Assembly (NCBI GenBank): GCA_016192685.1
Contig: JACPTS010000001.1
Coordinates: 97,710 to 161,709, forward strand
Reading direction: 5' to 3'
From: Candidatus Harrisonbacteria bacterium
GTDB taxonomy: Bacteria > Patescibacteriota > Minisyncoccia > UBA6257 > 02-FULL-45-10c
Length of the DNA: 64,000 nucleotides
Both the position numbers and the translations under genes were made by a program. Below are positions 1 through 64,000 of the stretch, piece after piece. The stretch's first letter is position 1, and the number at the start of each line of letters is the position of its first letter. The notes under the pieces were generated by a model. The model saw only the letters and a list, made by a program, of their open reading frames with translations. It searched no databases and was not told where the DNA came from.

Positions 1-170
1 CCGACTTTATCTCTTTCCTGATTATTCTTATAAAAAGTTCCGGTTTCTACAACATTCCTGAGCGATTCCGCGTGCCGAATCAAAATCAGAGTTTTTAATG
101 ACACCCGACCTCCTTATAGAATTTTCAAGTTTCAGCTTTAATAATAAAATAACACGGATAAAAGGAATGC

Positions 171-623
171 TCAATTCCTTTCTTCTATATCCTCTATTTT
201 TCTTAACCGGCGCTGATGCCGCTCCTCTCCGGAAAACGAAGTGGCGAGCCAGACCGAAAGAATTTTTTTGGCGTCCTCTTCATTAAGATAATCGGCGGCC
301 AAACTTAAAACATTAGCATTGTCGTCGCTCCGGGAAGTCGCTGCTTGCTCAGTATTAAAAGCGAGGGCCGAACGGACATTTTTAAATTTATTGGCCGCCA
401 CATCCACGCCCACGCCGGAACCGCAAATTAAAATTCCCCGGGAATTTTCCGAATCCAAACTGATTTTCCGCGCTGCCAAAGCCGCGAAGTCCGGATAATC
501 ATCTGTTGGCACGTATTTATCATTTCCAACATCCACTACTTCATAACCGCTCTCTTTTAAATAATTTTTAAGGGATTCTTTAAGCTGAAATCCCCGATGG
601 TCTGCGCCAATATAAATAAGCAT
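171..623 (-). CDS. rpiB: ribose-5-phosphate isomerase B (RpiB/LacA family)
   Basis: 150 aa. N-terminal IYIGADHRGF and the ICGSGVGVDVAANK block are characteristic of RpiB. Confidence 0.88.
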   Translation of the reverse strand: MLIYIGADHRGFQLKESLKNYLKESGYEVVDVGNDKYVPTDDYPDFAALAARKISLDSENSRGILICGSGVGVDVAANKFKNVRSALAFNTEQAATSRSDDNANVLSLAADYLNEEDAKKILSVWLATSFSGEERHQRRLRKIEDIEERN

Positions 624-742
624 ATTTAATTCAAAATTTAAAAATCAAAATGCAAAATTTTTGAATTTGTTTTTAACAAAATTTTAAAAGAATTTTTTAA
701 TTTTGAATTATCATTTTTCATTTTGATATTTACATTTTACAT

Positions 743-1765
743 TTACAAAGTTTCTGCCGCTTTTAAAACATGCCCAACTAAAGTCGCCACATACCCGGCT
801 TCATTGTCGTACCAAGAAAACACGCTTACCAAATCGCCATCCACTACTTGAGTAAATTTCAAATCTACAATCGCGCCATGGAGATCGCCAATTATATCCG
901 AGGAAACCAGCTGATCTTCAGTAACCTTTAAAATTCCCTGCCAGCGTTTTTCTTTAGCCGCTTTTCTAAAAATTTTATTGACTTCTTCAACGCTGGTTTT
1001 TCTTTTGGTAAGAAAAGTAATAACCCCCATGGAACCGCTGACAATCGGCACCCGCAGCGCCACGCCGTCAAATTTTCCCTCCAATTCCGGCAACGCCCGC
1101 ACCACGGAAATCGCCGCCCCGGTAAAAGACGGCGCAATGTTCTGCGCCGCCGCCCGGCCGCGCCGGAAATCCTTTCCTCTAGTCGGGCCGTCAACTAAAT
1201 TTTGGGTGGCGGTATAGCCATGAACCGTATTTAAAAACGCTTTTTTAATCCCGACAGTTTCCGACATTACCGCTACCACCGGCGAAGTGGCATTAGTGGT
1301 GCAGGAGCCGTTAGAGGTAATTTTACAAACTTTAAATTCCTCTTCATTTACGCCAAGCAAAACTGTTTTCGCGTCTTTCCGTTCCGCGTCTTTTGCCGGC
1401 GCGGTAATGACCACCTTTTTGGCACCGGCAGTCAGATGCACCGAAGCTTTTTCAAAAGATTCAAACGCGCCGGTGGATTCCACCGCAATATCAATTTTCA
1501 TTTCTTTCCAGGGTAATTTAACCGGGTCTTTCTCCTGAAACACCCTTACTCGTTTTCCGTCTATTACCAACTCATTATTTTTCACCTTTACTTCGTTGCC
1601 AAACTGCCGATAAACCGTGTCGTATTTCAAAAGATAAGCGAGATTTTCAATATCGCCCAAGTCATTAACAGCGACAATGTCCAAATTTTTATTATTCCAA
1701 ACCTGCCGGAAAAATAGCCGGCCAATCCGCCCAAAACCATTAATTGCGATTCGCGTTTTTGCCAT
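743..1765 (-). CDS. gap: glyceraldehyde-3-phosphate dehydrogenase, type I
   Basis: 340 aa. N-terminal INGFGRIGR Rossmann motif and catalytic SNGSCTTN block (variant of SNASCTTN). Length and C-terminal WYDNE motif fit GAPDH. Confidence 0.92.
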   Translation of the reverse strand: MAKTRIAINGFGRIGRLFFRQVWNNKNLDIVAVNDLGDIENLAYLLKYDTVYRQFGNEVKVKNNELVIDGKRVRVFQEKDPVKLPWKEMKIDIAVESTGAFESFEKASVHLTAGAKKVVITAPAKDAERKDAKTVLLGVNEEEFKVCKITSNGSCTTNATSPVVAVMSETVGIKKAFLNTVHGYTATQNLVDGPTRGKDFRRGRAAAQNIAPSFTGAAISVVRALPELEGKFDGVALRVPIVSGSMGVITFLTKRKTSVEEVNKIFRKAAKEKRWQGILKVTEDQLVSSDIIGDLHGAIVDLKFTQVVDGDLVSVFSWYDNEAGYVATLVGHVLKAAETL

Positions 1766-1783
1766 AAAAAATTATTCTTTTAA

Positions 1784-2977
1784 TTATACAACTTTCTTGT
1801 GCTGATTTAAATGAATGAATACCAGAAGTCCCGCTGCCATCATCACCGCTCCGTAAAGAATAGCCACGTCAGAGCCAAATTTAGTCCAAATCAGGCCGCC
1901 GATTACTCCGGCAAAAAGCGAGGAAATTCCGACTGCCGCATTCAAAAATCCTTGTCCGCTCGCCAGTCTGCCGGCCGGCACCAGCCTGGAAGCCAGCGCC
2001 CGCTCTATTCCGTCGGTCATTGCTGAATATAAACCCAAAATAATAAAACCAAAAACTGTTCCGATAATAGTTGATAGAAAATAAAGATTAGCATAAGCGA
2101 TAATGGCCGCGAGAAATCCGCCAGCCAGCACTTTTTTCTCGCCAATCCAGTCGGCTAACTTTCCAGCCGGAATCGCAAAAATTACAAAAGAAAGATTATA
2201 GATAAAATACATAAGAGGGATGGAAAATCCGTTCAGACCGACTTCTTGAGATTTTAAAAGCATCAGCGGAACCGGCATAAATCCCAATCCAAAAAGAAAA
2301 ACTGCCAAAATATATTCTTTAAAAGCAGTACTGTATCCGCTAAGCGAAAAAGTAAACGGCGGCTTAACCGCTGTTTCTTGACCAGTCGTTTCTTTCTTAA
2401 CGTCTTTTACAAAAACAAAAGTTACCACCGCTAAAATTCCAGCCGCAAAGCCAATTTTAAAAATCGCGCGATAGTCATTCAGAAAAACCGGCAAAAGCGC
2501 CACTGCCGCCAGCGGCCCCAGAGTGGCGCCAACGGTATCCATGGCCCGGTGATAACCAAAAGATTTTCCAAGCTCGCCGGATTCCACTGATTCGGAAATC
2601 AGCGCGTCCCGCGGCGAATCCCGCAAGCCCTTGCCAACCCTGTCAATCGCCCGCAACGCAAACACCTGCCAAAAACCAGTCACTAACGCCAAAAACCAGC
2701 GGGTGGAAACGGAAAGCGCGTAACCGGTCACTGCCAGAATTTTCCGCTTGCCGATTTTATCGGAAAACCAGCCAAAATAAATTTTTAAAACGCTGGCCAG
2801 CGCGTCGGCAAAACCCTCAATCAATCCTACCAAAACCGGCGGCGCGCCAAGAGTAATAGTTAAAAAAGCCGGCATCACCGACTGAATCATCTCGGATGAA
2901 AAATCATTCAATAAGCTTACTAAACCGAGAAAAAATACATTCCGCCGCAGGCCAAAAATTCTTCGTTCGTTTCCCAT
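1784..2977 (-). CDS. MFS transporter
   Basis: 397 aa with about 12 predicted TM helices. MFS-like GxxxDRxGRR-type loop (FSDKIGKRK) after TM2. Confidence 0.78.
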   Translation of the reverse strand: MGNERRIFGLRRNVFFLGLVSLLNDFSSEMIQSVMPAFLTITLGAPPVLVGLIEGFADALASVLKIYFGWFSDKIGKRKILAVTGYALSVSTRWFLALVTGFWQVFALRAIDRVGKGLRDSPRDALISESVESGELGKSFGYHRAMDTVGATLGPLAAVALLPVFLNDYRAIFKIGFAAGILAVVTFVFVKDVKKETTGQETAVKPPFTFSLSGYSTAFKEYILAVFLFGLGFMPVPLMLLKSQEVGLNGFSIPLMYFIYNLSFVIFAIPAGKLADWIGEKKVLAGGFLAAIIAYANLYFLSTIIGTVFGFIILGLYSAMTDGIERALASRLVPAGRLASGQGFLNAAVGISSLFAGVIGGLIWTKFGSDVAILYGAVMMAAGLLVFIHLNQHKKVV

Positions 2978-3444
2978 TAATATAATAATACCCTATCGCC
3001 GATTTTCAGTCCCATTTTTTTAACTAGCCCGGCATTGATTTCCAAAACTTTGTCCGCTGGCGCGGGCGGGCTATAAAATGGATAATCGCTTCCACTGGCA
3101 GTCGGCAAATTTTCCGAAAAACCAATAATCTCATCACTGCGAATCCAAACGATATCCAAAGAAAATTTCATGCCAGACATCCAAAAACTTAGGACGGCAG
3201 CGTCAGGAAAAATAAAAAACATTCCTTGATTTTCCGGCAAATTTTTCCGCCCCGATAAGCCCCGGGAGTGTTCCGACGGCTCATCGGCAATTTCCACCAA
3301 AAATTTATTTTGCCCCACCTCTAAAATTTGAGTGGCTGACAATGGGAGCGGGGGCATTAATAAAAATCTAGTCAGTCCCCCAAAAGCCAGCAAAATTATA
3401 AAAACTCCCAAACTAACAAAAATTCTTTTAAAATTATTTCGCAT
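2977..3444 (-). CDS. DUF192 domain protein
   Basis: 155 aa with an N-terminal TM/signal segment. Contains GMFFIFP...FWMSGMKFSLDIVWI, typical of the DUF192 (COG1430) core. Confidence 0.6.
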   Translation of the reverse strand: MRNNFKRIFVSLGVFIILLAFGGLTRFLLMPPLPLSATQILEVGQNKFLVEIADEPSEHSRGLSGRKNLPENQGMFFIFPDAAVLSFWMSGMKFSLDIVWIRSDEIIGFSENLPTASGSDYPFYSPPAPADKVLEINAGLVKKMGLKIGDRVLLY

Positions 3445-3907
3445 AGAGAAAATGAAAGGTGACTATGCCAAAGGCTACCGCCACATTAAGCGATTCTTTC
3501 TTGCCCCGCATCGGAATTTCCAAAATCTTGTCCGCCTTTTTCAAAATCGCCCTTGATATTCCACTTACCTCATTACCAAAAACAAGGGCGATTTTGTCCT
3601 GAGCTGGTCGAAGGATTACCTTATAATATGGAATCGCCTTTTTATCCTGCTCCACGGCCCAAATTTCATATCCTTCTTTTTTTAATTTATCCATCAATCT
3701 GCCGGCAGATTTTGCCTTTTCCCAGGCAACGGTTTTTTCCGCCCCCAGCGAAACCTTGACAAACTGCTGGCGCGGCCGGCCAAAGCGGTCAAAGGGGTCC
3801 GGCGTAATGCCGGCAAGATAAATTTTCGCGATACCCGCCGCATCCGCCGTCCGAAAAATTGAACCGGTGTTATGAAGGCTGCGGATATTGTCTAAAATGA
3901 CAACCAT
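3434..3907 (-). CDS. SpoU/TrmH-family RNA 2'-O-methyltransferase
   Basis: 157 aa. N-terminal LDNIRSLHNTGSIFRTADAAG and the C-terminal ESLNVAVAFGI motif III of SPOUT methyltransferases. Confidence 0.8.
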   Translation of the reverse strand: MVVILDNIRSLHNTGSIFRTADAAGIAKIYLAGITPDPFDRFGRPRQQFVKVSLGAEKTVAWEKAKSAGRLMDKLKKEGYEIWAVEQDKKAIPYYKVILRPAQDKIALVFGNEVSGISRAILKKADKILEIPMRGKKESLNVAVAFGIVTFHFLYAK

Positions 3908-3988
3908 TAATACAATATAGACAGAAAATAAAAAATAAACTAGTATATATTTACAATCAGAGAGAATCCCAATCGGATAGAGGGAAAA

Positions 3989-4756
3989 ATGAACCTTAAA
4001 AATTTATCGTATCTGCCAATAGCTTTTTTGCCATTTTTCATTAATGGCTGCGTCTCTATGGCGGCAAGAAAAGTTAATGAGCCATTAATAGAAATTATCT
4101 GGGCTGAAGTTAAAAAAATGACAAATTTAGACCCAAACCAGCCTCTGCCAGCCATCAATTATTCAAAAAATTGTTATGAATATAACAATACCCAATGTTA
4201 CGGCAAAGAACTTTGTGACCCGGAAGCAGAATGGAAAAGAGTTGAAGAATTAAAGAAAAGCAATAAAAAAGAGTGGAATAAATGCCGTAAAAAGATAAAA
4301 ACCACTGCCTTAGGAATCTATTATTATCACTGCCAAACTATCTGGATTTGTCTTAACAATACAAATAAGTATCATTGGGAATGGACATCGGGCTCTGGCG
4401 GTTTATCCTTGGGCCTAAAAGAAAAAGAGGCGGCTTTCTATAACACTATTGCCCATGAATTGCTCCATCATGCTTTATTTCTTAAAGGAATCAAAAGGGA
4501 AAATCACCGAATAATGAAAGAAGAGGGGTATCTGGAAAAAGTTATTGACGTAATCAGCCGCCATCTTGATTTGCCGCTTAATGGGCTTCAGAAAGAAATC
4601 AGCATGGAAAGCCTGGAACGAGGCATCCAACTGGATAGAGACAATAATTATAAAACTCTGGAAAGGGAAGGCCCTTTTATAGTGAAATGCGGCGCAGGTA
4701 ACGATGAAATCGTATACCATGAGAATTACGGTAATTTTTATATAAAATGCGATTAA
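3989..4756 (+). CDS. hypothetical Cys-rich lipoprotein with HExxH motif
   Basis: 255 aa. Signal peptide ending FFINGC (lipobox-like), many Cys, and IAHELLHH (HExxH zinc-metalloprotease signature). It is the only + strand gene in a minus-strand block and is locally AT-rich. Confidence 0.5.
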   Translation: MNLKNLSYLPIAFLPFFINGCVSMAARKVNEPLIEIIWAEVKKMTNLDPNQPLPAINYSKNCYEYNNTQCYGKELCDPEAEWKRVEELKKSNKKEWNKCRKKIKTTALGIYYYHCQTIWICLNNTNKYHWEWTSGSGGLSLGLKEKEAAFYNTIAHELLHHALFLKGIKRENHRIMKEEGYLEKVIDVISRHLDLPLNGLQKEISMESLERGIQLDRDNNYKTLEREGPFIVKCGAGNDEIVYHENYGNFYIKCD

Positions 4757-4761
4757 TAAAT

Positions 4762-4787
4762 AAAGCGCCTGCTAAAGGCGCTTTTTT
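4762..4787 (+). terminator. Rho-independent terminator
   Basis: Hairpin agcgcct-gctaa-aggcgct followed by tttttt, immediately after the stop of the 3989-4756 gene. It overlaps the convergent gene's end. Confidence 0.75.
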
Positions 4788-5269
4788 AAAAGAGAAATGG
4801 ATTGGTGAACGAAAAATATTAACAATCCTGCTCTATATACAATATCGCCCGGGCTTAAAAAATAATTTCCAATCAATATGATGTCGGCCAAAAAAATTAA
4901 TTTGGTATTGCCATTAATAAATTTGTGCTCCGGGCCTTCAAGGGCTTCGCCAGTTATCGGCATTGCGCCGCCATTGGCTATCATTACAGAAAAATTCATT
5001 AGTATCCCAATAATCGCGGCATTTAACCCCGCTTGCTTCCAATTCAAGGTTAAAAGCCAAAGCAAAACCAAAAATTGCAATACCAATTTCGTCACAGCGT
5101 CGATTCCTAAATAATTACAGGCGGAATTAACTAAAATGCCGAATAAAAGCGGGGAATATTTTTGAATCCATTTCGACAAGCTATCAAGATTAAAAAAGTG
5201 AAATAAGACGCCAACCACGAAACAAAATGTTGCTCCGCTTCTTAAAAATTCCATCAGCCGCTCCAGCAT
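4772..5269 (-). CDS. hypothetical polytopic membrane protein (possibly DUF5317-like)
   Basis: 165 aa with 4-5 hydrophobic helices and a conserved-looking ANGGAMP motif. The family assignment is tentative. Confidence 0.45.
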   Translation of the reverse strand: MLERLMEFLRSGATFCFVVGVLFHFFNLDSLSKWIQKYSPLLFGILVNSACNYLGIDAVTKLVLQFLVLLWLLTLNWKQAGLNAAIIGILMNFSVMIANGGAMPITGEALEGPEHKFINGNTKLIFLADIILIGNYFLSPGDIVYRAGLLIFFVHQSISLLKKRL

Positions 5270-5334
5270 TGGCTTCTCTTATAAAATGTCCAGATGCTAA
5301 TTAAATTATAACAAAAAATTGATAATTTGTCCAA

Positions 5335-5370
5335 TAAAAAACCACCGTTAAGACGGTCGGTGATTTTTTC
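5335..5370. terminator. weak bidirectional terminator-like hairpin
   Basis: A-run, then caccg...cggtg stem, then a T6 run, downstream of the 5348-5617 gene. Confidence 0.35.
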
Positions 5371-5617
5371 TTAAATGCCAGATAATTGAAATCAAAACCG
5401 TATTCATAAATATGCCGGCAATATTTAAAGCCACCATCCATTGATTATTAATTTCCAATCCGTAAAAAATCCAAACAATTCCGGAAACAATAACCAAAAT
5501 AATGCGCGGAAGCGATAGCTCGTCCGAATATCCTTTTTCCAAAATTAATTTTATCTGGTGCGCCATTCCAACGATTAAACAAATCAAACTTAAAAGCGGC
5601 GCTAGTTTCGCGAGCAA
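5348..5617 (-). CDS. small 3-TM membrane protein, SemiSWEET/PQ-loop-like
   Basis: 89 aa with 3 TM helices. Size and pattern (xQIKLIL...SLPRI...WIFYG...N) resemble the SemiSWEET/PQ-loop family, but it has HQ rather than the canonical PQ. Confidence 0.4.
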   Translation of the reverse strand: MLAKLAPLLSLICLIVGMAHQIKLILEKGYSDELSLPRIILVIVSGIVWIFYGLEINNQWMVALNIAGIFMNTVLISIIWHLRKNHRPS

Positions 5618-5681
5618 ACTTCCTCCTTTTCAATTTTCAAATAACTTAATTAGTTTAACAAAAATTAAAGAATAAAAGTAT

Positions 5682-8600
5682 CTAAGGCGCCAGGCCGATT
5701 TTAAAATACCAATCCGAAAAAGAATCCGGATAAGGAATAGTAAAATCGCAATAGCTGTCGCAGAGGCCGCTGTTCCCCTTTCCGGCCTGGCCGCCGTCAT
5801 AAAGGTCAGTGCCGGTATTAATCGCGTTCTGCCATTGATTTCGGAAAAATCCGGTATTACCGCTGCTGTAATTTTTAACGTCCAAAACCAGCCAATAAAT
5901 TTCTCCATCGGATAAAGAAACTGCTTCGTCAAAATTAAAAGATAGGTCGGCGCCGGAATCCGGATTGATTAAATTGAGAATGGTTTTTTCAGCAAGTAAA
6001 AAATCAAAATCCGGCAAACCGCCGTTATCCGGATAAATTGAAAGCCGGACATCCGCCGTATCGCTGACCGTCTCCTGCTTCAGCCTTAAAACAACCGTAT
6101 TAAAATCAAAATCCCCAACCACCTCAAGGCTTTGCAGGCTGGCAGTATCCGGACAAGACGGGCAGTTGGGATTTTTTACGCCAAAACTGCTGCTCCAGCC
6201 GTTTGCCTCGGTTTGGCTTATATAAAATGTAGTGGGCGGATAAGACCAGCTGGTGGTGGCGACGGAAGAATAATTTCCAAAATCATCTTTGGCCCGAACG
6301 CCGATTAAAAAGCTGTCGCCGGCAGAAACCGCCTTATTGGCAGTTATGGAACTGCTGTTATTCTGCCACGCCCAATCCGCCAATTCAGTAGTGGTAGAAT
6401 AATTAATCTCATAGTTAATCAAATTTTCTAAAGTATCAGAGTCACTAGCATTCTGCCAATTCAAATTCAATTCTGACTGGCTTGCGTCAAAATTTATTTC
6501 CAAACTGCCGTTAAAAATCGGGGCCTGATGAGTAGGCGCGCTTGCCTGAAAATAATATTTCGTCCGATCCAGCGCCGCTAATTTAAATTTCTGGTCTCCG
6601 CCGCCGGACTGATAAAAAGAATACAGCCCGACCGCCACAAAATCCGAGTTCGTGAAAGTAACGCCATCCGTAGTGGTTGCCAATTCTAATAATAAATGCG
6701 GGTCTTCAAGATTGCTGAATTGCAAAGCCGAATTTTCTACCCCGCCGCCATTACTGCAACGCGCTGCGGTGTCCGGAAGAATCAAAGAATAGCGCTCGGG
6801 ATTTCCGCCGGCGCAACTGGGATATTTTATTTGTAAAACTCCGTTAATAACTGACGATTGCCAATTATTAGCCGCATTTAATTCTAATTCTGCCGGCGCT
6901 TCCTGATTTAAATAAAAAACCAAAATTTTCCAAGTGCTTTGCGCGCCATTTTGATAAATATCAGGAACAAACGGATAATTGACGTAAGAAAAATCCAAAA
7001 GATATTTTTGGCTGGTGGTGCTGCGAGTATCTTTATAGAAATATAAATTAGTAAGCGGCGAAGTAACGCTAAGATTTTTGCTGGTGGTACTGCCGGTTAA
7101 ACCGTCGCGGTCTCTCGGAGTAATAGAAAATAAATAGGTGGTGCCCAATTCTTCTCCAACAAATTTATAACTGCTGGTAGCGCTCAAAGCCGCTAAATCT
7201 TTCAAGGAATTGGTGGAGGTGGCGTACCGCAAAAAATAAGTGATGGTAGAAGTAGCGGCATAATCCTGCGACTCACTCCAATTTAAAATCAGCTCCATCG
7301 TGCTGGAGCTGAAGCTGGCATTCAAAGTCTGAATGGCAGTCGGAGCGTTTCGCGGCTCCGGGAAACTATGGCTGTTTTGGGGATTGGAAGTTGCCCGAAT
7401 TTCAAAATCACTGCTATTACTATTAGTATCGCAGCCATTGCCAAGATATTCCCCGCTGCCTGATGCGGAAACACAGCCACCGCTATAGGCTTTTCGTTCC
7501 AGGCTTTGATTGGCGCCGGGATTGCTGGCAAAAACCGTTCCTTCCAGAAAAACATTTTGCGCTTCTCCCCAACCGACACTATCAATAATCGTTCCCGTAT
7601 CTATTGCGCCTTGCCGAAGCGCCACGGCATTATCATCGGCAATGGTTGCCGTGGTAGTCGCGTCCGGCGTTACAGCAATACTGACATAATTGCTATTTGC
7701 CCAAAGATAAAATCCTTTAGCTGGAACAAAAGCATCACTGGTCCAGGATTTAATGCTCGTATCAGTTGTTCCAGTTTTAGTACGCTTCACCAGCCGATAG
7801 CCGTTTAAATTTATTGACGAGTCGGTAGGATTATAAAGTTCAATAAAATCATTGGTAGTCTGTCCGGTGCCGCCAGTGATTTGAACTTCACTGATTACCA
7901 AGTGAGAAGTCCCGTCGGAAACGCTTGGGGTGGGAGTGGAGCTGGTGCCGCCGGAAGAACCGGAATCCATTTCCGAACTAACAACGAAACTATTTTCCTT
8001 TTTCGGCGTTCCGAAAATATTATTTTCGCCGTTGCCGCTATAAGTATGCCAGCTTAAATCCGAGGAACGTTCCATGGTTTTTCTTGCTGTGCTTTCTCCA
8101 GCCGGCCAATCCAGATTAGCCATCGCTTCATCAACAAGCGCGCAATTTTTATCAAAAAGACGCAGTCCTTCATCAGTATTAGAAAGCGCTCCTGCGTATA
8201 TAGCATCCGCTACCACGCCCGGAACCGAATCATCATCTGTCCGTTCCAAAAGCAGAAAAGCGCCTGCTCCTAATTTAGTTCCGGCCGGAAAAGTAATTTT
8301 AATCTGCTCACTTTTATCCAAAATCTGCCAACCGGAAATATCCAACTGTCCGCCGGAAATATTTTTGACCTCAATCCATTCATCATTAGCGCTTGCCGTC
8401 CCGCCCATCCAAGCCACCTCGTTAATTAAAAATTTCTGGTGATTTGGCGATTGAACAGTTTCATATTTACAAACCGGAAAAGTTGCTTCCCCTTGTCCGG
8501 CGCCAGCCGCGCCAATCGAAACTGATACTGTTTGCGCAGTCGCGGCCGCCGAATTTAAAGTCGCCGATCGTTGGTCGTTAGTTAATGATTGTCGCGCAAC

Positions 8601-9740
8601 GCGCTCCGCCACATCCTCATCTTGATTATCAGCTAAAATAGTCCCATCAATCTTATCCGCCCTATCGGAATTATTTTCCCCATCAGCCCCGACTGCCGCA
8701 TTCTGAACACTCACGCCATCGCCATTGTTATTGTTCAGCGGAATCTCCGCCACCAGCGCCAAACCGCTGGTATCTGCCTCCTTTCTCAAAAATTTACTGA
8801 AAAAATCTCCGACAGTTTCCGAAACTTGCGCTAACATTGACCCGGATCCATCAGTAACACGTTCCCCGAGATTAGCAATAAATTTATTAGCGCCAACCAC
8901 CGCATTACCTCCCGCGCCGGCAATTGGGTCAGCAACCGCCAAAACTGCTCCCATCGCTTTATGCGCGAGCGTTAGCTCTGGCGGATCAATACATAATTTT
9001 TGTCCATCCTGAATATTATTTTCTGACAATTTATTAAGTGACGCCTGGATATCAGAAATAATTCTGCCGCCTCGGTATTTTAAATACACATCAGAAAAAC
9101 TATGTCCCAATGAATCATCGCCGCTTTGCAATTCAATATGAGTATTCGAAGTCATAATGTTTTTAAAAGGCGTGCGAGCCGCTATGCCGGCAATAATCGT
9201 ATCCGTGTCAGAAGTAAGCCATTTCCCATCTCCGGCAACCCGGCTGGCAGGCGTAGCAACGCCATACACGCCGATTGATTCTTTCGGAACGCCGCCAACC
9301 TTGTCCGCGACTACATCATAAAAACTATTGGCATAAAAATTGCCCTGCGAATGGGCAACAAGAAGCAATTTTTGGGTGCGAACCTGCTCGCTGGCGGTTT
9401 TCAGCATTTCCACCAAGTCATAATCCTCAACTTTGCTAGAATCAAAAACTTTTTGATAAACAGCTACTGCAATATCCCCAAGACCTCCAAGGTGGGAGGG
9501 ATTGAGAAGATAATCAATGGTGAGAGGTTCATTGCTGTGCGTGTCAGGCAATATACGTTTCAAATTATCTCTATTTTTAATAGCACCGTCTTCATCAGTA
9601 AACACTCCATTTATCGTAGCAACAGTATAGCCCGTAGATGAACAAAATCTATTATTTGTTTGAGCTAATGTTGTAAGAGGAATTAAAGTTGTAACTACGA
9701 CAACTAAAACTATTTGAGATTTTATTAAAAAATACCTCAT
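5682..9740 (-). CDS. giant secreted surface protein: lipase-like domain plus lamin-tail and FN3-like repeats
   Basis: 1352 aa with a signal peptide. N-terminal region carries LLLVAHSQGNFY (GxSxG serine-hydrolase nucleophile elbow). At least two lamin-tail domains (LINEVAWMGG...DEWIEVKN...GWQILD and LVISEVQITGG...DFIELYN...GYRLV), plus Ser/Thr-rich linkers and beta-rich repeats. Confidence 0.8.
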   Translation of the reverse strand: MRYFLIKSQIVLVVVVTTLIPLTTLAQTNNRFCSSTGYTVATINGVFTDEDGAIKNRDNLKRILPDTHSNEPLTIDYLLNPSHLGGLGDIAVAVYQKVFDSSKVEDYDLVEMLKTASEQVRTQKLLLVAHSQGNFYANSFYDVVADKVGGVPKESIGVYGVATPASRVAGDGKWLTSDTDTIIAGIAARTPFKNIMTSNTHIELQSGDDSLGHSFSDVYLKYRGGRIISDIQASLNKLSENNIQDGQKLCIDPPELTLAHKAMGAVLAVADPIAGAGGNAVVGANKFIANLGERVTDGSGSMLAQVSETVGDFFSKFLRKEADTSGLALVAEIPLNNNNGDGVSVQNAAVGADGENNSDRADKIDGTILADNQDEDVAERVARQSLTNDQRSATLNSAAATAQTVSVSIGAAGAGQGEATFPVCKYETVQSPNHQKFLINEVAWMGGTASANDEWIEVKNISGGQLDISGWQILDKSEQIKITFPAGTKLGAGAFLLLERTDDDSVPGVVADAIYAGALSNTDEGLRLFDKNCALVDEAMANLDWPAGESTARKTMERSSDLSWHTYSGNGENNIFGTPKKENSFVVSSEMDSGSSGGTSSTPTPSVSDGTSHLVISEVQITGGTGQTTNDFIELYNPTDSSINLNGYRLVKRTKTGTTDTSIKSWTSDAFVPAKGFYLWANSNYVSIAVTPDATTTATIADDNAVALRQGAIDTGTIIDSVGWGEAQNVFLEGTVFASNPGANQSLERKAYSGGCVSASGSGEYLGNGCDTNSNSSDFEIRATSNPQNSHSFPEPRNAPTAIQTLNASFSSSTMELILNWSESQDYAATSTITYFLRYATSTNSLKDLAALSATSSYKFVGEELGTTYLFSITPRDRDGLTGSTTSKNLSVTSPLTNLYFYKDTRSTTSQKYLLDFSYVNYPFVPDIYQNGAQSTWKILVFYLNQEAPAELELNAANNWQSSVINGVLQIKYPSCAGGNPERYSLILPDTAARCSNGGGVENSALQFSNLEDPHLLLELATTTDGVTFTNSDFVAVGLYSFYQSGGGDQKFKLAALDRTKYYFQASAPTHQAPIFNGSLEINFDASQSELNLNWQNASDSDTLENLINYEINYSTTTELADWAWQNNSSSITANKAVSAGDSFLIGVRAKDDFGNYSSVATTSWSYPPTTFYISQTEANGWSSSFGVKNPNCPSCPDTASLQSLEVVGDFDFNTVVLRLKQETVSDTADVRLSIYPDNGGLPDFDFLLAEKTILNLINPDSGADLSFNFDEAVSLSDGEIYWLVLDVKNYSSGNTGFFRNQWQNAINTGTDLYDGGQAGKGNSGLCDSYCDFTIPYPDSFSDWYFKIGLAP

Positions 9741-9746
9741 ATAAAT

Positions 9747-10388
9747 TTAATTAGGTAATGTCGAAGAATCAATATCACATTTATCGTTTGTTGATTCACT
9801 ATAACTTCCAAGGTTTTTAAGAAAATCTTTTCGCGCTCTATTTCGGACATCGGTATTCAATTGTTTATTTTTAACAAAATTAACGTATACATCAATTTTT
9901 TCTATATCAGAATAATTCCTTGAAGATTCGGGGCTTTTTCTGGGCACAAGTATATCCGCAAGACAAGTATCTGCTCTACTCTGCTCTGTCACTACTTCGG
10001 TTACTGTCTCTTTATTCACAAACGACTGCACTACTTCCATCTGCAACGCTAACGCGTATTGCAAAAGCACCGCGCGGGTTTTGGCGGAATTCGGATATTC
10101 TTTAAAAATCGCGAGCTCCACGTCATCACGAATACCGTTTTGGTTGGCATCAACGCCTTCAATGGTTGCGTCAGCAAGCGCGCCCGGATCTGGCGGCAAA
10201 TTAACACCCATCACATCATCCAGCGCAAGCTTGGTCGCGTGAATCTTTGCCACCTGTTCCTCGGTTTTTCTTAAATTATAAAAATGCGGAATCCGAATCA
10301 GCACCACCGCGACATAAAAAACAGCGACAATCGCCGCTCCCCACTTCAATATTTTTTTAAAAATACTCAAAAAATTCCGCGAAAACAT
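9747..10388 (-). CDS. hypothetical membrane-anchored protein
   Basis: 213 aa with an N-terminal TM helix. It sits 6 bp upstream of, and is co-directional with, the 1352-aa gene. No recognisable motifs. Confidence 0.45.
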   Translation of the reverse strand: MFSRNFLSIFKKILKWGAAIVAVFYVAVVLIRIPHFYNLRKTEEQVAKIHATKLALDDVMGVNLPPDPGALADATIEGVDANQNGIRDDVELAIFKEYPNSAKTRAVLLQYALALQMEVVQSFVNKETVTEVVTEQSRADTCLADILVPRKSPESSRNYSDIEKIDVYVNFVKNKQLNTDVRNRARKDFLKNLGSYSESTNDKCDIDSSTLPN

Positions 10389-10440
10389 ATTGCTGACAAT
10401 TGTAATTCAACCTCAAAAATCCGTCAATAGCAATAGCAAA

Positions 10441-11391
10441 TTATTTATTTTTATTAAGGTGGTCGTAAATATTCAGCACGGCCTTAACGGCATCGCCGGC
10501 GGAAATGTTGTTTTGTTTATATAAAACATCGGACACGTCGCCGGCGGCCCAAATGCCGGAGAAAGAAGTCATTTGAGTTTTATGGTCAACAATAATCTGG
10601 CCGCGTTCATCAAGCTCCACTAAATCTTTCACTAAATCAGAGTTCGGGGCAGAACCGATTTCCACAAACACGCCATCTAATTTTAATTCTTCGGTTTGAT
10701 TTTTAGCTTTATCCAAATACCTTACGCCGGTGACCAGCTGCTCGCCTAAAATTTCCCGCACTTCTACTTGATATTTAATTTCTAATTTGGGATTAGCTTT
10801 TATTTCTTCCAAAGTAACCGGGTCGCCTTTCATGGCATCGCCGCGGACCAAGAGATAAATTTTATCGGCGTAAGCAAAAAGGTCGCGTACCGCCTCTAAA
10901 CCGGCATTTCCCGCCCCAACTACAGCAACAGTTTTGCCGCCGAAAAGCGGGGCGTCGCAGGTAGAACAATAAACCACACCCCTGCCGTTTAATTTGTCTT
11001 CTCCGGGAACACCGAGTTTTTTATGATGGCTGCCGGAGCAAACTAAAACCGTTTTGGCTTCAAAATTTTTTCCGCTTTCAGTAACTGCCTTAAAACTTTT
11101 GCCTTTTGACTTTTCCACTTTAGCAACAAAGTCGCCGTCTAAAATCTCAATCTCTTCCTGGGCGCGCAAATGCTCTTCCAGATTTTTTGCCAAATCAAAA
11201 CCGGAAATTGATTTGGCGCCAATCCAATTCTGAATATCGGCGGAAGCCAAAGACTGCCCGCCGAATTCTTTGGCTATCAAAAGAGTTTTAATTTTCTTGC
11301 GGGCGGCATAAACGCCGGCCGCCACGCCTGCCGGCCCGCCGCCTACTATAATAAGATCGTACATAAGTCTAATAGGACTTAATAAGTCCAA
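10441..11391 (-). CDS. trxB: thioredoxin-disulfide reductase
   Basis: 316 aa. FAD motif IIVGGGPAG, redox-active CSTCD (CxxC), and NAD(P) motif VAVVGAGNAG. Confidence 0.9.
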   Translation of the reverse strand: MDLLSPIRLMYDLIIVGGGPAGVAAGVYAARKKIKTLLIAKEFGGQSLASADIQNWIGAKSISGFDLAKNLEEHLRAQEEIEILDGDFVAKVEKSKGKSFKAVTESGKNFEAKTVLVCSGSHHKKLGVPGEDKLNGRGVVYCSTCDAPLFGGKTVAVVGAGNAGLEAVRDLFAYADKIYLLVRGDAMKGDPVTLEEIKANPKLEIKYQVEVREILGEQLVTGVRYLDKAKNQTEELKLDGVFVEIGSAPNSDLVKDLVELDERGQIIVDHKTQMTSFSGIWAAGDVSDVLYKQNNISAGDAVKAVLNIYDHLNKNK

Positions 11392-11406
11392 TAGGAAGAG
11401 AAAGTT

Positions 11407-11643
11407 TTATTTCAGGCCAAGCGCTCTTTCCAATTCTGACCGATTAAAACCAACGTGAATTTCGCCGTTAATATCAATTACCGGAACGCCAAGCTGATGG
11501 GATTTCTGAACCATCTCTTCGCGCGCCGCATCATCTTCCGCCACATTATGTTCGGTATATTGAATATTATTTTTATGAAAAAACTCCTTTGCCATCCGGC
11601 AATAAACGCAAGTGGGAGTGGAATAAATAGTTACTTTAGACAT
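11407..11643 (-). CDS. glutaredoxin-like protein (NrdH/Grx family)
   Basis: 78 aa with a thioredoxin fold. CVYC active site close to the N-terminus (TIYSTPTCVYC). Confidence 0.8.
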   Translation of the reverse strand: MSKVTIYSTPTCVYCRMAKEFFHKNNIQYTEHNVAEDDAAREEMVQKSHQLGVPVIDINGEIHVGFNRSELERALGLK

Positions 11644-11665
11644 AAACCTGCTTTACTAAATTATA

Positions 11666-12349
11666 TCACTTTGCCAATTCCTGCTCAATCGCGGCCTTAA
11701 ACTGATTATAAGGCAAAGCGCCTTCCAGTTTCCGGCCATTTACGAAAACCGTCGGGGTGGCTTGAACGCCGGCCTGTTGAGCGACATTATAATCATTTTC
11801 CACTTTTTTCGCGTATTTATTGCTATCCAAACAGGAAGCAAAGTCATTTTTATTCAAACCGATTTTATCAGCTAGCTTTAAGAAAGTTGTCCGGTTTAAA
11901 TTACCATTATATTCTTGGCCGTCCAAAATTTCTTCCTTAAAAATCTCATCATGATACAGCCAGAATTTTCCTTCATCTTTAGCGCACTCGGCGGCATTGG
12001 CGGCGGCCGCTGATTCCGGCCCAAGAAAAGCGAAGTGACGATAAACAAATTTAACCTTGCCGGCTTTCACGTAATCCTCCCGAATTTGCGGCTCGGATTG
12101 CGAGAAAAACCGGCCGCAAAAAGGGCATTGAAAATCGCTGTATTCAACTAATGTGACCGGAGCGGTTAATTCTCCTAAAACCACGTCATCCTTGGTCAAA
12201 TCCAATTCCTGGCCAGCCGCTTCTGAAATAGCCGCTAACTTATCATTCTGAACAGGTTGATTTTTAAGGCCGGTGCTATAAAGAACCGAACCGGCAATGA
12301 GAACGCCGGCAACTAATATGCTAACTGGCAAAAGATACTCCTGTTTCAT
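11666..12349 (-). CDS. DsbA-family thiol:disulfide oxidoreductase
   Basis: 227 aa with an N-terminal TM anchor. CPFC active site (FQCPFCGRF) and DsbA-like domain length. Confidence 0.8.
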   Translation of the reverse strand: MKQEYLLPVSILVAGVLIAGSVLYSTGLKNQPVQNDKLAAISEAAGQELDLTKDDVVLGELTAPVTLVEYSDFQCPFCGRFFSQSEPQIREDYVKAGKVKFVYRHFAFLGPESAAAANAAECAKDEGKFWLYHDEIFKEEILDGQEYNGNLNRTTFLKLADKIGLNKNDFASCLDSNKYAKKVENDYNVAQQAGVQATPTVFVNGRKLEGALPYNQFKAAIEQELAK

Positions 12350-12387
12350 AATTTAGGTTATATTATATATAACATTTTAACATATCT

Positions 12388-13731
12388 ATGGATAGCTTGT
12401 CCAAATTAAAACAGATTATTTTAGCCATTGGCGACGTAATTATTTTATACCTTGCCCTGACTTTGACGCTCTGGCTCCGCTACGGAAGCTTATTTTACGC
12501 AAAATTTTTTAACCAGCACATAGAACCATTCACGATAGTTTTTATAATTTGGATTGCTGTTTATTATATTGCCGGCCTTTATGACTTGCCGCTTCTTAAA
12601 AATAATCTGGAATTTAAGAAGAAATTTGGGGCAACCAATTTAATCAACACAGCCATTGCGGCGCTCTTTTTTTACGGCGTCCTTTCTTATTTTTCCATTT
12701 CCCCAAGAGCTAATCTCGCTATTTTTCTTTCAATCTTCGGTACGGCTGATTATCTCTGGCGCCATTTTTACAACTGGCTAATGGCTAAAACTGACCCGGA
12801 AAGCCGGCTGCTACTAGTCGGAGCAAATAAAACTGCCGAAGAAATTGCGGATTTTCTTGAAAAAAATCCCCAGCTTGGCTATCAGACAAATTATTGGATG
12901 AAAGAAGGTCTGGCGGATAAAGAATTCGCGCATCTGGCGCAAATTATCCTTGCCAATCGCATCAATATCATTGTTATTCCGGCTCACCTGAAAAAAGATT
13001 CCAAGGCCGCCAAAATAATTTATCAAACTCTCAGTCTGGGAGTGGAAGTAATTGATTTAGCCTCTCTTTACGAATCGCTCTTTCAAAAAGTGCCGCTGGC
13101 CGAGCTGGAAGAAGTCTGGTTTTTGGAAAATATCACGAAAAACCACAAAATTTATGAAATAATCAGCGGTCCGCTGGAATTTTTATTGGCGTTTTTCTTA
13201 ACCATATTGCTTTTGCCGCTGGCTATTTTAATCGCTATCTTAATCAAGATTACCTCCCCGGGATCAGCTTTCTTTACCCAGCGCCGGATCGGCAAAAATA
13301 ATAAGGAATTTACTATGTGGAAATTTAGGACTATGCGGGCGGATGCGGAAAAAGACGGGCCTAAATGGGCAAACTACCATAAGGATGACCGGGTGACAAA
13401 AATCGGAAAATTCCTGCGCTGGTCGCATTTGGATGAACTGCCGCAACTTTACAACATCCTTCGCGGCGAACTTTCTTTTGTCGGTCCCCGGCCGGAACAG
13501 CCGGAATTCGTAAAGAAACTCCGCCAAGAACTGCCTTACTACGACCTTCGGCATTTAACCAAGCCAGGCATCACCGGCTGGGCCCAAATCAATTACCGCT
13601 ACGCCGCCTCTACTGCCGACTCTTATCAAAAACTCCAATACGACATTTATTACATAAAAAATAACTCTCCGCTCATTGATTTTTTAATTATTTTAAAAAC
13701 CATTAAATTTTTGATTACTAATCACAGTTAA
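12388..13731 (+). CDS. polyprenyl-phosphate glycosyl-1-phosphate transferase (bacterial sugar transferase, WbaP-like)
   Basis: 447 aa. N-terminal TM helices and a C-terminal catalytic block FFTQRRIGKNNKEFTMWKFRTM...LDELPQLYNILRGELSFVGPRP diagnostic of the PF02397 sugar-transferase family. Confidence 0.9.
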   Translation: MDSLSKLKQIILAIGDVIILYLALTLTLWLRYGSLFYAKFFNQHIEPFTIVFIIWIAVYYIAGLYDLPLLKNNLEFKKKFGATNLINTAIAALFFYGVLSYFSISPRANLAIFLSIFGTADYLWRHFYNWLMAKTDPESRLLLVGANKTAEEIADFLEKNPQLGYQTNYWMKEGLADKEFAHLAQIILANRINIIVIPAHLKKDSKAAKIIYQTLSLGVEVIDLASLYESLFQKVPLAELEEVWFLENITKNHKIYEIISGPLEFLLAFFLTILLLPLAILIAILIKITSPGSAFFTQRRIGKNNKEFTMWKFRTMRADAEKDGPKWANYHKDDRVTKIGKFLRWSHLDELPQLYNILRGELSFVGPRPEQPEFVKKLRQELPYYDLRHLTKPGITGWAQINYRYAASTADSYQKLQYDIYYIKNNSPLIDFLIILKTIKFLITNHS

Positions 13732-13805
13732 ATAACACGAACGTCACGAACAAAATACTAACACCGCGAATAAATTAAGTTCGTGGTGTTCGCCTAAAAT
13801 TCGCA

Positions 13806-15095
13806 TTGTTCGTATTATGTACGCTAATGTTCCAAAAATTAAAATTTTTTCTTTTTGAAAATCAAGGCTTAAAGCAAAAAATCGCCAAGAATACTTTTTG
13901 GCTTTTTTTCGGCCAGATTTTCGGCCGATTAATCCGGGTGGCTATTGTTGTTTATGCCGCCAGAATCCTAGGGCCGGCCAGTTGGGGAGCTTTTTCTTAT
14001 GCCATGAGCTTTGCCGCTTTCATGTCCATTTTTTCCGATGTCGGCGTCAATGCTATTGTCACTAAAGAATCCAGCCGCAATCCAGAATTGGCTAATCATT
14101 ATTTTTCCACCGCGCTCGGCATAAAATTACTGCTATTAACAGCCGGAATGATCTTGGTGATTTTCGGGGCGCCGTTCATCACTAAAATTGAAGAAGCAAA
14201 AATCCTCCTGCCGATTATTGCTCTAGTGATTCTTTTTGACAGCCTGCGGAATTTCGGTTTTGCCATCAGCCGCGCTAAAGAAAAAATGGAGTTAGAGGGA
14301 TTGAATGAAATAATCACTAATTTTTTTATTTCTTCATTAGGATTTCTTGCGCTCCAAACCAGCAAATCCAGCTACGCCCTGACTATCGGCTATGCCATTG
14401 CCGTAGCCATCGGCTTTGGCTTGATTGCTTTTCAATTAAGACATTATTTCCGAAATTTTTTTAGCTATTTTGACTGGACGCTGATAAAACCAATACTCAA
14501 GACTGCCTGGCCATTTGCCCTTGCCAGCTCTTTGGGGGCAATCATGATCAATACAGACACCCTCATTCTCGGCTGGCTCAAAACTGCGGAGGCCGTCGGC
14601 TGGTATTCAGCGGCCCAACGGCCAGTCCAATTATTGTACGTGCTTCCAACTTTATTTGCCGTAAGCCTATTTCCAAACCTTAGCCGACTGGCTAAAAACG
14701 ATCCAAAACGCTTCAAGGCGGTGTTCCTCGGCTCTTTAAAAATTGCTCTTGCCGCTGCTTTACCGATTACTGTCGTTGGCATAATTTTTGGCCAAGAAAT
14801 CATCAATCTGCTTTTCGGATTAGAATACCAAAATGCTGTTCTGCCATTTCAAATCTTAATGGCGACAATTTTAATAATTTTTCCGTCGGCCATCGTTACT
14901 AACGCAAGCTTAGCTGCCGATCAGCAAAAAAATTTCATTATTTTCTCCCTGCTCGGCGCTTTCGGAAACGTCATTTTAGACATTATTTTAATCCCGAAAT
15001 ACGGCTTGGCTGGCTGTGCTGCCGCCACCGTCTTCACCCAAATCATCGCCAATTCTTTTATTTGGTATAAACTGAAACGGGAATTGAAACTTTAA
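13806..15095 (+). CDS. polysaccharide flippase (Wzx/MOP superfamily)
   Basis: 429 aa with about 12 TM helices and MOP-type topology. Lies next to the initiating sugar transferase. The true start may be an internal Met. Confidence 0.75.
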   Translation: MFVLCTLMFQKLKFFLFENQGLKQKIAKNTFWLFFGQIFGRLIRVAIVVYAARILGPASWGAFSYAMSFAAFMSIFSDVGVNAIVTKESSRNPELANHYFSTALGIKLLLLTAGMILVIFGAPFITKIEEAKILLPIIALVILFDSLRNFGFAISRAKEKMELEGLNEIITNFFISSLGFLALQTSKSSYALTIGYAIAVAIGFGLIAFQLRHYFRNFFSYFDWTLIKPILKTAWPFALASSLGAIMINTDTLILGWLKTAEAVGWYSAAQRPVQLLYVLPTLFAVSLFPNLSRLAKNDPKRFKAVFLGSLKIALAAALPITVVGIIFGQEIINLLFGLEYQNAVLPFQILMATILIIFPSAIVTNASLAADQQKNFIIFSLLGAFGNVILDIILIPKYGLAGCAAATVFTQIIANSFIWYKLKRELKL

Positions 15096-15120
15096 ACTGC
15101 TGCTAGAGATTACAAATAGT

Positions 15121-16020
15121 ATGAAATCACCGGCGATTGGCATTCTAGGAGTAGGCTGGGTCGGCCAACAGCTTAAAAAATATTTTGAGGAATTAAAAGG
15201 ATATCAGGCCGGAAATAATCTTCTACTATACGATATCAAACCGGAAAAATGCGCCGGGAATATTAATAACGCCGAGATAATTTTTGTCACTCTTCCTACG
15301 CCGCGAAATCCCAAAGACGGTTCTTGCGATCTATCTATTATTGAAGGGGCGATTGCTAAAATCAGCGAGGAAAAAATAATTGTCCTAAAATCTACCGTAC
15401 CGCCAGGCACTACTGAAGCTTTTCAAGAAAAATATCCCCAGCATAAATTCTTATTTAATCCGGAATTTCTAACTGAAAGCCGCGCCTGGGAAGACATGAT
15501 TAGGCCGGATCGCCAAATTGTCGGCTTTACAGAAAAAAGTTTAGAAGCGGCGTATCTGGTATTGAGTCTTTTGCCTAAAGCTCCTTTTATGTCCCCCTGG
15601 GGATTAAATACTTATAGCCGTGTTCGAATTAACGCTACCGAAGCAGAATTAATAAAATATGCCGGCAACATCCATTTTGTCCGAAAAGTAAATTGGGCGA
15701 ATGCCCTTTCTAAAATATCGGAAAAAATAGGCGCGGATTATGAAAATGTGAGGCAAGGAATGGCGGCGGACCACCGGATCGGAGATTCTCATTTAGACGT
15801 GAATCATGGCGGTTATCGCGGCTGGGGCGGCGCTTGTTTCCCAAAAGATTTGGACGCTTTTATCCAATTTACTAAAAATGCTGGGGTTAACGAAGTTACT
15901 AATCTACTCCAAGAAGATCATGATTTTAATGAAAATTTATTGAAAACCCAGGGCTTAACTCTAGAAGAAGTCAGCCAGCATATTGACACTTTGGAAAAAA
16001 AATTAAAAAAGAAAAAATAA
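15121..16020 (+). CDS. UDP-glucose/GDP-mannose dehydrogenase-family protein, short form
   Basis: 299 aa. N-terminal IGILGVGWVGQ NAD-binding motif and catalytic-Cys block GGACFPKD. It ends shortly afterwards, so a C-terminal UDP-binding domain is not evident. Confidence 0.7.
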   Translation: MKSPAIGILGVGWVGQQLKKYFEELKGYQAGNNLLLYDIKPEKCAGNINNAEIIFVTLPTPRNPKDGSCDLSIIEGAIAKISEEKIIVLKSTVPPGTTEAFQEKYPQHKFLFNPEFLTESRAWEDMIRPDRQIVGFTEKSLEAAYLVLSLLPKAPFMSPWGLNTYSRVRINATEAELIKYAGNIHFVRKVNWANALSKISEKIGADYENVRQGMAADHRIGDSHLDVNHGGYRGWGGACFPKDLDAFIQFTKNAGVNEVTNLLQEDHDFNENLLKTQGLTLEEVSQHIDTLEKKLKKKK

Positions 16021-16050
16021 TCCCTCGATACATCGGGGGATTATTTTTTT
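16021..16050 (+). terminator. Rho-independent terminator (hairpin plus T-run)
   Basis: The hairpin tccctcgat-ac-atcggggga (9-bp stem, one U-G pair) is followed by ttattttttt, directly after the 15121-16020 gene. Confidence 0.7.
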
Positions 16051-19000
16051 ACTGAGATTTAGTTCCGTAAACTTCTTCTAATTTAGCTCTAGTTTTAGGA
16101 CCTAAACGGCCGTTGCCCGGGTCATTGGCGTTTTGAATTACGCCATGTTTCAGCTGGAAGCGCCGGACTGCCCCTTCAGTTAATTTTCCATAAAAACCAG
16201 TAGCTAATCCTTCCGGATAAACTTCTTTATCAGAAGCCAGCAATTGCTGAACTCGCTTTACTTCATCATTGCGAGCGCCGCTTTGTAAATCTTGATTAAA
16301 GACCGGAGAAACTGCTTGGACGACCGGAGAAGGCTGGGCAACTGACGGTGCAGTTGGAACTGCTTTAGGCGCACCAAACACCTCCGCTAACTTCGCTCTA
16401 GTTTTTGGACCTAATCGGCCGGCACCCGGTTCATCTCCGCTTTTCACCACCCCATGCTTCAACTGGAATTTAAGCACAGCTTTTTGAGTAAGTGATCCGT
16501 AAAACCCGGTGGCTAATCCTTCCGGATAAACTTCTTTATCCGAAGCTAAGAGCTGCTGGACTCTTTTTACATCGTCATTGCGAGCGCCGCTTTGTAAATC
16601 TTGATTAAAGACCGGAGAAACTGCTTGGACGACCGGAGAAGGCTGGGCAACTGATGGAGCTTTCGGCACTGCTACTGGCGCTTGAGCAAGCGACGCAATT
16701 GGTGTTGGCGAAGTACCATAATTATAAGAAGCAAAACCTCCTCCGCCACCGCCTCCTCCGCCGCCAGCGCCGCCGCCGGAATCAGAAATTTGAACTTTTG
16801 CATTTACATCGCCGGAAGCAGTGGATTCAGATGTTCCGCTGGATTTATAAGCTGATACCTTATAAAAGAAAGTAGTTCCGTTAGTGGCGCTGGTGTCCGC
16901 GTAACTGGAAACATTACCAGCATCCGCCAAAAGCGCGAAACTGCCGCCAGAAGTAGTATCCCGATAAATATAGTAACCAGTGGCGCCGCTGACCGCTGTC
17001 CAGCTAACAGTGATAGTTTTGCTTCCGGCCGCGCCGGCGGCAGCCGCTACGCCAGAAGGAGTAGAAGGGGCATCACCATCTGTTGGACTGGAAAGAGCGT
17101 AATTAGAAAAGTGAGTGCCAAGGGCGGTAAAAGTTACCGTGGAAACATCAGAAAGATTTGAGGCAGGCGAAGCTACTACATTACTGGAAGAATCAAGATA
17201 AGTGGCAGTCGTGCTTAAAGATTCCCATTCTTTTTTATCTTCGCTATAAGATACCACTTTTAAATTAGCAACTTCGGTCGTAGTATCAATACCGCTGGAA
17301 GCTAATTCCGCTTTGGTATAAGTCAATTGAACAGTAGCGCTTTTGCCCGACTCTAAATTCTGTTTCTGCGAGCCGCCGGAAAACGCGTCAATATCTATGG
17401 CTTTGCTCGCAACAATATTAACGCTGACCGAATCCACATAATTACTGGTCTGTTTAGCAGTTAAATAAGAACTATTTCCGGAAGAACCAAGGGCATTGGT
17501 ATCCAAATCTACTTTTACATTTACCGTAGAATCGCTTAACGATCCGGCAGAACTATCCGTAAAAGTATTAGAAGTCGCAAGTTTAGATTGAAGCGAAGAA
17601 GTAGTAGTAAGAGCGATATTAATGCTGGATTGGGAAGCGCTGACAGTAAGCGGATTAGAGCTATAACCGGATTTAGAATAGCCGTCCGCTGCCGCAAATA
17701 CCCGCCAGGTGCCGCTAGTTACGTATAAAGTATAATTGCCGCTTGTATCCGTGGTAGTCACAGCTTGGCCGCCGCCAACTTTTTCCGCAAAGACAAAAGC
17801 GCCGCTGGCCGCTGATCCGCCGGTAGTCACTTGGCCGGCAATCGTAAGAGAAGCAGAAGTTAAAACAAAGTTCTGGGTGGTGGTGCCGGAAACCGTAACC
17901 GTGGTCGGCGAACCGATATAGCCAGGCTTGGAAACCAAAACTTTATAAGTGCCGTTAGCCGCTTTAATGCTGTAAGCGCCGGAGGTAGTAGCCGTAGTTC
18001 CAAAATGAACTCCATTGGATTCATCCACAAATTGGATCCAGGCATCGGTTAATTCATTGCCGGCAGTCGCGGCAGTGTGATAAACCGTTCCGGAAACCAA
18101 ACTAAGAGCCGCGGTATTGGTGTTAACGGTGATTTTCACGGTTTCAGTGCTGTTATCAATGGTTAAGGCGCCGGCCGAAGAAACAGAAGTGCCGGTGGAA
18201 TCAGAGCCAACGGAAACATTCGCCGGCGGCACTCCCTGAACAAAAGCGCGGATAATCGGCGTAGTGCCGGTAGCATACTGCAAAGAAGTAGTGGTGGCAT
18301 TACTAATTTCTATATAGGTGGATTGCTTGGTGGAGGTAGAAAATAATTCCACAAACGCTTTAGTAACCTGGAGGGCATTGCTGTTGGAATCTTTTACATT
18401 AATAACCACCGTATTTCTCTTGGGAATTTTTATGTAATTGTTGCTGGACGAAGCAGTGAGATTCAAAGTGCCAATGGCATTGCCGTTATTATTCAAAGCG
18501 GCAATTCGGCCATAACCGGGTTTAAAAATATCCGTAATAGTGTAGCCGCTTCCAGCCGGCACTCGGACGGAAAATTCTCCGTTAGAAGAAACTGCTTCAT
18601 TAACACCGCTCGCGCCGGACAAACGAATAATTGCTCCGCTAATGCCCTCGGTGCTGGTGGCAAAAGCGCTATTACTGTCCGCGTCTTCATAAATATAGCC
18701 GGAGTAAATACTGAAAGTCGCGGAAGAAGACGGCGCGAAATTAATATCCGATTGATTGGCTCCGCTAATTATGACAGTTTGCTCGCTCATTGGTCCGAAT
18801 CCCGGAATAAAAGCGCTGACTTTCCAAGTGCCATTATCAACATAAATCGTATAATTGCCGGTGGAAGAATCGGATAAAGCATCAACGTGTCCGGGAGCAT
18901 CAGTCCTGTAAGCAAACACTGAAGCGTTTCCAACCGCGTTAGTACCGTCCGTCACCTTGCCGGTAATCTTATAGCTTGGTTTAGCCATTTTCAAAGTAAA

Positions 19001-22000
19001 AGGATTAGCGCCGGAACTGCCGGTGGAAACAGTTGGAGAACCATCCACAAAAACATTTCCGGAAGAATCTACCACCACTGAAACCTCCCGAGATTGGCCC
19101 ATGCCCGGATTAAAAGCGCCAACCACATAAGCGCCGCTTGTTACTTTAATGGAAAACGCGCCTGAAGCCGAAGTTTGAGAATGATTGCCGGTACCGCCGC
19201 TCGCCGAATAAGCAAATACCATAGCGCTGGAAATAGCGTTTCCCGAACCATCTTTCAAAACTCCGCTAATGGTTTTATCAGCTACGGAAATTGAAAAAGT
19301 ATAAGAAGAGGCCACGCTATTATCAATCTTGGCAACACAAGCCGACGGACAGCCGGAAACTTCCACATTCACTGGCTTAGGCATTGACCAGGTTGGCGCT
19401 GACGGCGGGCCGCTAAACCCGGCATTTCCCTTTGGCATGGGCGGGCCGATGCCAATGCCCCAAGAACCATTAGTTTGCGGTATAGGAATAGTAGTAAGAA
19501 CAGTACTGGCAGTCAAAGCCGCGGTGCCAGGCGTTACGGTTCTCACGATAAACTGGCCGGGTCCGCCGGCAAAAATATCAATTTGTTCCGTGGCAGTAAA
19601 AGTATTAGCAGTGGTGCTCGCTTTCACATTAAAATTAATTGCCGAAGAGGTCGCGGTTAAAGAAAAATTGCGCGTCAAAAGACTGGTGGAAGTGGCACGG
19701 ACCGGCGCGGGCATAGTTTCTCCAAAAAAAGCCGTAGTGGTTCCAGTCGGAGTAATAAAAGGATCAGTAAAAAGATAATATTCTCCGCCACCACCAAAAT
19801 TATTACTTAAAAATTGGGAATTGATTGGTATATTAGTAAATTGATAAAGGCCGTTACTATCGGAACTGGCGTCTAAGGGGCCGGTTTGGGGGGACATTAA
19901 ATGAATCGCCACGCCATTAAGATTCGCGCCATTCCCGCTTACCACTCCTTGAATGGTGGTAGTGGCTCCGCCGCCCAAAGATCCGCCATTAATAAATACC
20001 GGGTTAGCATTGAAAGATTCCAAAAGATTGCCGCTGTCATCTTTGGATTTGATATCCAAAACATAACCGGAGCTGTCAAAACCTTTTGGCACGGACGGAT
20101 TCTTAATATCCGCCACGGCAAATTTCAAAAAGTCATGGACATCGCCGCTTTCTGATCTGGTCGCGGTATCCAACTTCAAAGTAATAGTTTTGGCCGTAGT
20201 ATTTTTAGTAATTTGGCTAATACCAATAGTAAGGCTGTCACCGGGGCCGTTGATATCCTTATTTAAATCTTTAACTAAGGGATTATTAGCGCTAGTGGTA
20301 GCGGCGCAGCAAAACCCGAAATCTGAAGTAGAAGGAAAAGTAACTACAATAGTGCCGTTCGCCGGAATTCGCTTGGCAATCGGCAACTCAAAAATATAGG
20401 TGCTGGAAGCGCTGACAAAAGTGCTAAGCGGCCGCACGCTGACCGGCGGCATAAATCCAATGCCGCTGGAACTGAAATCTTTCACATCTCCAAAAGTTGA
20501 CCCGCTAAACGAGCCGGGACCGGTAAATCCGCCGGAAGCCGCGAAAGAGGCAATAGTGCCGGTAAAAGAACTGGAGCCGGACATTAAGTTGCTGGAGATA
20601 TCTTTAATATTTTGAGCGGCAATCACAAAAGTTGAGCCGGAAGCCAATCGCACTCCTTCTAATTTTGCCGTCCGGGTAGTCGCGTCATAGGTTAACTTAT
20701 GTCCGGCCAGAGCGCTTAAAGTTTGCGCTGTGCCACCAACAGTTAAAGTATAATTAGCCAAAGTAGTCGCGTCCGTGGAATTCACTGCTTCATCAAAAGT
20801 AATTGCCAAGCTAAAATCATCGCCATTGGCAAAAAGCATAGTTGGTCCGGCGCTGTCGGTATTAGAAGATTCCACGGTCCAGCTTCGAGTTACGTTAGTG
20901 CCGAGATACACTCCGGAAACATTTTTCAACGAAGCGCCCTTCAGTGTTAAAGTTAAAGTTTCTCCGGTTGGCAAAACATTACTCGGCGTAAAATGGCCTT
21001 CTTTGGAAACCGTATTGTAAAAAACCGAACCAGGAAGATTAATCCCTCCGCCCTTGCTTAAAGTTACGGCGCCGGAAGTAGCAGTCGTAACATCAATAAC
21101 ATCGTCAAAAGTAAATAAAAAATCATTGGTATTCGCGGAAATAGTAGTTCCCGGCGTAGGCAAGGCGGCAGTTAACGCGGGCGCGGTCGCATCGCTTTGG
21201 CCTCCGACAGTAAAAACTGAAGTATAAACAGCCGGTAAACCAATGCCGCTCAAATTTTTAACACCGCTTCCAACAGTTAAAGTATAAGTGGCATTAACAG
21301 TAAGAGTACTGCCAACAGTCATAATAAGGGCATTCCGGCCAGTGGAAGTGCTGAAAGTAAAACCGGAAAGAGTAATCCCGCCGCTAAGAGTGACATTGGT
21401 GGAGTTAAGTGTAGTCGTATCCATATCCGCCTGGCTAAATTCCGCCACAATTTTGGAAATATTAGTCGGAACATTTAAACTGCCGGGGAAAGGATCAGTA
21501 CCCACCACTCGCGGCGGCGTAATATTAGCAGTGGTTTGGCTTGCTCCGCCGGTAGTAAAAGTAGCAGTATAATTCTGATTTCCGGCAGTAAAAGTATTTT
21601 GATCTAATTGATTTCCGGAAAGGTCCTGGACATCGCTGGTAACGGTGAAAGTATAAGAGGTGCTTCCTGACAAAGAATTCGCGAGCAAAACGCATTTTGC
21701 TTCCGGTTCATAATTACCGTGGAAAGGATTATAAGTGACGCTGGTGCAAAGATTAGAACCGGTTCCGCCGGCTTTTAAAGTAACCGTAGTGGTAGCGCTG
21801 GCTGATACAATAGTAGCGTTCGCTACTGGTTTGTTAAAATTAAAACCAATATAGGATAAATCCTTTGGCGCATTGATCATTTGGTCGCCCGGGAAAGAAC
21901 CGCTCACTTGTAATTTAGAGGTGTCCTGATTGCCGCCGCCAAAAGGAAATTCAGTCGCGCTAGCATTATTTTGAGGTTGCGGAGTAGTTCGGGAAGCAAA

Positions 22001-23158
22001 TTCCACGGAGTTCATATTTTTATCAAACCCATTTCCTTTAGTCGCGTCAGCTCCGCCAACAGCCATCGTAACCGCGGTGGAAGTGGCATTGGGATAACCC
22101 TGCGCTAATCTTTCAAGAGATGTCCCGTCATCCGCCAAGGCCGGAGCGCAAGGCGTAGTGCTTCCCTCGCCGTTTTCACAATTAGCAGTCGGCTGAAGGC
22201 CAAAACCAATCATATCAATTTTGGAACTGGTGGCTTGGGTTGTCGCGGAGGAAGTAGCAATGGAAAATCCGCCATGCAACGATAAAATGCTGGAGGTGGC
22301 ATTATAAACCGCGTCCAAAGGAACCGAACCGCTGTAACCGACTTGAGAACCAATTAAAAAATAACCGTGGCTGGGTATTACTTTTTTAAAATAATAAGTA
22401 AGCGCTACCGGCGTAGAACTGCCGTTCGGATAAAAAGCATGCAGGCGCAAGGGCAAATCCTCTAAATTAATATCCGCTTCCCCGGAATTATAAAGTTCAA
22501 TAAACTCATCGGCTGAATTGCCAGTTGAACCGGCTTTTACTTCGCTAATTTTTAAAGTAGCTGATTGATTAAGAGTTACTTTTTTGCCCGGATTGAAAGC
22601 ACTACCGATTCCGCCGGAAGTGGTACTGGCAAAATTATTCTGCATCCGGACGTCAAACCCATGGCTATTAGTAATGCCGCTAGCGGCCGTAGTAGAAGCA
22701 ACCACATAAAATTCCGTAGAAACAGCGCCGACAGAAGCCGCGGTGCTCGGCGTCAAAACAATCAATGTCCCGTCAGCCAACGGGCTGGTAGAAGCGGCGC
22801 CGGCAATAAAAGTATCTTCGCTAATTTGAAAATCGGGATGAGCGCCGGATTCTTTCCATAAAGAAATTCTGGAAATCTCTCCCTGGCTCATTGTTGAAGA
22901 AGCAAAAATTTGAACCCCAACTTTGCTCAAAGTATCAGAGCCGCTGGCTTGAACCAAACGAAATCTAACCATCGGGATAATCGCGCCGCCGCCAACCGTG
23001 ACGTTCTCAAAAAGCGCGTCAATCGGCGGAGCGTCCACGGTAATAGCTGCCTGGGCGGGCGCCACTAACAAAAAAACGGCTCCGAAAGCCGCCAAAACAT
23101 ATCCCAAACGTTTTGGAAAAGAAATAAAAGAAAAAAATGAAAAAACGCCAGTAGTCAT
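16049..23158 (-). CDS. giant cell-surface protein (lamin-tail, CarbopepD_reg-like/Ig-like repeats, poly-Gly, two C-terminal peptidoglycan-binding domains)
   Basis: 2369 aa with an N-terminal signal/TM segment. Lamin-tail domain (LKISEVKAGSTGNSADEFIELYN...). Several carboxypeptidase-regulatory-like beta-sandwich repeats (GVVSGNGANLNGVAIHL..., ITGKVTDGTNAVGNASVFAY...). A GGGAGGGGGGGGGG tract. Two near-identical C-terminal PG_binding_1-like units (DVKRVQQLLASDKEVYPEGLATGFYG...). Confidence 0.85.
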   Translation of the reverse strand: MTTGVFSFFSFISFPKRLGYVLAAFGAVFLLVAPAQAAITVDAPPIDALFENVTVGGGAIIPMVRFRLVQASGSDTLSKVGVQIFASSTMSQGEISRISLWKESGAHPDFQISEDTFIAGAASTSPLADGTLIVLTPSTAASVGAVSTEFYVVASTTAASGITNSHGFDVRMQNNFASTTSGGIGSAFNPGKKVTLNQSATLKISEVKAGSTGNSADEFIELYNSGEADINLEDLPLRLHAFYPNGSSTPVALTYYFKKVIPSHGYFLIGSQVGYSGSVPLDAVYNATSSILSLHGGFSIATSSATTQATSSKIDMIGFGLQPTANCENGEGSTTPCAPALADDGTSLERLAQGYPNATSTAVTMAVGGADATKGNGFDKNMNSVEFASRTTPQPQNNASATEFPFGGGNQDTSKLQVSGSFPGDQMINAPKDLSYIGFNFNKPVANATIVSASATTTVTLKAGGTGSNLCTSVTYNPFHGNYEPEAKCVLLANSLSGSTSYTFTVTSDVQDLSGNQLDQNTFTAGNQNYTATFTTGGASQTTANITPPRVVGTDPFPGSLNVPTNISKIVAEFSQADMDTTTLNSTNVTLSGGITLSGFTFSTSTGRNALIMTVGSTLTVNATYTLTVGSGVKNLSGIGLPAVYTSVFTVGGQSDATAPALTAALPTPGTTISANTNDFLFTFDDVIDVTTATSGAVTLSKGGGINLPGSVFYNTVSKEGHFTPSNVLPTGETLTLTLKGASLKNVSGVYLGTNVTRSWTVESSNTDSAGPTMLFANGDDFSLAITFDEAVNSTDATTLANYTLTVGGTAQTLSALAGHKLTYDATTRTAKLEGVRLASGSTFVIAAQNIKDISSNLMSGSSSFTGTIASFAASGGFTGPGSFSGSTFGDVKDFSSSGIGFMPPVSVRPLSTFVSASSTYIFELPIAKRIPANGTIVVTFPSTSDFGFCCAATTSANNPLVKDLNKDINGPGDSLTIGISQITKNTTAKTITLKLDTATRSESGDVHDFLKFAVADIKNPSVPKGFDSSGYVLDIKSKDDSGNLLESFNANPVFINGGSLGGGATTTIQGVVSGNGANLNGVAIHLMSPQTGPLDASSDSNGLYQFTNIPINSQFLSNNFGGGGEYYLFTDPFITPTGTTTAFFGETMPAPVRATSTSLLTRNFSLTATSSAINFNVKASTTANTFTATEQIDIFAGGPGQFIVRTVTPGTAALTASTVLTTIPIPQTNGSWGIGIGPPMPKGNAGFSGPPSAPTWSMPKPVNVEVSGCPSACVAKIDNSVASSYTFSISVADKTISGVLKDGSGNAISSAMVFAYSASGGTGNHSQTSASGAFSIKVTSGAYVVGAFNPGMGQSREVSVVVDSSGNVFVDGSPTVSTGSSGANPFTLKMAKPSYKITGKVTDGTNAVGNASVFAYRTDAPGHVDALSDSSTGNYTIYVDNGTWKVSAFIPGFGPMSEQTVIISGANQSDINFAPSSSATFSIYSGYIYEDADSNSAFATSTEGISGAIIRLSGASGVNEAVSSNGEFSVRVPAGSGYTITDIFKPGYGRIAALNNNGNAIGTLNLTASSSNNYIKIPKRNTVVINVKDSNSNALQVTKAFVELFSTSTKQSTYIEISNATTTSLQYATGTTPIIRAFVQGVPPANVSVGSDSTGTSVSSAGALTIDNSTETVKITVNTNTAALSLVSGTVYHTAATAGNELTDAWIQFVDESNGVHFGTTATTSGAYSIKAANGTYKVLVSKPGYIGSPTTVTVSGTTTQNFVLTSASLTIAGQVTTGGSAASGAFVFAEKVGGGQAVTTTDTSGNYTLYVTSGTWRVFAAADGYSKSGYSSNPLTVSASQSSINIALTTTSSLQSKLATSNTFTDSSAGSLSDSTVNVKVDLDTNALGSSGNSSYLTAKQTSNYVDSVSVNIVASKAIDIDAFSGGSQKQNLESGKSATVQLTYTKAELASSGIDTTTEVANLKVVSYSEDKKEWESLSTTATYLDSSSNVVASPASNLSDVSTVTFTALGTHFSNYALSSPTDGDAPSTPSGVAAAAGAAGSKTITVSWTAVSGATGYYIYRDTTSGGSFALLADAGNVSSYADTSATNGTTFFYKVSAYKSSGTSESTASGDVNAKVQISDSGGGAGGGGGGGGGGFASYNYGTSPTPIASLAQAPVAVPKAPSVAQPSPVVQAVSPVFNQDLQSGARNDDVKRVQQLLASDKEVYPEGLATGFYGSLTQKAVLKFQLKHGVVKSGDEPGAGRLGPKTRAKLAEVFGAPKAVPTAPSVAQPSPVVQAVSPVFNQDLQSGARNDEVKRVQQLLASDKEVYPEGLATGFYGKLTEGAVRRFQLKHGVIQNANDPGNGRLGPKTRAKLEEVYGTKSQ
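16075..16677. repeat. tandem duplication, about 309-bp period, 2 copies, encoding the two PG-binding domains
   Basis: Copies at about 16075-16368 and 16384-16677 are nearly identical. They include a 77-bp perfect identity starting at 16268 and 16577. Confidence 0.85.
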
Positions 23159-23209
23159 TTAAAATATATTGAATTTATTATAACAAAACAAAATGGATTT
23201 AAAAAAATC

Positions 23210-23240
23210 GGTTGTGGATAACTTTTCCACTCGCTATAAC
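23210..23240 (-). promoter_or_regulatory. conserved ~30-bp upstream motif containing a perfect DnaA-box 9-mer (TTATCCACA on the minus strand)
   Basis: ggttgtggataacttttccactcgctataac lies 52-82 bp upstream of the giant-protein start. A near-identical motif occurs at 26014-26044 upstream of the 24441-25889 gene. Confidence 0.4.
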
Positions 23241-23370
23241 TATTTGTCTACCGGCACCGGAGTCCGCTTGCTCCTGCGGCAAGCGGCTCTTACGCCTCGC
23301 TCCGAAATTCGCCTTCGGCGATCCAAGCATTTCGGAGCTCCGTAGTTGCCGCACAACAAATAGTTATAGC
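23233..23370 (+). ncRNA. candidate structured RNA or MITE-like element (about 140 nt)
   Basis: 15-bp perfect inverted repeats (gctataactatttgt / acaaatagttatagc) enclose three internal perfect stems: ccgcttgc/gcaagcgg, ctccgaaat/atttcggag, and a nested tcgcc-UUCG-ggcga tetraloop hairpin. No coding potential. The strand is assigned from the UUCG tetraloop. Confidence 0.35.
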
Positions 23371-23402
23371 TCGCTCTATGATATTTTACTTCCTTTAAAA
23401 AT

Positions 23403-23438
23403 AACCGAGCACATAATATTATGTGCTCGGTTATTTCT
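23403..23438 (-). terminator. bidirectional Rho-independent terminator
   Basis: Perfect 12-bp stem aaccgagcacat/atgtgctcggtt, flanked by an A-run on the plus strand (T-run on the minus strand) immediately downstream of the 23454-24386 gene. Confidence 0.7.
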
Positions 23439-23453
23439 CAAGATTTTATAATC

Positions 23454-24386
23454 TTATCTTTTTAGTAAGGCTTCCAAGGCTTTTTTGGCCGCGTCAAGCT
23501 GGGACTGAAGAGCAGATTTAGAAGTAGAAGGGGCTGGGGCTGGAGTCGGTGCTGGAGCCGGCGCCGGAGCTGGTTTTGATTTCAACAAATTCTGCAATGC
23601 CTCTTTAGCCGCGTCAAGCTGGGATTGAAGAGCAGATTTAGAAGTAGCAGGAGCTGAAGCAGGTGCTGGAGTTGGAGCCGGAACAGCTGGTTTTTTTATT
23701 CTGTCTAATAAAGCTTTAAGCTGGCTGGCGGCTGCGTCAAGTTGGGAGCGCAATCTAGACGGAGTGGATGGCGCTGAAACTGGAGCCGCAACAGGCGCTG
23801 GGACTCCTCTTACTTTATTTAGAAGATTTTGAAGTTGTTGTTTCAAATTTTCTAAAAGAGAAGCAGTTGGAGAAAGTGGTCTAGCAGGAGTTAATTGACC
23901 AGCTGGAGTTAATTGAGCTGTTGGAGCTAATGTTGTGCCAGTTCCGCCTCCACCTCCACCACCGCCGCCTCCTCCACCACCACCGCCGCCGCCTCCGCCG
24001 CCAAGACCAGAGCAAGTTTCTGTAGTAGAAGGAGTAATAGTAACCGTAACTGTGCCGGAATCCTGGGCGGCAAAAACAGTAACGGATGATTCAGAAGACG
24101 TACAGCTGGATTCTTGTTGGATGGCGCCAGTAGCAGAAACCGCGAATTTTCTCCGGTCAGTTGAACTCATACCAAAAGATTTGGAAGGGCTCAAAACAAC
24201 ATCCATACTGGCCGTATCCACGGTAATAGAATCAATAACCCGATCAACGGCAGTTACCAAGAAGGTATAACTGCCAATCACTATTTCCGTATTGCCGCCG
24301 CCAGTCAAGGTAAGATCATTCGCGGCAAAAGCAAACAAAGGCAAAAGCAAAGCTGACAAGATTTTTAAATAAATCTTTTTTTTCAT
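23454..24386 (-). CDS. secreted repetitive protein with a 21-residue poly-Gly tract and Pro/Ala-rich C-terminal repeats
   Basis: 310 aa with a signal peptide. G21 run, then three repeats of the type KSALQSQLDAAKEALQNLLK plus PAPAPAP. Confidence 0.7.
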   Translation of the reverse strand: MKKKIYLKILSALLLPLFAFAANDLTLTGGGNTEIVIGSYTFLVTAVDRVIDSITVDTASMDVVLSPSKSFGMSSTDRRKFAVSATGAIQQESSCTSSESSVTVFAAQDSGTVTVTITPSTTETCSGLGGGGGGGGGGGGGGGGGGGGTGTTLAPTAQLTPAGQLTPARPLSPTASLLENLKQQLQNLLNKVRGVPAPVAAPVSAPSTPSRLRSQLDAAASQLKALLDRIKKPAVPAPTPAPASAPATSKSALQSQLDAAKEALQNLLKSKPAPAPAPAPTPAPAPSTSKSALQSQLDAAKKALEALLKR

Positions 24387-24440
24387 AAATTAATGTTGTC
24401 AATCCCCCACCTAATTTATGTGGGGGATAAATGCTCAAGT

Positions 24441-25889
24441 TTATTGACAAGTTCCAGTTACCCAAACGGCAAAGAATCCTGATTTGCCGCTTGCAGCTGT
24501 AGCAGTCGCGAAAGCGCCTGGATCAGCAGGACCGATATACAATATATAATTTGTTCCATTAGAACCTCTCATTTGTATGCAACTGCCTTCAGGATTGGAA
24601 TCTGCCTGTAAGACAATAGTAGTTGTAGCACTGCTGGTAGCTGTTACTAAACTATTACTAAATAGAGTCGTGCCGCCAACGCTCAAAGTGCTGGAAGCGC
24701 TAAGAGGACCAGTAACATTCAACTGGGCAGCCACAGTGGAAGAAGAAGTCGTGACGAACCCGGCTAAGGTTGACAAGCTATTGACGGTTAAGGTGCCTTG
24801 AGTGGCAAAAGCTCCGGTAGAGGCAGTCGTGGTAGCTGTGCCGTTAACCCTCACATCGCCATAAAGGAAAGAGGTGCTGGTAACCGCTAAAGTGCTGGAG
24901 GCATTTAATTGGCCGGAGGCGGTAAGCTGAGCCACGCTGGAAGAAGCATTGGAAATAAATCCGCCAGTCAGAGTGGAAAGGCTATTAACTAATAACGTTG
25001 AAGAAGCGCTAAGAGGGCCGGTAACATTTAACTGGACAACAGCAGTGGAAGAAGCAGTCGTGATGAACCCGGCTAAGGTTGACAAGCTATTGACGGTTAA
25101 GGTGCCTTGAGTGGCAAAAGCTCCGGTAGAGGCAGTCGTGGTAGCTGTGCCGTTAACATTAAGGTTGTCATACAACGAAGTAATGCCAGTAACTGCCAAT
25201 GTGCTGGAGGCGAACAAAGAGCCGCGAGTGGTGAAATTACCGCTAGCCGCAGTCGTGGTAGCTGTGCCGTTAACATTAAGATTATTATATAACGTAGAAA
25301 TACCGCCAACTGACAATGTTGAAGAAGCGCTAAGAGAGCCATTAACATGCAATTGGGCATTAGCAGTGGAAGAAGAAGTAGTGATATATCCGGCTAAGGT
25401 TGACAAGCTATTGACGGTTAGAGTGCCTCGAGTAGCTAAATTACCCGAAGCAGCCGTAACCGTGGCAGTGCCGTTGATATTTACATCGCCATAAAGAAAA
25501 GAAGTGCTGGTAACCGCTAAAGTGCTGGAGGCATTTAATTGGCCGGAGGCGGTAAGCCGAGCTACGCTGGAAGAAGCATTGGAAATAAATCCGCCAGTCA
25601 GAGTGGAAAGGCCGTTAGCTAATAAAGTGCTGGAGGCATTGAATGGACCGGATACTTCCAACTGGGCATTTACAGTTGAAGAAGCTTTAGTAACAGAACC
25701 GCCAGTCATAGTAACCAAACCCGTGAGAGTAGAAGTATCAGTAACGCTCAAAGTACCGCCGGTGCTTAAATTAACACCGATTGTGGTAGCGGCAGTGGCT
25801 ACTAACCAAACGACCAAACTGGAAAGAACAACAGCAGTAAATACAGCAAAATATTGCTGCTTTCTGCTTAACGCATAACTTTTATTCAT
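24441..25889 (-). CDS. membrane-anchored repetitive surface protein (about 30-aa Ser/Thr/Asn-rich repeats)
   Basis: 482 aa with an N-terminal TM. About ten repeats of the type SSTLAVTSTSFLYGDVNINGTATTTASTGAFATQGTLTVNSLSTLAGF, and a Cys-containing C-terminal tail. The DNA carries near-identical ~90-120-bp repeats (for example 24761-24848 versus 25070-25157). Confidence 0.7.
   Translation of the reverse strand: MNKSYALSRKQQYFAVFTAVVLSSLVVWLVATAATTIGVNLSTGGTLSVTDTSTLTGLVTMTGGSVTKASSTVNAQLEVSGPFNASSTLLANGLSTLTGGFISNASSSVARLTASGQLNASSTLAVTSTSFLYGDVNINGTATVTAASGNLATRGTLTVNSLSTLAGYITTSSSTANAQLHVNGSLSASSTLSVGGISTLYNNLNVNGTATTTAASGNFTTRGSLFASSTLAVTGITSLYDNLNVNGTATTTASTGAFATQGTLTVNSLSTLAGFITTASSTAVVQLNVTGPLSASSTLLVNSLSTLTGGFISNASSSVAQLTASGQLNASSTLAVTSTSFLYGDVRVNGTATTTASTGAFATQGTLTVNSLSTLAGFVTTSSSTVAAQLNVTGPLSASSTLSVGGTTLFSNSLVTATSSATTTIVLQADSNPEGSCIQMRGSNGTNYILYIGPADPGAFATATAASGKSGFFAVWVTGTCQ
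24731..25460. repeat. intragenic near-identical DNA repeats (~90-120 bp, at least 3 copies) in the surface-protein gene
   Basis: cggctaaggttgacaagctattgacggtta... recurs at 24761, 25070 and 25391. Confidence 0.8.
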
Positions 25890-26013
25890 AATCCTTTATT
25901 TTGAGAACCTAACCCTTTATAAAGATAGATTCTAAAATTATATTATTTTTACGACCTTAATTTTTAATTTTAATTTGTAATGAAATTAAGTATAAATAAA
26001 TCAGCAATTGGTG

Positions 26014-26044
26014 AAAAGGGGTGGGCTGTGGATAACTTTTTCAT
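26014..26044 (-). promoter_or_regulatory. second copy of the conserved upstream motif with the TTATCCACA 9-mer
   Basis: ggctgtggataactttttcatcgcttatcgc lies about 130 bp upstream of the 24441-25889 start. It has the same orientation as the 23210-23240 copy. Confidence 0.4.
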
Positions 26045-26053
26045 CGCTTATCG

Positions 26054-28240
26054 CTACTTTTGCTTTTTAATTTCCTTAATAAGATTTTCTCCTTCGGTTT
26101 TAAATTCCGGGAAATCTTTTATGGCTTGTTCTAAAGCTTGGGTGGCGGAAGCTTTTTGATTAGCCAAAAGATGAGCGCCGCTTAAGCTTTTCCGGTATTC
26201 AAGATTTTTCGGTTCTAATTTAACAAAAGCCCCCCAGATGCCGGCTAAACGTTTATAATTTTGAACCCGCGAATAAACTTGCACTAAAATCTGATCGGCA
26301 ACATCCGCCGTACCAAATCCTTCCTGTAATAATTTTTCCGCTTCCCTTTGTTGATTATTTAATATGTAGGCGGCGGCTAAATTAATTCGTCCGTTATTAA
26401 ATTCTGAATCAAGTTTAAAAGATTTTTCCAAGACCGCGACGGCATTTTTATAATCCCCTTTTTGAATATAAACATCAGCAATTTCAAAATAAATCTGCTG
26501 TTTTTGAGGAGATAAATCCGAAGCTTTTTTAAAAACTTCTAAAGCTAAGTCTAAAAGGCCCACCTTATTGTAAATAGTTCCTAGAAAAAGATAAGGGCGG
26601 GGATCTAATGCATTTTCAACAACGCTTTTATCGGCTTCTTCAATCGCCTTACGGAGCATTCTGTCCCGAAAATCCGGGACGAGTTCCGGAAGGCCGCCGG
26701 CGCTAATGGCAAATCTTATCAATTGTTCCCCGATTTCTTGATTGCCCAAAGTATTATAAGACAAAGCTTTATTGAATTTTTCAAAAGCCAGCGGAATATT
26801 CTGACCCTGAATTGCTAAAGCATCCAAAAGATTCAAATTGGCCTGAAGAGGCTTAATATTAATAAAATAGATTGCTAAAACCAGCGGCGCGGCCAAAAGG
26901 CCGGCCGCTACCGGCCAATCGCCCCCCCTGCCTCCGCCAGCCGGCGGACTGACGCCGGGAACCGCGGTAGCGGCAGAGATACTATTAATATACGCGAGCA
27001 CGGCAAAAAAACCGATATAAGTGGCAATCTGGTCAAACACAAAAAAGTTTTCCGCTAAATAAACCGCTAAAAATGTGGTGAATAAAAGCGTATTTTCCAA
27101 AGTAAAATTGCCCTTGCGGTAATGGCTCCAAAGCAAATAAATCGCGACCGCAAAAATACTGAAATAAGATAAAGCGCCCAAAATTCCGGCATTAATCAGC
27201 CAATCAAAAACAATGTTATGAGATCGGTCAAACCACGGCTCCTGACGCCAAAGCTCCGATTTAAAATACTTGGAAAAAACCACGCCGTAATTATCCGGCC
27301 CCCAGCCTAAAATAGGCCGCTCCTTAAACCCTTCCCAGCCCATTCCCCAAATCGTGAAACGAGACCTGATAGTTCGTTCACTAAAAGAAAGAGAAGTCAG
27401 TCTAGCGAGAGTGGGGTTATTTTTTACAAACGGCTGATCTTTGGTTAAAAAAATTCCAAGGGGAATTATCAAAGCAATCAGCAGCCAAGCAAGAATAATT
27501 TCTTTTTTCACCAACTCCGCGTGATTTTCGGTCTTTTTAAAAATTAAATATAAAATGCCGAAAACAAAAATACCGATGATCAGGCCCAAAATCGCGCCGC
27601 GGGTGCCGGTAAAATAAATAGTTGCCAACGCCCAAACCGCCATCAAACCGTAAAAATACTTCTGCCATTTTTCCTTCGCCTCCAGCCAAAGAAACAGACA
27701 AAACCATAAAATAAATGTCAAATAAGCGGCTAAATAAGTCGGATTGCCGATGGTGCCGTCCACCCGATAAGAGCCGCCTTGAATAGCGGGCAGAAATTCC
27801 ATCCTTTGAAGAAAGGCGTAGGTATTTTCATAAATACTGGAAACGATAAAAAGGGTGAAAAAAATTTTCCAGTCGGATTTCCGGAAAACATGGGTCAAAA
27901 CCAAAAAATAAGCAAAAAGGTGCAAATAAGCCACCAATCCCTCCATCCGCTCATAATTAGACCAAAAACTTTTTGCCGGATTAACTCCGAAAATCGTCGC
28001 CAAGGCCACCACGGCAATAAAAATCGCCAGAGCGATTAAAAGCGGAGATTTCTTTGGCCGATACTCTTTATAGTAAATCGCTAAAAATACCCAGGCCGCA
28101 AAAACAACTTCTACGATTATCCGAAAAATAAAAGCTTTCCCGGTAATATAAGGAAAAAATAAAACTCGGGAAACATAAAGCGGAATAAACGGAACAATAA
28201 AAAGCCCCCCCTTAATAATCCATAAAATCGCTGATGGCAT
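26054..28240 (-). CDS. O-antigen ligase (Wzy_C)-like membrane protein with C-terminal TPR repeats
   Basis: 728 aa. About 12 TM helices with FTGTRGAILG (Wzy_C-type motif), then a soluble C-terminal region with TPR-like repeats (YNKVGLLDLALEVFKKASDL..., IQKGDYKNAVAVLEKSFKLD...). Confidence 0.8.
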   Translation of the reverse strand: MPSAILWIIKGGLFIVPFIPLYVSRVLFFPYITGKAFIFRIIVEVVFAAWVFLAIYYKEYRPKKSPLLIALAIFIAVVALATIFGVNPAKSFWSNYERMEGLVAYLHLFAYFLVLTHVFRKSDWKIFFTLFIVSSIYENTYAFLQRMEFLPAIQGGSYRVDGTIGNPTYLAAYLTFILWFCLFLWLEAKEKWQKYFYGLMAVWALATIYFTGTRGAILGLIIGIFVFGILYLIFKKTENHAELVKKEIILAWLLIALIIPLGIFLTKDQPFVKNNPTLARLTSLSFSERTIRSRFTIWGMGWEGFKERPILGWGPDNYGVVFSKYFKSELWRQEPWFDRSHNIVFDWLINAGILGALSYFSIFAVAIYLLWSHYRKGNFTLENTLLFTTFLAVYLAENFFVFDQIATYIGFFAVLAYINSISAATAVPGVSPPAGGGRGGDWPVAAGLLAAPLVLAIYFINIKPLQANLNLLDALAIQGQNIPLAFEKFNKALSYNTLGNQEIGEQLIRFAISAGGLPELVPDFRDRMLRKAIEEADKSVVENALDPRPYLFLGTIYNKVGLLDLALEVFKKASDLSPQKQQIYFEIADVYIQKGDYKNAVAVLEKSFKLDSEFNNGRINLAAAYILNNQQREAEKLLQEGFGTADVADQILVQVYSRVQNYKRLAGIWGAFVKLEPKNLEYRKSLSGAHLLANQKASATQALEQAIKDFPEFKTEGENLIKEIKKQK

Positions 28241-28281
28241 TATTCAATAATAGCTCTCATAAATTACTTGTCAAATAAAAC

Positions 28282-28968
28282 CTATCGTTTAATAGCGCGA
28301 AAAACTATTTTTTTCATTCTTTTATGCAAAAACGACAGGAAAAATGCCGCCAGCCGGTCCAACTTATGCTTCCATCCGTAAAAACGCAAAGCATCAGCTC
28401 CTTTGTAATCTGCCACCGCAAATCCGTTTCTTTCCAATAGCTCCTTCATTTCCTCAAAATCAAAAAAGCGGTCGTCTACCGGCTGAATATTTTTCCGCGC
28501 TTTGATATACCGATCAAATAAAATCCAATTTTTATTCGGGACGGTGACAATAAATATTCCGCTGGGACGCAACACACGCCTTACTTCTTCCAAAGCTTTA
28601 TCAAAATCTAAAAGATACGGGAAGACATCCACCATTACCACAAAATCAAACGAGTTATCGGGAAAAGGCATCTGTTCAATATCCGCTTTTAAAATCTTGG
28701 CTTCGGGCACTAAGCTTTTTGCCATAGCAATCAGCCGCTCGGATAAATCAATGCCGGTTAAACTTCTGATATTTCTGCCGCCTCGTTTTTGAATATTTTT
28801 TAACACCACTCCCTGCCCCACTCCGGCTTCTAAAATATCGCCGTGCCAATCCGGCTCAATATCCAAAACTTCATTATAAAATTCCTCCGGCAAACGCATT
28901 TTCTCGGCAATCGCATCATAACCTTCTCCGATATCTTTTTTAGTGACAATAGAACGGTCAATTGGCAT
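28282..28968 (-). CDS. class I SAM-dependent methyltransferase
   Basis: 228 aa. Motif I ILEAGVGQG, then an acidic beta-2 end and the typical post-I/II spacing. Confidence 0.75.
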   Translation of the reverse strand: MPIDRSIVTKKDIGEGYDAIAEKMRLPEEFYNEVLDIEPDWHGDILEAGVGQGVVLKNIQKRGGRNIRSLTGIDLSERLIAMAKSLVPEAKILKADIEQMPFPDNSFDFVVMVDVFPYLLDFDKALEEVRRVLRPSGIFIVTVPNKNWILFDRYIKARKNIQPVDDRFFDFEEMKELLERNGFAVADYKGADALRFYGWKHKLDRLAAFFLSFLHKRMKKIVFRAIKR

Positions 28969-30091
28969 GCTTTTTATTATAGAAATCCAAAATTAATTTT
29001 TCAAAAGTTCTCTCGTAATTTTCCATGGTGTATGATTTAACCATTTCCACGCCGGCTTTTCCCATTCTCTCTCTCGCCGCGCCATCGCGAAGCAAAATTA
29101 AAATTTTATCCGCCAGTTCCGCGGAATTTGCCGGCGGCACCGCAAAACCGGTTTCCCCATTCTTCACAAAAATCGGAATGTCCCCGATCGTAGTGGACAC
29201 TACCGGCTTTCCAAAACTCAATGCTTCCATAATCACAAAAGGCATATCGGTCCTAGTAGACGGATCAACGAAAATATCCGCAATCGGCAAAATATTTTCA
29301 ATGTCCGATTTGCCAAGAAATAATCCGGGAAATAAAACTCTATCTTCCAACTTGAGACTTGAGACTTGAGACTTGAGACTTTCTTCCAGCGGCCCCCAAC
29401 CGACTATTAAAAAATAAGCATTTGGAAATTTTTCCAAAACCAGCTTAGCGGCATCAATCAGATATTTATGCCCCTTTTCCGGAACCAATCGGCTGATCGT
29501 CAAAACAACCATAGCATCCTTTGGCAATTCTAAATCCTTGCGGATTAAATCCGGATTTCTCCCCTTAGATTTATCCACAAAAGACGGCGCGTACATGGTT
29601 ATAAATTTTTCCAAAGGAATTTTTTCCTGCTTAACGGTAAAAAATTTAGCCGCGTCCGAATCCGTGATTATTTTGTCAGTCCATTTGGACAAAATCCAAT
29701 CCATCCAAATCTGCCAGCGATGCTTATCTTCATATATATTATGCTCGTGAATGATAATCACCGGAACTCTCATGATTATCGCGGCCAGACGAACAATCAA
29801 ATTAGCGGAAAAAAGCGCGGTAACTGCCACGTCAAATTTCTCTTTCCGCAAAAAAATGAATAATTTTGTCCAGGCGGCTAAATCAAACAAGGATCGAAAA
29901 TTCAGCCGCTTCCAATAATCATCCGGCAAAACAATTTTTTCCTCAAAAGTGGCGCTTGGTTTCTCAGGAAACAAAGTTAAAAGATACGGCTCAAATTTTC
30001 CCCTATCCACAACGGGCAATTGATTTACCAATAATTTTTCCGCCCCGCCAACCGATAGACGGCCAATGGCAAAAAGTATTTTCTTACGCAT
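28958..30091 (-). CDS. glycosyltransferase family 4 (GT-B)
   Basis: GT4 architecture with a C-terminal EALSFGKPVV...E-x7-E-like region. The start is assigned to the internal Met (MRKKILFAIGRL), which removes the overlap with the downstream gene; the ORF track extends to 30130. Contains the 7-bp repeat tract at 29350-29381. Confidence 0.78.
   Translation of the reverse strand: MRKKILFAIGRLSVGGAEKLLVNQLPVVDRGKFEPYLLTLFPEKPSATFEEKIVLPDDYWKRLNFRSLFDLAAWTKLFIFLRKEKFDVAVTALFSANLIVRLAAIIMRVPVIIIHEHNIYEDKHRWQIWMDWILSKWTDKIITDSDAAKFFTVKQEKIPLEKFITMYAPSFVDKSKGRNPDLIRKDLELPKDAMVVLTISRLVPEKGHKYLIDAAKLVLEKFPNAYFLIVGWGPLEESLKSQVSSLKLEDRVLFPGLFLGKSDIENILPIADIFVDPSTRTDMPFVIMEALSFGKPVVSTTIGDIPIFVKNGETGFAVPPANSAELADKILILLRDGAARERMGKAGVEMVKSYTMENYERTFEKLILDFYNKKHAN
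29350..29381. repeat. heptanucleotide tandem repeat (acttgag, about 4.5 copies) inside the GT4 coding sequence
   Basis: Read directly: aacttgagacttgagacttgagacttgagactt. The 7-nt unit is not a multiple of 3, so copy-number change would frameshift. Confidence 0.9.
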
Positions 30092-31139
30092 AAAGATTTC
30101 CGGTTCTACCGGTAATAGTAAAGTTATCATCTATGTCTTGGAGAGCGGTTTTCCTACTATTATATATGCCGGAATAACCGAGCGCCATTAAAATCCGCTG
30201 TTCTTTAAGTATTTCTTCGGCTGTTATGGAAGTCGGTTTTTTGCGGGCAAGAGACTCCCGCAATTCCGATATCGCCGTAATTGTTCCGCTTAATCCCTTT
30301 TTGATTTTAATATTTCTGATTTTTCCGTTATTATCTTTAAGGCGCAAACTTCTGCCGTCAGACATTATCCAGATCTCTCCTCTTTCGCAAATAAGCCCGG
30401 TGTTTCTGCCGTCCCTGTCGGTTATTAATCCGGAAACTCCGTTTTTAAATTTTACCAATCCAAAATCCAAAACCGGGTCCAAATCAATTTTTTTATTATT
30501 AACATCCTTTTTATTAAATTTAAAAGAAGATTGCGCGTAAGCAACTTCCGAATTATCAGCAAAGTAATTTACTAAATCTACCGAGTGGGGATGAGTCCAC
30601 ATTAACGATGACTTCCCGAATTCAATAATTATCCTATTTAATTTTCCCAAGCGCCCGGATTGGATTATTTTTTTTGTTTGTTGGTAAACCGACGAATAAC
30701 GCCGAACAGCCCCGTAAGAAATTGCTACCCGATTTTTCTGAAGTGCCCTTACCGCTTTTTTGGCATCAGCCAAATTAATGGCTAATGGCTTTTCAATATG
30801 CATTCCTTTAATCCCATGATTGGCCGCGTAGATAATTATATCCGGCCGTTCGGCGGTTCTGGTGGCAATCGTAATAATATCCGGCGATTGCTCGGCAATC
30901 ATCTTTTTAAAATCAGTATAGATATTTTTAACTTTATGCGATTGGCCCGCTTTTTGGGCCAATTCCAAATTAAGATCGCAAACCGCGATTAATTCCACTC
31001 CGGGAGCCGCGCGAATCGCCGCGCAGTGATTTACCGGAAATTCACTGGCCGGTGAAATTTCTCCCGCAACTCTTTTAGTGAAAGCCCCGATGCGGCCGCA
31101 GCCGATAACCGCGGCTTTAATGCTTTTTTGTTTTCCCAT
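30084..31139 (-). CDS. Gfo/Idh/MocA-family NAD(P)-dependent oxidoreductase
   Basis: 351 aa. N-terminal AAVIGCGRIG Rossmann motif and EKPLA consensus. Confidence 0.85.
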   Translation of the reverse strand: MGKQKSIKAAVIGCGRIGAFTKRVAGEISPASEFPVNHCAAIRAAPGVELIAVCDLNLELAQKAGQSHKVKNIYTDFKKMIAEQSPDIITIATRTAERPDIIIYAANHGIKGMHIEKPLAINLADAKKAVRALQKNRVAISYGAVRRYSSVYQQTKKIIQSGRLGKLNRIIIEFGKSSLMWTHPHSVDLVNYFADNSEVAYAQSSFKFNKKDVNNKKIDLDPVLDFGLVKFKNGVSGLITDRDGRNTGLICERGEIWIMSDGRSLRLKDNNGKIRNIKIKKGLSGTITAISELRESLARKKPTSITAEEILKEQRILMALGYSGIYNSRKTALQDIDDNFTITGRTGNLYA

Positions 31140-32205
31140 ACGATAATTTCCGCCAATCTAATAAATAAGTGACTGCCTTCCCATTTCTGGATAATAGTTT
31201 CTGATAAGCGCGCGTTATTTGATCAGCCGGATAGATTCCTGATATTAAATAGTTAGGATTTAATTTCTTTTTGGAAATATCGTTGAGGATTTTTCGGCAA
31301 TTTTTTTGCAAAGTCTTAAACTCCGGTTCGCGTTGACCGGGATTATTTCCCAAGTCCGCGGAAATAATATTGATTTTCCTCGCATAAAAATATCGCGGGT
31401 CTAAAGGATTAAATTTAGGAGCCCCCTCGGTCCTCCCGGGAAAACCAAGAACCGAAATAATACCGTTTTTCCGCGGGAGCCGCAAAGCGATTTTCCAATC
31501 CGACCAGGTATTGGATGTGGTTACGACAATATCAGCTCCTTTCCCGTTAAAATATTTTTTGACCTTTTGCTCAATATCTTTATCGGTTTTCAACAAGGCG
31601 CTGTGAGCGCCTAATTTTTTTGCCAAACGCAATTTTGATTTGCTCGCCGATAATGCCGCGATACGGGCATTAAATAATTTAGCCTGCGCTACGGCGGTTA
31701 GTCCAAGCGTTCCAAGCCCGATAACCGCCACTTTGAAATCTTTTTTAATTTTCCCATTAGTAAGCGCAACGCGGCCAAGATTATAAAGATAAGCAAGCGC
31801 CGCCTGTTCCGGAGCAACCGAATTTGGAACGCGCGCTAAAATTTCAGAAGCTGGCATTTTAAAGACACTGCGATGCGACTGATCCGTAAGTATCAAATCT
31901 CCAGGTTTAAAATCCGCAACTTTTTTTCCAACATATAAAATTTTAGCCGCATTGCAATAGCCGAGCAAGCGCGGATATATTTTACCCGGACGAAGCGGTG
32001 AATCGCCCTTATACGCGGCCACTTCCGTTCCCGGAGAAATAGCGGTTATTACGGTTTGGGCAATAATTTCCGAAGGTTTTAATTTATCGCTATCTATAAC
32101 AACGGGATGGAAAAATATTTTTTTTGGCTTTTTAAGTTCTACAAATGAACCGAAAAATTTCATACCCATATCATTGAAGTTTTGGCCATTTTTCAAATCT
32201 TTCAA
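31117..32205 (-). CDS. MDR-family (alcohol/sorbitol-dehydrogenase-like) oxidoreductase
   Basis: GroES-like N-terminal domain plus Rossmann VAVIGLGTLGLTAV. The start may be the internal Met (MGMKFFG, about 32169), which would remove the 35-nt overlap. Confidence 0.7.
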   Translation of the reverse strand: MKDLKNGQNFNDMGMKFFGSFVELKKPKKIFFHPVVIDSDKLKPSEIIAQTVITAISPGTEVAAYKGDSPLRPGKIYPRLLGYCNAAKILYVGKKVADFKPGDLILTDQSHRSVFKMPASEILARVPNSVAPEQAALAYLYNLGRVALTNGKIKKDFKVAVIGLGTLGLTAVAQAKLFNARIAALSASKSKLRLAKKLGAHSALLKTDKDIEQKVKKYFNGKGADIVVTTSNTWSDWKIALRLPRKNGIISVLGFPGRTEGAPKFNPLDPRYFYARKINIISADLGNNPGQREPEFKTLQKNCRKILNDISKKKLNPNYLISGIYPADQITRAYQKLLSRNGKAVTYLLDWRKLSYGKTKKH

Positions 32206-32752
32206 AAGATTGGACAGATTCCCTGCCGTTTATCATTTCTTGCTCATAGCATAAGCGCATTTTATTTTCCTTATCAGCTTTATTTATTTCAACTGATTTA
32301 TCAGCTACGAAAGGACGGATACCTAATTCAGTCGTTCCTGGCACTTCAAACATCCATACTTCCTTGGGAGTGATAGTTCTGTATGGCCGGCAAGCCACCA
32401 TGACCGCCTCGGAAACCAACCTATGATCTTTGTTCAAATCCCCGATAAAATTCGTATAAACAATATCGGGTTTATGCTTTTGCACCGCGGCTTCAGCGAT
32501 GCTTATAAGTTTTTTTATCGGAAGAGCATCTAACTCTTGATCGGCCAGATTTTCATTGGCATATTCAGCATTTAATAAATTAGCCAGCTTTTTCATCCCC
32601 TCAAACTGTTTTTCGTCCCGGCCTCCGGTGAACCACTGAAAATTGATTTTATCTCCAGCCTCTGAGTGTTTAAGCAGAACTCCTAAACATCCAAACGCCT
32701 CATCGTCAGGATGAGCGGAAATAACCAAAACACTTTTCTTATTTTCTTTCAT
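32171..32752 (-). CDS. PIG-L/LmbE-family N-acetylglucosaminyl deacetylase
   Basis: 193 aa. N-terminal VLVISAHPDDEAFG signature. Confidence 0.8.
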   Translation of the reverse strand: MKENKKSVLVISAHPDDEAFGCLGVLLKHSEAGDKINFQWFTGGRDEKQFEGMKKLANLLNAEYANENLADQELDALPIKKLISIAEAAVQKHKPDIVYTNFIGDLNKDHRLVSEAVMVACRPYRTITPKEVWMFEVPGTTELGIRPFVADKSVEINKADKENKMRLCYEQEMINGRESVQSFERFEKWPKLQ

Positions 32753-33462
32753 TATTTTTTTAAATCTTTTTTTGTAATATTGCCTTCAAAAATTATCTTC
32801 GGACTATTCGGACCCTCATTCAACAGCAAATCCCAAAGACTCATATATGGAACAAAATCCCCCCAAAGTTGGTTATAAGCCGGGTGCTTATAATCTTGAA
32901 AATATAATCCTATGTTGTCCCGCTTAAATGCCTCAGCATCAATATAATCCCGGCCCAATCCGCCGGAAACATAAAGATTGCTTTTCAATCCCTTGCAAAT
33001 ATCCAATACCAGCTCATTTTTTTTGCTTTCATATTTTGGCAAATCCGAAGCTTTGATTATTTTTGTATCTATCCCCAGCGCCGAGTTAAACATCAAAAGC
33101 TGTTCATAGCATAAATCAGAAATATATTTAAAATCTTTTTTATAAAAATCATCAATAATCGGGGAAAATTCATTCCAATATTTCGCTTTTTTATAATTCA
33201 GTTCCAGGGCCTTTTGGTGTTTTTTTTTCCAGGATTGGTCCGCGATTTCTATATCTTTAATCGGCTTGTCAAAATGGCCTTTTAATTTTACCGGCACCGT
33301 AAGCCAAACCGGGCCATTGGCGGTTTTAATTTTATTCCTATTTATAAAACTATTTTTCTCAAACTGCGTGGTGTCAAAAAATACGAAAGTATCCGACAGC
33401 CCGATTTTATGGAAATAACCAAGCCAAGGCGAATAAGCCGGCTGATGAATTGATAAAATCAT
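32752..33462 (-). CDS. WbqC-family protein
   Basis: 236 aa. N-terminal ILSIHQPAYSPWLGYFHKI is characteristic of WbqC-like proteins in O-antigen clusters. Contains an A10 tract. Confidence 0.65.
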   Translation of the reverse strand: MILSIHQPAYSPWLGYFHKIGLSDTFVFFDTTQFEKNSFINRNKIKTANGPVWLTVPVKLKGHFDKPIKDIEIADQSWKKKHQKALELNYKKAKYWNEFSPIIDDFYKKDFKYISDLCYEQLLMFNSALGIDTKIIKASDLPKYESKKNELVLDICKGLKSNLYVSGGLGRDYIDAEAFKRDNIGLYFQDYKHPAYNQLWGDFVPYMSLWDLLLNEGPNSPKIIFEGNITKKDLKK

Positions 33463-34148
33463 AAGGATTTCCTGGCCAAAATTATAAATTCATCATATTC
33501 CATAAATTTACCTTTTATATTCTTTAAAGAATGGCGCATTATATTTTCTAATCTGAATTTTTTAAATAATTCATTAATTTCACCAAGGTTAAAAAAATGC
33601 GCTAAGCCGGCGCGATAAAAGCTGCCTTCTTTAAAATTATTATAAGTATTTTTTCCTATTTTTTTACCGTATTTCTTATCCGGGTGATATTGGCTATAGG
33701 CAAAACTTATGAACAATCCGCCGGGCTTAAGCGATCTAAACACCTCATTCAATGCAACTACAATATCTGGTAAACAATTGGCGTAAATGCTTTCCCGGTC
33801 AATAATAATGTCAAAAAAATTATCAGGATAAGGCAAATTAAGAAAATCTCCTTGCAAAAAATCACCTTTTAAATGCCATTTTGAAAATCTTTCCTTACAA
33901 GCTCTGACAGCGGAATCTGACCCGTCCAGGCCAAAAACTTTAAAGCCGCTCTCGGCTAAAAATTTGGAGTTGTTGCCGGCCCCGCAGCCCAGATCTAAAA
34001 CTTTTATTTTGGATCTTTTTTCTCGCGGGATGGAAAAAAAATTCCTTGCTACGATACTTACCAAAATGTCATAAGGATAAAAATTAAGCTGGCGGCCCTT
34101 TGAATACACTTTCTTTTCCCAAACCTGTTGGTTAGATTTTTTTATCAT
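33459..34148 (-). CDS. class I SAM-dependent methyltransferase
   Basis: 229 aa. Motif I VLDLGCGAGNN. Confidence 0.8.
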   Translation of the reverse strand: MIKKSNQQVWEKKVYSKGRQLNFYPYDILVSIVARNFFSIPREKRSKIKVLDLGCGAGNNSKFLAESGFKVFGLDGSDSAVRACKERFSKWHLKGDFLQGDFLNLPYPDNFFDIIIDRESIYANCLPDIVVALNEVFRSLKPGGLFISFAYSQYHPDKKYGKKIGKNTYNNFKEGSFYRAGLAHFFNLGEINELFKKFRLENIMRHSLKNIKGKFMEYDEFIILARKSL

Positions 34149-35190
34149 GTTTAAAATATTTATATAAGACAGCTCTAATATATTTAATCTGCTTCCCTGA
34201 TAAGCTTGGGTAAATTGGCAAAGACAGGGTTGTTTTGGCCATTTCTTCGCTTACCGGATAATTTTTAGAAGGTAATCCTAAATAATTATGCAGTAATTCA
34301 TATCTTTCTATGGGGACAATTGTTTTAATTTTATTTTTTAAAAAATAATTTTGCAGCCGGCGGGGATTGCTTATTTTTAATATAAAACGGAAAAAATTGG
34401 GTTTAGTTAAACTATTTTTCTTAGGAAATATAATTTCGGGCGTATTCTTTGAATATGCATAGGCAATTTTCTGTCTTTTTTTTAAAAAAAATGGAAGTTT
34501 TTTAAGCTGAGCCCTGCCTATAGCGGCCTGCAGATCGGACATCTGGAAATTAAATCTCGGTTTATAATTCCTGCGGCAATCAAACTCCCGATAATCTTTA
34601 ATTTTCGCTATTAAATTTTTATTTTGGGAAAACACCATTCCCCCATAGCCGGTAGTCATCATCTTGGACGCGTAAAAAGAAAAAATCGCGATATCGCCGA
34701 ATGTACCGACATATTTATTATTAAATTTAGAACCCAGCGCTTGAGCGCAATCTTCAATTATCGGTATTCCCAAATTTAGAAACTTGCGCGTATCAGCCGG
34801 ATAACCGAAAGTATGGGTAATTATTATCGCTTTAGTTCTTCTGTTAACTTTTTTTACCGTCTCAAAATAAGAAAGATTTAAATTTTCAATATCAACTAAA
34901 ACCGGTCTGGCTCCAGCCATAAAAATCGCGTTAAGAACCGCCGAGCAAACATAAGTCGGTAAAATGACTTCGTCTCCCTTGCCGATACCCAAAGAAATCA
35001 GTGCCAGATAAAGAGCCGCTGTCCCGCTGGAAACCGCTGCCGCCTGCCCGGGCTTTTTAAATAAAAATCCGCTGAACTCATCTTCAAACTTTTTTACTTC
35101 GCTTCCCTGCGCTACCCAGCCGGATTTTATAACTCTAGCCGCAGCATCTATTTCTTCTTTGCCTAAAGTCGGTTTATTGTGAGGAATCAT
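34132..35190 (-). CDS. DegT/DnrJ/EryC1/StrS-family PLP-dependent sugar aminotransferase
   Basis: 352 aa. N-terminal SGWVAQGSEVKKFEDEF and a PLP-lysine region (FSFYASKMMTTG). Confidence 0.85.
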   Translation of the reverse strand: MIPHNKPTLGKEEIDAAARVIKSGWVAQGSEVKKFEDEFSGFLFKKPGQAAAVSSGTAALYLALISLGIGKGDEVILPTYVCSAVLNAIFMAGARPVLVDIENLNLSYFETVKKVNRRTKAIIITHTFGYPADTRKFLNLGIPIIEDCAQALGSKFNNKYVGTFGDIAIFSFYASKMMTTGYGGMVFSQNKNLIAKIKDYREFDCRRNYKPRFNFQMSDLQAAIGRAQLKKLPFFLKKRQKIAYAYSKNTPEIIFPKKNSLTKPNFFRFILKISNPRRLQNYFLKNKIKTIVPIERYELLHNYLGLPSKNYPVSEEMAKTTLSLPIYPSLSGKQIKYIRAVLYKYFKHDKKI

Positions 35191-35626
35191 TTTTATAGTA
35201 ACCCTCTTTTATAACAGGCGGATTTCCTATCACCAATGAATAAGGAGGGATTTCGCACGGCTTGGTGATAATTGTTCCGGCCGCCACAACGGTATGATGA
35301 CCGATATGGACGCCGCCGCCGATAAAACAATGGGAACCGATAAAAACATCATTATCAATGGCAATCTTTCTCCTTTCAATTTCTTTTGCTAAGCCGACAG
35401 CCTTTTTATGCGAATCAGCTACATTAATACTGACAAACGAAGCAATGTCGCAATTATCCCCTATTTTTACCAAGGATTCTTGGGCATTAACTTCGGAAAA
35501 AAGCCCGATATAAACATTTTTCCCGAATTCCGGCTGGCCGCCAATATAAACCAAGGGATGAAATTGATTAGCGGGCATCTTAATTAATTTAGCGATAATT
35601 TTATAAAATACGTTCATAATGTTCAT
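35174..35626 (-). CDS. hexapeptide-repeat (LbH) acetyltransferase
   Basis: 150 aa. Repeated [LIV]GxxxxI hexapeptides (IGDNCDI, IGSHCFIGGGVHIGHHTVV). Confidence 0.8.
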   Translation of the reverse strand: MNIMNVFYKIIAKLIKMPANQFHPLVYIGGQPEFGKNVYIGLFSEVNAQESLVKIGDNCDIASFVSINVADSHKKAVGLAKEIERRKIAIDNDVFIGSHCFIGGGVHIGHHTVVAAGTIITKPCEIPPYSLVIGNPPVIKEGYYKNDSSQ

Positions 35627-36681
35627 AAATCTCCCTTCCTAATTATATCGCCCTTTTTGAAATTTCTTTTTGCTATTTTGCCTATAACCTTCGGCAAATA
35701 TTTCGGCGGCAATCCTGTCCCCGGCCTTTTTACTTCCAAATCCTGGACTTTAATTTTTTCTCCTTTTTTAACCGGATTGGCAAACATAATGCTTCTCCGG
35801 GCGATTTTTTTCATTTCCAGTTCTTGCCGGGATAATTTAAATTCCGAACTTCCCGGCATTTGCTCCGCTTCCCTGACTTGCTTAACCAAAAAGTCCAGTT
35901 CTTTCGGATCAGCCGCGAACCAATGATCCGGTCCGGGCAGATTCTTATCCAGAGTAAAATGCTTTTCAATCATTTTTGCTCCCAGAATTACGGCGATGAC
36001 GGCCGCGGCACTGCCCTCGGTATGATCAGAATAACCGATAACGCAATCTTTATAAATCTTTTGCAAAGTTTTAATCTGCGTTAAATTCGCTTCTTTTGGC
36101 GGAGTAGGATATAAAGAAGCGCATTTTAAAATAACTATCTTATTATTATATTTTTTTATTGTGTTTACTGCGTCTTTTATTTCTTCCAAAGCGCTCATCC
36201 CCGTAGAAATAATCATCGGCTTTTTCTTTTGGGCATAATACGCCAGCATCGGAAGATTGGTCAGGTCGTCGGAACCGACCTTAATGGCCGGCATTCCGAT
36301 TTCTTTACCGCAGAGATAATCAACTGTTTTAAAACTATTGTCTTGCGGAGTGGAGAATATGATTATTCCGATTTTCTTGGCATATCCGAATAAATCCTTT
36401 TGCTTTTTTTTATTTAATTCATTCCTTTTAAACATCCCGTATTGGGACTCGGTAATTTTTCTTCCTTGGCTTTTATAGGTATACATTAAATTCTTGTCGC
36501 CGACGAAATCTTCCGTGACAAAGGATTGCAATTTAACGGCATCAGCGCCGGCTTTCTTGGCAGCCGCTATCATTTTTTTAGCCAGGTTTAAATTGCCGTT
36601 ATGATTGATGCCCAATTCCGCCACTATAAAAGTTTTATTCCTGCCGCCTATTTTTTTATTGCCGATTTTTATCTCCGTCAT
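35623..36681 (-). CDS. NeuB-family ulosonic-acid synthase (N-acetylneuraminate/pseudaminate/legionaminate synthase family)
   Basis: 352 aa. IVAELGINHNG, KLQ, YSDHTEG, IEKHFTLDK and a C-terminal SAF/antifreeze-like domain. Confidence 0.88.
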   Translation of the reverse strand: MTEIKIGNKKIGGRNKTFIVAELGINHNGNLNLAKKMIAAAKKAGADAVKLQSFVTEDFVGDKNLMYTYKSQGRKITESQYGMFKRNELNKKKQKDLFGYAKKIGIIIFSTPQDNSFKTVDYLCGKEIGMPAIKVGSDDLTNLPMLAYYAQKKKPMIISTGMSALEEIKDAVNTIKKYNNKIVILKCASLYPTPPKEANLTQIKTLQKIYKDCVIGYSDHTEGSAAAVIAVILGAKMIEKHFTLDKNLPGPDHWFAADPKELDFLVKQVREAEQMPGSSEFKLSRQELEMKKIARRSIMFANPVKKGEKIKVQDLEVKRPGTGLPPKYLPKVIGKIAKRNFKKGDIIRKGDL

Positions 36682-37346
36682 TTGAATTGGTAAGTGCCGT
36701 TTTTAATTTGCCTCACTCCTTGTTTTTCTAATTTAATTCTTTCTTTCATCGCTCTGCTTTTACGGGCCCGGGTAATAATTTTACGCCAAGCTTCCGGCTC
36801 ATACTCCATAACGATATCTTCGGCCGATTTTATTTTTAACTTTGATAAGTTAAGCATTTTTTTTAACGGCCGCAAATCAGCAACATATTTTATCATTGCC
36901 AGAATGCGCGGCAAATGATGTTCATTTGAAATTACAACAGCGCTACGAAATACTCCTCCTTTAAGTATCTTTTGTAATTCTTTCAACTGCTGATAGGTAG
37001 TGCCGGATTTTTCTTCTTTAATTATATTTTTTGCCGGAATGCCAAGTTTAACCAATTCTTCTTTTATCACGCTGGCTAAAGTAATTTTTCCGGGTAAAAC
37101 ATCCTTTAGCTGGCCCTTGCCGCCAGAGGCAATAATTAATTGCTTCGGATTTTCTTTGTATAAAAAACCGGCAGCTATCACTCTTAATCTGTCTCCGCTA
37201 ATGCCGAAATTATCGCCTGTATCGTCAAAAGTAGTAGTGCGCCAGCGACCGCCTTCTTTTACCAAACCGCCGCCAAAAATTACCAAGACATCTAAATTCT
37301 TCATTATTATATAGAACAAAAAATTGGGGCGGCAGTAACAAATCAA
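36678..37346 (-). CDS. DUF218 (YdcF/ElyC/SanA-like) protein
   Basis: 222 aa. IFGGG...IASGG pattern typical of DUF218. Confidence 0.65.
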   Translation of the reverse strand: MICYCRPNFLFYIIMKNLDVLVIFGGGLVKEGGRWRTTTFDDTGDNFGISGDRLRVIAAGFLYKENPKQLIIASGGKGQLKDVLPGKITLASVIKEELVKLGIPAKNIIKEEKSGTTYQQLKELQKILKGGVFRSAVVISNEHHLPRILAMIKYVADLRPLKKMLNLSKLKIKSAEDIVMEYEPEAWRKIITRARKSRAMKERIKLEKQGVRQIKNGTYQFK

Positions 37347-37840
37347 GTAACAATTAGATCAACTTCTTCCCCGTTTTTAATATAAAGCGCATTTGCTTCA
37401 TCAGTATCCAGATGAACCCGAAAATCAAAATTTGGGCTCACCCGAACCAGCACTTTATCCAATCGGCCGGCCCGGACGCCGCCTTTTTGAATAGCCACTT
37501 CATCGCCGTCTTTTAATCCGAGTTCCTGGGCTTGGCGGTCAGAAATATGCAGATGCCGCAATGTTACGGCATATCCGGTTTCTTTATTTCTTTTCCATTT
37601 TGGCGCTGTATCGCGGCCAAAACGCTTAATCCAATCAGTTAAAGACAATTCAAATTGGTCCTCCGATCGGCAAGGCATAATCACCCGAAAATCCTCCATT
37701 CCGTCGTTATAATATTCTTTACTCGCCCATTGTTCCGGCTGGGATAAATCTTTCAGCTTAGTCAATTTCAAACCGGATTTTTTTAAAGTTTCCTCGGTTA
37801 AATGACAATGCTTATTGGAAACCTCGCAGATTACTTTCAT
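37343..37840 (-). CDS. PduL-family phosphate acyltransferase-like protein
   Basis: 165 aa. Two PduL half-repeats: VSNKHCHL and RHLHIS...LGLKDGDEV...GVRAGRLDKVLVRVSPNFDFRVHLDTDEANA. The latter closely matches the Salmonella PduL C-repeat (RHIHMS...LGVKDGDSV...VRVSPKF...HLDTDEANA). Confidence 0.7.
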   Translation of the reverse strand: MKVICEVSNKHCHLTEETLKKSGLKLTKLKDLSQPEQWASKEYYNDGMEDFRVIMPCRSEDQFELSLTDWIKRFGRDTAPKWKRNKETGYAVTLRHLHISDRQAQELGLKDGDEVAIQKGGVRAGRLDKVLVRVSPNFDFRVHLDTDEANALYIKNGEEVDLIVT

Positions 37841-37849
37841 AATTTATTT

Positions 37850-38887
37850 TCAAACTTGGTGCAAATCCGCTTCTTCTACCAAACGCAACAATTCACTTAG
37901 ATCTAATTTAGGAGCGTGTTCGGAAGAAAATTGAATTCCCTTAACTCCCTTAACCGTTGAAGGATAAACCTTAGCGTATTCCCTATTATTTACTTTCTCA
38001 TGGGGAGTTAAAATATACATGTCCTCGGTTTCTAAAACTTTGTCCACCTCATGATTGGCTAAAAGCTGTTCATGAAATTTTTCTCCATCCCGCGCCCCAA
38101 TAACTTTAATCTTTACGTCTTCCTTTTTTTTACCGGCCAAAGGAGCGTAATAATGCACGGCCGCGTCAATTAAATCTCCCAACCGAACCGAGGGCATCTT
38201 CAAAATAAAAATTTCCTGGCCCTGGCTTAAGTTTGCCGCCCGCAAAACCAAATTAACAGCCTGGGGAATGGTCATGACAAACCTGGTCATGTCCGGAGCC
38301 GTAATTGTTATTTCTTTATTGCCAAAAATCTGTTTCCTTAAAAGCGGAAGGAGGCTGCCGCGGCTGCCCAAAACATTGCCGAAACGGACGCAAGAAAACT
38401 TAGTCCTTTTACCGCCTCCATAATAATAGGTGGCTAAAAAAAGTTTTTCAGCCATCAGTTTGGAAACACCCAAAACGCCCTGCGGTTCGGCAACTTTATC
38501 GGTGGAAATCCCGATTACTTGTTCCACATTTTCTTCCCGCGCCGCCTCAATTACATTTTGAACACCGATAATATTAGTTTTTACGGCTTCAAAAGGATTA
38601 TATTCGCAGATTGGAACTTGTTTTAGGGCGGCGGCATGAAAAACAATATCCACGCCATCCATTGCCATTCGCAAACGATCTTTATCTCGAACATCTCCCA
38701 CTATAAATCTAAGCGTTGAATTACCCAAACCAAAATCATGCATCAAATGATAATGGCGGTCTTCATGCCGGGCAAAAATTCGGATTGCCTTGGGATTATA
38801 TTTAAGAAGCTGACGGACAATCTCTAAGCCGATAGAACCTGTGCCGCCGGTCACTAAAATTGTTTTACCTTCAAATTGATTTTTCAT
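37850..38887 (-). CDS. UDP-GlcNAc 4,6-dehydratase (PseB/FlaA1/CapD family)
   Basis: 345 aa. ILVTGGTGSIG, HAAALKQVP, and the TDKAxxP-like block (ISTDKVAEP). Confidence 0.85.
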   Translation of the reverse strand: MKNQFEGKTILVTGGTGSIGLEIVRQLLKYNPKAIRIFARHEDRHYHLMHDFGLGNSTLRFIVGDVRDKDRLRMAMDGVDIVFHAAALKQVPICEYNPFEAVKTNIIGVQNVIEAAREENVEQVIGISTDKVAEPQGVLGVSKLMAEKLFLATYYYGGGKRTKFSCVRFGNVLGSRGSLLPLLRKQIFGNKEITITAPDMTRFVMTIPQAVNLVLRAANLSQGQEIFILKMPSVRLGDLIDAAVHYYAPLAGKKKEDVKIKVIGARDGEKFHEQLLANHEVDKVLETEDMYILTPHEKVNNREYAKVYPSTVKGVKGIQFSSEHAPKLDLSELLRLVEEADLHQV

Positions 38888-40014
38888 TGTTTTTTAATAG
38901 TAGAGATTAATTTTTCGCAAATATATTTGATGTCTGATTCTTTTAAACCAATATAAAAAGGCAACGCCACTGCTTTATTGCTAACATTTTCAGAAATTGG
39001 AAAGTCACCTTCTTTATAACCAAACAAGTTCTTGTAAAAACTAAACAAATGTATAGAAGGCAAATACGGCTTCGTGCTAATTCCTTCCGCTGCTAATTTT
39101 TCAATCAGCTGATTCCGGTTTATTTTTTTATTTTTAAGCGAAACTACATAGACAAACCAGGTGTGGATATTAGCTGGAGCAATAACGGGAACCTGAATGA
39201 AATCGGAATGCGGCTTTAAATATTTTGTATACATTTCAGCAACCTTTCTTCGTTCTGATAAAAGAAAATCAATCTTCTCAATCTGGGCCAATCCGGCAGC
39301 CGCGCTTAATTCATCCATCCGATAGTTATAGCCAAGCCGCTCATGATCCAGCCATTGCATATTTTCCGCCCGGCCCTGATTCCGAAGACTGCGGAATAGT
39401 TGGTCTGATTTTTTATCATTAGTGACAATCATCCCGCCCTCGCCGGTGGTCATTTGCTTATTGGGATAAAAAGCGAAAACCGCTGATTCGCCAAAAGTGC
39501 CAACTTTCCTCCCCTTATAAGTAGCGCCAATGCTTTCGCAGACATCTTCAATGATTTTTAATTTGTATTTTTTGGCGATTTTCATTATCGGATCCATATC
39601 AGTCGCTTGGCCGAAAATATGCACCGCTAAAATCGCTTTGGTTTTTTTGGTAATCTTTTCTTCAATTTTTGCCGGGTTCATATTATAGGTAACCGGATCA
39701 ATATCAACAAAAACCGGCTTAGCGCCGACATATAAAATAGAATTCGCCGAAGCGACAAAAGAAAATGGGGTAGTAATCACTTCATCGCCCGGACCGATGC
39801 CGGCGGCAATCATGGTTAAATGCAACCCAGCCGTGCCGCTGGAAACCGCGCAAGCATATTTAACTCCCATAAAATCAGCGAATTTCTTTTCAAATAATTC
39901 TATTTTAGGGCCAATGCTCAAAATCCCGGAGCGCAAAACTTCTAGAACGTATTGTTCTTCTTTTTTGGTAATATAAGGTTTTGCTATTGAATATTTCTTT
40001 TTTGTTTTTTTCAT
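38884..40014 (-). CDS. DegT-family PLP-dependent aminotransferase (PseC-like)
   Basis: Start placed at the internal Met (MKKTKKKYSIAKPYITKKEE...); the ORF track extends to 40194. Typical DegT N-terminus and FSFVASANS / PLP region. Confidence 0.85.
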   Translation of the reverse strand: MKKTKKKYSIAKPYITKKEEQYVLEVLRSGILSIGPKIELFEKKFADFMGVKYACAVSSGTAGLHLTMIAAGIGPGDEVITTPFSFVASANSILYVGAKPVFVDIDPVTYNMNPAKIEEKITKKTKAILAVHIFGQATDMDPIMKIAKKYKLKIIEDVCESIGATYKGRKVGTFGESAVFAFYPNKQMTTGEGGMIVTNDKKSDQLFRSLRNQGRAENMQWLDHERLGYNYRMDELSAAAGLAQIEKIDFLLSERRKVAEMYTKYLKPHSDFIQVPVIAPANIHTWFVYVVSLKNKKINRNQLIEKLAAEGISTKPYLPSIHLFSFYKNLFGYKEGDFPISENVSNKAVALPFYIGLKESDIKYICEKLISTIKKQ

Positions 40015-40115
40015 TTTAAATGCGTTACTGCTATCTATATAAAACCAAAAAATAAGCCTAAAAGTTTTTAATGAAAATCCACGCAATGGCGTGGATTTTG
40101 TGTAAAGATTATTCT

Positions 40116-40550
40116 TTATTTTTTCCTCCGTTTTCTCAATTTTTCCGAATATTCTTCTGTGGTCATTAAAAATCTGGCCGGTGAACCAGCCCAAACTTCA
40201 TTAGGCGGCAAATCTTTATTTACAAAACTCTGCGCTCCGACAATGGTATTTTCACCAACAGTAATGCCCGGCATCACGATGCTATGCGAACCGATTCGGC
40301 AATTCTTTTTAAGAACCACCAACCCTTGTTTATCATCAATAGTAGAGGCTGAATAAAGGGTGCAATGGGAGCCTATTTGTACTTCATCTTCAATCGTCAC
40401 GCCATGGTGCGCGAAAATCGCGGTAAATGCTCCGATATCTGTTTTTTTACCAAGCTTAAAATTCTCCGGACGATAAACTACCCAATTCCATTTGGTAAGT
40501 TTTCCGTGCTCAATTTTTGGCAGTTGCCAATTTTTAAATCGATTATTCAT
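40116..40550 (-). CDS. hexapeptide-repeat (LbH) acetyltransferase
   Basis: 144 aa. IGSHCTLYSASTI, IGSHSIVMPGITVGENTIVGAQSFV. Confidence 0.8.
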   Translation of the reverse strand: MNNRFKNWQLPKIEHGKLTKWNWVVYRPENFKLGKKTDIGAFTAIFAHHGVTIEDEVQIGSHCTLYSASTIDDKQGLVVLKKNCRIGSHSIVMPGITVGENTIVGAQSFVNKDLPPNEVWAGSPARFLMTTEEYSEKLRKRRKK

Positions 40551-40557
40551 AAATTAA

Positions 40558-41235
40558 TTATTTAATTTTAAAAAGTTTCTTAGCTAATTCAAGGTCTTCA
40601 AAAGTATCTATGTCAACACTTCTTTCAAATGGTATCACGTATTTGCCCAAATCTTTTCCATAATATTTTTTCTCTTTCAAAAAATTAGCAACCTTCACCC
40701 AGCGCACCGCTCCCGAGGGGCAATAGACTTTGGGCAATTTTTTTGAATCAACCAAATATTTTTTCCCAAAAAAGAAATCCAGACGCCCATTTTTTTCTTC
40801 CAGTGCCCAAAACGGATACAGCCAATAGTAATCAACCACGCTCATTAAGCAATTTTTCTTTAATTTCCGTAAAATTTCGTAGGATTTCTTGACGTCTTCC
40901 GAATTTCGCAAGGGGCAATTCGGCATCAGCAGGCATAAATAATCAAATTTTGTTTTAACATTTTTCAACAAATGCGCGGTCACGTCTTCTAATGACGCCT
41001 TATCGCCGGAAATTTCCGCCGGGCGAAGAATCTTTTTAACGCCTTTATAAGAATCGGCCGCGTTTAATATTTCCTCTGAATCAGAAGAAATATAAATACT
41101 ATCGCCAAAAAGCCCTGATTTTATAGCCGCTTCAATTGTATGGGCAATCATCGGCTTGCCGTGAAAATCAACAATATTCTTTTTGGGAATTCTTTTTGAA
41201 CCGCCCCTGGCCGGAATAAGACAAATATTTTTCAT
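40558..41235 (-). CDS. acylneuraminate cytidylyltransferase family (CMP-ulosonic-acid synthetase)
   Basis: 225 aa. N-terminal ICLIPARGGSKRIPKKN signature. Confidence 0.85.
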   Translation of the reverse strand: MKNICLIPARGGSKRIPKKNIVDFHGKPMIAHTIEAAIKSGLFGDSIYISSDSEEILNAADSYKGVKKILRPAEISGDKASLEDVTAHLLKNVKTKFDYLCLLMPNCPLRNSEDVKKSYEILRKLKKNCLMSVVDYYWLYPFWALEEKNGRLDFFFGKKYLVDSKKLPKVYCPSGAVRWVKVANFLKEKKYYGKDLGKYVIPFERSVDIDTFEDLELAKKLFKIK

Positions 41236-42086
41236 ATTGTTTTGAATTCAATCGCCAGAGCCGTGGCTTCGGCCTGGGCAATATGAGTCATATGAGTTCT
41301 TTTGCTCTCAATTTCCCGAATACGAGAAAGCATGCCAACAAGACCCTGACGATGATACGCGCCAAGAATAACTTTACCCATTTCATCGGCATTGCGGCTC
41401 TCGGCAAACTCAATCATGCCGTCAGTAAATAAAAGCAAAGTCTTTAATTCTTTCAGCGGTAAAGTTGTTTTATACCAGCTATTTTCCGCTCCTGACTGGC
41501 CATTAAGAACAACTGCCTTTTTATCTAAATTTTTATTTACTCTTTCAATCCGCAATTTAGCGGAGATAGGCATATATTCAAGCCAGGCTCTATTGCGATC
41601 GCCGTGGTATTTTTTAATAATGTTATTAATAATATTGATACACTCTTCTTCATTAAGAATATTTTGATTTGATGTTGCTCCTATTTCCCCGTTAGTTTTT
41701 TCCCATACCGCATAGCAATCGCCCCCCTGCAAAATTTGGATGCCGTCTTCTCCTATTTTTACAAAAGCAAAAGCCATTCCCGGCAATAAGTCCGCGCGAT
41801 TCATATCAATCCCCTGCGATTCAGAAAATTCCCGAAGTCGGGCATTTGCTTTTTTTACAACCGCGATCAATTCGTCGCTATCGTTCGCTTGAGTAAAAAC
41901 CTCATCCACTATTTCAACGGCCTTTTGCCCGCCGGATTTGCCGCCAAAAAGCCTTGGCCCGACTGCCGGGTCATAAAGTCCGCTTACTCCATCCAGCACT
42001 CCAAAAAACGGCGGGTGAAAAACAAGTCTATCTTCCAAAATCTTTGCCGTTCCCGAATCATAAAGAGTTTTTACCCGAAAATCCAT
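41232..42086 (-). CDS. PP2C/SpoIIE-like protein phosphatase domain protein
   Basis: 284 aa. GVLDGVSG (cf. PP2C GxxDGHGG), GGDCYAVW, and LLFTDGMIE (cf. the DG[LV]WD motif). Assignment is moderate. Confidence 0.55.
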   Translation of the reverse strand: MDFRVKTLYDSGTAKILEDRLVFHPPFFGVLDGVSGLYDPAVGPRLFGGKSGGQKAVEIVDEVFTQANDSDELIAVVKKANARLREFSESQGIDMNRADLLPGMAFAFVKIGEDGIQILQGGDCYAVWEKTNGEIGATSNQNILNEEECINIINNIIKKYHGDRNRAWLEYMPISAKLRIERVNKNLDKKAVVLNGQSGAENSWYKTTLPLKELKTLLLFTDGMIEFAESRNADEMGKVILGAYHRQGLVGMLSRIREIESKRTHMTHIAQAEATALAIEFKTI

Positions 42087-42092
42087 AATATT

Positions 42093-43103
42093 TTAAAAGT
42101 CAGAATATTTTAATATCGTATTTTTAACCAAATCCCGTTTAGCTCTTTTTCCAAGCACCTTAGCCATTTCCGAAGAAGGAATTCCGGTCCCGGGCCTTTT
42201 GACTCCCAGCAGATCCTCGGTTATTTTGGTTCCCTTTGAAATATTTACATTGGCAACCAGACTGCGCCGGAAAGCTTTCCGCATTTCTTTTTCTCTCGCC
42301 CCGGGCGCGATATTTTTTTCATTGGAATTAACAGCTTTATCAAAAAATCTGATTTGCTCAGCCATCTTTTTAAATTCCGCCGGGTCAGCCGAACTTGGCT
42401 GGTCCGGGCCGGGCATGTTTTTATCCAAAGTAAAATGCTTTTCAATTATTTTAGCTCCCAAAGCAACCGCAGCAACCGGCGCGAAAATATCCAGAGTATG
42501 GTCAGAATAACCGATAATGTGTTCGGGGAAAGCTCTTTTTAAAATTCCAATTCTTTGCAAATTCAATTCTTCGGCTTTAGGCGGATACAGCGAAACACAG
42601 TGTAAAATCCCCAGATTCTTTTTCCGGTCTTTTAAAATTTGGACTGCTTCTTCTATTTCTTCCATATCTCCCAAGCCAACTGAAATAATTATCGGTTTTT
42701 TTGTTTTAACAACTTCCTTCAATAAAAAATGGTTATTTAAATCGCAAGAAGCAATTTTAAAAAGCGGGGCGCCGATTTTCTCCAGCATTGCGATTGACCG
42801 CTTTCCGAAAACCGACGCGAAAAAAATAATTCCTTCCTTTTTGGCAAAATCAGCCAATTTAACATAGTCATCGCCGGATAATTCCCAGCCCTTTAACATT
42901 TCAAAAAAACTCTGCCCGCCCTTAACATGCTCCGCTTTCCGCGCTTCCTCAATAATCAACTCTTCGGTTTTAAAGGCCTGAAATTTTACCGCGTCAGCAC
43001 CGCAGGCTTTTGCCGCGGTAATCAGTTTTTTAGCGGTCTCAAAATCACCGTTATGGTTAATACCGGCTTCGGCAATGATAAAAACGGAGTCTTTTTTAAA
43101 CAT
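42093..43103 (-). CDS. NeuB-family ulosonic-acid synthase (second copy)
   Basis: 336 aa. IIAEAGINHNGD, KFQ, YSDHT, IEKHFTLDK and a C-terminal SAF domain. Confidence 0.88.
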   Translation of the reverse strand: MFKKDSVFIIAEAGINHNGDFETAKKLITAAKACGADAVKFQAFKTEELIIEEARKAEHVKGGQSFFEMLKGWELSGDDYVKLADFAKKEGIIFFASVFGKRSIAMLEKIGAPLFKIASCDLNNHFLLKEVVKTKKPIIISVGLGDMEEIEEAVQILKDRKKNLGILHCVSLYPPKAEELNLQRIGILKRAFPEHIIGYSDHTLDIFAPVAAVALGAKIIEKHFTLDKNMPGPDQPSSADPAEFKKMAEQIRFFDKAVNSNEKNIAPGAREKEMRKAFRRSLVANVNISKGTKITEDLLGVKRPGTGIPSSEMAKVLGKRAKRDLVKNTILKYSDF

Positions 43104-43136
43104 ATTATTAAGATGGATTCTAATATAGAACCTTTA

Positions 43137-44582
43137 TTAAGATGGCGCTGTTTCCAGCTCGGAAAGAATCAGCCGCGAAAGATTTTTAATGTTTTCTTCC
43201 TTGCTTATTCCGGAAAGTTCTTTTCCAACTAAATCAAAATAGGCCTGGACACTGGATTGATCCAGGGCCGCCAAGTAATTAAACATTAACTCGGGGCTAA
43301 CCCCGAATCCTTGCCGGATTCTCCAAATGGCATCTTTGCAACTTTCAACATTATTAACTTTGAAAACGCCGGAACATTCCTTATACCAGGGAAAACCAAA
43401 AACTAAAACCGGTTTTGCCCTCATTAACGCCTCCCAGCCCGCGGTTCCGCTCACCGTAGCCAATACCTGGCAATTTCTGATTAATTCATGGGTGCCGGTG
43501 GCCATTGGCACGAGGCGTACATTTGGCAATCGGGCAATAGATTTATAAAAACCTCGGTAACGGCAATTAAAAAAATTAAGCCCGCGAGGCAGCCACTGCG
43601 ACGGGTGCTCTTTTACATAAATCAGCCAATCAGAAGGAACGCTAGCGGCTAAAATCTCAATCATTAAAATTTGATTAACAAATACGCCGCCTTGAGGGCT
43701 GGAAGTCCGCTCCGGTTGATAATTCAGAGGGACGTAAATAAACGGTTTGGTAAAATCAGCGGGCAAGGCTACGCTTTCATATTCAGTTTTCAGGTTTTCG
43801 CGAAAAATTTTTGAAATAAAATTAAACGTTTTTCCAAAAAAAGTGAGGTTAACGAGGCTGTCCCTGATCATTTTAATTTTGGTAAAAATAGCTTTCTTCC
43901 CGATATAATTCTTTTTTAATTTTTGGATGTTCCGCGGAACCATATCGGATAATTGCTCTTGATAATGCCGCCGCATATCTTCCCGCAGATCCGCTAAAAC
44001 AAATTTCCGGCCCCGATTATCTTGCAATGCTTTCTCTAAAGATCGGCTGCCGATTCGATAATCATTCATTAATAACATCCGGTCAAATTGGACAATTCTT
44101 TCAAATATAATATTTTTTATATTTAACAATTCACATATGGAAAAAATAATAAAATCATAAACAGTATGGGGAATATCATTGTGGATGACAACATCCGGTT
44201 TCAAAGTTTGGATAACTCCGTACCAATACCGCACCAAGTCAAAATAAATTTGCTTCCGTTCGGAAACGCCGATATCTTTATATTTTTTATTCATCATGCT
44301 CAAAACTGCTGATTCGGCTTCATACAACTTTGCGATTAAATCCTCTCCCGGGGGGAAAAAATTAGAAGTGTTTATCTCCTTTGCGGGAAGGCCCGCCACA
44401 GCATCTTCATGAGAGTGCCAGATGACTCCGGAAAATTCTTTGCTGTCGGCGATTTTTCCTATACCAGTTCCAGCCCAAGTCCAATAAACAATTTTATGCG
44501 ATTGTTTCTGAAGTTCTTTGGCAACTTCCACCAATCCAAGACCGTCATCAACAGACCAGCCAATTATAAATATCCGTTTCAT
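43137..44582 (-). CDS. capsule-polysaccharide-biosynthesis-like protein (KpsC/KpsS/LpsZ, PF05159-like; putative ulosonic-acid transferase)
   Basis: 481 aa. FIYVPLNYQPE...QILMIE...IYVKEHPSQ...VSGTAGWEALM pattern. Paralog of 44579-46072. Confidence 0.5.
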   Translation of the reverse strand: MKRIFIIGWSVDDGLGLVEVAKELQKQSHKIVYWTWAGTGIGKIADSKEFSGVIWHSHEDAVAGLPAKEINTSNFFPPGEDLIAKLYEAESAVLSMMNKKYKDIGVSERKQIYFDLVRYWYGVIQTLKPDVVIHNDIPHTVYDFIIFSICELLNIKNIIFERIVQFDRMLLMNDYRIGSRSLEKALQDNRGRKFVLADLREDMRRHYQEQLSDMVPRNIQKLKKNYIGKKAIFTKIKMIRDSLVNLTFFGKTFNFISKIFRENLKTEYESVALPADFTKPFIYVPLNYQPERTSSPQGGVFVNQILMIEILAASVPSDWLIYVKEHPSQWLPRGLNFFNCRYRGFYKSIARLPNVRLVPMATGTHELIRNCQVLATVSGTAGWEALMRAKPVLVFGFPWYKECSGVFKVNNVESCKDAIWRIRQGFGVSPELMFNYLAALDQSSVQAYFDLVGKELSGISKEENIKNLSRLILSELETAPS

Positions 44583-46072
44583 AATTTTGGCAATTCCGCC
44601 GCTATAAAATCAGCGATATTTTTCATGCTTTCCGATTGAGATAAATCAGAACCCTCGCCGGCCGAAGGCGCCCGATAACCCCGAATCCCTGCTTTTCCCA
44701 AGCTTTTCAAATAATTAATTGTTAGTTGGGGGTCAACTTTAAAGCCATTGACAATTTTATTGACGGCGTCCCGGCAAGAAGAAACATCCCGAACGAGAAA
44801 AATTCCCGGACAATCCAAATACCAAGGATAACCGAAAATAATCGCCGGCTTGGACCAGAGCGTCGCTTCCCAACCGGGAGCGCCGGAGGCCGTCGCCACT
44901 GCCTGGGATTCTTTAATTAATCGGTAGGAATTCGTTTCCACTGGAATAATTTTAACATTTTTAATTTCGGAAATTTTTTGATAATAGCCGCGATTTTTAT
45001 AATTGGAAAATCCCAAACCGAAACGAAGCCATTGAAGCGGATGTTCTTTCACGTAAATAATCCAATTTTCCGGCAAAGCGGCGGACAATGTTTCCAGCAT
45101 CAGAATCTGGTCAACAAAAACATCGCCTTGCGGAGCAGTGGAACATTCCGGCTGAACCTGTAACGCGACATAAATAAATTTCTTGGAAAAATCCGGAGCA
45201 GACTCAAAACTCCGGTATTCTTTTTTTAAATTATCCTGAACCGCGTAAGAAATGTTAAAAAATAATTTTTTAATCCAGCGCCGATAATTCCTACTCCCCC
45301 ACTTCCACCGTAAATAACCAAAAGATTTCCAAAAAATAGTTCCGTCTTGGATACTCGCTCTTACTTTTGAAATAAACAGCGGGTCTACCAAAGAATATTT
45401 CTTTTTTAGAAACCTCAGATTCCCCGGCATTTCATTGAAATCCTTTTTTGTCGTTCTTAAATAATACTTCCGGATATCCTCCGGCAAATCATCAACGCTG
45501 AAGTTTTTCTCCCGATTGAACTCCAATTCTTTTTGAAGCCGCTCACTGCCCAGCCAAAAATCTTTTAACGGCAATAATCGGCCGGGAATCCTGGTATCAA
45601 CAAAAGTAAGAACCTTAATTCCCAGAAGTTTAGCTAGGGAATAAAGAACAAAATCGTAAGAATTATGAGGAATATAGGAAAGAATCACGGCTTCCGGCTG
45701 ATATTTTTTTAACACGCCGAACCAATATTGAACCAGATGATAATAAAAATGCTTGCGCCTGTTAACCTCGTCTTTAAAAACCAAATTCATCGGTACTAAA
45801 TTATTAAGCATGGTTAAAGTTAAAGATTCGGTTCTATAAAGTTTCTCAATTAAATCAGTTCCCGGCGGCAAAAAATCAGACATATCAATACCAGCGGCTG
45901 GCCTGCCGTTCATCGCGTCTCCAAAAAAATGAAATATCGCTTCCGGCGGCTTAAATTCATCCGCGCCCTCGGAACCGACAAAATAAACAATTTCGTGATT
46001 ATGTTTTTTAAGCTCCGAGATAAGATGGATGAATTGCTGGCCCTTGTCCGGCCAAACCAAAATTAGTTTCAT
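44579..46072 (-). CDS. capsule-polysaccharide-biosynthesis-like protein (KpsC/KpsS-like paralog)
   Basis: 497 aa. FIYVALQVQPE...QILMLE...IYVKEHPLQ...ASGAPGWEATL. There is a 4-nt ATGA overlap with the downstream paralog. Confidence 0.5.
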   Translation of the reverse strand: MKLILVWPDKGQQFIHLISELKKHNHEIVYFVGSEGADEFKPPEAIFHFFGDAMNGRPAAGIDMSDFLPPGTDLIEKLYRTESLTLTMLNNLVPMNLVFKDEVNRRKHFYYHLVQYWFGVLKKYQPEAVILSYIPHNSYDFVLYSLAKLLGIKVLTFVDTRIPGRLLPLKDFWLGSERLQKELEFNREKNFSVDDLPEDIRKYYLRTTKKDFNEMPGNLRFLKKKYSLVDPLFISKVRASIQDGTIFWKSFGYLRWKWGSRNYRRWIKKLFFNISYAVQDNLKKEYRSFESAPDFSKKFIYVALQVQPECSTAPQGDVFVDQILMLETLSAALPENWIIYVKEHPLQWLRFGLGFSNYKNRGYYQKISEIKNVKIIPVETNSYRLIKESQAVATASGAPGWEATLWSKPAIIFGYPWYLDCPGIFLVRDVSSCRDAVNKIVNGFKVDPQLTINYLKSLGKAGIRGYRAPSAGEGSDLSQSESMKNIADFIAAELPKL

Positions 46073-47928
46073 AGATTTGAATTTTTATTTAAATGGTATA
46101 TTTGATAAAAATAAGATTGCGGCTGTCGCAAAAGTTCCTGCGGCGCGCCGCTTTCCACAATGCGGCCTCCATCCAATACCAAAATCCTGTCAAATTCCCT
46201 AACCGTAGAAAGCCGGTGCGCGATCGCAAAAACCGTAATTTTGCCGCGCAAATCCGCGATTGCTTTCTGAATAAGCGCTTCTGATTCATTATCCAAAGCG
46301 CTGGTGGCCTCGTCAAGAATTAAAATCTCGGGTTTTCGCGCCAAAACTCTGGCTAGCGCGATTCTTTGTTTCTCTCCGCCGGAAAGACGGACTCCTCTTT
46401 CACCAACTATAGTTTCAAATTGCTCGGGAAGATTTTTAATAAATTCATAAATATTGGCCATTTTTGCCGCTTCAATAATATCCTCTTTATTCATCGCGGG
46501 GTCGTAAAATTTAATATTATTCAAAATAGTATCGTTAGTTAAAAAAACATCTTGAGACACATAGCCGATATTTGTTCTCCATTCCCGCAAACTGATGTCA
46601 GCCGCGTCTTCTCCGTCCAACAAAATTACTCCGCTCTTTGGTTTAAACAAACGCAAAAGCAAATCAACAATCGTGGTCTTGCCGGCGCCGGAAGAGCCGA
46701 CTAATCCCAATAATTCTCCCTTTTTAATATAAAAATTGTTATGGGACAATATTTCCTTCTGGCCGTCATAATCAAAACCGACATCCTTAAATTCCAAGCT
46801 ATGGCGGAAAGAAAAATTTTTTCTTCCGGAATCCGTTTCTTTATTGCTCGCGGCCTCTTCGCGGTAAGCCAAAACGCTGGCAAGCGACGGAATCAAAGAA
46901 TTCCACACATATACTTCCGATTGGGCCGCCTGAATACCGGCAAAAACCCTGTTAATCGCGTAAACCGCCACCGCGAAAGAACCGAGATTAAACGCGCCGC
47001 TTTTATAAAAAAAAGTAAATACGCCGACAATAAACAAAATGCCTACCGGCTGGAGCATCGCGGTATTAAAACTGCCGAGTTCTCCGATTTTAATTTGTAA
47101 ATTCTTTATATCGTCAAAATATGCTTCGCCTTTTCGCAATGCCCGCTCCTCGGCAAACATTGATTTAATGGATTTCATCCCGATAATATTCTCATTCACG
47201 TAATGGGCCAAATCTTTGGATCTTTGGACCATTTTCTGGGACAGGTTTCTGGTTTTATTGAATAACGGCTTAAATAAAAATAATATTGCCCCGCCAAAAA
47301 CAATAGCCAATACCGCGACCCAAAAAGAAACATTTACCACCAATAAACTATAAATGGCGATATTAACCGCTATTAAAAATGCGGAACTGATATGAGCCAG
47401 TAAGGCCGAACTATCTTTGACATTGGCCACTAAAATCTGATCCAAATGCCCGACTTTTTGCTTAGAAAGATAAGACCAATCGCCGGCAAAAGTTAATTTT
47501 AAAAGCTCCAGCCGGGTTTTTTTCTGGTAATCTCCGATAATAACATTGGTAATATATTGGCCGGCAAATAACAAAATAGCCTTAATAAAAAATAACAGCA
47601 AAATAAAAATAAGCAGGTATTGAATCGTAAAATTTATATTGGAATAAATAAAAAAACTCTCTATCGCTCTGGAAATAACATCGTTTGCCGGAACGTTATT
47701 TTTATCGGCAAAAGAAAGCAGGGGGATAATCGCGTTTATCCCGAAACCTTCCAGAATTCCGCTAAAAAAAGTCAGAACTGCCATAATCGCAATCTGCGAT
47801 TTATACTGCCCGAAAGCTTCTTTTAATAATCGCAACCATTCCGAAAATTTATATTTTTTATTGACCATATACTTCAATATAACCCTAAAAAATAAAAATG
47901 AGTTACCCGCTTTGGCACTCATTTTCAT
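46069..47928 (-). CDS. ABC transporter, fused permease/ATPase (MsbA-like exporter)
   Basis: 619 aa. Six TM helices, then Walker A GSSGAGKTT, signature LSGGEKQRIALAR and Walker B ILILDEATSALD. Confidence 0.9.
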   Translation of the reverse strand: MKMSAKAGNSFLFFRVILKYMVNKKYKFSEWLRLLKEAFGQYKSQIAIMAVLTFFSGILEGFGINAIIPLLSFADKNNVPANDVISRAIESFFIYSNINFTIQYLLIFILLLFFIKAILLFAGQYITNVIIGDYQKKTRLELLKLTFAGDWSYLSKQKVGHLDQILVANVKDSSALLAHISSAFLIAVNIAIYSLLVVNVSFWVAVLAIVFGGAILFLFKPLFNKTRNLSQKMVQRSKDLAHYVNENIIGMKSIKSMFAEERALRKGEAYFDDIKNLQIKIGELGSFNTAMLQPVGILFIVGVFTFFYKSGAFNLGSFAVAVYAINRVFAGIQAAQSEVYVWNSLIPSLASVLAYREEAASNKETDSGRKNFSFRHSLEFKDVGFDYDGQKEILSHNNFYIKKGELLGLVGSSGAGKTTIVDLLLRLFKPKSGVILLDGEDAADISLREWRTNIGYVSQDVFLTNDTILNNIKFYDPAMNKEDIIEAAKMANIYEFIKNLPEQFETIVGERGVRLSGGEKQRIALARVLARKPEILILDEATSALDNESEALIQKAIADLRGKITVFAIAHRLSTVREFDRILVLDGGRIVESGAPQELLRQPQSYFYQIYHLNKNSNL

Positions 47929-47949
47929 TATCTCCTGTTTAAAAGATTA

Positions 47950-48549
47950 TTAATCTGTAATGCTCCAGTTATAATCGCCTTTGCTGGCGCGATAGAGTTT
48001 GCATTTTTTAATGTCCGCGGAAGAAAGACTAAGCGCTTCACAATCTAAATTAGAATTAAAATCAATAGTTGTCAGCGTGCTTCTGGAAAGATTAATAGTG
48101 CTGCCAAGAGCGTAATTATCCGAAGAGCTGGGATTGCTAGCGGTATTAGCGGATTGCGACGCCGGTTGAATAATATTGCCGTTAACATCCACTAAAGCGC
48201 CATTTGGCAAACGAAAAGTTCCTGATGGCAAAGATGGGGCTGGAGATGGAGTGGGCGGAGCCGGTGAAGCTTTTTTCAACGCTTCCAAAAATTGGGCGGT
48301 TTGCGCCAATTTCTCTTCTATTTCCGTTTTTTTGGTTTTTGCCGTGGTCTGAACAACTGATTTTTCTTCTTTTTCCGGCTGACTAATGGCCGCTTCCTGA
48401 ACTATCTCCTGACTGCTGGTTGCGGCGACCGGCGCTTCGAAAACCCCGCTTTGTGGGGCTAAAGGCGCGGAAACCAAACCAACCGCCACTAAAATCGTTA
48501 CGGCAACGGACGCTATTTTATTAAAAACTGCGCTTAAAAATCCCCACAT
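47950..48549 (-). CDS. hypothetical secreted/anchored protein with a Pro-rich linker
   Basis: 199 aa. N-terminal TM, then KLAQTAQFLEALKKASPAPPTPSPAPS, the same style as the repeats in the 23454-24386 protein. Confidence 0.45.
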   Translation of the reverse strand: MWGFLSAVFNKIASVAVTILVAVGLVSAPLAPQSGVFEAPVAATSSQEIVQEAAISQPEKEEKSVVQTTAKTKKTEIEEKLAQTAQFLEALKKASPAPPTPSPAPSLPSGTFRLPNGALVDVNGNIIQPASQSANTASNPSSSDNYALGSTINLSRSTLTTIDFNSNLDCEALSLSSADIKKCKLYRASKGDYNWSITD

Positions 48550-48574
48550 ATTTTAATTATAGCAAATTCGTTTA

Positions 48575-50074
48575 TTAAAATTTCAAAATATGCCCCTGAA
48601 CAGTTAAAATCAGCTCTACAATTTCCCGAACCGCGTGCTGCCCGCCCTTGGCTGCCGCGACATAATCAACAATGGATCTTATTCTCGGATGGGCATCGGC
48701 AACCGTGATTGATACTCCAACCACATTAAAAACCGCTTCATCATTTAAATCATCGCCAATATAAGCCGCTTCTTTTTGAGAAAATCCGTACTCCGACATA
48801 ATCCTTTTTAAAATTTCCGCTTTTCCGCCGGCATCGGCTACGCCTTGCGAACATTTAATATTCCAAGTTTTACAACGGGCAGCCACTACCGGATTAATTG
48901 TTTTAGAAATGACGTAGGGTGTGATGCCAAACCGTTTCAGCATTTCAATGCTTAAACCATCTTTACGGCTGCAACGCACGGTTTCTTTCCCGTTTTGGTC
49001 AATATAAACAAATCCATCGGTTAGCACGCCGTCAAAATCCATTGCCAATAACTTAACATTTTTTAACTTTTCGGCTAATTCTTGATTAGAAAACCAGATC
49101 GCCCTCCTGGGAAAAATAATTCTTACCATCGCCCAAGACTTATCATCAAATAACACGAAAGCCAGTAAAAAAATCAGTGTGCCGAACGCCTTAAAAAAAG
49201 TCGCCGGCTCGCCAAAAAACAAAACTCCAAAAATCATCGTCATAATCAAATAACTGCTGTTCATTACCAAATTTTTAAAAGCGATAAAAGCGCCAAATTT
49301 ATAACTTAAAAGATTGAAAATCAAGGCGCCGACAAAAAATACGCTGGTACCGGCCGCTGCTAACCAAAACTTCCGCATTGACAAAGAAAAATCAGCTAAT
49401 AACTCAACCTGATTTAACCAAAATAATCCTCCCAAAGAAACCAAAATCGTTGCTAAACCTCCCCAAAAACTCAATGTCAAAGGATGAGATTCTTTAATCC
49501 ATTGGGCAATCCCTTGAATAACCGCCAAAAGCAGCATCACCGCAAAAGACAATTCAATCCAAAGCGGCAAATTAGAAATCTCCGCCAAAGACGGATAACC
49601 GAGAACTGTATATCCGGCTGCTGCGGCAAACACAATGCCTAAAATCTTCCGAAAATTTAAGGTATTGCCGAAAAGAAAATAACCAATCAGCGCTCCGGGA
49701 ACTATGGATAAAGTAACAATTAAAGTATTGACGCCTACATCTCCGCCGCTAGCAAAAACCAAAAAAGTGAGGATAGTGGCAACTGAAAAAATAATCCCAT
49801 ATAAAATTGCTCCGAAAATATGTTTTGGGGCATCCAGAATACTGCCTAAAGATTTATCAGTAAGTCCCCGGCTGACAGCATAAATAACCTGAAACAAACC
49901 AATAACTAAAGTAGCGGCATAAGCATGGCCAAAAGTAACGCTGAGCTGGCCGACGGATTTCTGAAATAACTTAGCTCCAGTTTTAAAAACCGCTTCCAGC
50001 AAAATCCATTTCATCCAGGACTCACCGGCCATCTTTCTGCCATCCCAAAATATCTTTAAAAAATTATTTGCCAT
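48575..50074 (-). CDS. polytopic membrane domain fused to a KdsC-family (HAD-IIIA) ulosonate-phosphate phosphatase
   Basis: 499 aa. About 330 aa with 9-10 TM helices, then LLAMDFDGVLTDG...GDDLND...KGG, which is the KdsC/YrbI signature. Confidence 0.75.
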   Translation of the reverse strand: MANNFLKIFWDGRKMAGESWMKWILLEAVFKTGAKLFQKSVGQLSVTFGHAYAATLVIGLFQVIYAVSRGLTDKSLGSILDAPKHIFGAILYGIIFSVATILTFLVFASGGDVGVNTLIVTLSIVPGALIGYFLFGNTLNFRKILGIVFAAAAGYTVLGYPSLAEISNLPLWIELSFAVMLLLAVIQGIAQWIKESHPLTLSFWGGLATILVSLGGLFWLNQVELLADFSLSMRKFWLAAAGTSVFFVGALIFNLLSYKFGAFIAFKNLVMNSSYLIMTMIFGVLFFGEPATFFKAFGTLIFLLAFVLFDDKSWAMVRIIFPRRAIWFSNQELAEKLKNVKLLAMDFDGVLTDGFVYIDQNGKETVRCSRKDGLSIEMLKRFGITPYVISKTINPVVAARCKTWNIKCSQGVADAGGKAEILKRIMSEYGFSQKEAAYIGDDLNDEAVFNVVGVSITVADAHPRIRSIVDYVAAAKGGQHAVREIVELILTVQGHILKF

Positions 50075-51002
50075 GATTAACTAACTCCTCACAAATCTTT
50101 TTTGCAACCGCATATTGAGTTTCCGGAGTAAAAGTAGCAATATGCGGCATGGCAATAACTTTCGGGTGAGAAATCAAACGCTTAAGAATTTCATTATTAA
50201 ACGGCGGCTCTTCGGAAAATACGTCCAAAGCAACGCCGGCAACCCACCCGGATTCAACCGCCGCCAGCAACGCCTTTTCATCTGTCACTTCTCCGCGCGA
50301 AGTATTAATTACATAGGCTCCTGGTTTTAATAAAGATAATAATTTTTCATTAACTATTTGCTTGGTAAGGTCAGTCAATGGCACATGGAAAGTAATAAAA
50401 TCGCTTTTTTGAAGCAAGGTTTCCAATTCTGATTTTTCCACGCCAATACTCTTTAAAAAATCTTCATCATAGACTATATCATTTGCCAGCACCCGCATCC
50501 CTAAATTTCGCGCCATTTTCGCAACCTCTTTGCCGATATTTCCCAAACCGACGATTCCAAGAGTTTTCCCGGAAACTTGCGTTGCCGATGTCCGTTTCCA
50601 CTTGCCTTCTCTCATGTCATTGGCAAACGGCACGATATTGCGAGCCAAAGTAAAAATAAAAGCCATGGTCAGCTCGGCAACCGAATGTTTATTAATGCCG
50701 GGAAAAAACTTTAACGCAATTCCCCGCTCTTCCAGCGCCGGAATATCAATATGTTCTAACCCCACTCCAAATGGCATTACCACTTTAAGATTGGGAAATA
50801 GCGAAAATTCTTTTTTGCCAACCGGCAATAAAGCTCCGGCTACCATCGCCGCCACCTCTTCGGGATTAAAAGAAAATGGCGGGTTAAGCCGCTCATCTAG
50901 CACAACGCGCCAACTATGCTCATCTAAAAATTCCGCCAGGTCAGGAGAACGGACAATAGTATTAGAAAATGACGGAGTGGTGGTAAGAACTATTTTGGCC
51001 AT
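50064..51002 (-). CDS. D-isomer-specific 2-hydroxyacid dehydrogenase
   Basis: 312 aa. GKTLGIVGLGNIGKEVA and the catalytic R/E/H arrangement with PHIA. Confidence 0.85.
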   Translation of the reverse strand: MAKIVLTTTPSFSNTIVRSPDLAEFLDEHSWRVVLDERLNPPFSFNPEEVAAMVAGALLPVGKKEFSLFPNLKVVMPFGVGLEHIDIPALEERGIALKFFPGINKHSVAELTMAFIFTLARNIVPFANDMREGKWKRTSATQVSGKTLGIVGLGNIGKEVAKMARNLGMRVLANDIVYDEDFLKSIGVEKSELETLLQKSDFITFHVPLTDLTKQIVNEKLLSLLKPGAYVINTSRGEVTDEKALLAAVESGWVAGVALDVFSEEPPFNNEILKRLISHPKVIAMPHIATFTPETQYAVAKKICEELVNHGK

Positions 51003-52165
51003 GGATGCTGTTTCAAGGCTTTTTCATTTATTTCCGTGCCCCAGCCTGGTCCTTTCGGAAGTTCCATCTGGCCGTTAATAATCTTCGGAACATTGGTAAC
51101 CACCTCATCCCGCCACGGCACATCTTCCACATCCAATTCCATAATCCGAAGATTGGGAATCACCGCAGAAAGCTGGGCGCTGATAAAAGTCGCCAAATGC
51201 CCGTTATGGTTATGAGGCGCAAAATTCATTTCCTGTAATTCCGCCAAGGCCGCGATTTCTTTAGCGCGGATAAATCCATTCCAGGTCGGATTGGAAATAA
51301 CAATATCCATGGCATGGCGTTCCAAATAAGGACGATATTGCCTCGCGCCGTAAAGGTCTTCACCGGAAGCAATTGGAATTTTTACTGAATCCCTAATCAA
51401 CCGAAGCGCGCCTGGATCATAAGAATCCAGTTCCAGCCACATCAAATTGTATTTTTCCAGCATCCGGCCAATTTTAATAAAGCCCTCGGTTTTAAAATTA
51501 AAATTAAGGTCTAAAATAATATCTATATCATCGCCGGCAGCATCGCGAAGCGCGCTTGCCCACTTATCAATCGCTTTCAATTTATAATTATCAACATTCA
51601 GTTCTGGCCAGCCATCGCTTTTAGCAAAGCCCGCCATATAAATTTCCGGCTTCTCGCCAAAAAATGCGACTTTCGGCTTAATCACTTTAAAACCGGAGGA
51701 TTTTACCTCTTTAATTAACTCTTTTAACTCGCTAAGCGACTGCATCTGCGGTTTGCCGATCGCGGCCGCGTCCCGAACCCGGGAAGTGGCAAAATGCGAC
51801 CAGTATAAAGGAATGGTCTCGCGGACTGGCCCACCAAATAATTCGTAAACCGGAACGCTTAAAGCTTTTGCTTTAATATCTAAAAGCGCGTTTTCAATGC
51901 CGCCAATGGCTTTTTGAATAATACTGCCCGGACTCTGCCGAGTCCGCGAATACATCAGCCAGTATAATTTTTCCACCAAACGCGGGTCCTGACCAACTAA
52001 AAGCGAACTTAAATCTTTAATAACTCCCTCAAGTCCGCGCGGCGAGCCATGGGAATCAGAGCATTCGCTCCAGCCAACCAAACCTTCATCTGTGGAAATT
52101 TTAACAAAAGTCCACGGCCGCCAGCCCGCATCACAATATAAAGCTTCTACTTTAGTAATAACCAT
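50990..52165 (-). CDS. enolase-superfamily (mandelate racemase/muconate lactonizing enzyme-like) sugar-acid dehydratase
   Basis: 391 aa. Capping domain plus TIM-barrel acid residues (IDIILDLNFNF, LDSYD pattern). Confidence 0.75.
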   Translation of the reverse strand: MVITKVEALYCDAGWRPWTFVKISTDEGLVGWSECSDSHGSPRGLEGVIKDLSSLLVGQDPRLVEKLYWLMYSRTRQSPGSIIQKAIGGIENALLDIKAKALSVPVYELFGGPVRETIPLYWSHFATSRVRDAAAIGKPQMQSLSELKELIKEVKSSGFKVIKPKVAFFGEKPEIYMAGFAKSDGWPELNVDNYKLKAIDKWASALRDAAGDDIDIILDLNFNFKTEGFIKIGRMLEKYNLMWLELDSYDPGALRLIRDSVKIPIASGEDLYGARQYRPYLERHAMDIVISNPTWNGFIRAKEIAALAELQEMNFAPHNHNGHLATFISAQLSAVIPNLRIMELDVEDVPWRDEVVTNVPKIINGQMELPKGPGWGTEINEKALKQHPWPK

Positions 52166-52169
52166 TTTA

Positions 52170-52886
52170 TTATTTATTTAAATTATTCTTTAAATATTCG
52201 GCCACCATAAAATCCACTTCCGAATCAATGTCCACTGACCGGTCTTGTGGAACAATATAAGGCCGAATCCGCTCTCCGGTAATGGAATTATACTTGGAAA
52301 GTATATGGGGACGAAAAGCGACTAAATTAGCGCGAAAATAGGCCTTGGCATATCCTTGCCTAAGCAGAGGCGCCGCGTCTTTCGGGTCACCGCTGATATA
52401 GCCAACCACTAATTCTCCTCCCTTACCGTCCGGGACCAATTTTAAAGCTTTTGCCGGATGCTGGCTTGCCAGTGCCATTACAATAGAAGAGTCTGCTTCC
52501 GGATCATTTAAAAGCGCTTCCACGGCGCCGTCAAAATCGCCAGGCTGCTGAAAAGGCACGGTCGGCATTCCGCGCACCACTAAATCCGGCTCATAACTTT
52601 CATTTTCCCGAAGCCAATTTACCGCGTGATTCACATAATCAAAATCAGTGGATTTATCGCCGGAAAATTCTGCCGGCCGCAAAAATGGCGTTTCCGCGCC
52701 ATAATCTCTTGCCACTTTGGCATATTCTTCTGAATCAGTGGAAATAATCACCCGATTAACATATTTTGATTTTTTCGCCGCCTCAATAACCCAAGCCAAC
52801 AGCGGCTTTCCGCCAAGCAATTTTATATTTTTATTCGGAACGCCTTTTGAGCCGGAACGGGCGCCGATCAAAGCCAAAACCGTCAT
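52170..52886 (-). CDS. acylneuraminate cytidylyltransferase family (second CMP-sugar synthetase)
   Basis: 238 aa. LALIGARSGSKGVPNKN. Confidence 0.85.
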   Translation of the reverse strand: MTVLALIGARSGSKGVPNKNIKLLGGKPLLAWVIEAAKKSKYVNRVIISTDSEEYAKVARDYGAETPFLRPAEFSGDKSTDFDYVNHAVNWLRENESYEPDLVVRGMPTVPFQQPGDFDGAVEALLNDPEADSSIVMALASQHPAKALKLVPDGKGGELVVGYISGDPKDAAPLLRQGYAKAYFRANLVAFRPHILSKYNSITGERIRPYIVPQDRSVDIDSEVDFMVAEYLKNNLNK

Positions 52887-52898
52887 TGATATTACAAC

Positions 52899-53810
52899 CT
52901 AAAATATAGCCACTGGGTTAACTGGCGAGCCAGTGGCATTTTTAAGCCGCAAAGGATTAATAGAAATCAAAAATTCCCAGCGTTTTTTTTCCTTGCAAAC
53001 TTTAGCTAACTCTTCAAGATTAGCATTATCTAAAATCCAAAGACCCATACTTACCAATGAAATCACATGGAATGGATTGTTAATATTGGGATATAAATTG
53101 CTTTTATGACTATTTGCAGTATCTGAACCAATAATGGAAACTTCTCGCTCGCGAAGCCATGGCATAGCGGCGGCGCTTAATCCTGGTTCTTTTGCAATTT
53201 CAATATTTTCTTTTGTTTCTAAAATTCTTTTATAATTGCCAGTCCGCACTAATAATACATCACCCGATTCAACTTTCACTCCAACAATTTTTTCTGCCGC
53301 TTCCAAATCCGCAACCGTTACTGCTTCTCCCGATTCCAACCATTTTTTATTTTTTATAGCGGCAACATCCAATAACACGCCTCGTGTGATAATACCGTTT
53401 CTCAAAACCTCCACATCATTGACTTGCGCGCCTTCCCGAGAACTGACCAAATCTGCCGGCCGGTTATTATACATCTTGCCTTTCCAAAAATAATGGGCCG
53501 GGCTGTCTATGTGGGTAATGCTGTTGCCATGAAAAACCATTCCAATGTATTCCAATCCCGCTCGCCGACCTTCGCCGCTGTCAATCTCTTTACGCAACGC
53601 TTGCGTTTTAAGATCCGGCTCCGGAGAACTCTCTATCGGTCTTGCGCAAGTAACTGAAACTCCATCCCGTACCAAAGCCAAAGATTTTTTGACTTTCTTC
53701 GGATTTATAAAATTAATCGTTCCCAGCTCATCTTCTTTTCCCCAGCGTTCCCAATTGCTTAAAGAATCCAAATAACTTAAAACTTCTTTTTCGCTAAAAT
53801 TATCATTCAT
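52899..53810 (-). CDS. cyclase-family protein (PF04199, kynurenine-formamidase-like)
   Basis: 303 aa. HGNSITHIDSPAH matches the HxGTHxDxPxH cyclase motif. Confidence 0.65.
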   Translation of the reverse strand: MNDNFSEKEVLSYLDSLSNWERWGKEDELGTINFINPKKVKKSLALVRDGVSVTCARPIESSPEPDLKTQALRKEIDSGEGRRAGLEYIGMVFHGNSITHIDSPAHYFWKGKMYNNRPADLVSSREGAQVNDVEVLRNGIITRGVLLDVAAIKNKKWLESGEAVTVADLEAAEKIVGVKVESGDVLLVRTGNYKRILETKENIEIAKEPGLSAAAMPWLREREVSIIGSDTANSHKSNLYPNINNPFHVISLVSMGLWILDNANLEELAKVCKEKKRWEFLISINPLRLKNATGSPVNPVAIF

Positions 53811-53880
53811 AATATCGTAATTATATAACCCGCAAACAATACAAATAGTAATAAAAAAATACCCGTATTCTACAGGTATT

Positions 53881-54861
53881 TTATAAAATTTCCACTCCTT
53901 CTAAATTTCCTTCCAAAACATTCACTACATTCCGCGTAACTTTCAAAACAATTTCTTGTTCCGTGCTTTTAGTTAACGAGGCGCTATGAGGAGATAAAAT
54001 AATATTGCCGCCATTTTTTCCATACTCTATCAGTTTTTTCATAAACAGCTGATCAAACGGCGGCTCGCTGGAAAAAACATCCAGCGCGGCTCCGCCAATT
54101 TTTTTAGCCATTACTAATTCGGCCAGGACTTCTTCATCAACAACTGCGCCGCGGGAAATATTTACCAAAAACGCATCAGGCCTCATCAATGAAAGCAAAT
54201 TCTTACCAATCAAGTTAGTGGTTTCCGGAGTGAGTAAAACTGATACTACTACGGCATCACTGGCAGACATCACTTGGGGAAGCTCTACCAATTTTAATCC
54301 GTATTTATCTGCTATTTCTAACACTTCTGGCCGCCGCGATTGATTCCAACCAATAAGATTTCCGACACCTAACGCATGCAACTTCTCTGCCAAGAGACGC
54401 CCAATAGAACCAACCCCTACGATTCCTACGGTCATTTCTGATAAAGATTTGCCTCGGCTTTTCTGCCATATACCCCCAAGCATATTGCTATGCATCGGTA
54501 CAATATTTCTAGAAAGCGCTAAAATAAGGCCCAAAACAAATTCGCTGACTGGCTTAGCATTTAAGCCGGAAACACGGGTAACCCTAATTCCTTTAAGCCG
54601 AGCGGCAGCAAGATCTACGTTGTTATAGCCAGTTCCATTTCTGGCAATCGTCTTTAAATTTGGAAAAAGGCGCATAACCTCATCACCGCATTCTTTATCA
54701 CCCAATACCAAAGCAATCACTCTCTCCGCCATATCCACTGACAATTTAAAATCATCAGTTCGGATTAATTCAAATCGATCCTGAAAAACTTCCTGATTTG
54801 CTAACCCTCTCTCATTCCAAAAACCGCGCGCTGCTATTAGAATTACTGGTTTTTGATTCAT
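53881..54861 (-). CDS. D-isomer-specific 2-hydroxyacid dehydrogenase (second copy)
   Basis: 326 aa. VGIVGVGSIGRLLA with the PH and RG catalytic blocks. Confidence 0.85.
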   Translation of the reverse strand: MNQKPVILIAARGFWNERGLANQEVFQDRFELIRTDDFKLSVDMAERVIALVLGDKECGDEVMRLFPNLKTIARNGTGYNNVDLAAARLKGIRVTRVSGLNAKPVSEFVLGLILALSRNIVPMHSNMLGGIWQKSRGKSLSEMTVGIVGVGSIGRLLAEKLHALGVGNLIGWNQSRRPEVLEIADKYGLKLVELPQVMSASDAVVVSVLLTPETTNLIGKNLLSLMRPDAFLVNISRGAVVDEEVLAELVMAKKIGGAALDVFSSEPPFDQLFMKKLIEYGKNGGNIILSPHSASLTKSTEQEIVLKVTRNVVNVLEGNLEGVEIL

Positions 54862-55646
54862 TGCTGTACCCTCTTACGGAGCATGGTAATGCGAGTCGCA
54901 TCTTCTTCCGCCGCGTGAGTATGCAAACGGGATTTATTTTCCAGCCACAAAAGCTCCAGCTGATGCGCGCTCCTAACTGCCTCATCAAAAGATTCCAATC
55001 CCCGCTTAGCGTCAAATACCACCTTTCTGGTTTCAAAACGATCCAGTAAATTATTGGCAACCAAATTTTCAATCAGCGGGCGGCTGCCAGATTCAATGCT
55101 TCCGCCAAGCATTGTGCCAAACCCATGTTCTCGCGCCCCCCTGAAAATAGCAGTTACCCTTTCCGACATTAATGGAGAATCAATATCTTTACGAGTAAGT
55201 CCAAAAGATCCCGTAAGATCCACGCGGCCAATGGTGATGTGCTTAAGTCCATAAGCCGACGCAAGTTTCAGCATGGCATTTAAATCTTCATAAGCTTTCG
55301 CGGTTTCAATCATAAATATAATTGCGGTATCTTCCCGCTCATCTTCCGGCAAATGCTTATTAACCGCATCAATAAATTTACTAAGCGCGTAAACGCTTTC
55401 AATCATCGGGGCGACAATGCCGGAAACGCCAATCCGGCGCGCTTGCAAAATTCCCCAGACATCTTCCGGACCGCCAATTTTAAGAGTAAGATGCACGCCG
55501 GAACGCGATACAATATCTTTCAAACGCAATAATTCTTCAAAACGGGTGCCTTCCGATTCAAATTCCGCTTTCAAACCAACTACTCCATATTCATCGCGCA
55601 TTCTCGTAAGCAAAGCTACGATTTCTTTTTCTTTTATGTTCATCAT
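54858..55646 (-). CDS. HpcH/HpaI-family aldolase / citrate-lyase beta-like protein
   Basis: 262 aa. IETAKAYEDL and ITIGRVDLTGSFGL resemble the PF03328 active-site regions. Confidence 0.6.
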   Translation of the reverse strand: MMNIKEKEIVALLTRMRDEYGVVGLKAEFESEGTRFEELLRLKDIVSRSGVHLTLKIGGPEDVWGILQARRIGVSGIVAPMIESVYALSKFIDAVNKHLPEDEREDTAIIFMIETAKAYEDLNAMLKLASAYGLKHITIGRVDLTGSFGLTRKDIDSPLMSERVTAIFRGAREHGFGTMLGGSIESGSRPLIENLVANNLLDRFETRKVVFDAKRGLESFDEAVRSAHQLELLWLENKSRLHTHAAEEDATRITMLRKRVQQ

Positions 55647-55735
55647 ATCTCCTTTTATATTAGAACTATAAAAGATAACAAAATTTCCCGCATATCAGTC
55701 ACTGCGTCATAAACGAGCTACCTATCTGCCATGCG

Positions 55736-55757
55736 GCCTGCCTGCCGGCAGGCAGGC
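55736..55757. other. perfect 22-bp GC-rich palindrome in an intergenic region
   Basis: gcctgcctgccggcaggcaggc, between an SDR gene end and the aldolase gene start. Confidence 0.8.
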
Positions 55758-55772
55758 AACTACGGAGAAAAA

Positions 55773-56573
55773 TCAACGCATTATCGCTCCGCCATCAACA
55801 AAAAGTATTTGCCCGGTAATGTTTTTCGCCTCGTCAGAGCCGAGAAAAACCGCCGCCATCCCGATGTCTTCCGGAGTTTGCTCTCGCTGAAGCGGCACTA
55901 ATTCTTTCATGCGCTTTTCAAAAATGGCGCGCGGTTCCATATTTTGATATTTCTCCGGAAATAATTCTTTTAAATTTTCGGCAATATGTTCCCAAAGCGG
56001 CGTCCAAACCAATCCCGGCGCGATGGCATTCACCGTAACGCCATACGGAGCGAATTCGTGGGCAAGAATTTGGGTAAAAGTGGCGACTCCCATCTTGGCC
56101 ACGCTATACGGCGGTTTCATGCGGCCGGGCATGAATGCCGCGATAGATGAAAGATTAATAATTCTTCCGGATTTGCGTTCCTGAAAATGCGGCGCGATTG
56201 CTTTAGCGGCATAAAAAACTGGTTTCATATTAAATTTCCACGCCTCATCCCAATCTTCTTCGGTATTCCGAGTGAACGGCAGTCCGGGCCGGCATTCTTT
56301 TCCGACATTATTAACTAAAATATCTATTCCGCCGAATTTTTCAATCACTTTCCTGAAAAAATCATTTATCTCTTTTTCTTGAGTAACATCTAATTTTACC
56401 GCCGACACCTTTGCCCCGGACTTGGATAATTCCGATGCCGCGTTTTCCGCTTGTTCTAAATTAATATCAGCAATAACCGCGATTGCTCCTTCTTTTGCCA
56501 TGCAAGAGACAATTCCCTTTCCAATGCCGCTGGCGCCGCCGGTCACAACTGCTACTTTATTTTTGAGTCTCAT
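55773..56573 (-). CDS. SDR-family oxidoreductase
   Basis: 266 aa. VAVVTGGASGIGKG with catalytic YxxxK (YSVAK). Confidence 0.88.
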   Translation of the reverse strand: MRLKNKVAVVTGGASGIGKGIVSCMAKEGAIAVIADINLEQAENAASELSKSGAKVSAVKLDVTQEKEINDFFRKVIEKFGGIDILVNNVGKECRPGLPFTRNTEEDWDEAWKFNMKPVFYAAKAIAPHFQERKSGRIINLSSIAAFMPGRMKPPYSVAKMGVATFTQILAHEFAPYGVTVNAIAPGLVWTPLWEHIAENLKELFPEKYQNMEPRAIFEKRMKELVPLQREQTPEDIGMAAVFLGSDEAKNITGQILFVDGGAIMR

Positions 56574-56593
56574 AAATATTTTAATTATTAATT

Positions 56594-57397
56594 TTAACGC
56601 ATCACTGCGCCGCCGTCCACGAATAATATTTGTCCGGTGATATTTTTTGCTTCATCAGAGGCAAGAAAAACCGCCGCCATCCCGATGTCTTCCGGAGTTT
56701 GTTCTCTTTTTAAAGGAATCAAATCGCTTACATGCTTATTAAAAATCTGCCGCGGAGACATTTTTTTATATTTTTCCGGCCATCGCTCAACCAGCTGAGG
56801 CGCGAACCCTTCCCATAAAGGCGTCCAAACCAATCCCGGCGCGATGGCATTCACCGTAACGCCATACGGAGCGAATTCGTGGGCAAGAATTTGGGTAAAA
56901 GTCGCTATGCCGACCTTGGAAACGCTGTAATGGGGTTTAGTAAGTCCGGGCATAAATCCGGCAATAGAAGACATATTAATAATCCTACCTGATTTACGTT
57001 CCTGAAAATGCGGCGCGATTGCTTTAGCGGCATAAAAAACCGGCTTCACGTTAACATCCCAGACCAAATCCCAATCTTCTTCAGTATTATTAGTAAATGG
57101 CATTCCCAACTTTCCGGTAACACCAACGTTATTCACCAAAATATCAATTCCGCTAAAATCATCAATAACTCTCTTAATCGCTTTCCGCGTTTCTTGTTCT
57201 TTAGTAACGTCCACTTGTAATGCCAGTCCGCGAGTACCATAAGAATCCGCGCAAAATTTCATAACCTCTTCCGCTTGTTTTATATCACGGTCAGCAATAA
57301 TCGCGATTGCCCCCTCTTTTGCCATACAATTCACAATGCCTTTTCCAATGCCGTTGGCGCCGCCGGTTATAATTGCTACTTTATTTTTGAGTCTCAT
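56594..57397 (-). CDS. SDR-family oxidoreductase (tandem paralog)
   Basis: Start placed at the internal Met (MRLKNKVAIITGGANGIGKG); the ORF track extends to 57427. Shares stretches of up to ~85 bp identical to the adjacent paralog. Confidence 0.85.
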   Translation of the reverse strand: MRLKNKVAIITGGANGIGKGIVNCMAKEGAIAIIADRDIKQAEEVMKFCADSYGTRGLALQVDVTKEQETRKAIKRVIDDFSGIDILVNNVGVTGKLGMPFTNNTEEDWDLVWDVNVKPVFYAAKAIAPHFQERKSGRIINMSSIAGFMPGLTKPHYSVSKVGIATFTQILAHEFAPYGVTVNAIAPGLVWTPLWEGFAPQLVERWPEKYKKMSPRQIFNKHVSDLIPLKREQTPEDIGMAAVFLASDEAKNITGQILFVDGGAVMR

Positions 57398-57402
57398 TAT
57401 AA

Positions 57403-58155
57403 TTATTTTACTTGCTTTTCTTCGCAATGCGCGTTCATTAAGGCAAATTTCGGATTTTCATCTAAATATGTAAGCACCTCCAGAACGCTGATAATCTGCC
57501 CTCCGCCCTTATAAAATTTTTTATAGATCAATTCCATTAGCTCAAAATCTTCCGGAAAATCCACGGTCAGGCGATAATTCCGCGCGTATTTCGGCGGAGC
57601 AATAACTATCGGACCGATTTTAAATTCTCCTTTTTTATTGTCCATAATATAAGGATCTACATGCTCTTTGTCGTAAGCCGAAGTCGCTTCCCGAAACGCT
57701 TTCTCAATCGCCCGGAAAGAAAATATCTCGCAGTCAAGGCCGCGCGGAAAAGTTCTCTCGCCGGAAAATACATTACTGATGTAATCATAATTATCTTTTT
57801 TAAACGCCTCTAAACATAAATCAATAATTTTAGGGTCAATTAACGGGCAATCAGCAGTGATGCGAACAACAGTATCACCGGCAGTAGCGCCATATTTTTT
57901 TGCCGTTTCATAATAACGCTCCAGAACATTTTCCACCGATCCCCGAAAATATAAAAAATTATTTTCCCGGCAAAATTTTTCCGTTGCGTCATCTTCCGGC
58001 GCAATCGTGGTGGCTACTATAACTTTATCTATATAACGAGAACGCCTTACCCGGTTAACCACGTGCCAGAGCTGGGGCTTGCCCGCTAAATCTTTTAAGA
58101 TCTTTCCCGGCAGGCGGGTAGAACCCATCCGAGCCTGAATAATAGCTAAAATCAT
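57403..58155 (-). CDS. cytidylyltransferase (PseF/SpsF/acylneuraminate cytidylyltransferase family; third copy)
   Basis: 250 aa. LAIIQARMGSTRLPGKILKDLAGKP. Confidence 0.8.
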   Translation of the reverse strand: MILAIIQARMGSTRLPGKILKDLAGKPQLWHVVNRVRRSRYIDKVIVATTIAPEDDATEKFCRENNFLYFRGSVENVLERYYETAKKYGATAGDTVVRITADCPLIDPKIIDLCLEAFKKDNYDYISNVFSGERTFPRGLDCEIFSFRAIEKAFREATSAYDKEHVDPYIMDNKKGEFKIGPIVIAPPKYARNYRLTVDFPEDFELMELIYKKFYKGGGQIISVLEVLTYLDENPKFALMNAHCEEKQVK

Positions 58156-59294
58156 TAAAAAGTTTTAATTATTTCAATCAACTTTTTAACAATAAATTTC
58201 TGGTCTTTGGATTTTAAATCGGGAAAAATCGGCAAAGAAATCGCGGCTTCATAATACGCTTCAGCTTTTGGACACAGGCCTTTTTTAAATCCCAAAGATT
58301 GATAATAGGGATGCCAATAAACCGGCAGATAATGAACCTGGACTCCGATGCCCGCCTCTCTTAATTTTTTAAAAATGCCGGAACGTTTTTTCACCAACGC
58401 GCCTTTTAATCTGATTACATAAATATGCCAAGATGAAGAAAAATCTTTATTGTCTGACGGAAGTTCTAATTTATCAGAAAATTTCTTGAAAGCTTTGTTA
58501 TAAGCTGCGGCAATTTTTTTTCTTGCTTTTATAAATTTATCCAATCTTTTAAGCTGGGAAATTCCCAGCGCCGCCTGAATATCGGTAATCCGGTAGTTAT
58601 ATCCCAGTTCCTGCATCTCGTGATACCAATCTCCATGGGATTTCATTTTGAATTTCTCCGGGTCGCGGACAATTCCATGATGCCGGAAAACTTTCATTTT
58701 TTCATAATAATCTTTGTTATCGGTAAGCACCGCTCCTCCTTCCCCGGTAGTAATGGATTTTACCGGATGAAAACTAAATGCCGTCATGTCAGCCACAGAG
58801 CCGATTTTTTTTCCTTTATAACTTGCTCCTAACGCGTGACAGCCGTCTTCCACTAAAACTAAATTATGTTCACGCGCGATTTTTTTAAATTCTTCTAATT
58901 TCGCCGGCAAACCGGCAAAATCCACCACAGAAATAATTCTGGTTTTAGAATTTATTTTTTTTACCGCTTCCTTGGGATCCAGATTCAAATCTTCCGCAAT
59001 ATCGGCAAAAACCGGCTTAGCGCCTAAATAAAGACCGGGATTGGCAGTGGCGGCAAAAGTCAGTGGAGTAGTTATGAATTCGTCTCCAGATTTTAATCCG
59101 GCGGCGAAATAAGCGGCGTGAAGCGCGGCCGTGCCGCTGGAAAAAATCACGGCATATTTAGCGCCGCAATATTTGGCCAAAGCCTCCTCAAATTCGGCTA
59201 TTTTGGGACCTTGGCTTAACCAATCCGATTTCAAAACTTTCGTAACTGCTTCAATATCCGATTTATCAATTGACTGATGACCGTAAGGTATCAT
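58155..59294 (-). CDS. DegT-family PLP-dependent aminotransferase (PseC-like; third copy)
   Basis: 379 aa. MIPYGHQSIDKSDIEAV...LSQGPKIAEFE. Confidence 0.85.
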   Translation of the reverse strand: MIPYGHQSIDKSDIEAVTKVLKSDWLSQGPKIAEFEEALAKYCGAKYAVIFSSGTAALHAAYFAAGLKSGDEFITTPLTFAATANPGLYLGAKPVFADIAEDLNLDPKEAVKKINSKTRIISVVDFAGLPAKLEEFKKIAREHNLVLVEDGCHALGASYKGKKIGSVADMTAFSFHPVKSITTGEGGAVLTDNKDYYEKMKVFRHHGIVRDPEKFKMKSHGDWYHEMQELGYNYRITDIQAALGISQLKRLDKFIKARKKIAAAYNKAFKKFSDKLELPSDNKDFSSSWHIYVIRLKGALVKKRSGIFKKLREAGIGVQVHYLPVYWHPYYQSLGFKKGLCPKAEAYYEAAISLPIFPDLKSKDQKFIVKKLIEIIKTF

Positions 59295-59306
59295 TTTAAA
59301 AAAATA

Positions 59307-60284
59307 TTATACAAAATTAGCAAGGTCTTCCTTAGTCAATTCCCTTGCTGCATTGCTGGCATAATTAAAATTTTCAGGAACATTAGGAAAATCTTTAAAA
59401 TGCGATTTATCCCACCAATCATGGCTCGGTTCAACTAGATAATATTTGCCAATGTCCCTCGCTCTCCGCGCCTCATCTTCGGTAAGAAGCATTTCATGCA
59501 ATTTTTCCCCGGGCCTAGCGCCGATAATTTTAACTTTGCAATTGGGGACCAAAACCGAAATTAAATTCTTAACTTTCATTGCCGATAATTTTGGCACAAC
59601 GATCTCTCCGCCCTTCATTAAGCGTAAAGTATCCAAAACAAGATCTACTCCTTGATCCAAAGTAATCCAAAATCTAGTCATATCTTCGTGAGTGAGAGTA
59701 ACTTCGCCATTTTTTTTCTGTTCTTGTAAAACTTCGGTGATACTTCCGCGGCTGCCGACTACGTTTCCGTAACGCACTGCGCTAAAAATCGGTTTTTTCT
59801 CTATTCCGCTGTAAGAATTGGCCGCGATTAAAAGCTTTTCCGCGCAAAGCTTAGTGGCGCCGTAAAGATTTATCGGATTTACCGCTTTATCAGTGGAAAC
59901 CAGCACAACTTTTTTCACCCCATTATCCAAAGCCGCGTCAATGACATTTTGCGTGCCCAAAACATTGGTTTTAACCGCTTCCAACGGATTAAACTCCAGC
60001 ATCGGAACCTGTTTAAGGGCGGCCGCGTGGACTACCACATCCACCCCCCGAAAAGCTCGCTGTAATCTGGCAAGGTCGCGGACGTCTCCTAAAAAAAATC
60101 TTAATTTATTTCCCGGATTGCCGAATTTCCTCTGCATGGCATGCTGTTTAAATTCATCGCGGCTAAAAACAATAACCCGCTTGCAATCGCCGTCTTTCAA
60201 AAGAAACTCAACAAATTTTTGGCCGAAAGAACCGGTACCGCCGGTAACAAGCACGGACTTATCTTTCAAAAAATTTATATCCAT
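59307..60284 (-). CDS. UDP-GlcNAc 4,6-dehydratase (PseB/FlaA1 family; second copy)
   Basis: 325 aa. VLVTGGTGSFG, HAAALKQVP, VSTDKAVNP. Confidence 0.85.
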   Translation of the reverse strand: MDINFLKDKSVLVTGGTGSFGQKFVEFLLKDGDCKRVIVFSRDEFKQHAMQRKFGNPGNKLRFFLGDVRDLARLQRAFRGVDVVVHAAALKQVPMLEFNPLEAVKTNVLGTQNVIDAALDNGVKKVVLVSTDKAVNPINLYGATKLCAEKLLIAANSYSGIEKKPIFSAVRYGNVVGSRGSITEVLQEQKKNGEVTLTHEDMTRFWITLDQGVDLVLDTLRLMKGGEIVVPKLSAMKVKNLISVLVPNCKVKIIGARPGEKLHEMLLTEDEARRARDIGKYYLVEPSHDWWDKSHFKDFPNVPENFNYASNAARELTKEDLANFV

Positions 60285-60383
60285 AAATAATACACGATAT
60301 ATAACTAATCGGAGACTTATCTAGTAACAATCTAAATAAATATAACTTGTTCTTAATTTACTAACAATATAAGATATTCATAT

Positions 60384-61328
60384 ATGCAATGCGGCATTTG
60401 CAAAAAAAATTCCAATCCAATATTTAAAGAAAAAAGCGGGAATTATTCTCTATATGAATGCCCGCTCTGCGGCGGCCAATTTTGGAACCCGATGAAAAAT
60501 CCGGGGGCGGAGTGGTATGAAAAAGATATCCGGTATTCTTTCCGGAATAAAAATCCACTGAAAACTCCGGAGGTCAACCATCGGGAATTTCTGCGCGATT
60601 TGCCAGCGTCCAAAGGAAAACTTTTAGATATCGGAATGGGTACGGGTAATTTTCTGGCCGCGGCAGTAGCCAATGGCTATGACGGCTATGGAACTGATTT
60701 TGACAATGATGCCATTGAAACGGCCAAAGAATTTTTCGGCCTCCAAAATGTTTTCCCGCTGAATACCGAAGAGGCAATCAAAAAATTCGGTCCGGGATAT
60801 TTTGACGTCATTACGCTCTTTGAAGTTCTGGAACACCTGGAAGACCCCTCCGAATCCCTGGAAAAAATAAAGGTTCTTTTGAAAAAAGGCGGGTATCTGG
60901 CAATCAGTGTGCCTTACCGCGGATCTTCAAAATTATTTAAAGCCCACGACATACCGCCGCGCCATCTGACCAGATGGAGCGAAAAATCCATGGAAAACTT
61001 TTTAAACTCGCATCAATTTTCCGTAACGCGGATGAAAGTCATTCCGGTTCCCTTTTCTTATTTAATCACCAAATATCATTTTTGGTACGAGGGCATTTTC
61101 AGTTTCGGCGCGGTAGAAAAACTTACCTCGCCGAAAAAAACGCAAAAGGGAGAAACTATTGCCAATAATTTCAAAAAAAACTACAGGAAAATCAAGATGC
61201 TGCAATCGCTGGCGCGTCTGAAAGATTATCTGCTTTTTTCCATCCCCGCGGCAATTTTATACCTGCGCCTGCTATTGAATAAAAAGGCGGGACTTGACCT
61301 TTATGTTCTTGCGCAATTTAAAGATTAA
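60384..61328 (+). CDS. class I SAM-dependent methyltransferase with an N-terminal Cys4 zinc-ribbon
   Basis: 314 aa. CGIC...CPLCGG, then motif I LLDIGMGTGNF. Confidence 0.75.
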   Translation: MQCGICKKNSNPIFKEKSGNYSLYECPLCGGQFWNPMKNPGAEWYEKDIRYSFRNKNPLKTPEVNHREFLRDLPASKGKLLDIGMGTGNFLAAAVANGYDGYGTDFDNDAIETAKEFFGLQNVFPLNTEEAIKKFGPGYFDVITLFEVLEHLEDPSESLEKIKVLLKKGGYLAISVPYRGSSKLFKAHDIPPRHLTRWSEKSMENFLNSHQFSVTRMKVIPVPFSYLITKYHFWYEGIFSFGAVEKLTSPKKTQKGETIANNFKKNYRKIKMLQSLARLKDYLLFSIPAAILYLRLLLNKKAGLDLYVLAQFKD

Positions 61329-62413
61329 ACTCTTCGGATAGTTTTCTGCCAAACTTTCATTCCTTCTAAATAAGATGAAATATAATTTTTCTGATGTTCA
61401 TCCAATTTTTTATCTTGCGACAAAAATTTTTCTAAGCCGAAAATAAGCTCTCCATAGCAATCCCCGTAATTTTTTCCCTTCATTTTTATTTTCTGAAGCC
61501 AATCGCAAAAAAGATCGCTCAAAATCATCCCGTCCCGCTCTTTATCAAAATCCTTAAAATAATTATGCGGGTTGCGGTCTTGATAAACCAACGGATTGCC
61601 AAAAGAAATGTAGTGCCCCAAATAATCGGCAATCGCCTTAATTACGTAAGCCGCCCAAATATCATCATACCTTCCGACCATCGGGCTTAAAAAATAAGCC
61701 GGAATAATTTCCCGCGCCAGCGCCGTATTTTGGGAATTAAAAGGCGACCAGGTGCCTTTTCCCAAAGCAAAATTTTCTTTTCGCTTATAACTCAGAACAT
61801 TAATCGGATTTGTTAATCTGGTGACCGCGTCAATATCCGGGTCCCCAAGCCAAAATCCGGCATTAACCACGATTTTTCCTTTTTTCTTTTTAACGGAAAG
61901 CTTTTCTTTCAGCCAGCGCTTCCCCATCGGAAAACCGCGATGATAAAAAGGCGCATTTTTTTCTTCTTTTAAAAAACCGCAGACATTCAGCCAGCCGGTG
62001 GAAGAACGGATAAAATCCATTTTTTGTTCCGTGCCCACAATGCTGTTCTGGCCGACAAAATCCCCGCTGGCAAAAAAATTGTCGTCATCAATAGTGATTA
62101 TCAATTCCGCGCCCTGTTCATAAGCAAATAAAATCCCTATATTCCTCCGCTGGATGGAATTAAATACCAGATGCTTTTCCAGCTCCGGATATTTTTTCAG
62201 ATAAACCGCCTGATCGGCGACATTAAAAAAATGGATTGGGACATCAGTTTTTCTACTAAGTTCTTTACAGAATATTTTTGCTTCCAAAGGAGTTTTTTTA
62301 TCTCCGACAACAATGCATTCTGTATCTTTATGCCCATGCTTTTTAAAATTATTGATATAATCTTTTAAAAGGACTGGAACATTTATCGTGGTTGTGACTA
62401 TCGCTGTTTTCAT
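61325..62413 (-). CDS. GT75/RGP-like protein (reversibly glycosylated polypeptide / UDP-arabinopyranose mutase family)
   Basis: 362 aa. ITIDDDNFFA (cf. plant RGP TIDDDCFVA) and RYDDIWAAYVIKAIADYLG (cf. RGP RYDDMWAGWC.KVICDHLG). Confidence 0.6.
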   Translation of the reverse strand: MKTAIVTTTINVPVLLKDYINNFKKHGHKDTECIVVGDKKTPLEAKIFCKELSRKTDVPIHFFNVADQAVYLKKYPELEKHLVFNSIQRRNIGILFAYEQGAELIITIDDDNFFASGDFVGQNSIVGTEQKMDFIRSSTGWLNVCGFLKEEKNAPFYHRGFPMGKRWLKEKLSVKKKKGKIVVNAGFWLGDPDIDAVTRLTNPINVLSYKRKENFALGKGTWSPFNSQNTALAREIIPAYFLSPMVGRYDDIWAAYVIKAIADYLGHYISFGNPLVYQDRNPHNYFKDFDKERDGMILSDLFCDWLQKIKMKGKNYGDCYGELIFGLEKFLSQDKKLDEHQKNYISSYLEGMKVWQKTIRRV

Positions 62414-62429
62414 CTCGTTAGAAAAATAA

Positions 62430-63458
62430 TCAAATTCTTTTTTTAGCCATTTCTAAAACTCGACTCATGCCCTCTTCCAAACTGACTTTCGGTTTCCATC
62501 CCAAACTATAAATTTTCTTGGGATCGGCATATCTGGATTGGACGCCGACCGGTTTATCTAAAAGCTGTTTTATAGTTGGATTATAACCTTCTATTTTTGC
62601 CAATATTTTTATAATTTCATTAAAACTTCTCAATTCGCCGGTGCCGATATTCACCCCGCTGCCATCGGAAATTTTATCCAAGACAACAAACATCGCCTCA
62701 ACGCAATCGTCTATATAAACAAAATCTCTGCCCTGCTCGCCGGTTCCCCAAACCGTTATAGGATTTTCTCTTTTAGCAATGCGCGCGGCAATGGCCGGGA
62801 CCGGATAAGTCAAATCCTGGTCTTCGCCGTAACCGGAAAATGGCCGGACGCAGGCCACGTGTAGGCCGTAATGTTTTGCCGCCAAAGTGCTTAAATATTC
62901 TCCCGATAACTTGCTCCAGCCATAAGTCATATCCGGCTGGCCAAGATTCCCGCCAAAAGAAATCACTTCTTCCGGCAAAGCAATATGCTTTTCTTTAGAT
63001 TGCAGATTAACCGGATAGGCGGCGCTGGAACTCGCGTACATAATTCTGGAAATTTTATCTTTATTCCGCGTTGCCCAGACAAAAAATAATGAATCAATCG
63101 CGAAGTCAGTCGCCACCAGCACGGGATCGCCATCAATTAATAATCTGCCGCCGACAATAGATGCCAAATGAAAAACATCGGAAAATTCCGGTAACTTTAT
63201 TTGAGAGCGGCTTTTTAATTGATCTAAGAAAAAATCCAACGCGTCTTTTTCTATAAATACCAGTTCTTGGCCGCCTTTTTTATAAACCGAATATTCCGGC
63301 TCCATTGTTTTTTCAAATTCCAAAAGCCATTTATCCGGATGCCAGCCGGTAAATAGGTTATCCACCACCCAAACCGACTCGCCGCGATTTAAAAGATATT
63401 TAATTAAATGTCGGCCGACAAATCCGCAACCACCGGTAACTAAAACTGGATTTTTCAT
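62430..63458 (-). CDS. NAD-dependent nucleotide-sugar epimerase/dehydratase (extended SDR)
   Basis: 342 aa. VLVTGGCGFVGRHL with the YxxxK catalytic pair (YGWSK). Confidence 0.85.
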   Translation of the reverse strand: MKNPVLVTGGCGFVGRHLIKYLLNRGESVWVVDNLFTGWHPDKWLLEFEKTMEPEYSVYKKGGQELVFIEKDALDFFLDQLKSRSQIKLPEFSDVFHLASIVGGRLLIDGDPVLVATDFAIDSLFFVWATRNKDKISRIMYASSSAAYPVNLQSKEKHIALPEEVISFGGNLGQPDMTYGWSKLSGEYLSTLAAKHYGLHVACVRPFSGYGEDQDLTYPVPAIAARIAKRENPITVWGTGEQGRDFVYIDDCVEAMFVVLDKISDGSGVNIGTGELRSFNEIIKILAKIEGYNPTIKQLLDKPVGVQSRYADPKKIYSLGWKPKVSLEEGMSRVLEMAKKRI

Positions 63459-64000
63459 AAATTTTCTTTTTTAGATAATAACACTTTAAAAGCTATTTTA
63501 AAATACTTAAAATTGGCAAAAAAAGTATTCTGAGATTCGCCTTCCTTGCGGGCATGCCACTGGCAAGGAATTTCTTTTATCCGGGCGCCGAGCCGAAGCG
63601 GCTTTAAAATGGTTTCCAGTAAAAACGGATGGCGCAATTCTTCCCAGCGAATTTTTTGGACTAAATCAGTTTTAAAAATTCGGAATCCATAAGTTAAATC
63701 GGAAAGATTCGTCCAATATAACCATTGGAAAAATTTCTGAAAAATAAAATTCAAAAAGAATTTTATCGGATTATAAGAACGAAATCCTCCGGCACCTCCC
63801 ATCCAGCGAGATGCCGTGACAATATCGTAATTTCCAGTATTGGCTTCGTTGATAAGATTTTTAACGACATGCGGATCGGTCTCCAAATCACTTGCCATCA
63901 TAAGAACCCATTTGCCGCTTGCTAAACCAAAAGCATCTCTCATTGCCCCGCCAAGATAAGGCAATTTTTGCCGGTAATCCTTAATGAAATCGCCGTATTG
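63455..64000 (-). CDS. glycosyltransferase family 2 (DPM1-like), N-terminus beyond the window end
   Basis: The C-terminal two-thirds of a GT2 domain is visible (ASDLETDP ... TASRW ... GFRIFK). The ORF track starts at Met 63964, only 36 nt from the window edge, and the DxD-containing N-terminal part of the domain is not seen. The track is blind beyond the edge, so the N-terminus is probably outside the window. Confidence 0.65.
   Translation of the reverse strand, partial: QYGDFIKDYRQKLPYLGGAMRDAFGLASGKWVLMMASDLETDPHVVKNLINEANTGNYDIVTASRWMGGAGGFRSYNPIKFFLNFIFQKFFQWLYWTNLSDLTYGFRIFKTDLVQKIRWEELRHPFLLETILKPLRLGARIKEIPCQWHARKEGESQNTFFANFKYFKIAFKVLLSKKENL

What the first reader, a model, noticed from the sequence alone, without database searches (positions are those of the whole stretch)
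48575..50074. Fusion of a 9-10-TM membrane domain to a KdsC-family ulosonate-phosphate phosphatase
KdsC/YrbI-type HAD phosphatases (Kdo-8-P, Neu5Ac-9-P and Kdn-9-P phosphatases) are small soluble enzymes. Here the complete KdsC module (LAMDFDGVLTDG...GDDLNDE...KGG) is the C-terminal third of a polytopic membrane protein. Inference: the dephosphorylation step of a 9-phosphate ulosonate route may be membrane-tethered and coupled to a transport or sensing function. The N-terminal domain has no motif I can name.
Basis: partly seen in the sequence, partly recalled or inferred. Interest (0 to 1): 0.6.

Follow-up and report, generated by a model that had tools for sequence, protein, structure and literature searches.

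The report
Membrane transporter fused to sugar-acid phosphatase
A candidate-phyla-radiation bacterium encodes one protein that joins a ten-helix transporter-type membrane domain, from an uncharacterised family almost always found inside sialic-acid-like sugar gene clusters, to a cytoplasmic KdsC-type phosphatase; the fusion is real, rare and undescribed, and it ties that transporter family to the sugar pathway.

Summary
Window 48575..50074 (-) is one 499-aa ORF with a 10-TM N-terminal domain and a complete C-terminal KdsC/YrbI-type HAD phosphatase (TIGR01670 above cut-off, all catalytic motifs intact).

It is not a frameshift artefact. The same uninterrupted fusion occurs in six independent loci at 69-100% identity, and the junction is conserved. 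Two GenBank "stand-alone KdsC" entries are truncated gene calls.

It is a DMT/EamA-fold permease (AF2 pLDDT 94; Foldseek hits every solved 10-TM DMT, with the CMP-sialic acid transporter best by E-value). It belongs to a family of about 228 clusters, found only in Patescibacteria/CPR genomes where taxonomy could be read. Its other members are stand-alone proteins of about 300 aa. They lie next to a CMP-nonulosonate synthetase gene, with NeuB and NeuC nearby, in all but one locus with complete flanks.

The positive-inside rule (13.3 vs 2.1 K+R) puts the phosphatase in the cytoplasm. Fusion loci show no NeuC in the DNA held. Stand-alone loci have NeuC and no close KdsC relative. This fits a phosphorylated ulosonate route.

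The permease's substrate is unresolved. This is a new variant of known kinds, of moderate interest.

The parts
48575..50074 (-). Whole fusion gene, 499 aa plus stop codon (NCBI MBI3046063.1, 'HAD hydrolase family protein', Candidatus Harrisonbacteria MAG)
49145..50074 (-). DMT/EamA-fold membrane domain, residues 1-310. Ten TM helices at about 19-44, 48-72, 83-108, 113-135, 141-157, 171-192, 198-219, 231-259, 264-287 and 293-309. N-in/C-in topology.
   Evidence: Pfam EamA 29.3 bits vs cut-off 28.2 on the domain alone. AF2 pLDDT 93.9, pTM 0.90. Foldseek probability 1.0 to all solved 10-TM DMT structures. Positive-inside rule, 13.3 vs 2.1 K+R.
49058..49144 (-). Cytoplasmic linker, residues 311-339 (DDKSWAMVRIIFPRRAIWFSNQELAEKLK). 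Short helices, conserved in all four fusion orthologs.
48578..49057 (-). KdsC/YrbI-type C0 HAD phosphatase domain, residues 340-499. Motif I: D346, D348. Motif II: S390. Motif III: K418. Motif IV: D441, D442, D445.
   Evidence: TIGR01670 115.9 bits vs cut-off 106.95. PDB KdsC hits at about 1e-25. Foldseek TM-score (target-normalised) about 0.7 to KdsC structures. Motif residues invariant in alignment A2.
50064..51002 (-). D-2-hydroxyacid dehydrogenase (PGDH/glyoxylate-reductase-like), translationally coupled upstream gene. Homologs accompany the DMT gene in about 21 loci.
52170..52886 (-). CMP-ulosonate synthetase (CTP_transf_3). It is the window paralog orthologous to the cytidylyltransferase linked to the DMT gene in every other locus.
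50990..52165 (-). Enolase-superfamily acid-sugar dehydratase-like gene, inserted between the cytidylyltransferase and the dehydrogenase. Present in the window and L014, absent in L009.
46069..47928 (-). MsbA/PglK-like ABC exporter, conserved downstream of the fusion (window, L008, L014, L033)
43137..46072 (-). Two tandem Capsule_synth (KpsC/KpsS-like) transferase paralogs, putative CMP-ulosonate-dependent transferases
42093..43103 (-). NeuB-family ulosonate synthase, following the transferases as in L033. Candidate source of the phosphorylated ulosonate.
47950..48549 (-). 199-aa protein with an N-terminal TM anchor and no family hit. Conserved in L033 (237 aa), absent in L008.

Best explanation
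The gene encodes a bifunctional cytoplasmic-membrane protein.

Phosphatase half. The C-terminal domain is an active KdsC-type (C0 HAD) phosphatase on the cytoplasmic face. It hydrolyses a phosphorylated 3-deoxy-2-ulosonic acid, most likely a nonulosonate 9-phosphate such as Kdn-9-P or Neu5Ac-9-P. That substrate would be made from a sugar 6-phosphate by a NeuB-family synthase. The free acid is then CMP-activated by the cytidylyltransferase encoded two genes upstream. The KpsC/S-like transferases and the ABC exporter encoded downstream would then use the activated sugar.

Permease half. The N-terminal domain is a functional 10-TM DMT/EamA-fold permease from a subfamily seen only in CPR genomes, and that subfamily is a regular component of NulO gene clusters. 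It moves a small molecule of that pathway. The free ulosonate or its CMP-activated form are the leading candidates; the substrate is unresolved.

The fusion arose once, in one Harrisonbacteria/Tagabacteria-labelled clade. There the usual NeuC (non-phosphorylated) route appears to have been replaced by a phosphorylated route. The fusion places the last de novo step at the membrane beside the permease and the glycan assembly and export machinery.

Shown: the fusion, both folds, the topology, intact catalytic motifs, the genomic linkage.
Inferred: the phosphatase substrate, that the permease transports at all, what it transports, and any kinetic coupling.
For: - The fusion is real and conserved.
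- KdsC subfamily cut-off is met and all four HAD motifs are invariant.
- The closest relatives of the phosphatase domain (40-48% identity) are phosphatase domains fused to CMP-NulO synthetases. NeuB-NeuA-KdsC and KdsD-KdsC fusions also occur, so this domain habitually fuses to partners of the same pathway.
- DMT fold.
- Cytoplasmic location of the HAD domain.
- Stand-alone members of the DMT subfamily lie within 10 kb of CTP_transf_3 in 22 of about 26 distinct loci. Only one locus with full flanks is an exception. NeuB, NeuC and 2-HADH are also usually present.
- The linked cytidylyltransferase is always the ortholog of window 52170-52886.
- A KdsC domain of this type occurs only in fusion loci (L022 has an unrelated 28%-identical gene), and those loci show no NeuC in the DNA held (none in the 64-kb window). 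This matches the known split between phosphorylated and non-phosphorylated sialic acid routes described in PMC6200933.
- The fusion clade keeps 50-56 of 64 family-conserved positions, including the TM1 glutamate E27, K39, Q62, FWGG 203-206, K267 and N272. This argues for a still-functional permease.
Against: - No substrate is assigned. Both the KdsC and the KDN-9-P phosphatase equivalog cut-offs fail.
- The motif-II region (VISKT) resembles neither the E. coli KdsC nor, from memory, the Bacteroides KDN9PP pattern.
- Neither window NeuB is a clear ortholog of the NeuB genes linked to the DMT elsewhere (31-36% identity), so the source of the phospho-ulosonate is uncertain.
- Cytoplasmic transferases, a Wzx and an ABC exporter already account for glycan assembly and export, which leaves no obvious need for a small-molecule permease.
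- The window/L033 lineage has lost three family-invariant residues: D131G, N202S and W251L.
- NeuC absence is shown only for the locus, not for the genome.
- KdsC enzymes are tetramers with inter-subunit active sites (textbook knowledge, not tested here). How that fits a 10-TM fusion is unknown.
Confidence: 0.55

Rival explanations
1. Anchor only. The DMT domain no longer transports anything. It only tethers the phosphatase to the membrane, where the transferases and the ABC exporter assemble the glycan (a membrane metabolon).
For: - The window/L033 proteins have substitutions at three positions invariant in stand-alone members (D131G, N202S, W251L), and 14 of 64 conserved positions differ.
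- Membrane tethering of a NulO enzyme has a precedent: the Prymnesium CMP-Kdn synthetase has a C-terminal TM anchor (PMC6200933).
- The fusion is always followed by an ABC exporter and KpsC/S-like transferases.
Against: - A single helix would be enough for tethering.
- The other three fusion orthologs keep D131, N202 and W251.
- All four keep E27, K39, Q62, W172, FWGG, Y258, K267 and N272.
- The membrane domain is 65-77% identical among fusion orthologs, so it is under purifying selection.
- Fourteen mismatches is within the range of the stand-alone members (maximum 15).
Confidence: 0.15
2. Prokaryotic analogue of the CMP-sialic acid transporter. The DMT exchanges CMP-NulO for CMP across the cytoplasmic membrane to feed an extracytoplasmic sialylation step. 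The fused phosphatase supplies the pathway at the membrane.
For: - The best Foldseek hits by E-value are the mouse CMP-sialic acid transporter structures (6xbo 2.2e-7, 6oh3 6.4e-7), ahead of LicB and YddG.
- The gene is almost always adjacent to the CMP-NulO synthetase gene.
Against: - Identity is only 14-16%.
- SLC35B1, Vrg4 and TPT score within about one order of magnitude and have higher TM-scores.
- None of 132 family members hits the Pfam NST, TPT or UAA models; 106 hit bacterial EamA.
- The candidate transferases in these loci (Capsule_synth, Glyphos_transf) belong to families that work in the cytoplasm.
- No conserved polytopic or extracytoplasmic transferase co-occurs.
- Losing CMP outside the cell would be costly for a nucleotide auxotroph (inference).
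Confidence: 0.12
3. Flippase for a lipid-linked intermediate (for example an undecaprenyl-phosphate-linked sugar), by analogy with the ArnE/ArnF and SMR/DMT-type glycolipid flippases.
For: - A few family members hit the SMR Pfam model weakly (4 of 132).
- The loci encode Wzy_C/TPR proteins, and one encodes a faint YfhO-like protein, both of which would use lipid-linked donors outside the membrane.
Against: - Wzx (Polysacc_synt) or ABC exporters are already present in many of these loci.
- No polyprenyl-phosphate glycosyltransferase is consistently present.
- The KdsC domain's other fusion partners all handle soluble sugar acids.
Confidence: 0.1
4. The permease carries an unrelated solute that the locus needs (for example S-adenosylmethionine for the many methyltransferases, or nucleotides), or it is a general metabolite exporter. 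The fusion to KdsC would then be a neutral accident between neighbouring genes.
For: - Methyltransferase genes are frequent neighbours.
- Rickettsial and chlamydial SAM carriers are EamA-type DMTs (background knowledge, not tested).
- One family member (L021) sits in a non-glycan context.
Against: - No stand-alone locus has a kdsC gene next to the DMT gene from which an accidental read-through fusion could arise. The only nearby KdsC-like gene (L022) is 28% identical and 9.5 kb away.
- The linkage is tightest to the cytidylyltransferase, not to the methyltransferases.
- The fusion has been kept across 69-100% sequence divergence.
Confidence: 0.08
5. Artefact: two separate genes joined by a sequencing or assembly error.
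For: GenBank holds 155-aa and 174-aa 'KdsC' proteins from related MAGs.
Against: Those records' own DNA encodes uninterrupted 499-aa and 498-aa ORFs. The fusion is seen in at least six independent loci from NCBI, ENA, JGI and Logan. The junction is conserved at the protein level.
Confidence: 0.01

Closest known systems
KdsC/YrbI (Kdo-8-P phosphatase) and BT1713 (KDN-9-P phosphatase): C0-type HAD phosphatases
   Same: Same fold and subfamily (TIGR01670 cut-off met). All four catalytic motifs are present. The beta-hairpin region between motifs I and II is conserved. The genomic role is in a CMP-ulosonate pathway.
   Different: The known enzymes are small soluble proteins. This one is the C-terminal third of a 10-TM membrane protein. 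It fails both equivalog cut-offs, so the substrate is unassigned. Its motif-II neighbourhood (VISKTINPVV) is closest to the uncharacterised Streptomyces protein 3mmz.
Bifunctional CMP-NulO synthetase-phosphatase proteins (CTP_transf_3 + KdsC-like domain, about 400 aa; also the vertebrate CMAS C-terminal domain, PDB 3ewi)
   Same: These carry the closest relatives of the phosphatase domain (40-48% identity). They follow the same logic of fusing the phosphatase to another component of the ulosonate pathway.
   Different: The fusion partner here is a membrane permease, not the cytidylyltransferase, which is encoded separately two genes upstream.
10-TM DMT superfamily transporters with solved structures (CMP-sialic acid transporter SLC35A1, SLC35B1, Vrg4, TPT, LicB, YddG)
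   Same: Same 5+5 ten-helix fold with both termini cytoplasmic. Foldseek probability 1.0, TM-score 0.57-0.78. Like LicB next to LicC, the gene lies beside a cytidylyltransferase gene.
   Different: Only 11-16% identity. A family profile gives no sequence-level hit to any PDB chain. Only the bacterial EamA Pfam model matches. The family was found only in CPR genomes, is linked to NulO clusters, and has no characterised member.
P-type ATPases (HAD-fold P-domain joined to a transport domain)
   Same: This is the general precedent for a HAD-superfamily catalytic domain joined covalently to a membrane transport domain (background knowledge, not tested here).
   Different: Here the HAD module is a complete, self-contained KdsC-type sugar-acid phosphatase with no nucleotide-binding or actuator domain. 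It is appended after the last TM helix, not inserted between helices. Nothing suggests phospho-aspartate-driven pumping.

Membership tests
KdsC/YrbI subfamily of HAD phosphatases (TIGR01670, type C0) | Score at or above the curated subfamily cut-off | tested here: met
   115.9 bits vs cut-off 106.95, residues 340-493
KdsC/YrbI subfamily of HAD phosphatases (TIGR01670, type C0) | Four HAD catalytic motifs (DxDx[TV]; S/T; K; GDDxxD) | tested here: met
   D346/D348 (DFDGV), S390, K418 and D441/D442/D445, all invariant in the four fusion orthologs
KdsC/YrbI subfamily of HAD phosphatases (TIGR01670, type C0) | Cap-less Rossmannoid core of about 160 aa that superposes on KdsC structures | tested here: met
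   Foldseek probability 1.0, target-normalised TM-score 0.62-0.76 to 2p9j, 3mn1, 2r8e, 1k1e and others. The model is of modest confidence in this domain (pLDDT 40-86) because that part of the alignment has only 4 sequences.
KdsC/YrbI subfamily of HAD phosphatases (TIGR01670, type C0) | Homotetramer in which a neighbouring subunit caps the active site | not testable with these tools
   The hairpin sequence (DGFVYIDQNGKETVRCSRKDG) is conserved, but no multimer prediction was available
Kdo-8-phosphate phosphatase KdsC (equivalog NF007019) | Score at or above the equivalog cut-off | tested here: not met
   119.3 bits vs cut-off 208. No KdsA or KdsD in the 64-kb window.
KDN-9-phosphate phosphatase (equivalog NF058599, BT1713 type) | Score at or above the equivalog cut-off | tested here: not met
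   85.7 bits vs cut-off 180
DMT superfamily, EamA-type 10-TM transporters | Match to the Pfam EamA repeat | tested here: met
   29.3 bits vs cut-off 28.2 for the domain alone, which is marginal (27.0 bits in the full-length protein). 106 of 132 subfamily members match, best E = 1e-12.
DMT superfamily, EamA-type 10-TM transporters | Ten TM helices in the DMT fold, both termini cytoplasmic | tested here: met
   AF2 pLDDT 93.9, pTM 0.90. Foldseek hits to all solved 10-TM DMTs and to nothing else below E = 1e-2. K+R 13.3 inside vs 2.1 outside.
DMT superfamily, EamA-type 10-TM transporters | Transport activity | not testable with these tools
   Only indirect evidence: a conserved membrane-embedded E27 and other polar residues are retained
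Nucleotide-sugar transporters (SLC35/NST, including the CMP-sialic acid transporter) | Sequence-profile membership (Pfam Nuc_sug_transp, TPT or UAA) | tested here: not met
   0 of 132 members hit any of these at E <= 1. The family profile finds no PDB sequence at E <= 10.
Nucleotide-sugar transporters (SLC35/NST, including the CMP-sialic acid transporter) | Closest structural neighbour is an NST | tested here: inconclusive
Nucleotide-sugar transporters (SLC35/NST, including the CMP-sialic acid transporter) | Conserved nucleotide- and sugar-binding residues; antiport with the nucleoside monophosphate | not testable with these tools
   No structure-based residue alignment or model coordinates were accessible
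Bifunctional NeuA-KdsC (CMP-NulO synthetase-phosphatase) | CTP_transf_3 domain in the same polypeptide | tested here: not met
   No CTP_transf_3 hit in the protein. The cytidylyltransferase is a separate gene at 52170-52886.

The most novel reading that the evidence does not exclude
The DMT subfamily seen only in CPR genomes is a dedicated nonulosonate-pathway carrier and a bacterial functional counterpart of the eukaryotic CMP-sialic acid transporter. It would move CMP-NulO (or the free NulO) across the cytoplasmic membrane. In the fusion clade, the tethered KdsC phosphatase, possibly working with the neighbouring HpcH-type aldolase and enolase-family genes in a NeuB/NeuC-independent route to a phosphorylated ulosonate, would form a membrane metabolon that channels newly made sugar acid to activation and export.
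Probability: 0.12. Interest if true: 0.8.

Novelty: new variant of a known kind. Interest (0 to 1): 0.5.

Why it matters
**New pathway component.** Bacterial sialic-acid-like sugar pathways are usually described as soluble enzymes (NeuC/NeuB/NeuA and their Pse/Leg equivalents) plus transferases and polymer exporters. This locus, and about 25 related ones, show that in Patescibacteria a DMT-fold permease is a near-constant member of those clusters. In my four literature searches on this point, no paper linked a DMT/EamA protein to nonulosonate biosynthesis.

**Rosetta-stone evidence.** The covalent fusion to a KdsC-type phosphatase is independent evidence that the permease belongs to the pathway.

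**A tractable entry point.** The soluble domain can be assayed. The permease can be reconstituted with a short list of candidate ligands (NulO, CMP-NulO, CMP).

**Database correction.** Two public MAG records list only a truncated 'KdsC' where the DNA encodes the full fusion.

**If the permease carries CMP-NulO.** It would be the first prokaryotic nucleotide-sugar carrier of this kind, and it would bear on how ultra-small episymbiotic bacteria build their surfaces.

Tried and rejected
- **Frameshift or two-gene artefact: rejected.** The ORF is uninterrupted in six independent loci. The short GenBank proteins P0289 and P0292 are truncated gene calls.
- **Sensor function: rejected.** No signalling domains were found in Pfam or NCBIfam.
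- **Sequence-level homology to eukaryotic nucleotide-sugar transporters: rejected.** 0 of 132 members hit the NST, TPT or UAA models, and the family profile has no PDB sequence hit.
- **L022's separate KdsC-like gene as the source of the fused domain: rejected.** It is only 28% identical.
- **A conserved extracytoplasmic or polytopic transferase that would require exported CMP-NulO: none found** that recurs across the loci.
- **Assigning phosphatase specificity from curated equivalogs: failed.** Both are below cut-off. The Lu 2009 and Daughtry 2013 specificity papers could not be retrieved.
- **Literature searches** for DMT/EamA with nonulosonic, sialic, pseudaminic or legionaminic acid, or for CPR with NulO, found nothing relevant. 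The one EamA mention (PMC7910532) concerns an unrelated E. coli transposase fusion.
- **Promoter and terminator scan** of the operon gave only chance-level matches.
- **Assigning a cognate NeuB:** both window paralogs are equally distant (31-36% identity) from the NeuB genes linked to the DMT elsewhere.
Full report
**1. The observation**

Window 48575..50074 (minus strand) is one ATG-initiated ORF of 499 aa. The first ATG has a GAGGAG Shine-Dalgarno 10 nt upstream. It overlaps the stop codon of the preceding 2-hydroxyacid dehydrogenase gene, which indicates operon-type translational coupling. Two orthologs begin at the equivalent of Met15, so the true start may be Met15.

Residues ~331-496 reach the curated cut-off of the KdsC/YrbI subfamily model TIGR01670 (115.9 vs 106.95 bits). 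They match E. coli KdsC structures at E = 4e-25. The four HAD motifs are all present and invariant in the orthologs: D346/D348, S390, K418 and D441/D442/D445. The N-terminal two thirds are strongly hydrophobic.

**2. Is the fusion real?**

The exact protein is on record as NCBI MBI3046063.1, 'HAD hydrolase family protein', from a Candidatus Harrisonbacteria MAG. Among 5.8 billion non-redundant proteins, four 90%-identity clusters (P0001-P0004, 69-100% identical) have the same architecture. Their linker is conserved (DDKSWAM.R.I.P...FSN.ELA.KL).

Two GenBank proteins from older MAGs looked like separate KdsC genes: P0289 (155 aa) and P0292 (174 aa). I read the DNA of both records. L033 (MHQZ01000023.1) carries an uninterrupted 499-aa ORF at 315..1814, and the annotation leaves 1 kb uncalled. 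L014 (MHJG01000021.1) carries an uninterrupted 498/509-aa ORF, and the 174-aa entry starts at an internal non-ATG codon. The junction DNA in the window has no homopolymer run. The two-gene or frameshift refutation fails. The fusion is genuine and has been maintained across considerable divergence.

**3. The N-terminal domain**

Pfam gives a marginal EamA hit: 27.0 bits in the whole protein and 29.3 bits for the domain alone, against a cut-off of 28.2.

An AlphaFold2 model of residues 1-324, built on a 132-sequence alignment, is very confident (pLDDT 93.9, pTM 0.90). It has ten TM helices. Foldseek against the PDB returns every solved 10-TM DMT protein, and nothing else below E = 1e-2:

| Structure | PDB entry | E-value |
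|---|---|---|
| Mouse CMP-sialic acid transporter | 6xbo | 2.2e-7 |
| Mouse CMP-sialic acid transporter | 6oh3 | 6.4e-7 |
| SLC35B1 (TM-score up to 0.78) | 9i20 | 8.7e-7 |
| Vrg4 | 9s36 | 2.5e-6 |
| Triose-phosphate translocator | 5y78 | 6.9e-6 |
| LicB | 7paf | 2.1e-5 |
| YddG | 5i20 | 4e-5 |
| PfCRT | 6ukj | 7.3e-4 |

The fold assignment is firm. The sub-family assignment is not:
- Identities are 11-16%.
- The E-value spread is small.
- A family profile finds no PDB sequence at all.
- 106 of 132 family members hit bacterial EamA, and none hits the NST, TPT or UAA Pfam models.

Across 31 family members, loops on the N-terminal side carry 13.3 Lys+Arg against 2.1 on the other side. With ten helices, both termini are cytoplasmic, and so is the phosphatase.

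**4. The family and its genomic habit**

This is the key result. The membrane domain belongs to a small family: 228 representative clusters at 50% identity with E <= 1e-3, out of 1.84 billion. Of the best 150, only one (the fusion clade) is longer than about 370 aa. The rest are stand-alone proteins of about 300 aa, or fragments.

In a scan of one genome per species, 19 loci were recovered. All are from Patescibacteria/CPR MAGs (Harrison-, Taylor-, Yanofskybacteria, Parcubacteria, 'Saccharibacteria'), apart from one contig binned as Gammaproteobacteria.

I examined about 26 distinct loci:
- A CTP_transf_3 (CMP-nonulosonate synthetase) gene lies within 10 kb of the DMT gene in 22, and is often directly adjacent.
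- A NeuB homolog accompanies it in about 20 of the 32 loci then held (not de-duplicated), NeuC (Epimerase_2) in about 19 and a D-2-hydroxyacid dehydrogenase in about 21.
- A small cupin (11), Wzy_C/TPR proteins (14), Glyphos_transf and methyltransferases also recur.
- All but one of the loci that lack these genes are cut by a contig end. L021 is the only complete-flank exception (Dus, CorA, T4SS context).

The window has three CTP_transf_3 paralogs. The linked cytidylyltransferases in all other loci are always most similar to the one at 52170-52886, two genes upstream of the fusion. The unit of cytidylyltransferase, 2-HADH and DMT is therefore conserved. The N-terminal domain is not a common transporter fused by coincidence. 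It is an uncharacterised but regular component of CPR NulO clusters. My searches found no paper that links DMT/EamA proteins with nonulosonate biosynthesis.

**5. What distinguishes the fusion loci**

A KdsC domain of this type occurs only in the fusion loci (window, L008, L009, L014, L033). The one other KdsC-like gene, in L022, is 9.5 kb away and 28% identical.

Stand-alone loci have NeuC, and apart from L022 none shows a KdsC-like gene. Fusion loci show no NeuC in the DNA available, and there is none in the whole 64-kb window. Downstream of the fusion they carry an MsbA/PglK-like ABC exporter, two KpsC/KpsS-like (Capsule_synth) transferases and a NeuB.

This mirrors the known dichotomy in sialic acid synthesis. 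Most bacteria use NeuC to make a non-phosphorylated hexosamine and need no phosphatase. Bacteroides, haptophytes and animals condense a sugar 6-phosphate with PEP and then need a 9-phosphatase (PMC6200933).

The closest relatives of the fused phosphatase domain (40-48% identity) are KdsC-like domains fused to CMP-NulO synthetases. The same search shows NeuB-NeuA-KdsC, oxidoreductase-KdsC and KdsD-KdsC fusions. This domain habitually fuses with enzymes that handle the same soluble sugar acids.

**6. Best explanation**

The protein is bifunctional.

*Phosphatase (inferred with good support).* A cytoplasmic, catalytically competent KdsC-type phosphatase removes the terminal phosphate from a phosphorylated ulosonate. 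The free acid then goes to the neighbouring cytidylyltransferase and on to the KpsC/S-like transferases and the ABC exporter.

*Permease (inferred with weaker support).* The DMT domain is still a working permease for a solute of this pathway. Of 64 positions conserved in stand-alone members, 50-56 are retained. These include the membrane-embedded E27, K39, Q62, W172, FWGG 203-206, Y258, K267 and N272. The membrane domain is 65-77% identical among the fusion orthologs. The clade shares changes at otherwise conserved positions (W174, N186, K201), which could reflect an altered ligand.

*Caveats.*
- The window/L033 lineage has additionally lost D131, N202 and W251.
- Which solute is carried is unknown.
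- Neither the KdsC nor the KDN-9-P phosphatase equivalog cut-off is met.
- Neither window NeuB is a clear ortholog of the NeuB genes linked to the DMT elsewhere.
- Glycan export is already covered by an ABC exporter and a Wzx.
- KdsC enzymes are tetramers with shared active sites (background knowledge). What that means for a 10-TM fusion could not be tested.

**7. Rivals**

Listed with my estimated probabilities.
- **Anchor only (0.15).** Favoured by the lineage-specific losses and by the precedent of a TM-anchored CMP-Kdn synthetase. Disfavoured by the overall conservation of a full ten-helix domain.
- **CMP-NulO/CMP antiporter analogous to SLC35A1 (0.12).** Favoured by the top Foldseek hit and the adjacency to the synthetase gene. 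Disfavoured by the absence of sequence-level relatedness, by transferases of cytoplasmic type, and by the lack of a conserved extracytoplasmic transferase.
- **Lipid-linked flippase (0.10).**
- **Unrelated solute with an accidental fusion (0.08).**
- **Assembly artefact (0.01).**

**8. Comparison with known systems, and novelty**

The C-terminal domain is a member of the KdsC/YrbI C0-HAD subfamily. It is not demonstrably a Kdo-8-P or KDN-9-P equivalog. The N-terminal domain is a member of the DMT superfamily (EamA-type) and is not a member of the NST families by sequence. The combination has no described precedent. It is rare (one clade), and public annotation either calls it a generic 'HAD hydrolase family protein' or truncates it.

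I rate it a new variant of known kinds. The broader point is the more valuable lead: a DMT family seen only in CPR genomes is a fixed part of nonulosonate clusters.

Interest is 0.5. It is a solid, testable and previously unremarked association, but there is no demonstrated new mechanism.

Noticed in passing
L033 315-1814 (GenBank MHQZ01000023.1) and L014 9965-11494 (GenBank MHJG01000021.1): Public annotations of two 2016 RIFCSP MAGs call only a 155-aa or 174-aa 'KdsC' (OHA13831.1; OGY63576.1/OGY65664.1). The DNA encodes the full fusion of about 499 aa. The DMT part is left unannotated, and one entry starts at a non-standard internal codon.
   Followed up: yes
window 50064-55646 (-): A sub-operon beside the CMP-transferase (52170-52886) holds an HpcH/HpaI-type class II aldolase, two D-2-hydroxyacid dehydrogenases, a 'putative cyclase' and an enolase-superfamily acid-sugar dehydratase. 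It is syntenic in L014. This may be a NeuB/NeuC-independent route to, or a modification of, a 2-keto-3-deoxy sugar acid. The enolase gene is absent in L009.
   Followed up: partly
window 28282-63964: An unusually rich glycan locus of about 35 kb for a CPR genome: three CTP_transf_3 genes, two NeuB, two PseB-like dehydratases, three DegT aminotransferases, WbqC, PIG-L, several methyltransferases and a Wzy_C/TPR protein (26054-28240). This implies more than one nonulosonate type.
   Followed up: partly
window 43137-46072 (-): Two tandem Capsule_synth (KpsC/KpsS-like) paralogs also hit the NCBIfam 'BFO_1060 family glycosyltransferase' model weakly (20-27 bits vs cut-off 200). They may be CMP-ulosonate-dependent transferases. 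They are paired with an MsbA/PglK-like ABC exporter at 46069-47928.
   Followed up: partly
window 48575-50074, residues 131, 202, 251: The window and L033 proteins carry D131G, N202S and W251L at positions that are 96-100% conserved in stand-alone family members and kept in the other three fusion orthologs. This could be relaxed constraint or a changed ligand in this sub-lineage.
   Followed up: partly
window 47950-48549 (-); L033 1872-2585: A small protein with an N-terminal TM anchor, a Pro/Ser/Ala-rich linker and a conserved C-terminal domain of about 70 aa containing two cysteines. It has no family hit. It sits between the fusion and the ABC exporter in the window and L033, and is absent in L008.
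   Followed up: no
window 5682-9740 (-) and 16049-23158 (-): Two giant predicted surface proteins of 1352 and 2369 aa. They carry Lamin-tail (LTD), Big_5 and CarboxypepD_reg domains and a C-terminal peptidoglycan-binding domain. They flank the glycan locus and are possible glycosylation targets.
   Followed up: no
window 36678-37840 (-): A PTAC (phosphate propanoyltransferase-like) gene and a DUF218 gene sit inside the NeuB/PseB/DegT cluster. They might supply an unusual N-acyl group for a nonulosonate.
   Followed up: no
L010/L019 8527-10852; L012 8410-8802; also L015-L018, L020, L022: In 11 loci a small cupin gene (130-146 aa) lies immediately beside the DMT gene, usually preceded by the 2-HADH gene. 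L010 also has a second EamA paralog directly downstream of the DMT gene.
   Followed up: no
L021 10010-10984: This is the only family member with complete flanks that lies outside a glycan context (between Dus, CorA and a T4SS coupling protein). It is 41% identical to the window domain.
   Followed up: yes
L013 4973-7072: Two adjacent unannotated proteins with about 9 TM-like segments each (328 and 325 aa) lie between NeuB and the cytidylyltransferase in a DMT-containing NulO locus. They may be further membrane components.
   Followed up: no

Follow-up and report, generated by a model that had tools for sequence, protein, structure and literature searches.

Gene cassette with an HpcH-like protein in a Candidatus Harrisonbacteria bacterium: a possible route to a CMP-activated acidic sugar

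Known routes and the locus

In known pathways, NeuB or KdsA performs a condensation with PEP, and to our knowledge all known pathways to CMP-activated sugars of this kind use a NeuB-type synthase. An anabolic aldolase has been proposed in another context. In M. marinum, a gene of the aldolase/citrate-lyase family lies beside a TPP enzyme gene; its deletion abolishes caryophyllose, a branched sugar, and its product was proposed to make a gamma-hydroxy-alpha-keto acid from pyruvate (PMC9306805). The likeness of this gene (MMAR_2331) to the HpcH-like protein described below is one of annotated family and gene neighbourhood, compared by description and not by sequence.

The window is the whole stretch analysed (64 000 nucleotides of contig JACPTS010000001.1). 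The initial annotation had proposed a biosynthetic route in which an HpcH-type aldolase completed a third PseB/PseC/cytidylyltransferase set. The biosynthetic context and the M. marinum precedent lend partial support to an aldolase-based route; the rationale through a third PseB/PseC set was abandoned, as detailed below.

Gene content and conservation

All the genes named in the initial annotation were found on the minus strand. They encode two SDRs (copy a, 56594–57427, adh_short_C2 E 3e-59; copy b, 55773–56573, E 2e-57), an HpcH_HpaI-like protein (54858–55646), a D-2-hydroxyacid dehydrogenase (2HADH) of 326 aa (53881–54861, 2-Hacid_dh_C E 4e-45), a Cyclase-family putative metal hydrolase (52899–53810, PF04199 E 2e-21), a NeuA/PseF-like cytidylyltransferase, CT238 (52170–52886, CTP_transf_3, PF02348), an MR_MLE enolase-superfamily protein (50990–52165, MR_MLE_C E 7e-40) and a SerA-like 2HADH of 312 aa (50064–51002, 2-Hacid_dh_C E 1.5e-57). 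Domain E-values were between 1e-21 and 1e-59, except for HpcH_HpaI (PF03328, 28.8 bits for a cut-off of 25 bits, E 9e-7). The HpcH-like gene overlaps the following 2HADH gene by 4 nt, MR_MLE overlaps its 2HADH by 13 nt and the latter overlaps the next gene by 11 nt. Gene order is the same in relatives (loci L001–L003), with protein identities of 72–94%. These ORFs are real, selected genes rather than chance ORFs. A 12-bp hairpin with a trailing T run (53856–53882, minus strand) lies in the 70-nt gap 3' of the first 2HADH gene and is a lead for a possible internal terminator or attenuator; terminator-like matches across the region were in total no more numerous than in shuffled sequences.

The two SDRs are 71% identical, and a single SDR is present in L001–L003 and L092 versus two in the window. 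Copy b is a lineage-specific tandem duplicate, and the pair are recent paralogs. The true start of copy a is likely the ATG at 57397, from which it reads MRLKNK like copy b. Orthologs of copy a were found in L007, L009 and L094 (44–59% identity).

The next gene downstream (48575–50074, minus strand), missing from the initial annotation's description, belongs to the set. It encodes a fusion of an EamA/DMT-like membrane domain (weak EamA matches; multi-pass according to hydropathy segments, residues ~40–310) with a KdsC/YrbI-family ulosonate-phosphate phosphatase domain (Hydrolase_3, residues 331–496). The phosphatase domain passes the TIGR01670 cut-off (115.9 bits for 106.95), which implies a phospho-ulosonate intermediate. 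Free-standing KdsC-like genes are found in L008, L098 and L099.

Further genes follow on the same strand: a 199-aa protein matching no family (47950–48549, N-terminal hydrophobic segment and Pro/Ser-rich stretch, 68% identical to its L001 counterpart), a fused HepA/MsbA-like ABC exporter with membrane and ATPase domains (46069–47928) and two Capsule_synth (PF05159, KpsC/KpsS-like) putative CMP-ulosonate transferases (44579–46072 and 43137–44582). In L008 (49%) and L094 (40%) the cassette is likewise followed by an exporter ortholog. The Capsule_synth pair has orthologs in L008 (E 1e-116 to 1e-144), as does a third paralog located past the window end (L096).

The conserved core consists of the NeuA-like cytidylyltransferase, SDR, 2HADH, HpcH-like protein and second 2HADH. 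It recurs in L007/L010, L009 and L094 (42–59% identity); L008 has it too, except for the SDR. The predicted linkage of the aldolase-like gene to a cytidylyltransferase holds for CT238 in distant genomes (44–53% and 47–53% identity). The sub-cluster is biosynthetic rather than catabolic: nearly all homologous contexts recovered were glycan clusters and none contained a sugar-acid catabolic set. Only a cyanobacterial HpcH-like/HAD pair (L006, L017) lay apart from glycan clusters.

Two cytidylyltransferases are present at the flagged range, CT238 inside it and an SpsF-like enzyme of 250 aa at its edge (57403–58155, minus strand, PF02348 E 2e-36). CT238 scores 131 bits against PseF (cut-off 205.7), its best PDB matches are NeuA/CMP-Neu5Ac synthetases, and it is read as the cassette's own activating enzyme. 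The SpsF-like enzyme reached no NCBIfam cut-off; its best solved relative is 6oew (1e-39), and it shares 42% identity with the L008 cytidylyltransferase that adjoins NeuB/NeuC. It is absent from L092/L095, L007, L009 and L094. PseC (58155–59294, minus strand, TIGR03588, 500.8 bits for a cut-off of 423.5) and PseB, an inverting UDP-GlcNAc 4,6-dehydratase (59307–60284, minus strand, TIGR03589, 431.5 bits for 407.75), share one distribution: both are absent from the cassette-bearing L007, L094 and L009, and L092 has a different paralog. L092/L095 carry another dehydratase/aminotransferase pair without the SpsF-like enzyme, and L007/L010 and L094 carry no such pair. PseB, PseC and the SpsF-like enzyme are therefore neighbours outside the conserved cassette; the SpsF-like enzyme probably serves the PseB/PseC pathway, and not the cassette, as CMP-nonulosonate synthetase. 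Moreover, PseB/PseC products cannot supply the phosphorylated, non-9-deoxy intermediate that a KdsC-type phosphatase implies.

The HpcH-like protein and the proposed route

A profile search of the HpcH-like protein against the PDB returned HpcH/HpaI/YfaU (E 9e-5). Its AF2 model (pLDDT 95) has a pyruvate-kinase-type TIM-barrel fold, and the top Foldseek matches were HpcH/HpaI aldolases (TM ~0.6, 12–17% identity); the KDGal/KDR aldolase subfamily suggested earlier does not apply. Across 30 homologs 36 columns are invariant. In a low-scoring alignment with HpaI, the catalytic Arg of the latter appears to be replaced by an invariant Lys. The protein is best regarded as a distant HpcH-fold relative, with a weak assignment, and is proposed to be an anabolic 2-oxoacid (pyruvate) aldolase. 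Genes of the wider family adjoin a YerE-type TPP enzyme in most loci (GTDB, 63 of 80; IMG/VR, 52 of 62), and 59 of the 80 GTDB loci have a DHQ-synthase-like gene or a HAD phosphatase no more than 4 kb away. Both of the latter enzyme types handle phosphate esters. In these respects the wider family resembles an anabolic aldolase with phosphate esters as substrates.

The MR_MLE protein, which has more than 3400 homologs, including one of 100% identity from a Ca. Harrisonbacteria MAG, fell below every NCBIfam dehydratase cut-off (best, galactonate dehydratase, 161.6 bits for 311), so the galactonate, mannonate or altronate subfamilies first suggested do not apply. It matches PDB 2oo6/3sn0/3sn1/3sn4 at 9e-104; the closest, 2oo6, is functionally unassigned. 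An acid-sugar dehydratase acting beside a carboxylate, of a subgroup without assigned function, is proposed. The Cyclase-family hydrolase had no NCBIfam match and a sole PDB match, the uncharacterised 5ibz; it is present in L001–L003, L092/L095 and L093, absent from L007–L009 and L094, and might be a lactonase or amidohydrolase.

We think it possible, at somewhat less than even chances, that the cassette and its phosphatase are self-contained and make and CMP-activate an acidic keto-deoxy sugar, neither pseudaminic nor legionaminic acid, through an HpcH-like condensation. The HpcH-like enzyme would join pyruvate (or a 2-oxoacid supplied by a 2HADH) to a phosphorylated aldehyde, giving a 3-deoxy-2-ulosonate phosphate in place of the NeuB/KdsA step. 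The phosphate would be removed by the KdsC-type domain. The far end of the chain would be tailored by the SDR(s), MR_MLE with its coupled 2HADH and the Cyclase-family hydrolase, probably by oxidation, then dehydration and reduction beside a carboxylate. CT238 would make the CMP-sugar, for use by the KpsC/KpsS-like transferases and the ABC exporter. The substrates, the order of steps and the formation of the CMP-bearing 'head' by the aldolase-like enzyme are what we infer.

Both 2HADHs score below the PGDH equivalog cut-off of 454 bits (160 for 53881–54861, 233 for 50064–51002) and have 1wwk as best PDB match (3e-54 for the second). Orthologs of the first directly follow the HpcH-like gene in L001, L007, L008, L009, L092 and L094 (42–78% identity), and it is proposed to be a 2-oxoacid reductase or oxidase partnering the aldolase. 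The HpcH-like gene is always coupled directly to a 2HADH, as MR_MLE is to ApbA or a 2HADH, which suggests that the 2-oxo group formed is reduced. Once reduced, it could not be the anomeric centre needed by a NeuA-type enzyme, and the HpcH-like enzyme may build a reduced 'tail' rather than replace NeuB. L007/L010 and L094 have the cytidylyltransferase and lack the expected NeuB within ±10 kb, and their unannotated ORFs (20-kb views) gave no NeuB or KdsA signal.

NeuB could also still serve the cassette, the two enzymes not being strict alternatives. A NeuB-cupin fusion directly follows the second 2HADH in L009, alongside the HpcH-like gene, and in the window and L008, and probably in L092, the operon itself includes NeuB genes that could be shared. 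However, the two NeuB genes of the window are already matched to its two dehydratase/aminotransferase/acetyltransferase sets; with three NeuA/SpsF-type cytidylyltransferases this leaves one without NeuB, and the roughly 10 kb past the window end (L096), where the initial annotation had allowed for a NeuB, contain none. L008 likewise has two cytidylyltransferases and one NeuB, which belongs to a NeuC-NeuB-cytidylyltransferase trio. Given the reductase coupling and the presence of both enzymes in L009, the NeuB independence of the proposed HpcH-like route is not proven.

Comparison with NeuB-type cassettes

The CT238 family is accompanied by either NeuB or an HpcH-like gene, and CT238 orthologs (44–58% identity) occur in both cassette types. 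NeuB adjoins more distant CT238-like genes in 28 of 36 loci and in all four MR_MLE-ApbA loci. MR_MLE homologs adjoin CT238 orthologs in L098, L099, L164 and L165, in the order MR_MLE-ApbA-cytidylyltransferase. The cytidylyltransferase of the HpcH-type locus L008 is 73–79% identical to those of the NeuB-type L098, L099 and L164. Further families common to both types are the KdsC-like phosphatase (39–41%, as measured for L098 and L099), MR_MLE (63–69%), a cupin (53–55%), an aldehyde dehydrogenase (43–45%) and a TagF-like transferase of ~460 aa (E down to 1e-79); the last three are partners absent from the window. TagF-like transferases are known with CDP-alditol donors, not CMP-ulosonates.

The two types differ in that one combines NeuB with ApbA (ketopantoate-reductase-like), whereas the present one combines the HpcH-like protein with 2HADHs. 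The 2HADH at 50064–51002, with orthologs in L007–L009, L093 and L094 (43–59% identity), occupies the position of the ApbA/PanE-type 2-oxoacid reductase of NeuB-type cassettes. If the proposed route is correct, a pyruvate-aldolase-like enzyme would act where the related cassettes use a NeuB-type synthase.

Gene content of the glycan operon

A single long minus-strand glycan operon extends from position ~26 kb to the window end. In transcription order, the stretch 50064–57427 carried genes for an SDR (56594–57427, the ATG at 57397 being the probable true start), a second SDR (55773–56573), an HpcH_HpaI-like protein (54858–55646, hereafter HpcH-like), a D-2-hydroxyacid dehydrogenase (2HADH, 53881–54861), a cyclase-family protein (52899–53810), a CTP_transf_3 cytidylyltransferase of 238 aa (52170–52886, the inner one, CT238), an enolase-superfamily protein (MR_MLE, 50990–52165) and a second 2HADH (50064–51002), all on the minus strand. 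The genes abut or overlap (by 4 nt for HpcH-like/2HADH and 13 nt for MR_MLE/2HADH), and strong domain matches were obtained throughout, the HpcH-like protein excepted. The arrangement was kept whole in three related metagenomic contigs (L001–L003) at 72–94% protein identity. The two SDRs share 71% identity, and the closest related contigs have a single SDR, which points to a recent duplication. For both MR_MLE and the inner cytidylyltransferase, a 100% match was found among the proteins of a Candidatus Harrisonbacteria (CPR) MAG.

Upstream of this stretch, an SpsF-like cytidylyltransferase of 250 aa (57403–58155) is encoded with PseB and PseC. Downstream, the minus-strand gene at 48575–50074 encodes a protein with a multi-pass membrane region in its N-terminal two thirds and a KdsC/YrbI-family phosphatase at its C-terminus, the latter above the TIGR01670 cut-off (115.9 bits for 106.95; residues 340–493). 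The membrane domain of this unusual fusion is EamA/DMT-like. The fusion was conserved in L001, L002 and L092; separate EamA proteins were found in relatives such as L092 and L164, and free KdsC-like proteins in L008, L098 and L099. Further downstream are a 199-aa protein without family match, a fused ABC exporter and two KpsC/KpsS-like Capsule_synth proteins. The remainder of the operon contains two NeuB homologs (42093–43103 and 35623–36681), a third cytidylyltransferase, PseF-like (40558–41235), a second PseB-like dehydratase, two more DegT-type aminotransferases and two hexapeptide acetyltransferases.

PseB and PseC scored above their equivalog cut-offs. The canonical pseudaminic acid pathway (PseB, PseC, PseH, PseG, PseI, PseF) was not complete in the window: no PseG-like gene was recognized, both NeuB homologs fell below the PseI and NeuB cut-offs and all cytidylyltransferases fell below that of PseF. 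Three unexpected minus-strand genes lie amid the NeuB, aminotransferase and dehydratase genes of these other nonulosonate sets. They encode a PduL-like phosphate acyltransferase (37343–37840), which hints at an unusual acyl donor, a DUF218 protein (36678–37346) and a weakly PP2C-like protein (41232–42086). Also present in the window are genes for an initiating sugar transferase, a Wzx-type flippase and a ligase/Wzy-like protein. The genes for two very large predicted surface proteins of 1352 and 2369 aa (5682–9740 and 16049–23158, minus strand) adjoin the glycan operon; these proteins carry lamin-tail, Big_5, CarboxypepD_reg and peptidoglycan-binding domains and could be glycosylation targets.

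A scan for promoters and terminators gave no more sites than shuffled sequences. One long hairpin deserves mention: a 12-bp stem followed by a T run (53856–53882, minus strand) occupies the 70-nt gap between the 2HADH and cyclase genes, and may be an internal terminator or attenuator dividing the cassette into two units. In L002, an inserted 87-aa GIY-YIG ORF (9493–9756), found neither in the window nor in L001, separates the cyclase gene from the cytidylyltransferase gene.

The HpcH-like protein and its partner enzymes

The HpcH-like protein passed the PF03328 cut-off marginally (28.8 bits for 25, profile positions 58–184 only) and had zero NCBIfam matches. The recorded gene begins one codon later than the window call, and its product (P0001) is a 100% match. 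A profile of 30 homologs was compared with the PDB and matched solved HpcH/HpaI/YfaU aldolases at E 9e-5. The AF2 model (pLDDT 95.4) is a pyruvate-kinase-like TIM barrel. Its top Foldseek matches were 3qz6, 4mf4, 7et8 and 2v5k (TM about 0.5–0.6, 12–17% identity), with pyruvate kinase, malyl-CoA lyase and PEP-binding domains ranked next. The metal-ligand residues E114 ('N-x-E-T') and D143 ('G-R-V-D-L'), invariant in the 30 homologs, align with the IE.../G..DL motifs of 3qz6 and 2vws; the HpaI counterparts are E149 and D175. An invariant Lys56 ('LKIGG') aligns with an Arg of 3qz6 ('VRIPQ') in a weak segment of 5.8 bits, and the catalytic Arg of HpaI (R70, end of strand 2) seems to be replaced by Lys. 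A PEP-mutase/phosphonate reading of the gene was rejected: there was no PEP_mutase match and no phosphonopyruvate decarboxylase, and the fold is nearest to HpcH/HpaI.

The family is large (about 5000 matches), and a metagenome scan with the single HpcH-like protein gave 6 loci. Gene context was sampled from named GTDB genomes (80 loci) and from IMG/VR (62 loci). A YerE-type thiamine enzyme adjoins the HpcH-like gene in 63 of the 80 and 52 of the 62 loci, respectively, usually accompanied by CDP-glucose 4,6-dehydratase and E1 dehydrase genes. Other companions were a small SDR and a DHQ-synthase-like gene (34 and 35 loci) and a HAD phosphatase (25 GTDB loci). Because a DHQ-synthase-like or HAD neighbour is so frequent (59/80 loci), the context suggests that the aldol product of the family carries a phosphate. 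None of the ThDP/TPP enzyme, E1 or CDP-glucose genes was found in the window or in window-type loci.

The window protein is 44–47% identical to proteins of Mycobacterium ahvazicum and M. bohemicum. In M. ahvazicum the gene order is TPP enzyme, HpcH-like, DHQ-synthase-like, in agreement with the published caryophyllose cluster of M. marinum. In the latter species, caryophyllose is lost on deletion of MMAR_2331 ('aldolase/citrate lyase family'), the neighbour of the ThDP enzyme MMAR_2332, and the aldolase has been proposed to join pyruvate and an aldehyde into the gamma-hydroxy-alpha-keto acid that serves as donor (PMC9306805). MMAR_2331 was equated with the HpcH-like family by annotation and gene order, not by sequence. 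Given this parallel in gene order and the deletion phenotype, an anabolic aldolase acting in glycan synthesis is a reasonable working assignment for the family.

In other lineages (loci L004, L024, L047 and L102–L163), the HpcH-like gene forms a tight cassette with genes for an SDR of ~225 aa, a DHQ-synthase-like protein and a YerE-type TPP enzyme, adjoining CDP-hexose 4,6-dehydratase and E1 genes. One idea is that the aldolase there would make a DAHP-like phospho-ulosonate, from which the DHQ-synthase-like enzyme would eliminate phosphate before reduction by the SDR; the product might be a 3,7-dideoxy alpha-keto acid for caryophyllose-type branches. In two loci of the cyanobacterium Leptolyngbya (L006, L017), the only partner of the HpcH-like gene is a NagD-type HAD phosphatase gene; the pair adjoins a shikimate dehydrogenase gene and does not belong to a glycan cluster.

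MR_MLE has both the MR_MLE_N and MR_MLE_C domains of the enolase superfamily. All 14 homologs compared keep D219, E245, E269 and H318, which, judging by their spacing, are probably the metal ligands. The protein is ~50% identical to PDB entries 2oo6, 3sn0, 3sn1 and 3sn4, deposited as 'putative L-alanine-DL-glutamate epimerase' with no assigned function; these entries presumably contain dicarboxylate ligands. The family is tight (>3400 proteins, the top 120 at 60–70% identity or more), and a scan of IMG/VR for it returned a single uninformative locus, L166. The initial annotation had looked to galactonate, mannonate or altronate dehydratases for the identity of this protein and to KDGal/KDR aldolases for that of the HpcH-like one. 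These identities were ruled out on NCBIfam cut-offs: no named dehydratase was reached by MR_MLE, the best being galactonate dehydratase (161.6 bits for 311), with ManD at 121 for 550.

The phosphatase domain missed the equivalogs of KdsC (119 bits for 208) and Kdn-9-P phosphatase (86 for 180). PF02348 was present in both the 238-aa and 250-aa cytidylyltransferases. The former was below the PseF (131 bits for 205.7), NeuA and KdsB equivalog cut-offs, and its nearest PDB matches were NeuA; the latter gave KdsB subfamily similarity only (72 for 193), with 6oew as the nearest PDB match. Both 2HADHs are members of the Pfam family; they did not reach the PGDH (SerA) equivalog (232.9 and 159.9 bits, cut-off 454) and their nearest PDB structure is the short PGDH 1wwk. 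More than 1200 CT238 homologs were found in public data. Homologs of CT238 and MR_MLE span several CPR phyla (Harrison-, Kaiser-, Giovannoni- and Paceibacteria). To our knowledge, no product has been assigned to either of these two partner families.

The family composition of the cassette recalls rhamnonate/fuconate or glucarate pathways. A non-phosphorylative sugar-acid pathway (dehydrogenase, lactonase, enolase-superfamily dehydratase, HpcH aldolase) sited by chance in a glycan operon would agree with this and with the weak NCBIfam similarities to dehydratases. Yet the window has no nutrient-uptake-type transporter, kinase or regulator, the cassette is linked to a cytidylyltransferase and a KdsC-type phosphatase, and the host is a CPR bacterium with a small genome. 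A search for a catabolic setting among the related loci found HpcH-like, MR_MLE and cytidylyltransferase homologs within glycan biosynthesis clusters, the cyanobacterial HpcH-like/HAD pair being the sole exception. The probability of a catabolic island is negligible, and its context essentially excludes it.

Conserved core and NeuB-type sister cassette

Closer relatives of the HpcH-like protein (47–53% identity) share a recurring core. It consists of orthologs of both 2HADHs (50064–51002 and 53881–54861), the HpcH-like protein, an ortholog of the inner cytidylyltransferase (44–53%) and usually an SDR (46–59%). The core was carried by L007/L010, L009 and L094, and by L008, there without the SDR, so that the linkage of the inner cytidylyltransferase to an aldolase-like gene, a point that the initial annotation had marked for checking, was recovered in other genomes. 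Several genes are variable extras: a KdsC-like phosphatase (window, L001, L008, L092), a small cupin (L008, L092, L094; fused to NeuB in L009 and to the cytidylyltransferase in proteins P0298 and P0346), an aldehyde dehydrogenase (L007), and MR_MLE with the cyclase (window, L001–3, L092/95, L093). The small cupin has weak JmjC-like matches and might hydroxylate or epimerize the sugar. The cupin domain of the NeuB fusion in L009 (11886–13454) is only weakly similar to it. In L094, a sulfotransferase-like gene and a 980-aa fusion of a pyruvate kinase barrel, ATP sulfurylase and APS kinase lie beside the cassette (13693–17509), which suggests that the glycan of that locus is sulfated. CT238-like cytidylyltransferases (35–42% identity) were also found in IMG/VR contigs labelled as giant viruses (L100, L168, L172–L177, L181–L183, L190), several with NeuB alongside and one with a NeuB-cupin fusion.

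PseB and PseC lie directly upstream of the cassette in the window and in L001–3, and a dehydratase/aminotransferase pair also precedes it in L092 and L093. This position agrees with the proposal of the initial annotation that the aldolase would join pyruvate to the 6-deoxy-amino-hexose derived from PseB/PseC, giving a Pse-like nonulosonic acid without NeuB. Against it, the pair upstream in L092/L093 represents other paralogs, the SpsF-like gene is absent from L092/L095, and both the pair and the SpsF-like gene are missing from L007, L009 and L094. PseB, PseC and the SpsF-like cytidylyltransferase are not linked to the core. The sub-cluster has no PseG/PseH equivalent, the window's two NeuB genes suffice for the two aminosugar sets, and a KdsC-type phosphatase implies a phosphorylated chain end, lacking in 6-deoxy sugars. 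Because the genes are not conserved together and the phosphatase would have no role for a 9-deoxy sugar, action of the aldolase on PseB/PseC products is very unlikely.

Four independent loci (L098, L099, L164, L165) contained a sister cassette with the fixed order MR_MLE, ApbA/PanE-type (ketopantoate-reductase-like) 2-oxoacid reductase, cytidylyltransferase. Its neighbours are NeuB, an SDR, an aldehyde dehydrogenase, a transketolase-like protein, a cupin, EamA and a TagF-like protein of ~460 aa; a KdsC-like phosphatase was found within it in L098 and L099 only. The cytidylyltransferase is an ortholog of the inner one of the window (51–58%) and is 73–79% identical to that of L008, an HpcH-type locus. 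MR_MLE is 63–69% identical to its HpcH-type counterpart, and the KdsC-like phosphatases are likewise orthologs. Other families are shared with further HpcH-type loci: EamA; cupins (53–55% identical between the two types); the aldehyde dehydrogenase of L007 (43–45% to those of NeuB-type loci); and the TagF-like proteins of L007 and L009, whose counterparts in L164, L165 and L098 were matched with E-values from 1e-45 to 1e-79. The sister cassette differs in having NeuB and the ketopantoate-reductase-family enzyme and in lacking the cyclase; neither an HpcH-like gene nor a 2HADH was found in any of the four loci. Up to seven gene families are thus common to both types, and what is swapped is NeuB and ApbA (with the transketolase-like protein) against the HpcH-like protein and two 2HADHs. 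Such a pattern would be expected if the two types lead by separate routes to one CMP-activated product, or to products that are very alike. Cultivable candidate carriers of the sister cassette include Pseudothioglobus, whose MR_MLE homolog is P0173. Neither cassette type was described in the literature searched.

Candidate routes and comparison with known systems

Beyond domain identity and gene linkage, the roles proposed here are those that we infer from sequence. A route in which the HpcH-like aldolase forms the ulosonate head independently of NeuB was ranked first, tentatively. L007/L010 and L094 have the cytidylyltransferase and aldolase set with no NeuB within ±10 kb, and no NeuB or KdsA signal was detected in their unannotated ORFs. 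In the window, cytidylyltransferases outnumber NeuB genes three to two, and the two NeuB genes match the two dehydratase/aminotransferase/acetyltransferase sets. L008 has two cytidylyltransferases and one NeuB, the latter inside a NeuC–NeuB–cytidylyltransferase trio. NeuB lies alongside the more distant CT238-like genes in 28 of 36 loci, which makes a neighbourhood without it unusual. A NeuB just past the window end, which would have completed a third canonical set, was sought on the continuing contig (L096); a GT2, a 528-aa protein, a third Capsule_synth protein, a GT4-methyltransferase fusion and a deacetylase were found there, and no NeuB.

Two observations speak against replacement of NeuB. 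A 2HADH gene always stands in direct linkage with the HpcH-like gene, as ApbA or 2HADH does with MR_MLE; this coupling suggests that the freshly formed 2-oxo group gets reduced, and a reduced group could not act as the anomeric centre. In addition, a NeuB-cupin fusion directly follows the aldolase/2HADH genes in L009. Both would fit a scheme, rather unlikely and ranked second, in which the cassette builds the tail of the sugar. The HpcH-like protein and its 2HADH would make a 2-keto-3-deoxy acid and immediately reduce it to a 2-hydroxy-3-deoxy acid terminus, MR_MLE with ApbA or 2HADH would reach the same result via dehydration, and the CMP-bearing 2-ulosonate head would come from a NeuB-type synthase in the same operon or elsewhere. 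The overlap of both gene pairs in the window, the invariance of the MR_MLE–ApbA pair in the four sister loci and the existence of NeuB genes in the window and L008 agree with this scheme, and the SDR and aldehyde dehydrogenase of L007, L098, L099 and L165 suit oxidation of a chain end to a carboxylate. This scheme too would yield a CMP-activated acidic sugar of an unusual kind, perhaps a dideoxy-ulosaric acid, by a route that is not NeuB-independent. The scheme is opposed by the NeuB-less L007/L010 and L094, and by the window and L008, where the NeuB genes are taken by other complete-looking pathways and one cytidylyltransferase and a KdsC phosphatase are left without a synthase.

The third-ranked and improbable reading is a module that tailors a nonulosonic acid made by NeuB or supplies a substituent for it. 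The module would re-work a Pse/Leg-type sugar, as in the C8 epimerization by ElaABC and EpaAB, or make a hydroxy-acid N-acyl or ether substituent. A pyruvate aldolase followed by a 2-oxoacid reductase would yield 2,4-dihydroxy acids, which are known as glycan substituents. The cassette lies amid Pse/Leg-type genes in the window, L008, L092 and L093, and a second cytidylyltransferase with an SDR has a precedent in nonulosonate tailoring (PMC13656337, PMC12053666). However, the cassettes of L007/L010 and L094 have no dehydratase, aminotransferase or NeuB genes nearby, 9-deoxy nonulosonates offer no role for a KdsC-family phosphatase, and the cassette is not accompanied by any conserved acyl-activating enzyme, ACP or acyltransferase. 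The Ela and Epa enzymes are also from different families (GFO/IDH/MocA-type, SDR), without an aldolase or enolase-superfamily member.

A possible product can be sketched from the phosphatase, the SDR (with the aldehyde dehydrogenase in relatives), the enolase-superfamily enzyme, which requires a proton alpha to a carboxylate, and the 2-oxoacid reductase that follows. These enzymes would fit a 3-deoxy-2-ulosonic acid with its far end oxidized, then dehydrated and reduced, i.e. a deoxy-ulosaric acid. The cupin and aldehyde dehydrogenase of relatives are absent from the window, and the transferases vary by lineage (KpsC/KpsS-like in the window and L008, TagF-like elsewhere). 3-Deoxy-D-lyxo-heptulosaric acid (Dha) was considered and set aside as the product, since stereochemistry and chain length are not derivable from sequence and the window has neither the aldehyde dehydrogenase nor the cupin. 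The fuller proposal, slightly less likely than the head-forming route itself, is that a class-II-aldolase-fold enzyme of the MMAR_2331 type took over the role of NeuB/KdsA and, with a KdsC-type phosphatase and a dedicated NeuA-like cytidylyltransferase, would give a new CMP-activated acidic sugar, maybe a deoxy-ulosaric acid, on the surfaces of CPR and many uncultured lineages.

In all CMP-activated ulosonic acids known to us (Kdo, sialic, legionaminic and pseudaminic acids, Kdn), the carbon skeleton comes from a PEP-dependent KdsA- or NeuB-type synthase. An aldolase-fold enzyme working with the usual phosphatase and cytidylyltransferase would, if true, be a second solution to the condensation step. 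The cassette would point to an acidic sugar not yet identified, widen the glycan role of the MMAR_2331-type family past branched sugars and give a functional hook for the 2oo6-type enolase-superfamily subgroup; as a small set of soluble enzymes, it is open to reconstitution.

The cassette resembles the CMP-Kdo, CMP-Kdn and CMP-Neu5Ac pathways in that its operon unites a KdsC/YrbI-family phosphatase, a NeuA-like CTP_transf_3 protein, KpsC/KpsS-like transferases and an exporter, and in the logic of phospho-ulosonate, ulosonate and CMP-ulosonate. KdsA or NeuB belongs to those pathways and not to the cassette, whose sole candidate C–C bond-forming enzyme is the HpcH-fold protein; the cassette adds two 2HADHs, an SDR and enolase-superfamily and cyclase-family proteins, and its phosphatase is fused to a membrane domain. 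With the catabolic class II pyruvate aldolases (HpcH/HpaI, YfaU, GarL; glucarate, galactarate and rhamnonate degradation), it shares the fold, the metal-ligand motifs (xxE... GxxDL) and the pairing of a dehydratase with an aldolase around a 2-keto-3-deoxy acid. It differs from them in its low sequence identity and barely passed Pfam threshold, in the Lys probably replacing the catalytic Arg, in a dehydratase of another, 2oo6-like subgroup and in its biosynthetic context. The ElaABC/EpaAB systems of Acinetobacter baumannii also have an extra cytidylyltransferase and an SDR-type oxidoreductase in or beside a nonulosonate cluster, but lack an aldolase, enolase-superfamily protein, 2HADH and phosphatase, and their substrate is a NeuB-made sugar. 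The acyl-branched sugar pathways (yersiniose, erwiniose, caryophyllose; MMAR_2331/MMAR_2332) share the proposed anabolic aldolase, through the mycobacterial homologs of the HpcH-like protein, whereas the window has no ThDP enzyme, CDP-hexose genes or DHQ-synthase-like gene and the partners are 2HADHs and a CMP-transferase. Known, then, are the synthase/KdsC-type phosphatase/NeuA-KdsB logic and, from acyl-branched sugar pathways, the aldolase family; the cassette is set apart by its candidate condensing enzyme and its tailoring block.

Follow-up and report, generated by a model that had tools for sequence, protein, structure and literature searches.

A four-gene operon with a GT75-family mutase homologue is a candidate module for surface furanosylation in Candidatus Harrisonbacteria

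The open reading frame at positions 61325..62413 (minus strand, 362 aa) of the window analysed here, a stretch of 64,000 nucleotides from a Candidatus Harrisonbacteria contig, closes an operon of four genes. It follows the genes for an extended SDR, a GT2 and, just beyond the window end, a GT-C protein. With a probability of roughly 0.55, we consider this operon a module in which an NDP-sugar, probably a GDP-sugar, is epimerised, ring-contracted by the GT75 protein, transferred to polyprenyl phosphate as a furanose and used by the GT-C enzyme for glycosylation of the cell surface. The GT75 protein itself would be a metal-dependent, flavin-independent NDP-sugar pyranose-to-furanose mutase from a large prokaryotic GT75 subfamily, an activity predicted from its sequence. 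The ORF calls of the initial annotation, including the position of the gene next to an extended SDR and a GT2, were confirmed with their coordinates.

The protein is a genuine member of the GT75/RGP family. Residues 84-338 match positions 74-323 of the 342 positions in the Pfam profile PF03214 (RGP) with 47.4 bits at a gathering cutoff of 23.8, and the domain is present in all of the 120 closest homologues. Both RGP motif blocks recognized initially are found, TIDDDNF at residues 107-113 and RYDDIWAAYVIKAIADYLG at residues 248-266. The closest solved relative is MtdL, which phmmer aligned to residues 3-331 (E=2e-49, about 30% identity). In the AlphaFold model (pLDDT 94.1), a GT-A N-terminal domain is combined with the family-specific core and the C-terminal helical domains. 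Foldseek superposed this model on six MtdL entries over about 371 columns (TM 0.91-0.92, rmsd 2.2-2.4 Å); generic GT-A enzymes reached a TM of only about 0.4. The PF03214 score, the MtdL E-value and the TM of 0.92 thus rule out an unrelated GT-A enzyme with local motif similarity, a case which the initial annotation had envisaged.

Plant UAMs are the best-known members of the family, and the locus was originally interpreted in their terms. The SDR would act as UDP-xylose 4-epimerase and the GT75 protein as UDP-L-arabinopyranose mutase, together converting UDP-Xyl via UDP-L-Arap to UDP-L-Araf. Membership in GT75 is in line with such a pathway, as are the GalE/UXS-like motifs of the SDR and the affinity of its C-terminal half to UDP-sugar 4-epimerases and UXS. 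However, a plant UAM was aligned by phmmer to residues 180-327 only and with an E-value of 0.013, and rice UAM2 superposed on the model with a TM of 0.63 and 17% identity, so that MtdL is the far closer relative by both measures. Moreover, the base-contacting residues are of the GDP type (Thr, Ser) and not of the UDP type (Pro, Asp), position 87 is occupied by Ile and not by Ser, while exchange of the Ser in AtRGP2 (S91D or S91Y) inactivates that enzyme, and no UXS was found nearby. The pairing of a DPMS/ArnC-type GT2 with a GT-C protein also points to a lipid-linked donor. The plant-like route is therefore very unlikely. Supply and installation of a furanose by the trio of GT75, SDR and GT2 is still plausible, but the specific proposal of arabinofuranose is not upheld.

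The active site of MtdL is largely retained. Neither the motif D109-D110-D111-N112 (DDD/DXD) nor R159, the equivalent of the reversibly glycosylated Arg of the family (MtdL R159), varies among 120 close and about 150 diverse homologues. D193, Q228, R248, D251, R280 and H283, which align with D195, Q229, R257, D260, R289 and H292 of MtdL, are invariant or near-invariant among the 120 close homologues. With the exception of D87, all sites at which mutations abolish MtdL activity are invariant in both sets, and the same holds for the nucleotide ligands R289 and H292. The S228A exchange reduces MtdL activity by about 79% (PMC9937993); the corresponding S227 is invariant in the 120 close homologues and replaced by T, D or N among the diverse ones. 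Two deviations define what we call the K40/I87/Q278 subtype together with a Lys in place of MtdL Asn42, a residue usual in prokaryotic homologues. First, the Mn ligand His287 of MtdL corresponds to Gln278, and 118 of the 120 close homologues likewise have Gln; in the wider family, this position holds His in some members and Gln in others. The amide oxygen of Gln278 could act as metal ligand instead. Second, the sugar switch Asp87 is replaced by Ile87 (I in 113, V in 6 and D in 1 of the 120). In MtdL, Asp87 contacts the C4-OH of the sugar and is essential, as D87N and D87S abolish activity (PMC9937993).

Both replacements count against the proposed ring contraction, the more so as the same His is lost in the inactive plant AtRGP5, which also lacks Arg257. 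One might thus suspect that the protein is not a mutase at all but an inactive scaffold resembling class-2 RGPs or, given the intrinsic Arg autoglycosylation of GT75 enzymes (PMC9937993), a self- or protein-arginine glycosyltransferase. This is highly improbable in our view. Unlike AtRGP5, the protein keeps the equivalent of Arg257 and all other catalytic and ligand residues. Gln278 and Ile87 are themselves strongly conserved, pointing to selection for a particular active site and not to decay. Furthermore, no second 'active' paralogue that might be scaffolded is encoded nearby, and the tight coupling or even fusion to an NDP-sugar SDR fits an enzyme of a nucleotide-sugar pathway. The I/Q and D/H types showed no clean monophyly in a crude NJ tree, a further point that we count against the mutase module.

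Selection of guanine over uracil in MtdL depends on Thr13 and Ser86, according to ITC with the T13P and S86D variants, and plant RGPs have Pro and Asp at these two positions (PMC9937993). The protein described here carries the guanine-type residues T8/D38/S86. Thr8 and Ser86 are near-invariant in the clade, position 86 being S in 99, C in 17 and V in 4 of the 120 close homologues. None of the UAM-type residues (Pro/Asp/Asp at MtdL positions 13/42/86 and Ser at 87) is present, the respective residues being Thr/Lys/Ser and Ile. The nucleotide is thus probably GDP, as judged from these contacts; the similarity of the C-terminal half of the SDR to UDP-sugar enzymes is evidence against it. UDP-Ara/Gal enzymes have Ser at position 87, GDP-L-Fuc/L-Gal enzymes have Asp. 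Because this specificity position holds an essentially invariant Ile, the sequence argues that the sugar is neither L-Gal or L-Fuc as in MtdL nor L-Ara or D-Gal as in plants, at least not bound in the known manner. Judging by the Ile87/Gln278 signature, the sugar itself may be unusual, for instance a GDP-furanose other than L-Galf or L-Fucf.

The adjacent extended SDR (62430..63458, minus strand, 342 aa; Pfam Epimerase, 1.3e-33) reached the cutoff of no NCBIfam model, dTDP-glucose dehydratase scoring 96 bits at a cutoff of 365. Its orthologues, 50-73% identical, lie directly upstream of GT75 in 33 loci, and in two cases both domains are fused into a single protein (L010, 721 aa; P0125, 742 aa). 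The SDR co-evolves with the GT75 gene. The overall architecture resembles GME (99.7% probability and 29% identity in hhalign), the N-terminal and catalytic motifs (VVDNLFTG, SSSA...YxxxK) resemble GalE and UXS, and the best matches of the C-terminal half are UDP-sugar 4-epimerases and UXS. The triad S144/Y179/K183 and D33 are invariant among the orthologues. Acidic residues after the catalytic Ser/Thr (TDE or TSE) are the hallmark of 4,6-dehydratases and UDP-GlcA decarboxylases. The corresponding segment of the SDR is an invariant S143-S144-S145-A146-A147-Y-P (SSSAAYP) without Glu. We rejected these two activities on the basis of this segment and the NCBIfam scores; in particular, the missing Glu after the catalytic Ser means that the SDR is not the dTDP-glucose 4,6-dehydratase that the initial annotation had allowed for. 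GDP-mannose 3,5-epimerase was rejected as well, since hhalign places an invariant Ala146 and an invariant Pro219 at the positions of its Cys145/Lys217 dyad. Without the GME dyad and without the dehydratase Glu, the SDR is therefore probably an NAD+-dependent NDP-sugar epimerase that operates by oxidation and reduction only. About 40% of the I/Q-type loci have no SDR orthologue nearby, which weighs against the proposed module. The sole UDP-Glc/GDP-Man dehydrogenase-like ORF is located 46 kb away and appears truncated.

D-Galactofuranose is the commonest prokaryotic hexofuranose and might be the product of a UDP-based module in which the SDR acts as a divergent UDP-Glc 4-epimerase and UGM/Glf is replaced by the flavin-independent GT75 protein. 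Like GalE, the SDR has no auxiliary catalytic residue, its C-terminal half resembles UDP-sugar epimerases, and plant GT75 enzymes are able to make UDP-Galf (PMC9937993). Even the Bryobacterales loci, from which the SDR is absent, would be explained if a housekeeping GalE supplied UDP-Gal. Nevertheless, this alternative is unlikely, as the GDP-specific, MtdL-type base contacts extend throughout the prokaryotic family and position 87 is not Ser. In addition, the SDR is only 25-30% identical to characterised GalE proteins and belongs to a separate, tightly conserved orthologous group.

The GT2 gene, whose stop codon region overlaps the SDR start by 4 bp, is represented in the window by its 3′ part (63455..64000, minus strand; Pfam Glycos_transf_2). 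The complete gene spans about 63455-64174, about 174 bp past the window end, and encodes 239 aa. By its sequence, the protein is most similar to polyprenyl-phosphate glycosyltransferases of the Dol-P-Man synthase/ArnC type. Its family profile matched P. furiosus DPMS with E=9e-26 over profile positions 8-236 of 246, followed by ArnC (3e-18) and GtrB (9e-13), whereas matches to any other GT2 were at 1e-12 or weaker and confined to the N-terminal half. The metal-site Asp and the C-terminal RxxGES are kept, 'aRkEGeSh' aligning with 'RARGESK' and 'REFGESK'. The stop of a gene for a 528-aa protein overlaps the GT2 start beyond the window end. This upstream protein has a GT-C fold according to its model (pLDDT 95.2), for which the top 31 Foldseek PDB matches are all GT-C enzymes (STT3, ArnT, AftB and others; TM 0.45-0.57). 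Homologues carry PMT_2 (PF13231) matches or GT39 names, and the acidic motif that GT-C enzymes have in the first extracytoplasmic loop is present as 'DDxFYY', with D40 invariant and D41 near-invariant.

No hydrophobic (TM) segment was detected in the GT2, which counts against a lipid-linked intermediate. The protein could instead be an ordinary cytoplasmic furanosyltransferase, comparable to GlfT or WbbI, that uses the NDP-furanose directly on a lipid-PP-linked oligosaccharide, with the GT-C protein as an unrelated neighbour, for instance of the polymerase or ligase type. Known Galf transferases are GT2 enzymes, GlfT2 is cited as a structural neighbour of MtdL (PMC9937993), and membrane proteins are common anyway in this dense glycan island. 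But the GT2 profile with its retained RxxGES fits DPMS/ArnC/GtrB far better than other GT2 proteins, and GT-A-type C55-P-sugar synthases without TM segments do exist, working with a partner protein (PMC8035078). The GT-C gene overlaps that of the GT2 in this genome and, as detailed below, is specifically enriched beside GT75 in correlation with GT2. We thus regard the cytoplasmic route as rather improbable and favour transfer to polyprenyl phosphate. A search of the window and its extension yielded no ArnE/GtrA-like flippase.

On the other side, a gene for a class-I SAM methyltransferase with an N-terminal Cys-rich segment (60384..61328, plus strand, 314 aa; Pfam Methyltransf_23, 1.2e-21) is convergent with GT75, the stop codons overlapping. 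Orthologues occur near the cassette in 6 loci. The methyltransferase is possibly a tailoring enzyme of the module, although the link is weak. Other GT75 homologues carry fused methyltransferases, the domains of which are dissimilar to this protein.

Bacterial GT75-like proteins had been called rare and poorly characterised. The latter holds true, but relatives form 5,140 clusters at 90% identity (E<=1e-5) and 2,743 clusters at 50% identity (E<=1e-3), distributed over many phyla. A comparison of gene neighbourhoods in 80 genomes from many phyla revealed about 30 loci in which GT2, SDR and GT75 directly follow one another on one strand. The hosts include CPR phyla, Acidobacteriota, Nitrospinota, Chloroflexota, Gammaproteobacteria and archaea. 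A GT2 orthologue adjoins GT75 in 27 of 53 well-flanked loci. In 30 of 74 loci, a GT-C homologue is encoded at most four genes away from GT75; among the genes at greater distance, 1.2% are GT-C homologues. Their presence correlates with that of the GT2 (OR 5.6, p=8e-4). Polytopic neighbours of any kind were not enriched next to GT75 (29/53 against about 45% expected from the local background). An adjacent ArnE/F-like 4-TM protein is encoded in 7 loci.

In the proposed mechanism, the SDR with its tightly bound NAD+ would first epimerise a common NDP-sugar, probably a GDP-sugar, into a configuration that can be contracted. The GT75 protein would then contract the ring using Arg159 as nucleophile and Asp251 as base, while the diphosphate would be held by a metal on Asp111 and Gln278. 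By moving the furanose onto polyprenyl phosphate, the GT2 would pull the unfavourable equilibrium forward. After flipping, the GT-C enzyme would use this furanose to glycosylate a surface glycan or protein on the outer side of the membrane.

Furanoses are absent from mammals and important on microbial surfaces. To our knowledge, bacterial furanose donors are thought to derive almost exclusively from flavin-dependent mutases or, in mycobacteria, from the PRPP route, and we know of GT75 mutases only from plants and two antibiotic pathways. Tentatively, and with less confidence than in the module as such, we propose that the locus reveals the first primary-metabolism (cell-surface) role of a prokaryotic GT75 protein. 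A widespread, horizontally mobile module of SDR, GT75, DPM1-like GT2 and GT-C would make a new class of intermediate, polyprenyl-monophosphate hexo- or pentofuranose from NDP-furanose, and use it outside the membrane to modify surface glycans or proteins with furanose in CPR bacteria, Acidobacteriota, Nitrospinota, archaea and others. If true, a second route to surface furanoses, dependent on a metal, is common among uncultivated lineages such as CPR bacteria with their minimal cofactor biosynthesis, and a new class of lipid-linked furanose donors for GT-C enzymes is to be expected. Thousands of 'hypothetical proteins' would receive a testable function. NDP-furanoses are difficult to synthesize chemically, and the natural variation of the active site (Asp, Ser or Ile at the switch; His or Gln at the metal site) would be useful for engineering their enzymatic synthesis.

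Among known systems, the closest are the GDP-L-Galp/GDP-L-Fucp mutases of the GT75 family, the Mn-dependent MtdL from the A201A pathway of Marinactinospora thermotolerans (PDB 7xpr, 7xps, 7xpu, 7yua) and Hyg20 from the hygromycin A pathway. Family and full-length fold, the DDD motif, nucleophilic Arg, Asp base, phosphate-binding Arg/His, Gln229 and the guanine-selecting Thr and Ser are shared. In contrast to MtdL, at about 30% identity, the protein has Ile for Asp87, Gln for His287 and Lys for Asn42, and its sugar is probably different. It is also encoded in a surface-glycan operon with a DPMS-like GT2, an SDR and a GT-C protein rather than in an antibiotic cluster. With the plant RGP/UAM proteins (OsUAM1/3, AtRGP1-3; rice UAM2, 8cid) it has in common the Pfam and CAZy family, the motifs noted above and presumably the Arg-mediated, metal-dependent ring contraction. 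The plant enzymes differ by their UDP-type contacts to the base (P, D, D) and by Ser as the sugar switch; they reside in the cytosol or are associated with the Golgi, and their product is used as NDP-sugar after transport.

The logic and, in part, homologous components recall the Arn pathway (ArnA SDR, ArnC GT2, ArnE/F SMR-like flippase, ArnT GT-C) and the Gtr, Csb and Pgf multi-component transmembrane glycosylation systems, of which Pgf likewise includes an epimerase. The counterparts comprise the SDR for tailoring of the NDP-sugar, the GT2 (E=3e-18 to ArnC), the GT-C protein (TM 0.55 to ArnT) and, in some loci, the ArnE-like 4-TM protein. However, these systems have no ring-contracting mutase and no known furanose, and ArnC and GtrB possess C-terminal TM helices that are missing from the GT2 described here. 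A polyprenyl-phosphate furanose as donor for GT-C enzymes outside the membrane, as proposed here, has its precedent in mycobacterial decaprenyl-phosphoryl-D-arabinofuranose (DPA) with the Emb/Aft GT-C arabinofuranosyltransferases. AftB is the sole solved protein that the GT-C family profile detected by sequence (E=0.05; structural TM 0.53). DPA assembly on the lipid starts from PRPP and is followed by 2'-epimerisation through DprE1/E2. Neither an NDP-sugar nor GT75 nor a DPM1-like GT2 takes part in this route. Finally, UGM/Glf and the C. jejuni UDP-Arap and CDP-Fuc/6d-Alt mutases, all flavin-dependent, supply bacteria with the furanose donors for their surface glycans (PMC12369002, PMC10615251). 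Their net reaction is the same as that of GT75 mutases, but the folds are unrelated, and FADH2 takes the place of what in GT75 enzymes is a divalent metal only.

The 362-aa protein encoded at 61325-62413 (-), whose identical database entry, from a Candidatus Harrisonbacteria (CPR/Patescibacteria) MAG, is labelled hypothetical protein, is a genuine member of GT75, an assignment resting on far more than two motifs. The Pfam RGP profile (PF03214), with a gathering cutoff of 23.8 bits, gave it a score of 47.4, upholding the family membership proposed in the initial annotation; an NCBIfam search returned no match. In a search of all PDB sequences, a single protein, deposited six times under the label 'Transglycosylse', came out on top (E=2e-49, residues 3-331), whereas the rice UDP-arabinopyranose mutase entry reached only E=0.013. 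According to the literature, the six entries represent MtdL, which acts in the A201A pathway as a GDP-L-galactopyranose/GDP-L-fucopyranose mutase that needs Mn2+ but no flavin; together with Hyg20 it makes up the characterised bacterial GT75 members (PMC9937993). The AlphaFold model (pLDDT 94.1, pTM 0.93) aligned with MtdL from end to end (TM 0.91-0.92, 2.2-2.4 Å), compared with a TM of 0.63 for rice UAM2 and about 0.4 for generic GT-A enzymes. The protein is a probable furanose-pathway enzyme of the bacterial MtdL lineage with a distinctive, conserved active-site variant. GT75-like proteins had been described as rare in bacteria. Environmental data tell otherwise, with homologues falling into 5,140 clusters at 90% identity (E<=1e-5) and, at 50% identity, into 2,743 (E<=1e-3). 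With one genome taken per species, a pattern-limited scan recovered 103 loci, their sources including CPR phyla, Acidobacteriota, Nitrospinota, Chloroflexota, Gammaproteobacteria, Planctomycetota, Chlamydiota, Actinomycetota and archaea. Our literature searches found no characterisation of this GT75 clade; the furanose mutases recently described from C. jejuni are FADH2/UGM-type enzymes.

Residues known from the structure and mutants of MtdL were mapped onto the protein, its 120 closest homologues and 150 diverse representatives. D109-D110-D111-N112, R159, D193, Q228, R248, D251, R280 and H283 are essentially invariant in both sets, D193, R248 and D251 being the equivalents of D195, R257 and D260 in MtdL, where R159 is the autoglycosylated nucleophile and D260 the proposed base (PMC9937993). 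S227 is invariant among the close homologues; T, D and N also occur among the diverse representatives. Three of the mapped positions depart consistently from MtdL. Asn42 is replaced by Lys, the norm among prokaryotic homologues, Asp87 by Ile (113 of the 120 close homologues) and the Mn ligand His287 by Gln (118/120). Experiments have shown position 87 to switch sugar specificity: it is occupied by Asp in GDP-L-Fuc/L-Gal enzymes and by Ser in UDP-L-Ara/D-Gal enzymes, and activity is abolished by D87S in MtdL as well as by S91D in AtRGP2. Ile at this position is a third state besides Asp and Ser. The inactive AtRGP5 has likewise lost His287, but it lacks Arg257 too, which is retained here, and the strict conservation of Gln at 287 suggests a working metal site rather than decay. 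The main active-site types among the diverse representatives are D87/H287 (42) and I/V87/Q287 (50). They follow overall similarity. Because a crude NJ tree did not separate I/Q from D/H proteins into clean clades, the I/Q signature is used here to describe specificity positions, without defining a clade. Four I/Q-type homologues (P0085, P0098, P0107 and P0121; 477-582 aa in total) carry a C-terminal class-I methyltransferase domain, which suggests that the furanoses may be methylated in some lineages. These domains are not similar to the methyltransferase encoded next to the gene in the window (60384-61328, +), and orthology between them was rejected.

The gene lies beside an extended SDR of 342 aa (62430-63458, -) and a GT2 that starts at 63455 (-) and continues past the window end, all three being present as first described. 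In a longer copy of the locus (L001), the GT2 has a full length of 239 aa and is directly preceded, with a 4-bp overlap, by the gene for a 528-aa membrane protein of GT-C type. GT2 and SDR likewise overlap by 4 bp, a gap of 16 bp separates SDR and GT75, and the convergent methyltransferase gene meets GT75 stop-to-stop. By virtue of these overlaps and short gaps and of the stop-to-stop arrangement, GT-C, GT2, SDR and GT75 form one operon, distinct from the downstream genes for PseB (59307-60284, -) and PseC (58155-59294, -), both of which score above the NCBIfam cutoff. Predicted sigma-70 promoters and terminators between 60 and 64 kb were no more numerous than in shuffled sequence and were therefore left unused.

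Clustering of all ORFs from 80 loci without prior assumptions revealed that one orthologous group each of GT2 (about 240 aa) and SDR recurs directly upstream of GT75, with all genes on one strand and arranged as GT2, SDR, GT75. The SDR orthologues share 50-73% identity with the SDR of the window and were found in 33 loci, always with GT75 of the K/R-I-Q type; the GT2 orthologue was present in 27 of the 53 loci with at least three genes on both sides. SDR and GT75 are fused in two independent proteins (L010, 721 aa; P0125, 742 aa), strong evidence that the two enzymes would catalyse consecutive steps. Long SDR ORFs in three other loci (L061, L013, L036) were rejected as fusions, being over-extended starts in high-GC DNA. 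A variant from Bryobacterales consists of GT-C (PMT_2), GT2 and GT75 without SDR. For D/H-type, MtdL-like homologues, the contigs were too short or uninformative for a contrast of contexts. In the surroundings of one of them (P0253; loci L087/L088), quite unlike the cassette, GT75 is flanked by genes for a methyltransferase and a B12-binding radical SAM protein, amid many very small ORFs.

No NCBIfam model reached its cutoff with the SDR, and its closest PDB relatives (25-30% identity) have mixed functions. Invariant features are GxxGxxG, Asp33 at the end of beta2, S143-S144-S145-A-A-Y-P and Y179-x3-K183, Asp33 suggesting NAD+ rather than NADP as cofactor. Profile alignment to Arabidopsis GDP-mannose 3,5-epimerase (GME; sequence verified against PDB 2c59) gave 99.7% probability at 29% identity, and the unusual 'YASSxxxYPxxxQ...L.E' loop of GME is also present. 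The Cys/Lys dyad of GME is absent, Cys145 aligning to the invariant Ala146 and Lys217 to the invariant Pro219, and a GDP-Man 3,5-epimerase in analogy to MtdM/MtdL was rejected on this ground. The acidic residue that follows the catalytic Ser in 4,6-dehydratases and decarboxylases is missing as well. The simplest reading of the sequence is an epimerase that would act by transient oxidation and reduction only, like a GalE-type 4-epimerase. The idea of GDP-D-altrose, the C3-epimer, is pure speculation and is not claimed.

Signals for the nucleotide conflict. At the two positions that favour guanine in MtdL according to ITC (Thr13 and Ser86; Pro and Asp in the UDP-using plant RGPs, PMC9937993), the GT75 protein has Thr8 and Ser86, pointing to GDP, while the C-terminal half of the SDR is most similar to UDP-sugar enzymes. 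We consider GDP the probable nucleotide (about 0.55-0.6) and UDP a possible but doubtful one. Among the UDP-sugars, UDP-Galf, with GT75 taking the place of Glf without a flavin, deserves to be taken seriously as a rival, albeit an unlikely one. The initial annotation had raised a possible supply of UDP-arabinofuranose. This reading is supported in part, a furanose-pathway enzyme being probable, but UDP-L-Araf as the specific product, which would share the UDP signal of the SDR, is very improbable given the affiliation with bacterial MtdL rather than with the rice mutase. Nor did a Pfam survey covering 150 soluble neighbours settle the nucleotide, as it contained no recurrent sugar-1-phosphate nucleotidyltransferase except a protein with CTP_transf_like and PMI-cupin domains in five CPR loci. 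This 272-aa fusion (cluster c17; L011:7245-8063 and four other loci) joins an RfaE-domain-II-like nucleotidyltransferase to a GDP-mannose-type PMI cupin, is found repeatedly close to the cassette in Saccharibacteria and Kaiserbacteria, and is a candidate sugar-activating enzyme.

The GT2 family profile matched Pyrococcus Dol-P-Man synthase over the whole catalytic domain (E=9e-26), followed by ArnC (3e-18) and GtrB (9e-13); the remaining GT2s match the cassette GT2 profile more weakly and in the N-terminal half only. The C-terminal R-x-x-G-E-S motif common to DPMS and ArnC is kept. No TM helix was found in the cassette GT2, and GT-A C55-P-sugar synthases without TM segments are documented (PMC8035078). 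The 528-aa protein itself had no Pfam match and a sole sequence-level PDB match, AftB (E=0.05); its homologues match PMT_2 and bear GT39/ArnT-like names. The best 31 Foldseek matches to its model (pLDDT 95.2) were all GT-C enzymes (STT3, ArnT, AftB, DPY19, ALG9, PglB, PMT). Since polytopic membrane proteins of any kind within three genes of GT75 were not enriched (29/53 loci against a local background of about 45%), HMMs were built for the GT-C families found here. With these, a GT-C gene was detected at most four genes from GT75 in 30 of 74 loci, as against 1.2% of the more distant genes of these loci, and its presence correlated with that of GT2 (odds ratio 5.6, p=8e-4). A 118-aa four-TM protein adjoining GT75 in seven CPR loci, with the flippase subunit ArnE as best match below cutoff, is a possible flippase; no ArnE/GtrA-like flippase was found in the window or its extension.

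A single surface-glycan island, very large for one stretch of a CPR genome, takes up the adjoining region (26054-60284, -). Its genes include those for PseB and PseC named above, two NeuB genes (35623-36681, 42093-43103), three CMP-sugar-type cytidylyltransferases (40558-41235, 52170-52886, 57403-58155), a second dehydratase/aminotransferase pair (37850-38887, 38884-40194), two KpsC/S-like Capsule_synth genes (43137-46072), an ABC exporter (46069-47928) and a Wzy_C+TPR protein (26054-28240), all on the minus strand, besides WbqC and a PIG-L deacetylase. This inventory suggests at least two nonulosonic-acid pathways and Kps-like export. Amid the nonulosonate genes, 50064-57427 (-) encodes an unusual enzyme set, possibly for the tailoring of sugars or sugar acids: an HpcH/HpaI aldolase (54858-55646), two tandem classical SDR paralogues (55773-56573, 56594-57427), two D-2-hydroxyacid dehydrogenases (50064-51002, 53881-54861), an enolase-superfamily MR_MLE protein (50990-52165) and a Cyclase-family protein (52899-53810), again all on the minus strand. 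At 15121-16020 (+), a UDP-glucose/GDP-mannose dehydrogenase-like ORF of only 299 aa misses the C-terminal domain as well as about 70 positions at the start of the profile, so that truncation or a pseudogene is possible; its neighbours are a Bac_transf initiating transferase (12388-13731) and a Wzx flippase (13806-15095). Two giant ORFs flanking the glycan genes (2,369 aa, 16049-23158, -; 1,352 aa, 5682-9740, -) could encode surface proteins, which would be potential targets of glycosylation. Upstream of the cassette, the same island encodes a 616-aa fusion of a GT4 glycosyltransferase and a class-I methyltransferase (L001:2544-4394, approx. window 68020-69870, past the window end), adjoining an FkbM-family methyltransferase and another Capsule_synth-like gene on the opposite strand.

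The conserved module points to a lipid-linked furanose donor. The SDR would epimerise a common NDP-sugar, and the GT75 enzyme would contract the pyranose to the furanose by an MtdL-type mechanism with an Arg nucleophile, an Asp base and a metal-bound diphosphate. The DPM1/ArnC-like GT2 might then move the furanose onto polyprenyl phosphate, which would also draw the unfavourable equilibrium between pyranose and furanose forward. Once the lipid-linked furanose has been flipped, the GT-C enzyme could glycosylate a surface polymer or protein. The multi-component transmembrane glycosylation systems Arn, Gtr/Csb and Pgf follow the same logic, the ring-contraction step being the addition of the module (PMC8035078, PMC12041528). 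Its proposed product resembles that of the mycobacterial DPA/Aft-Emb arrangement, where it is reached by a different route.
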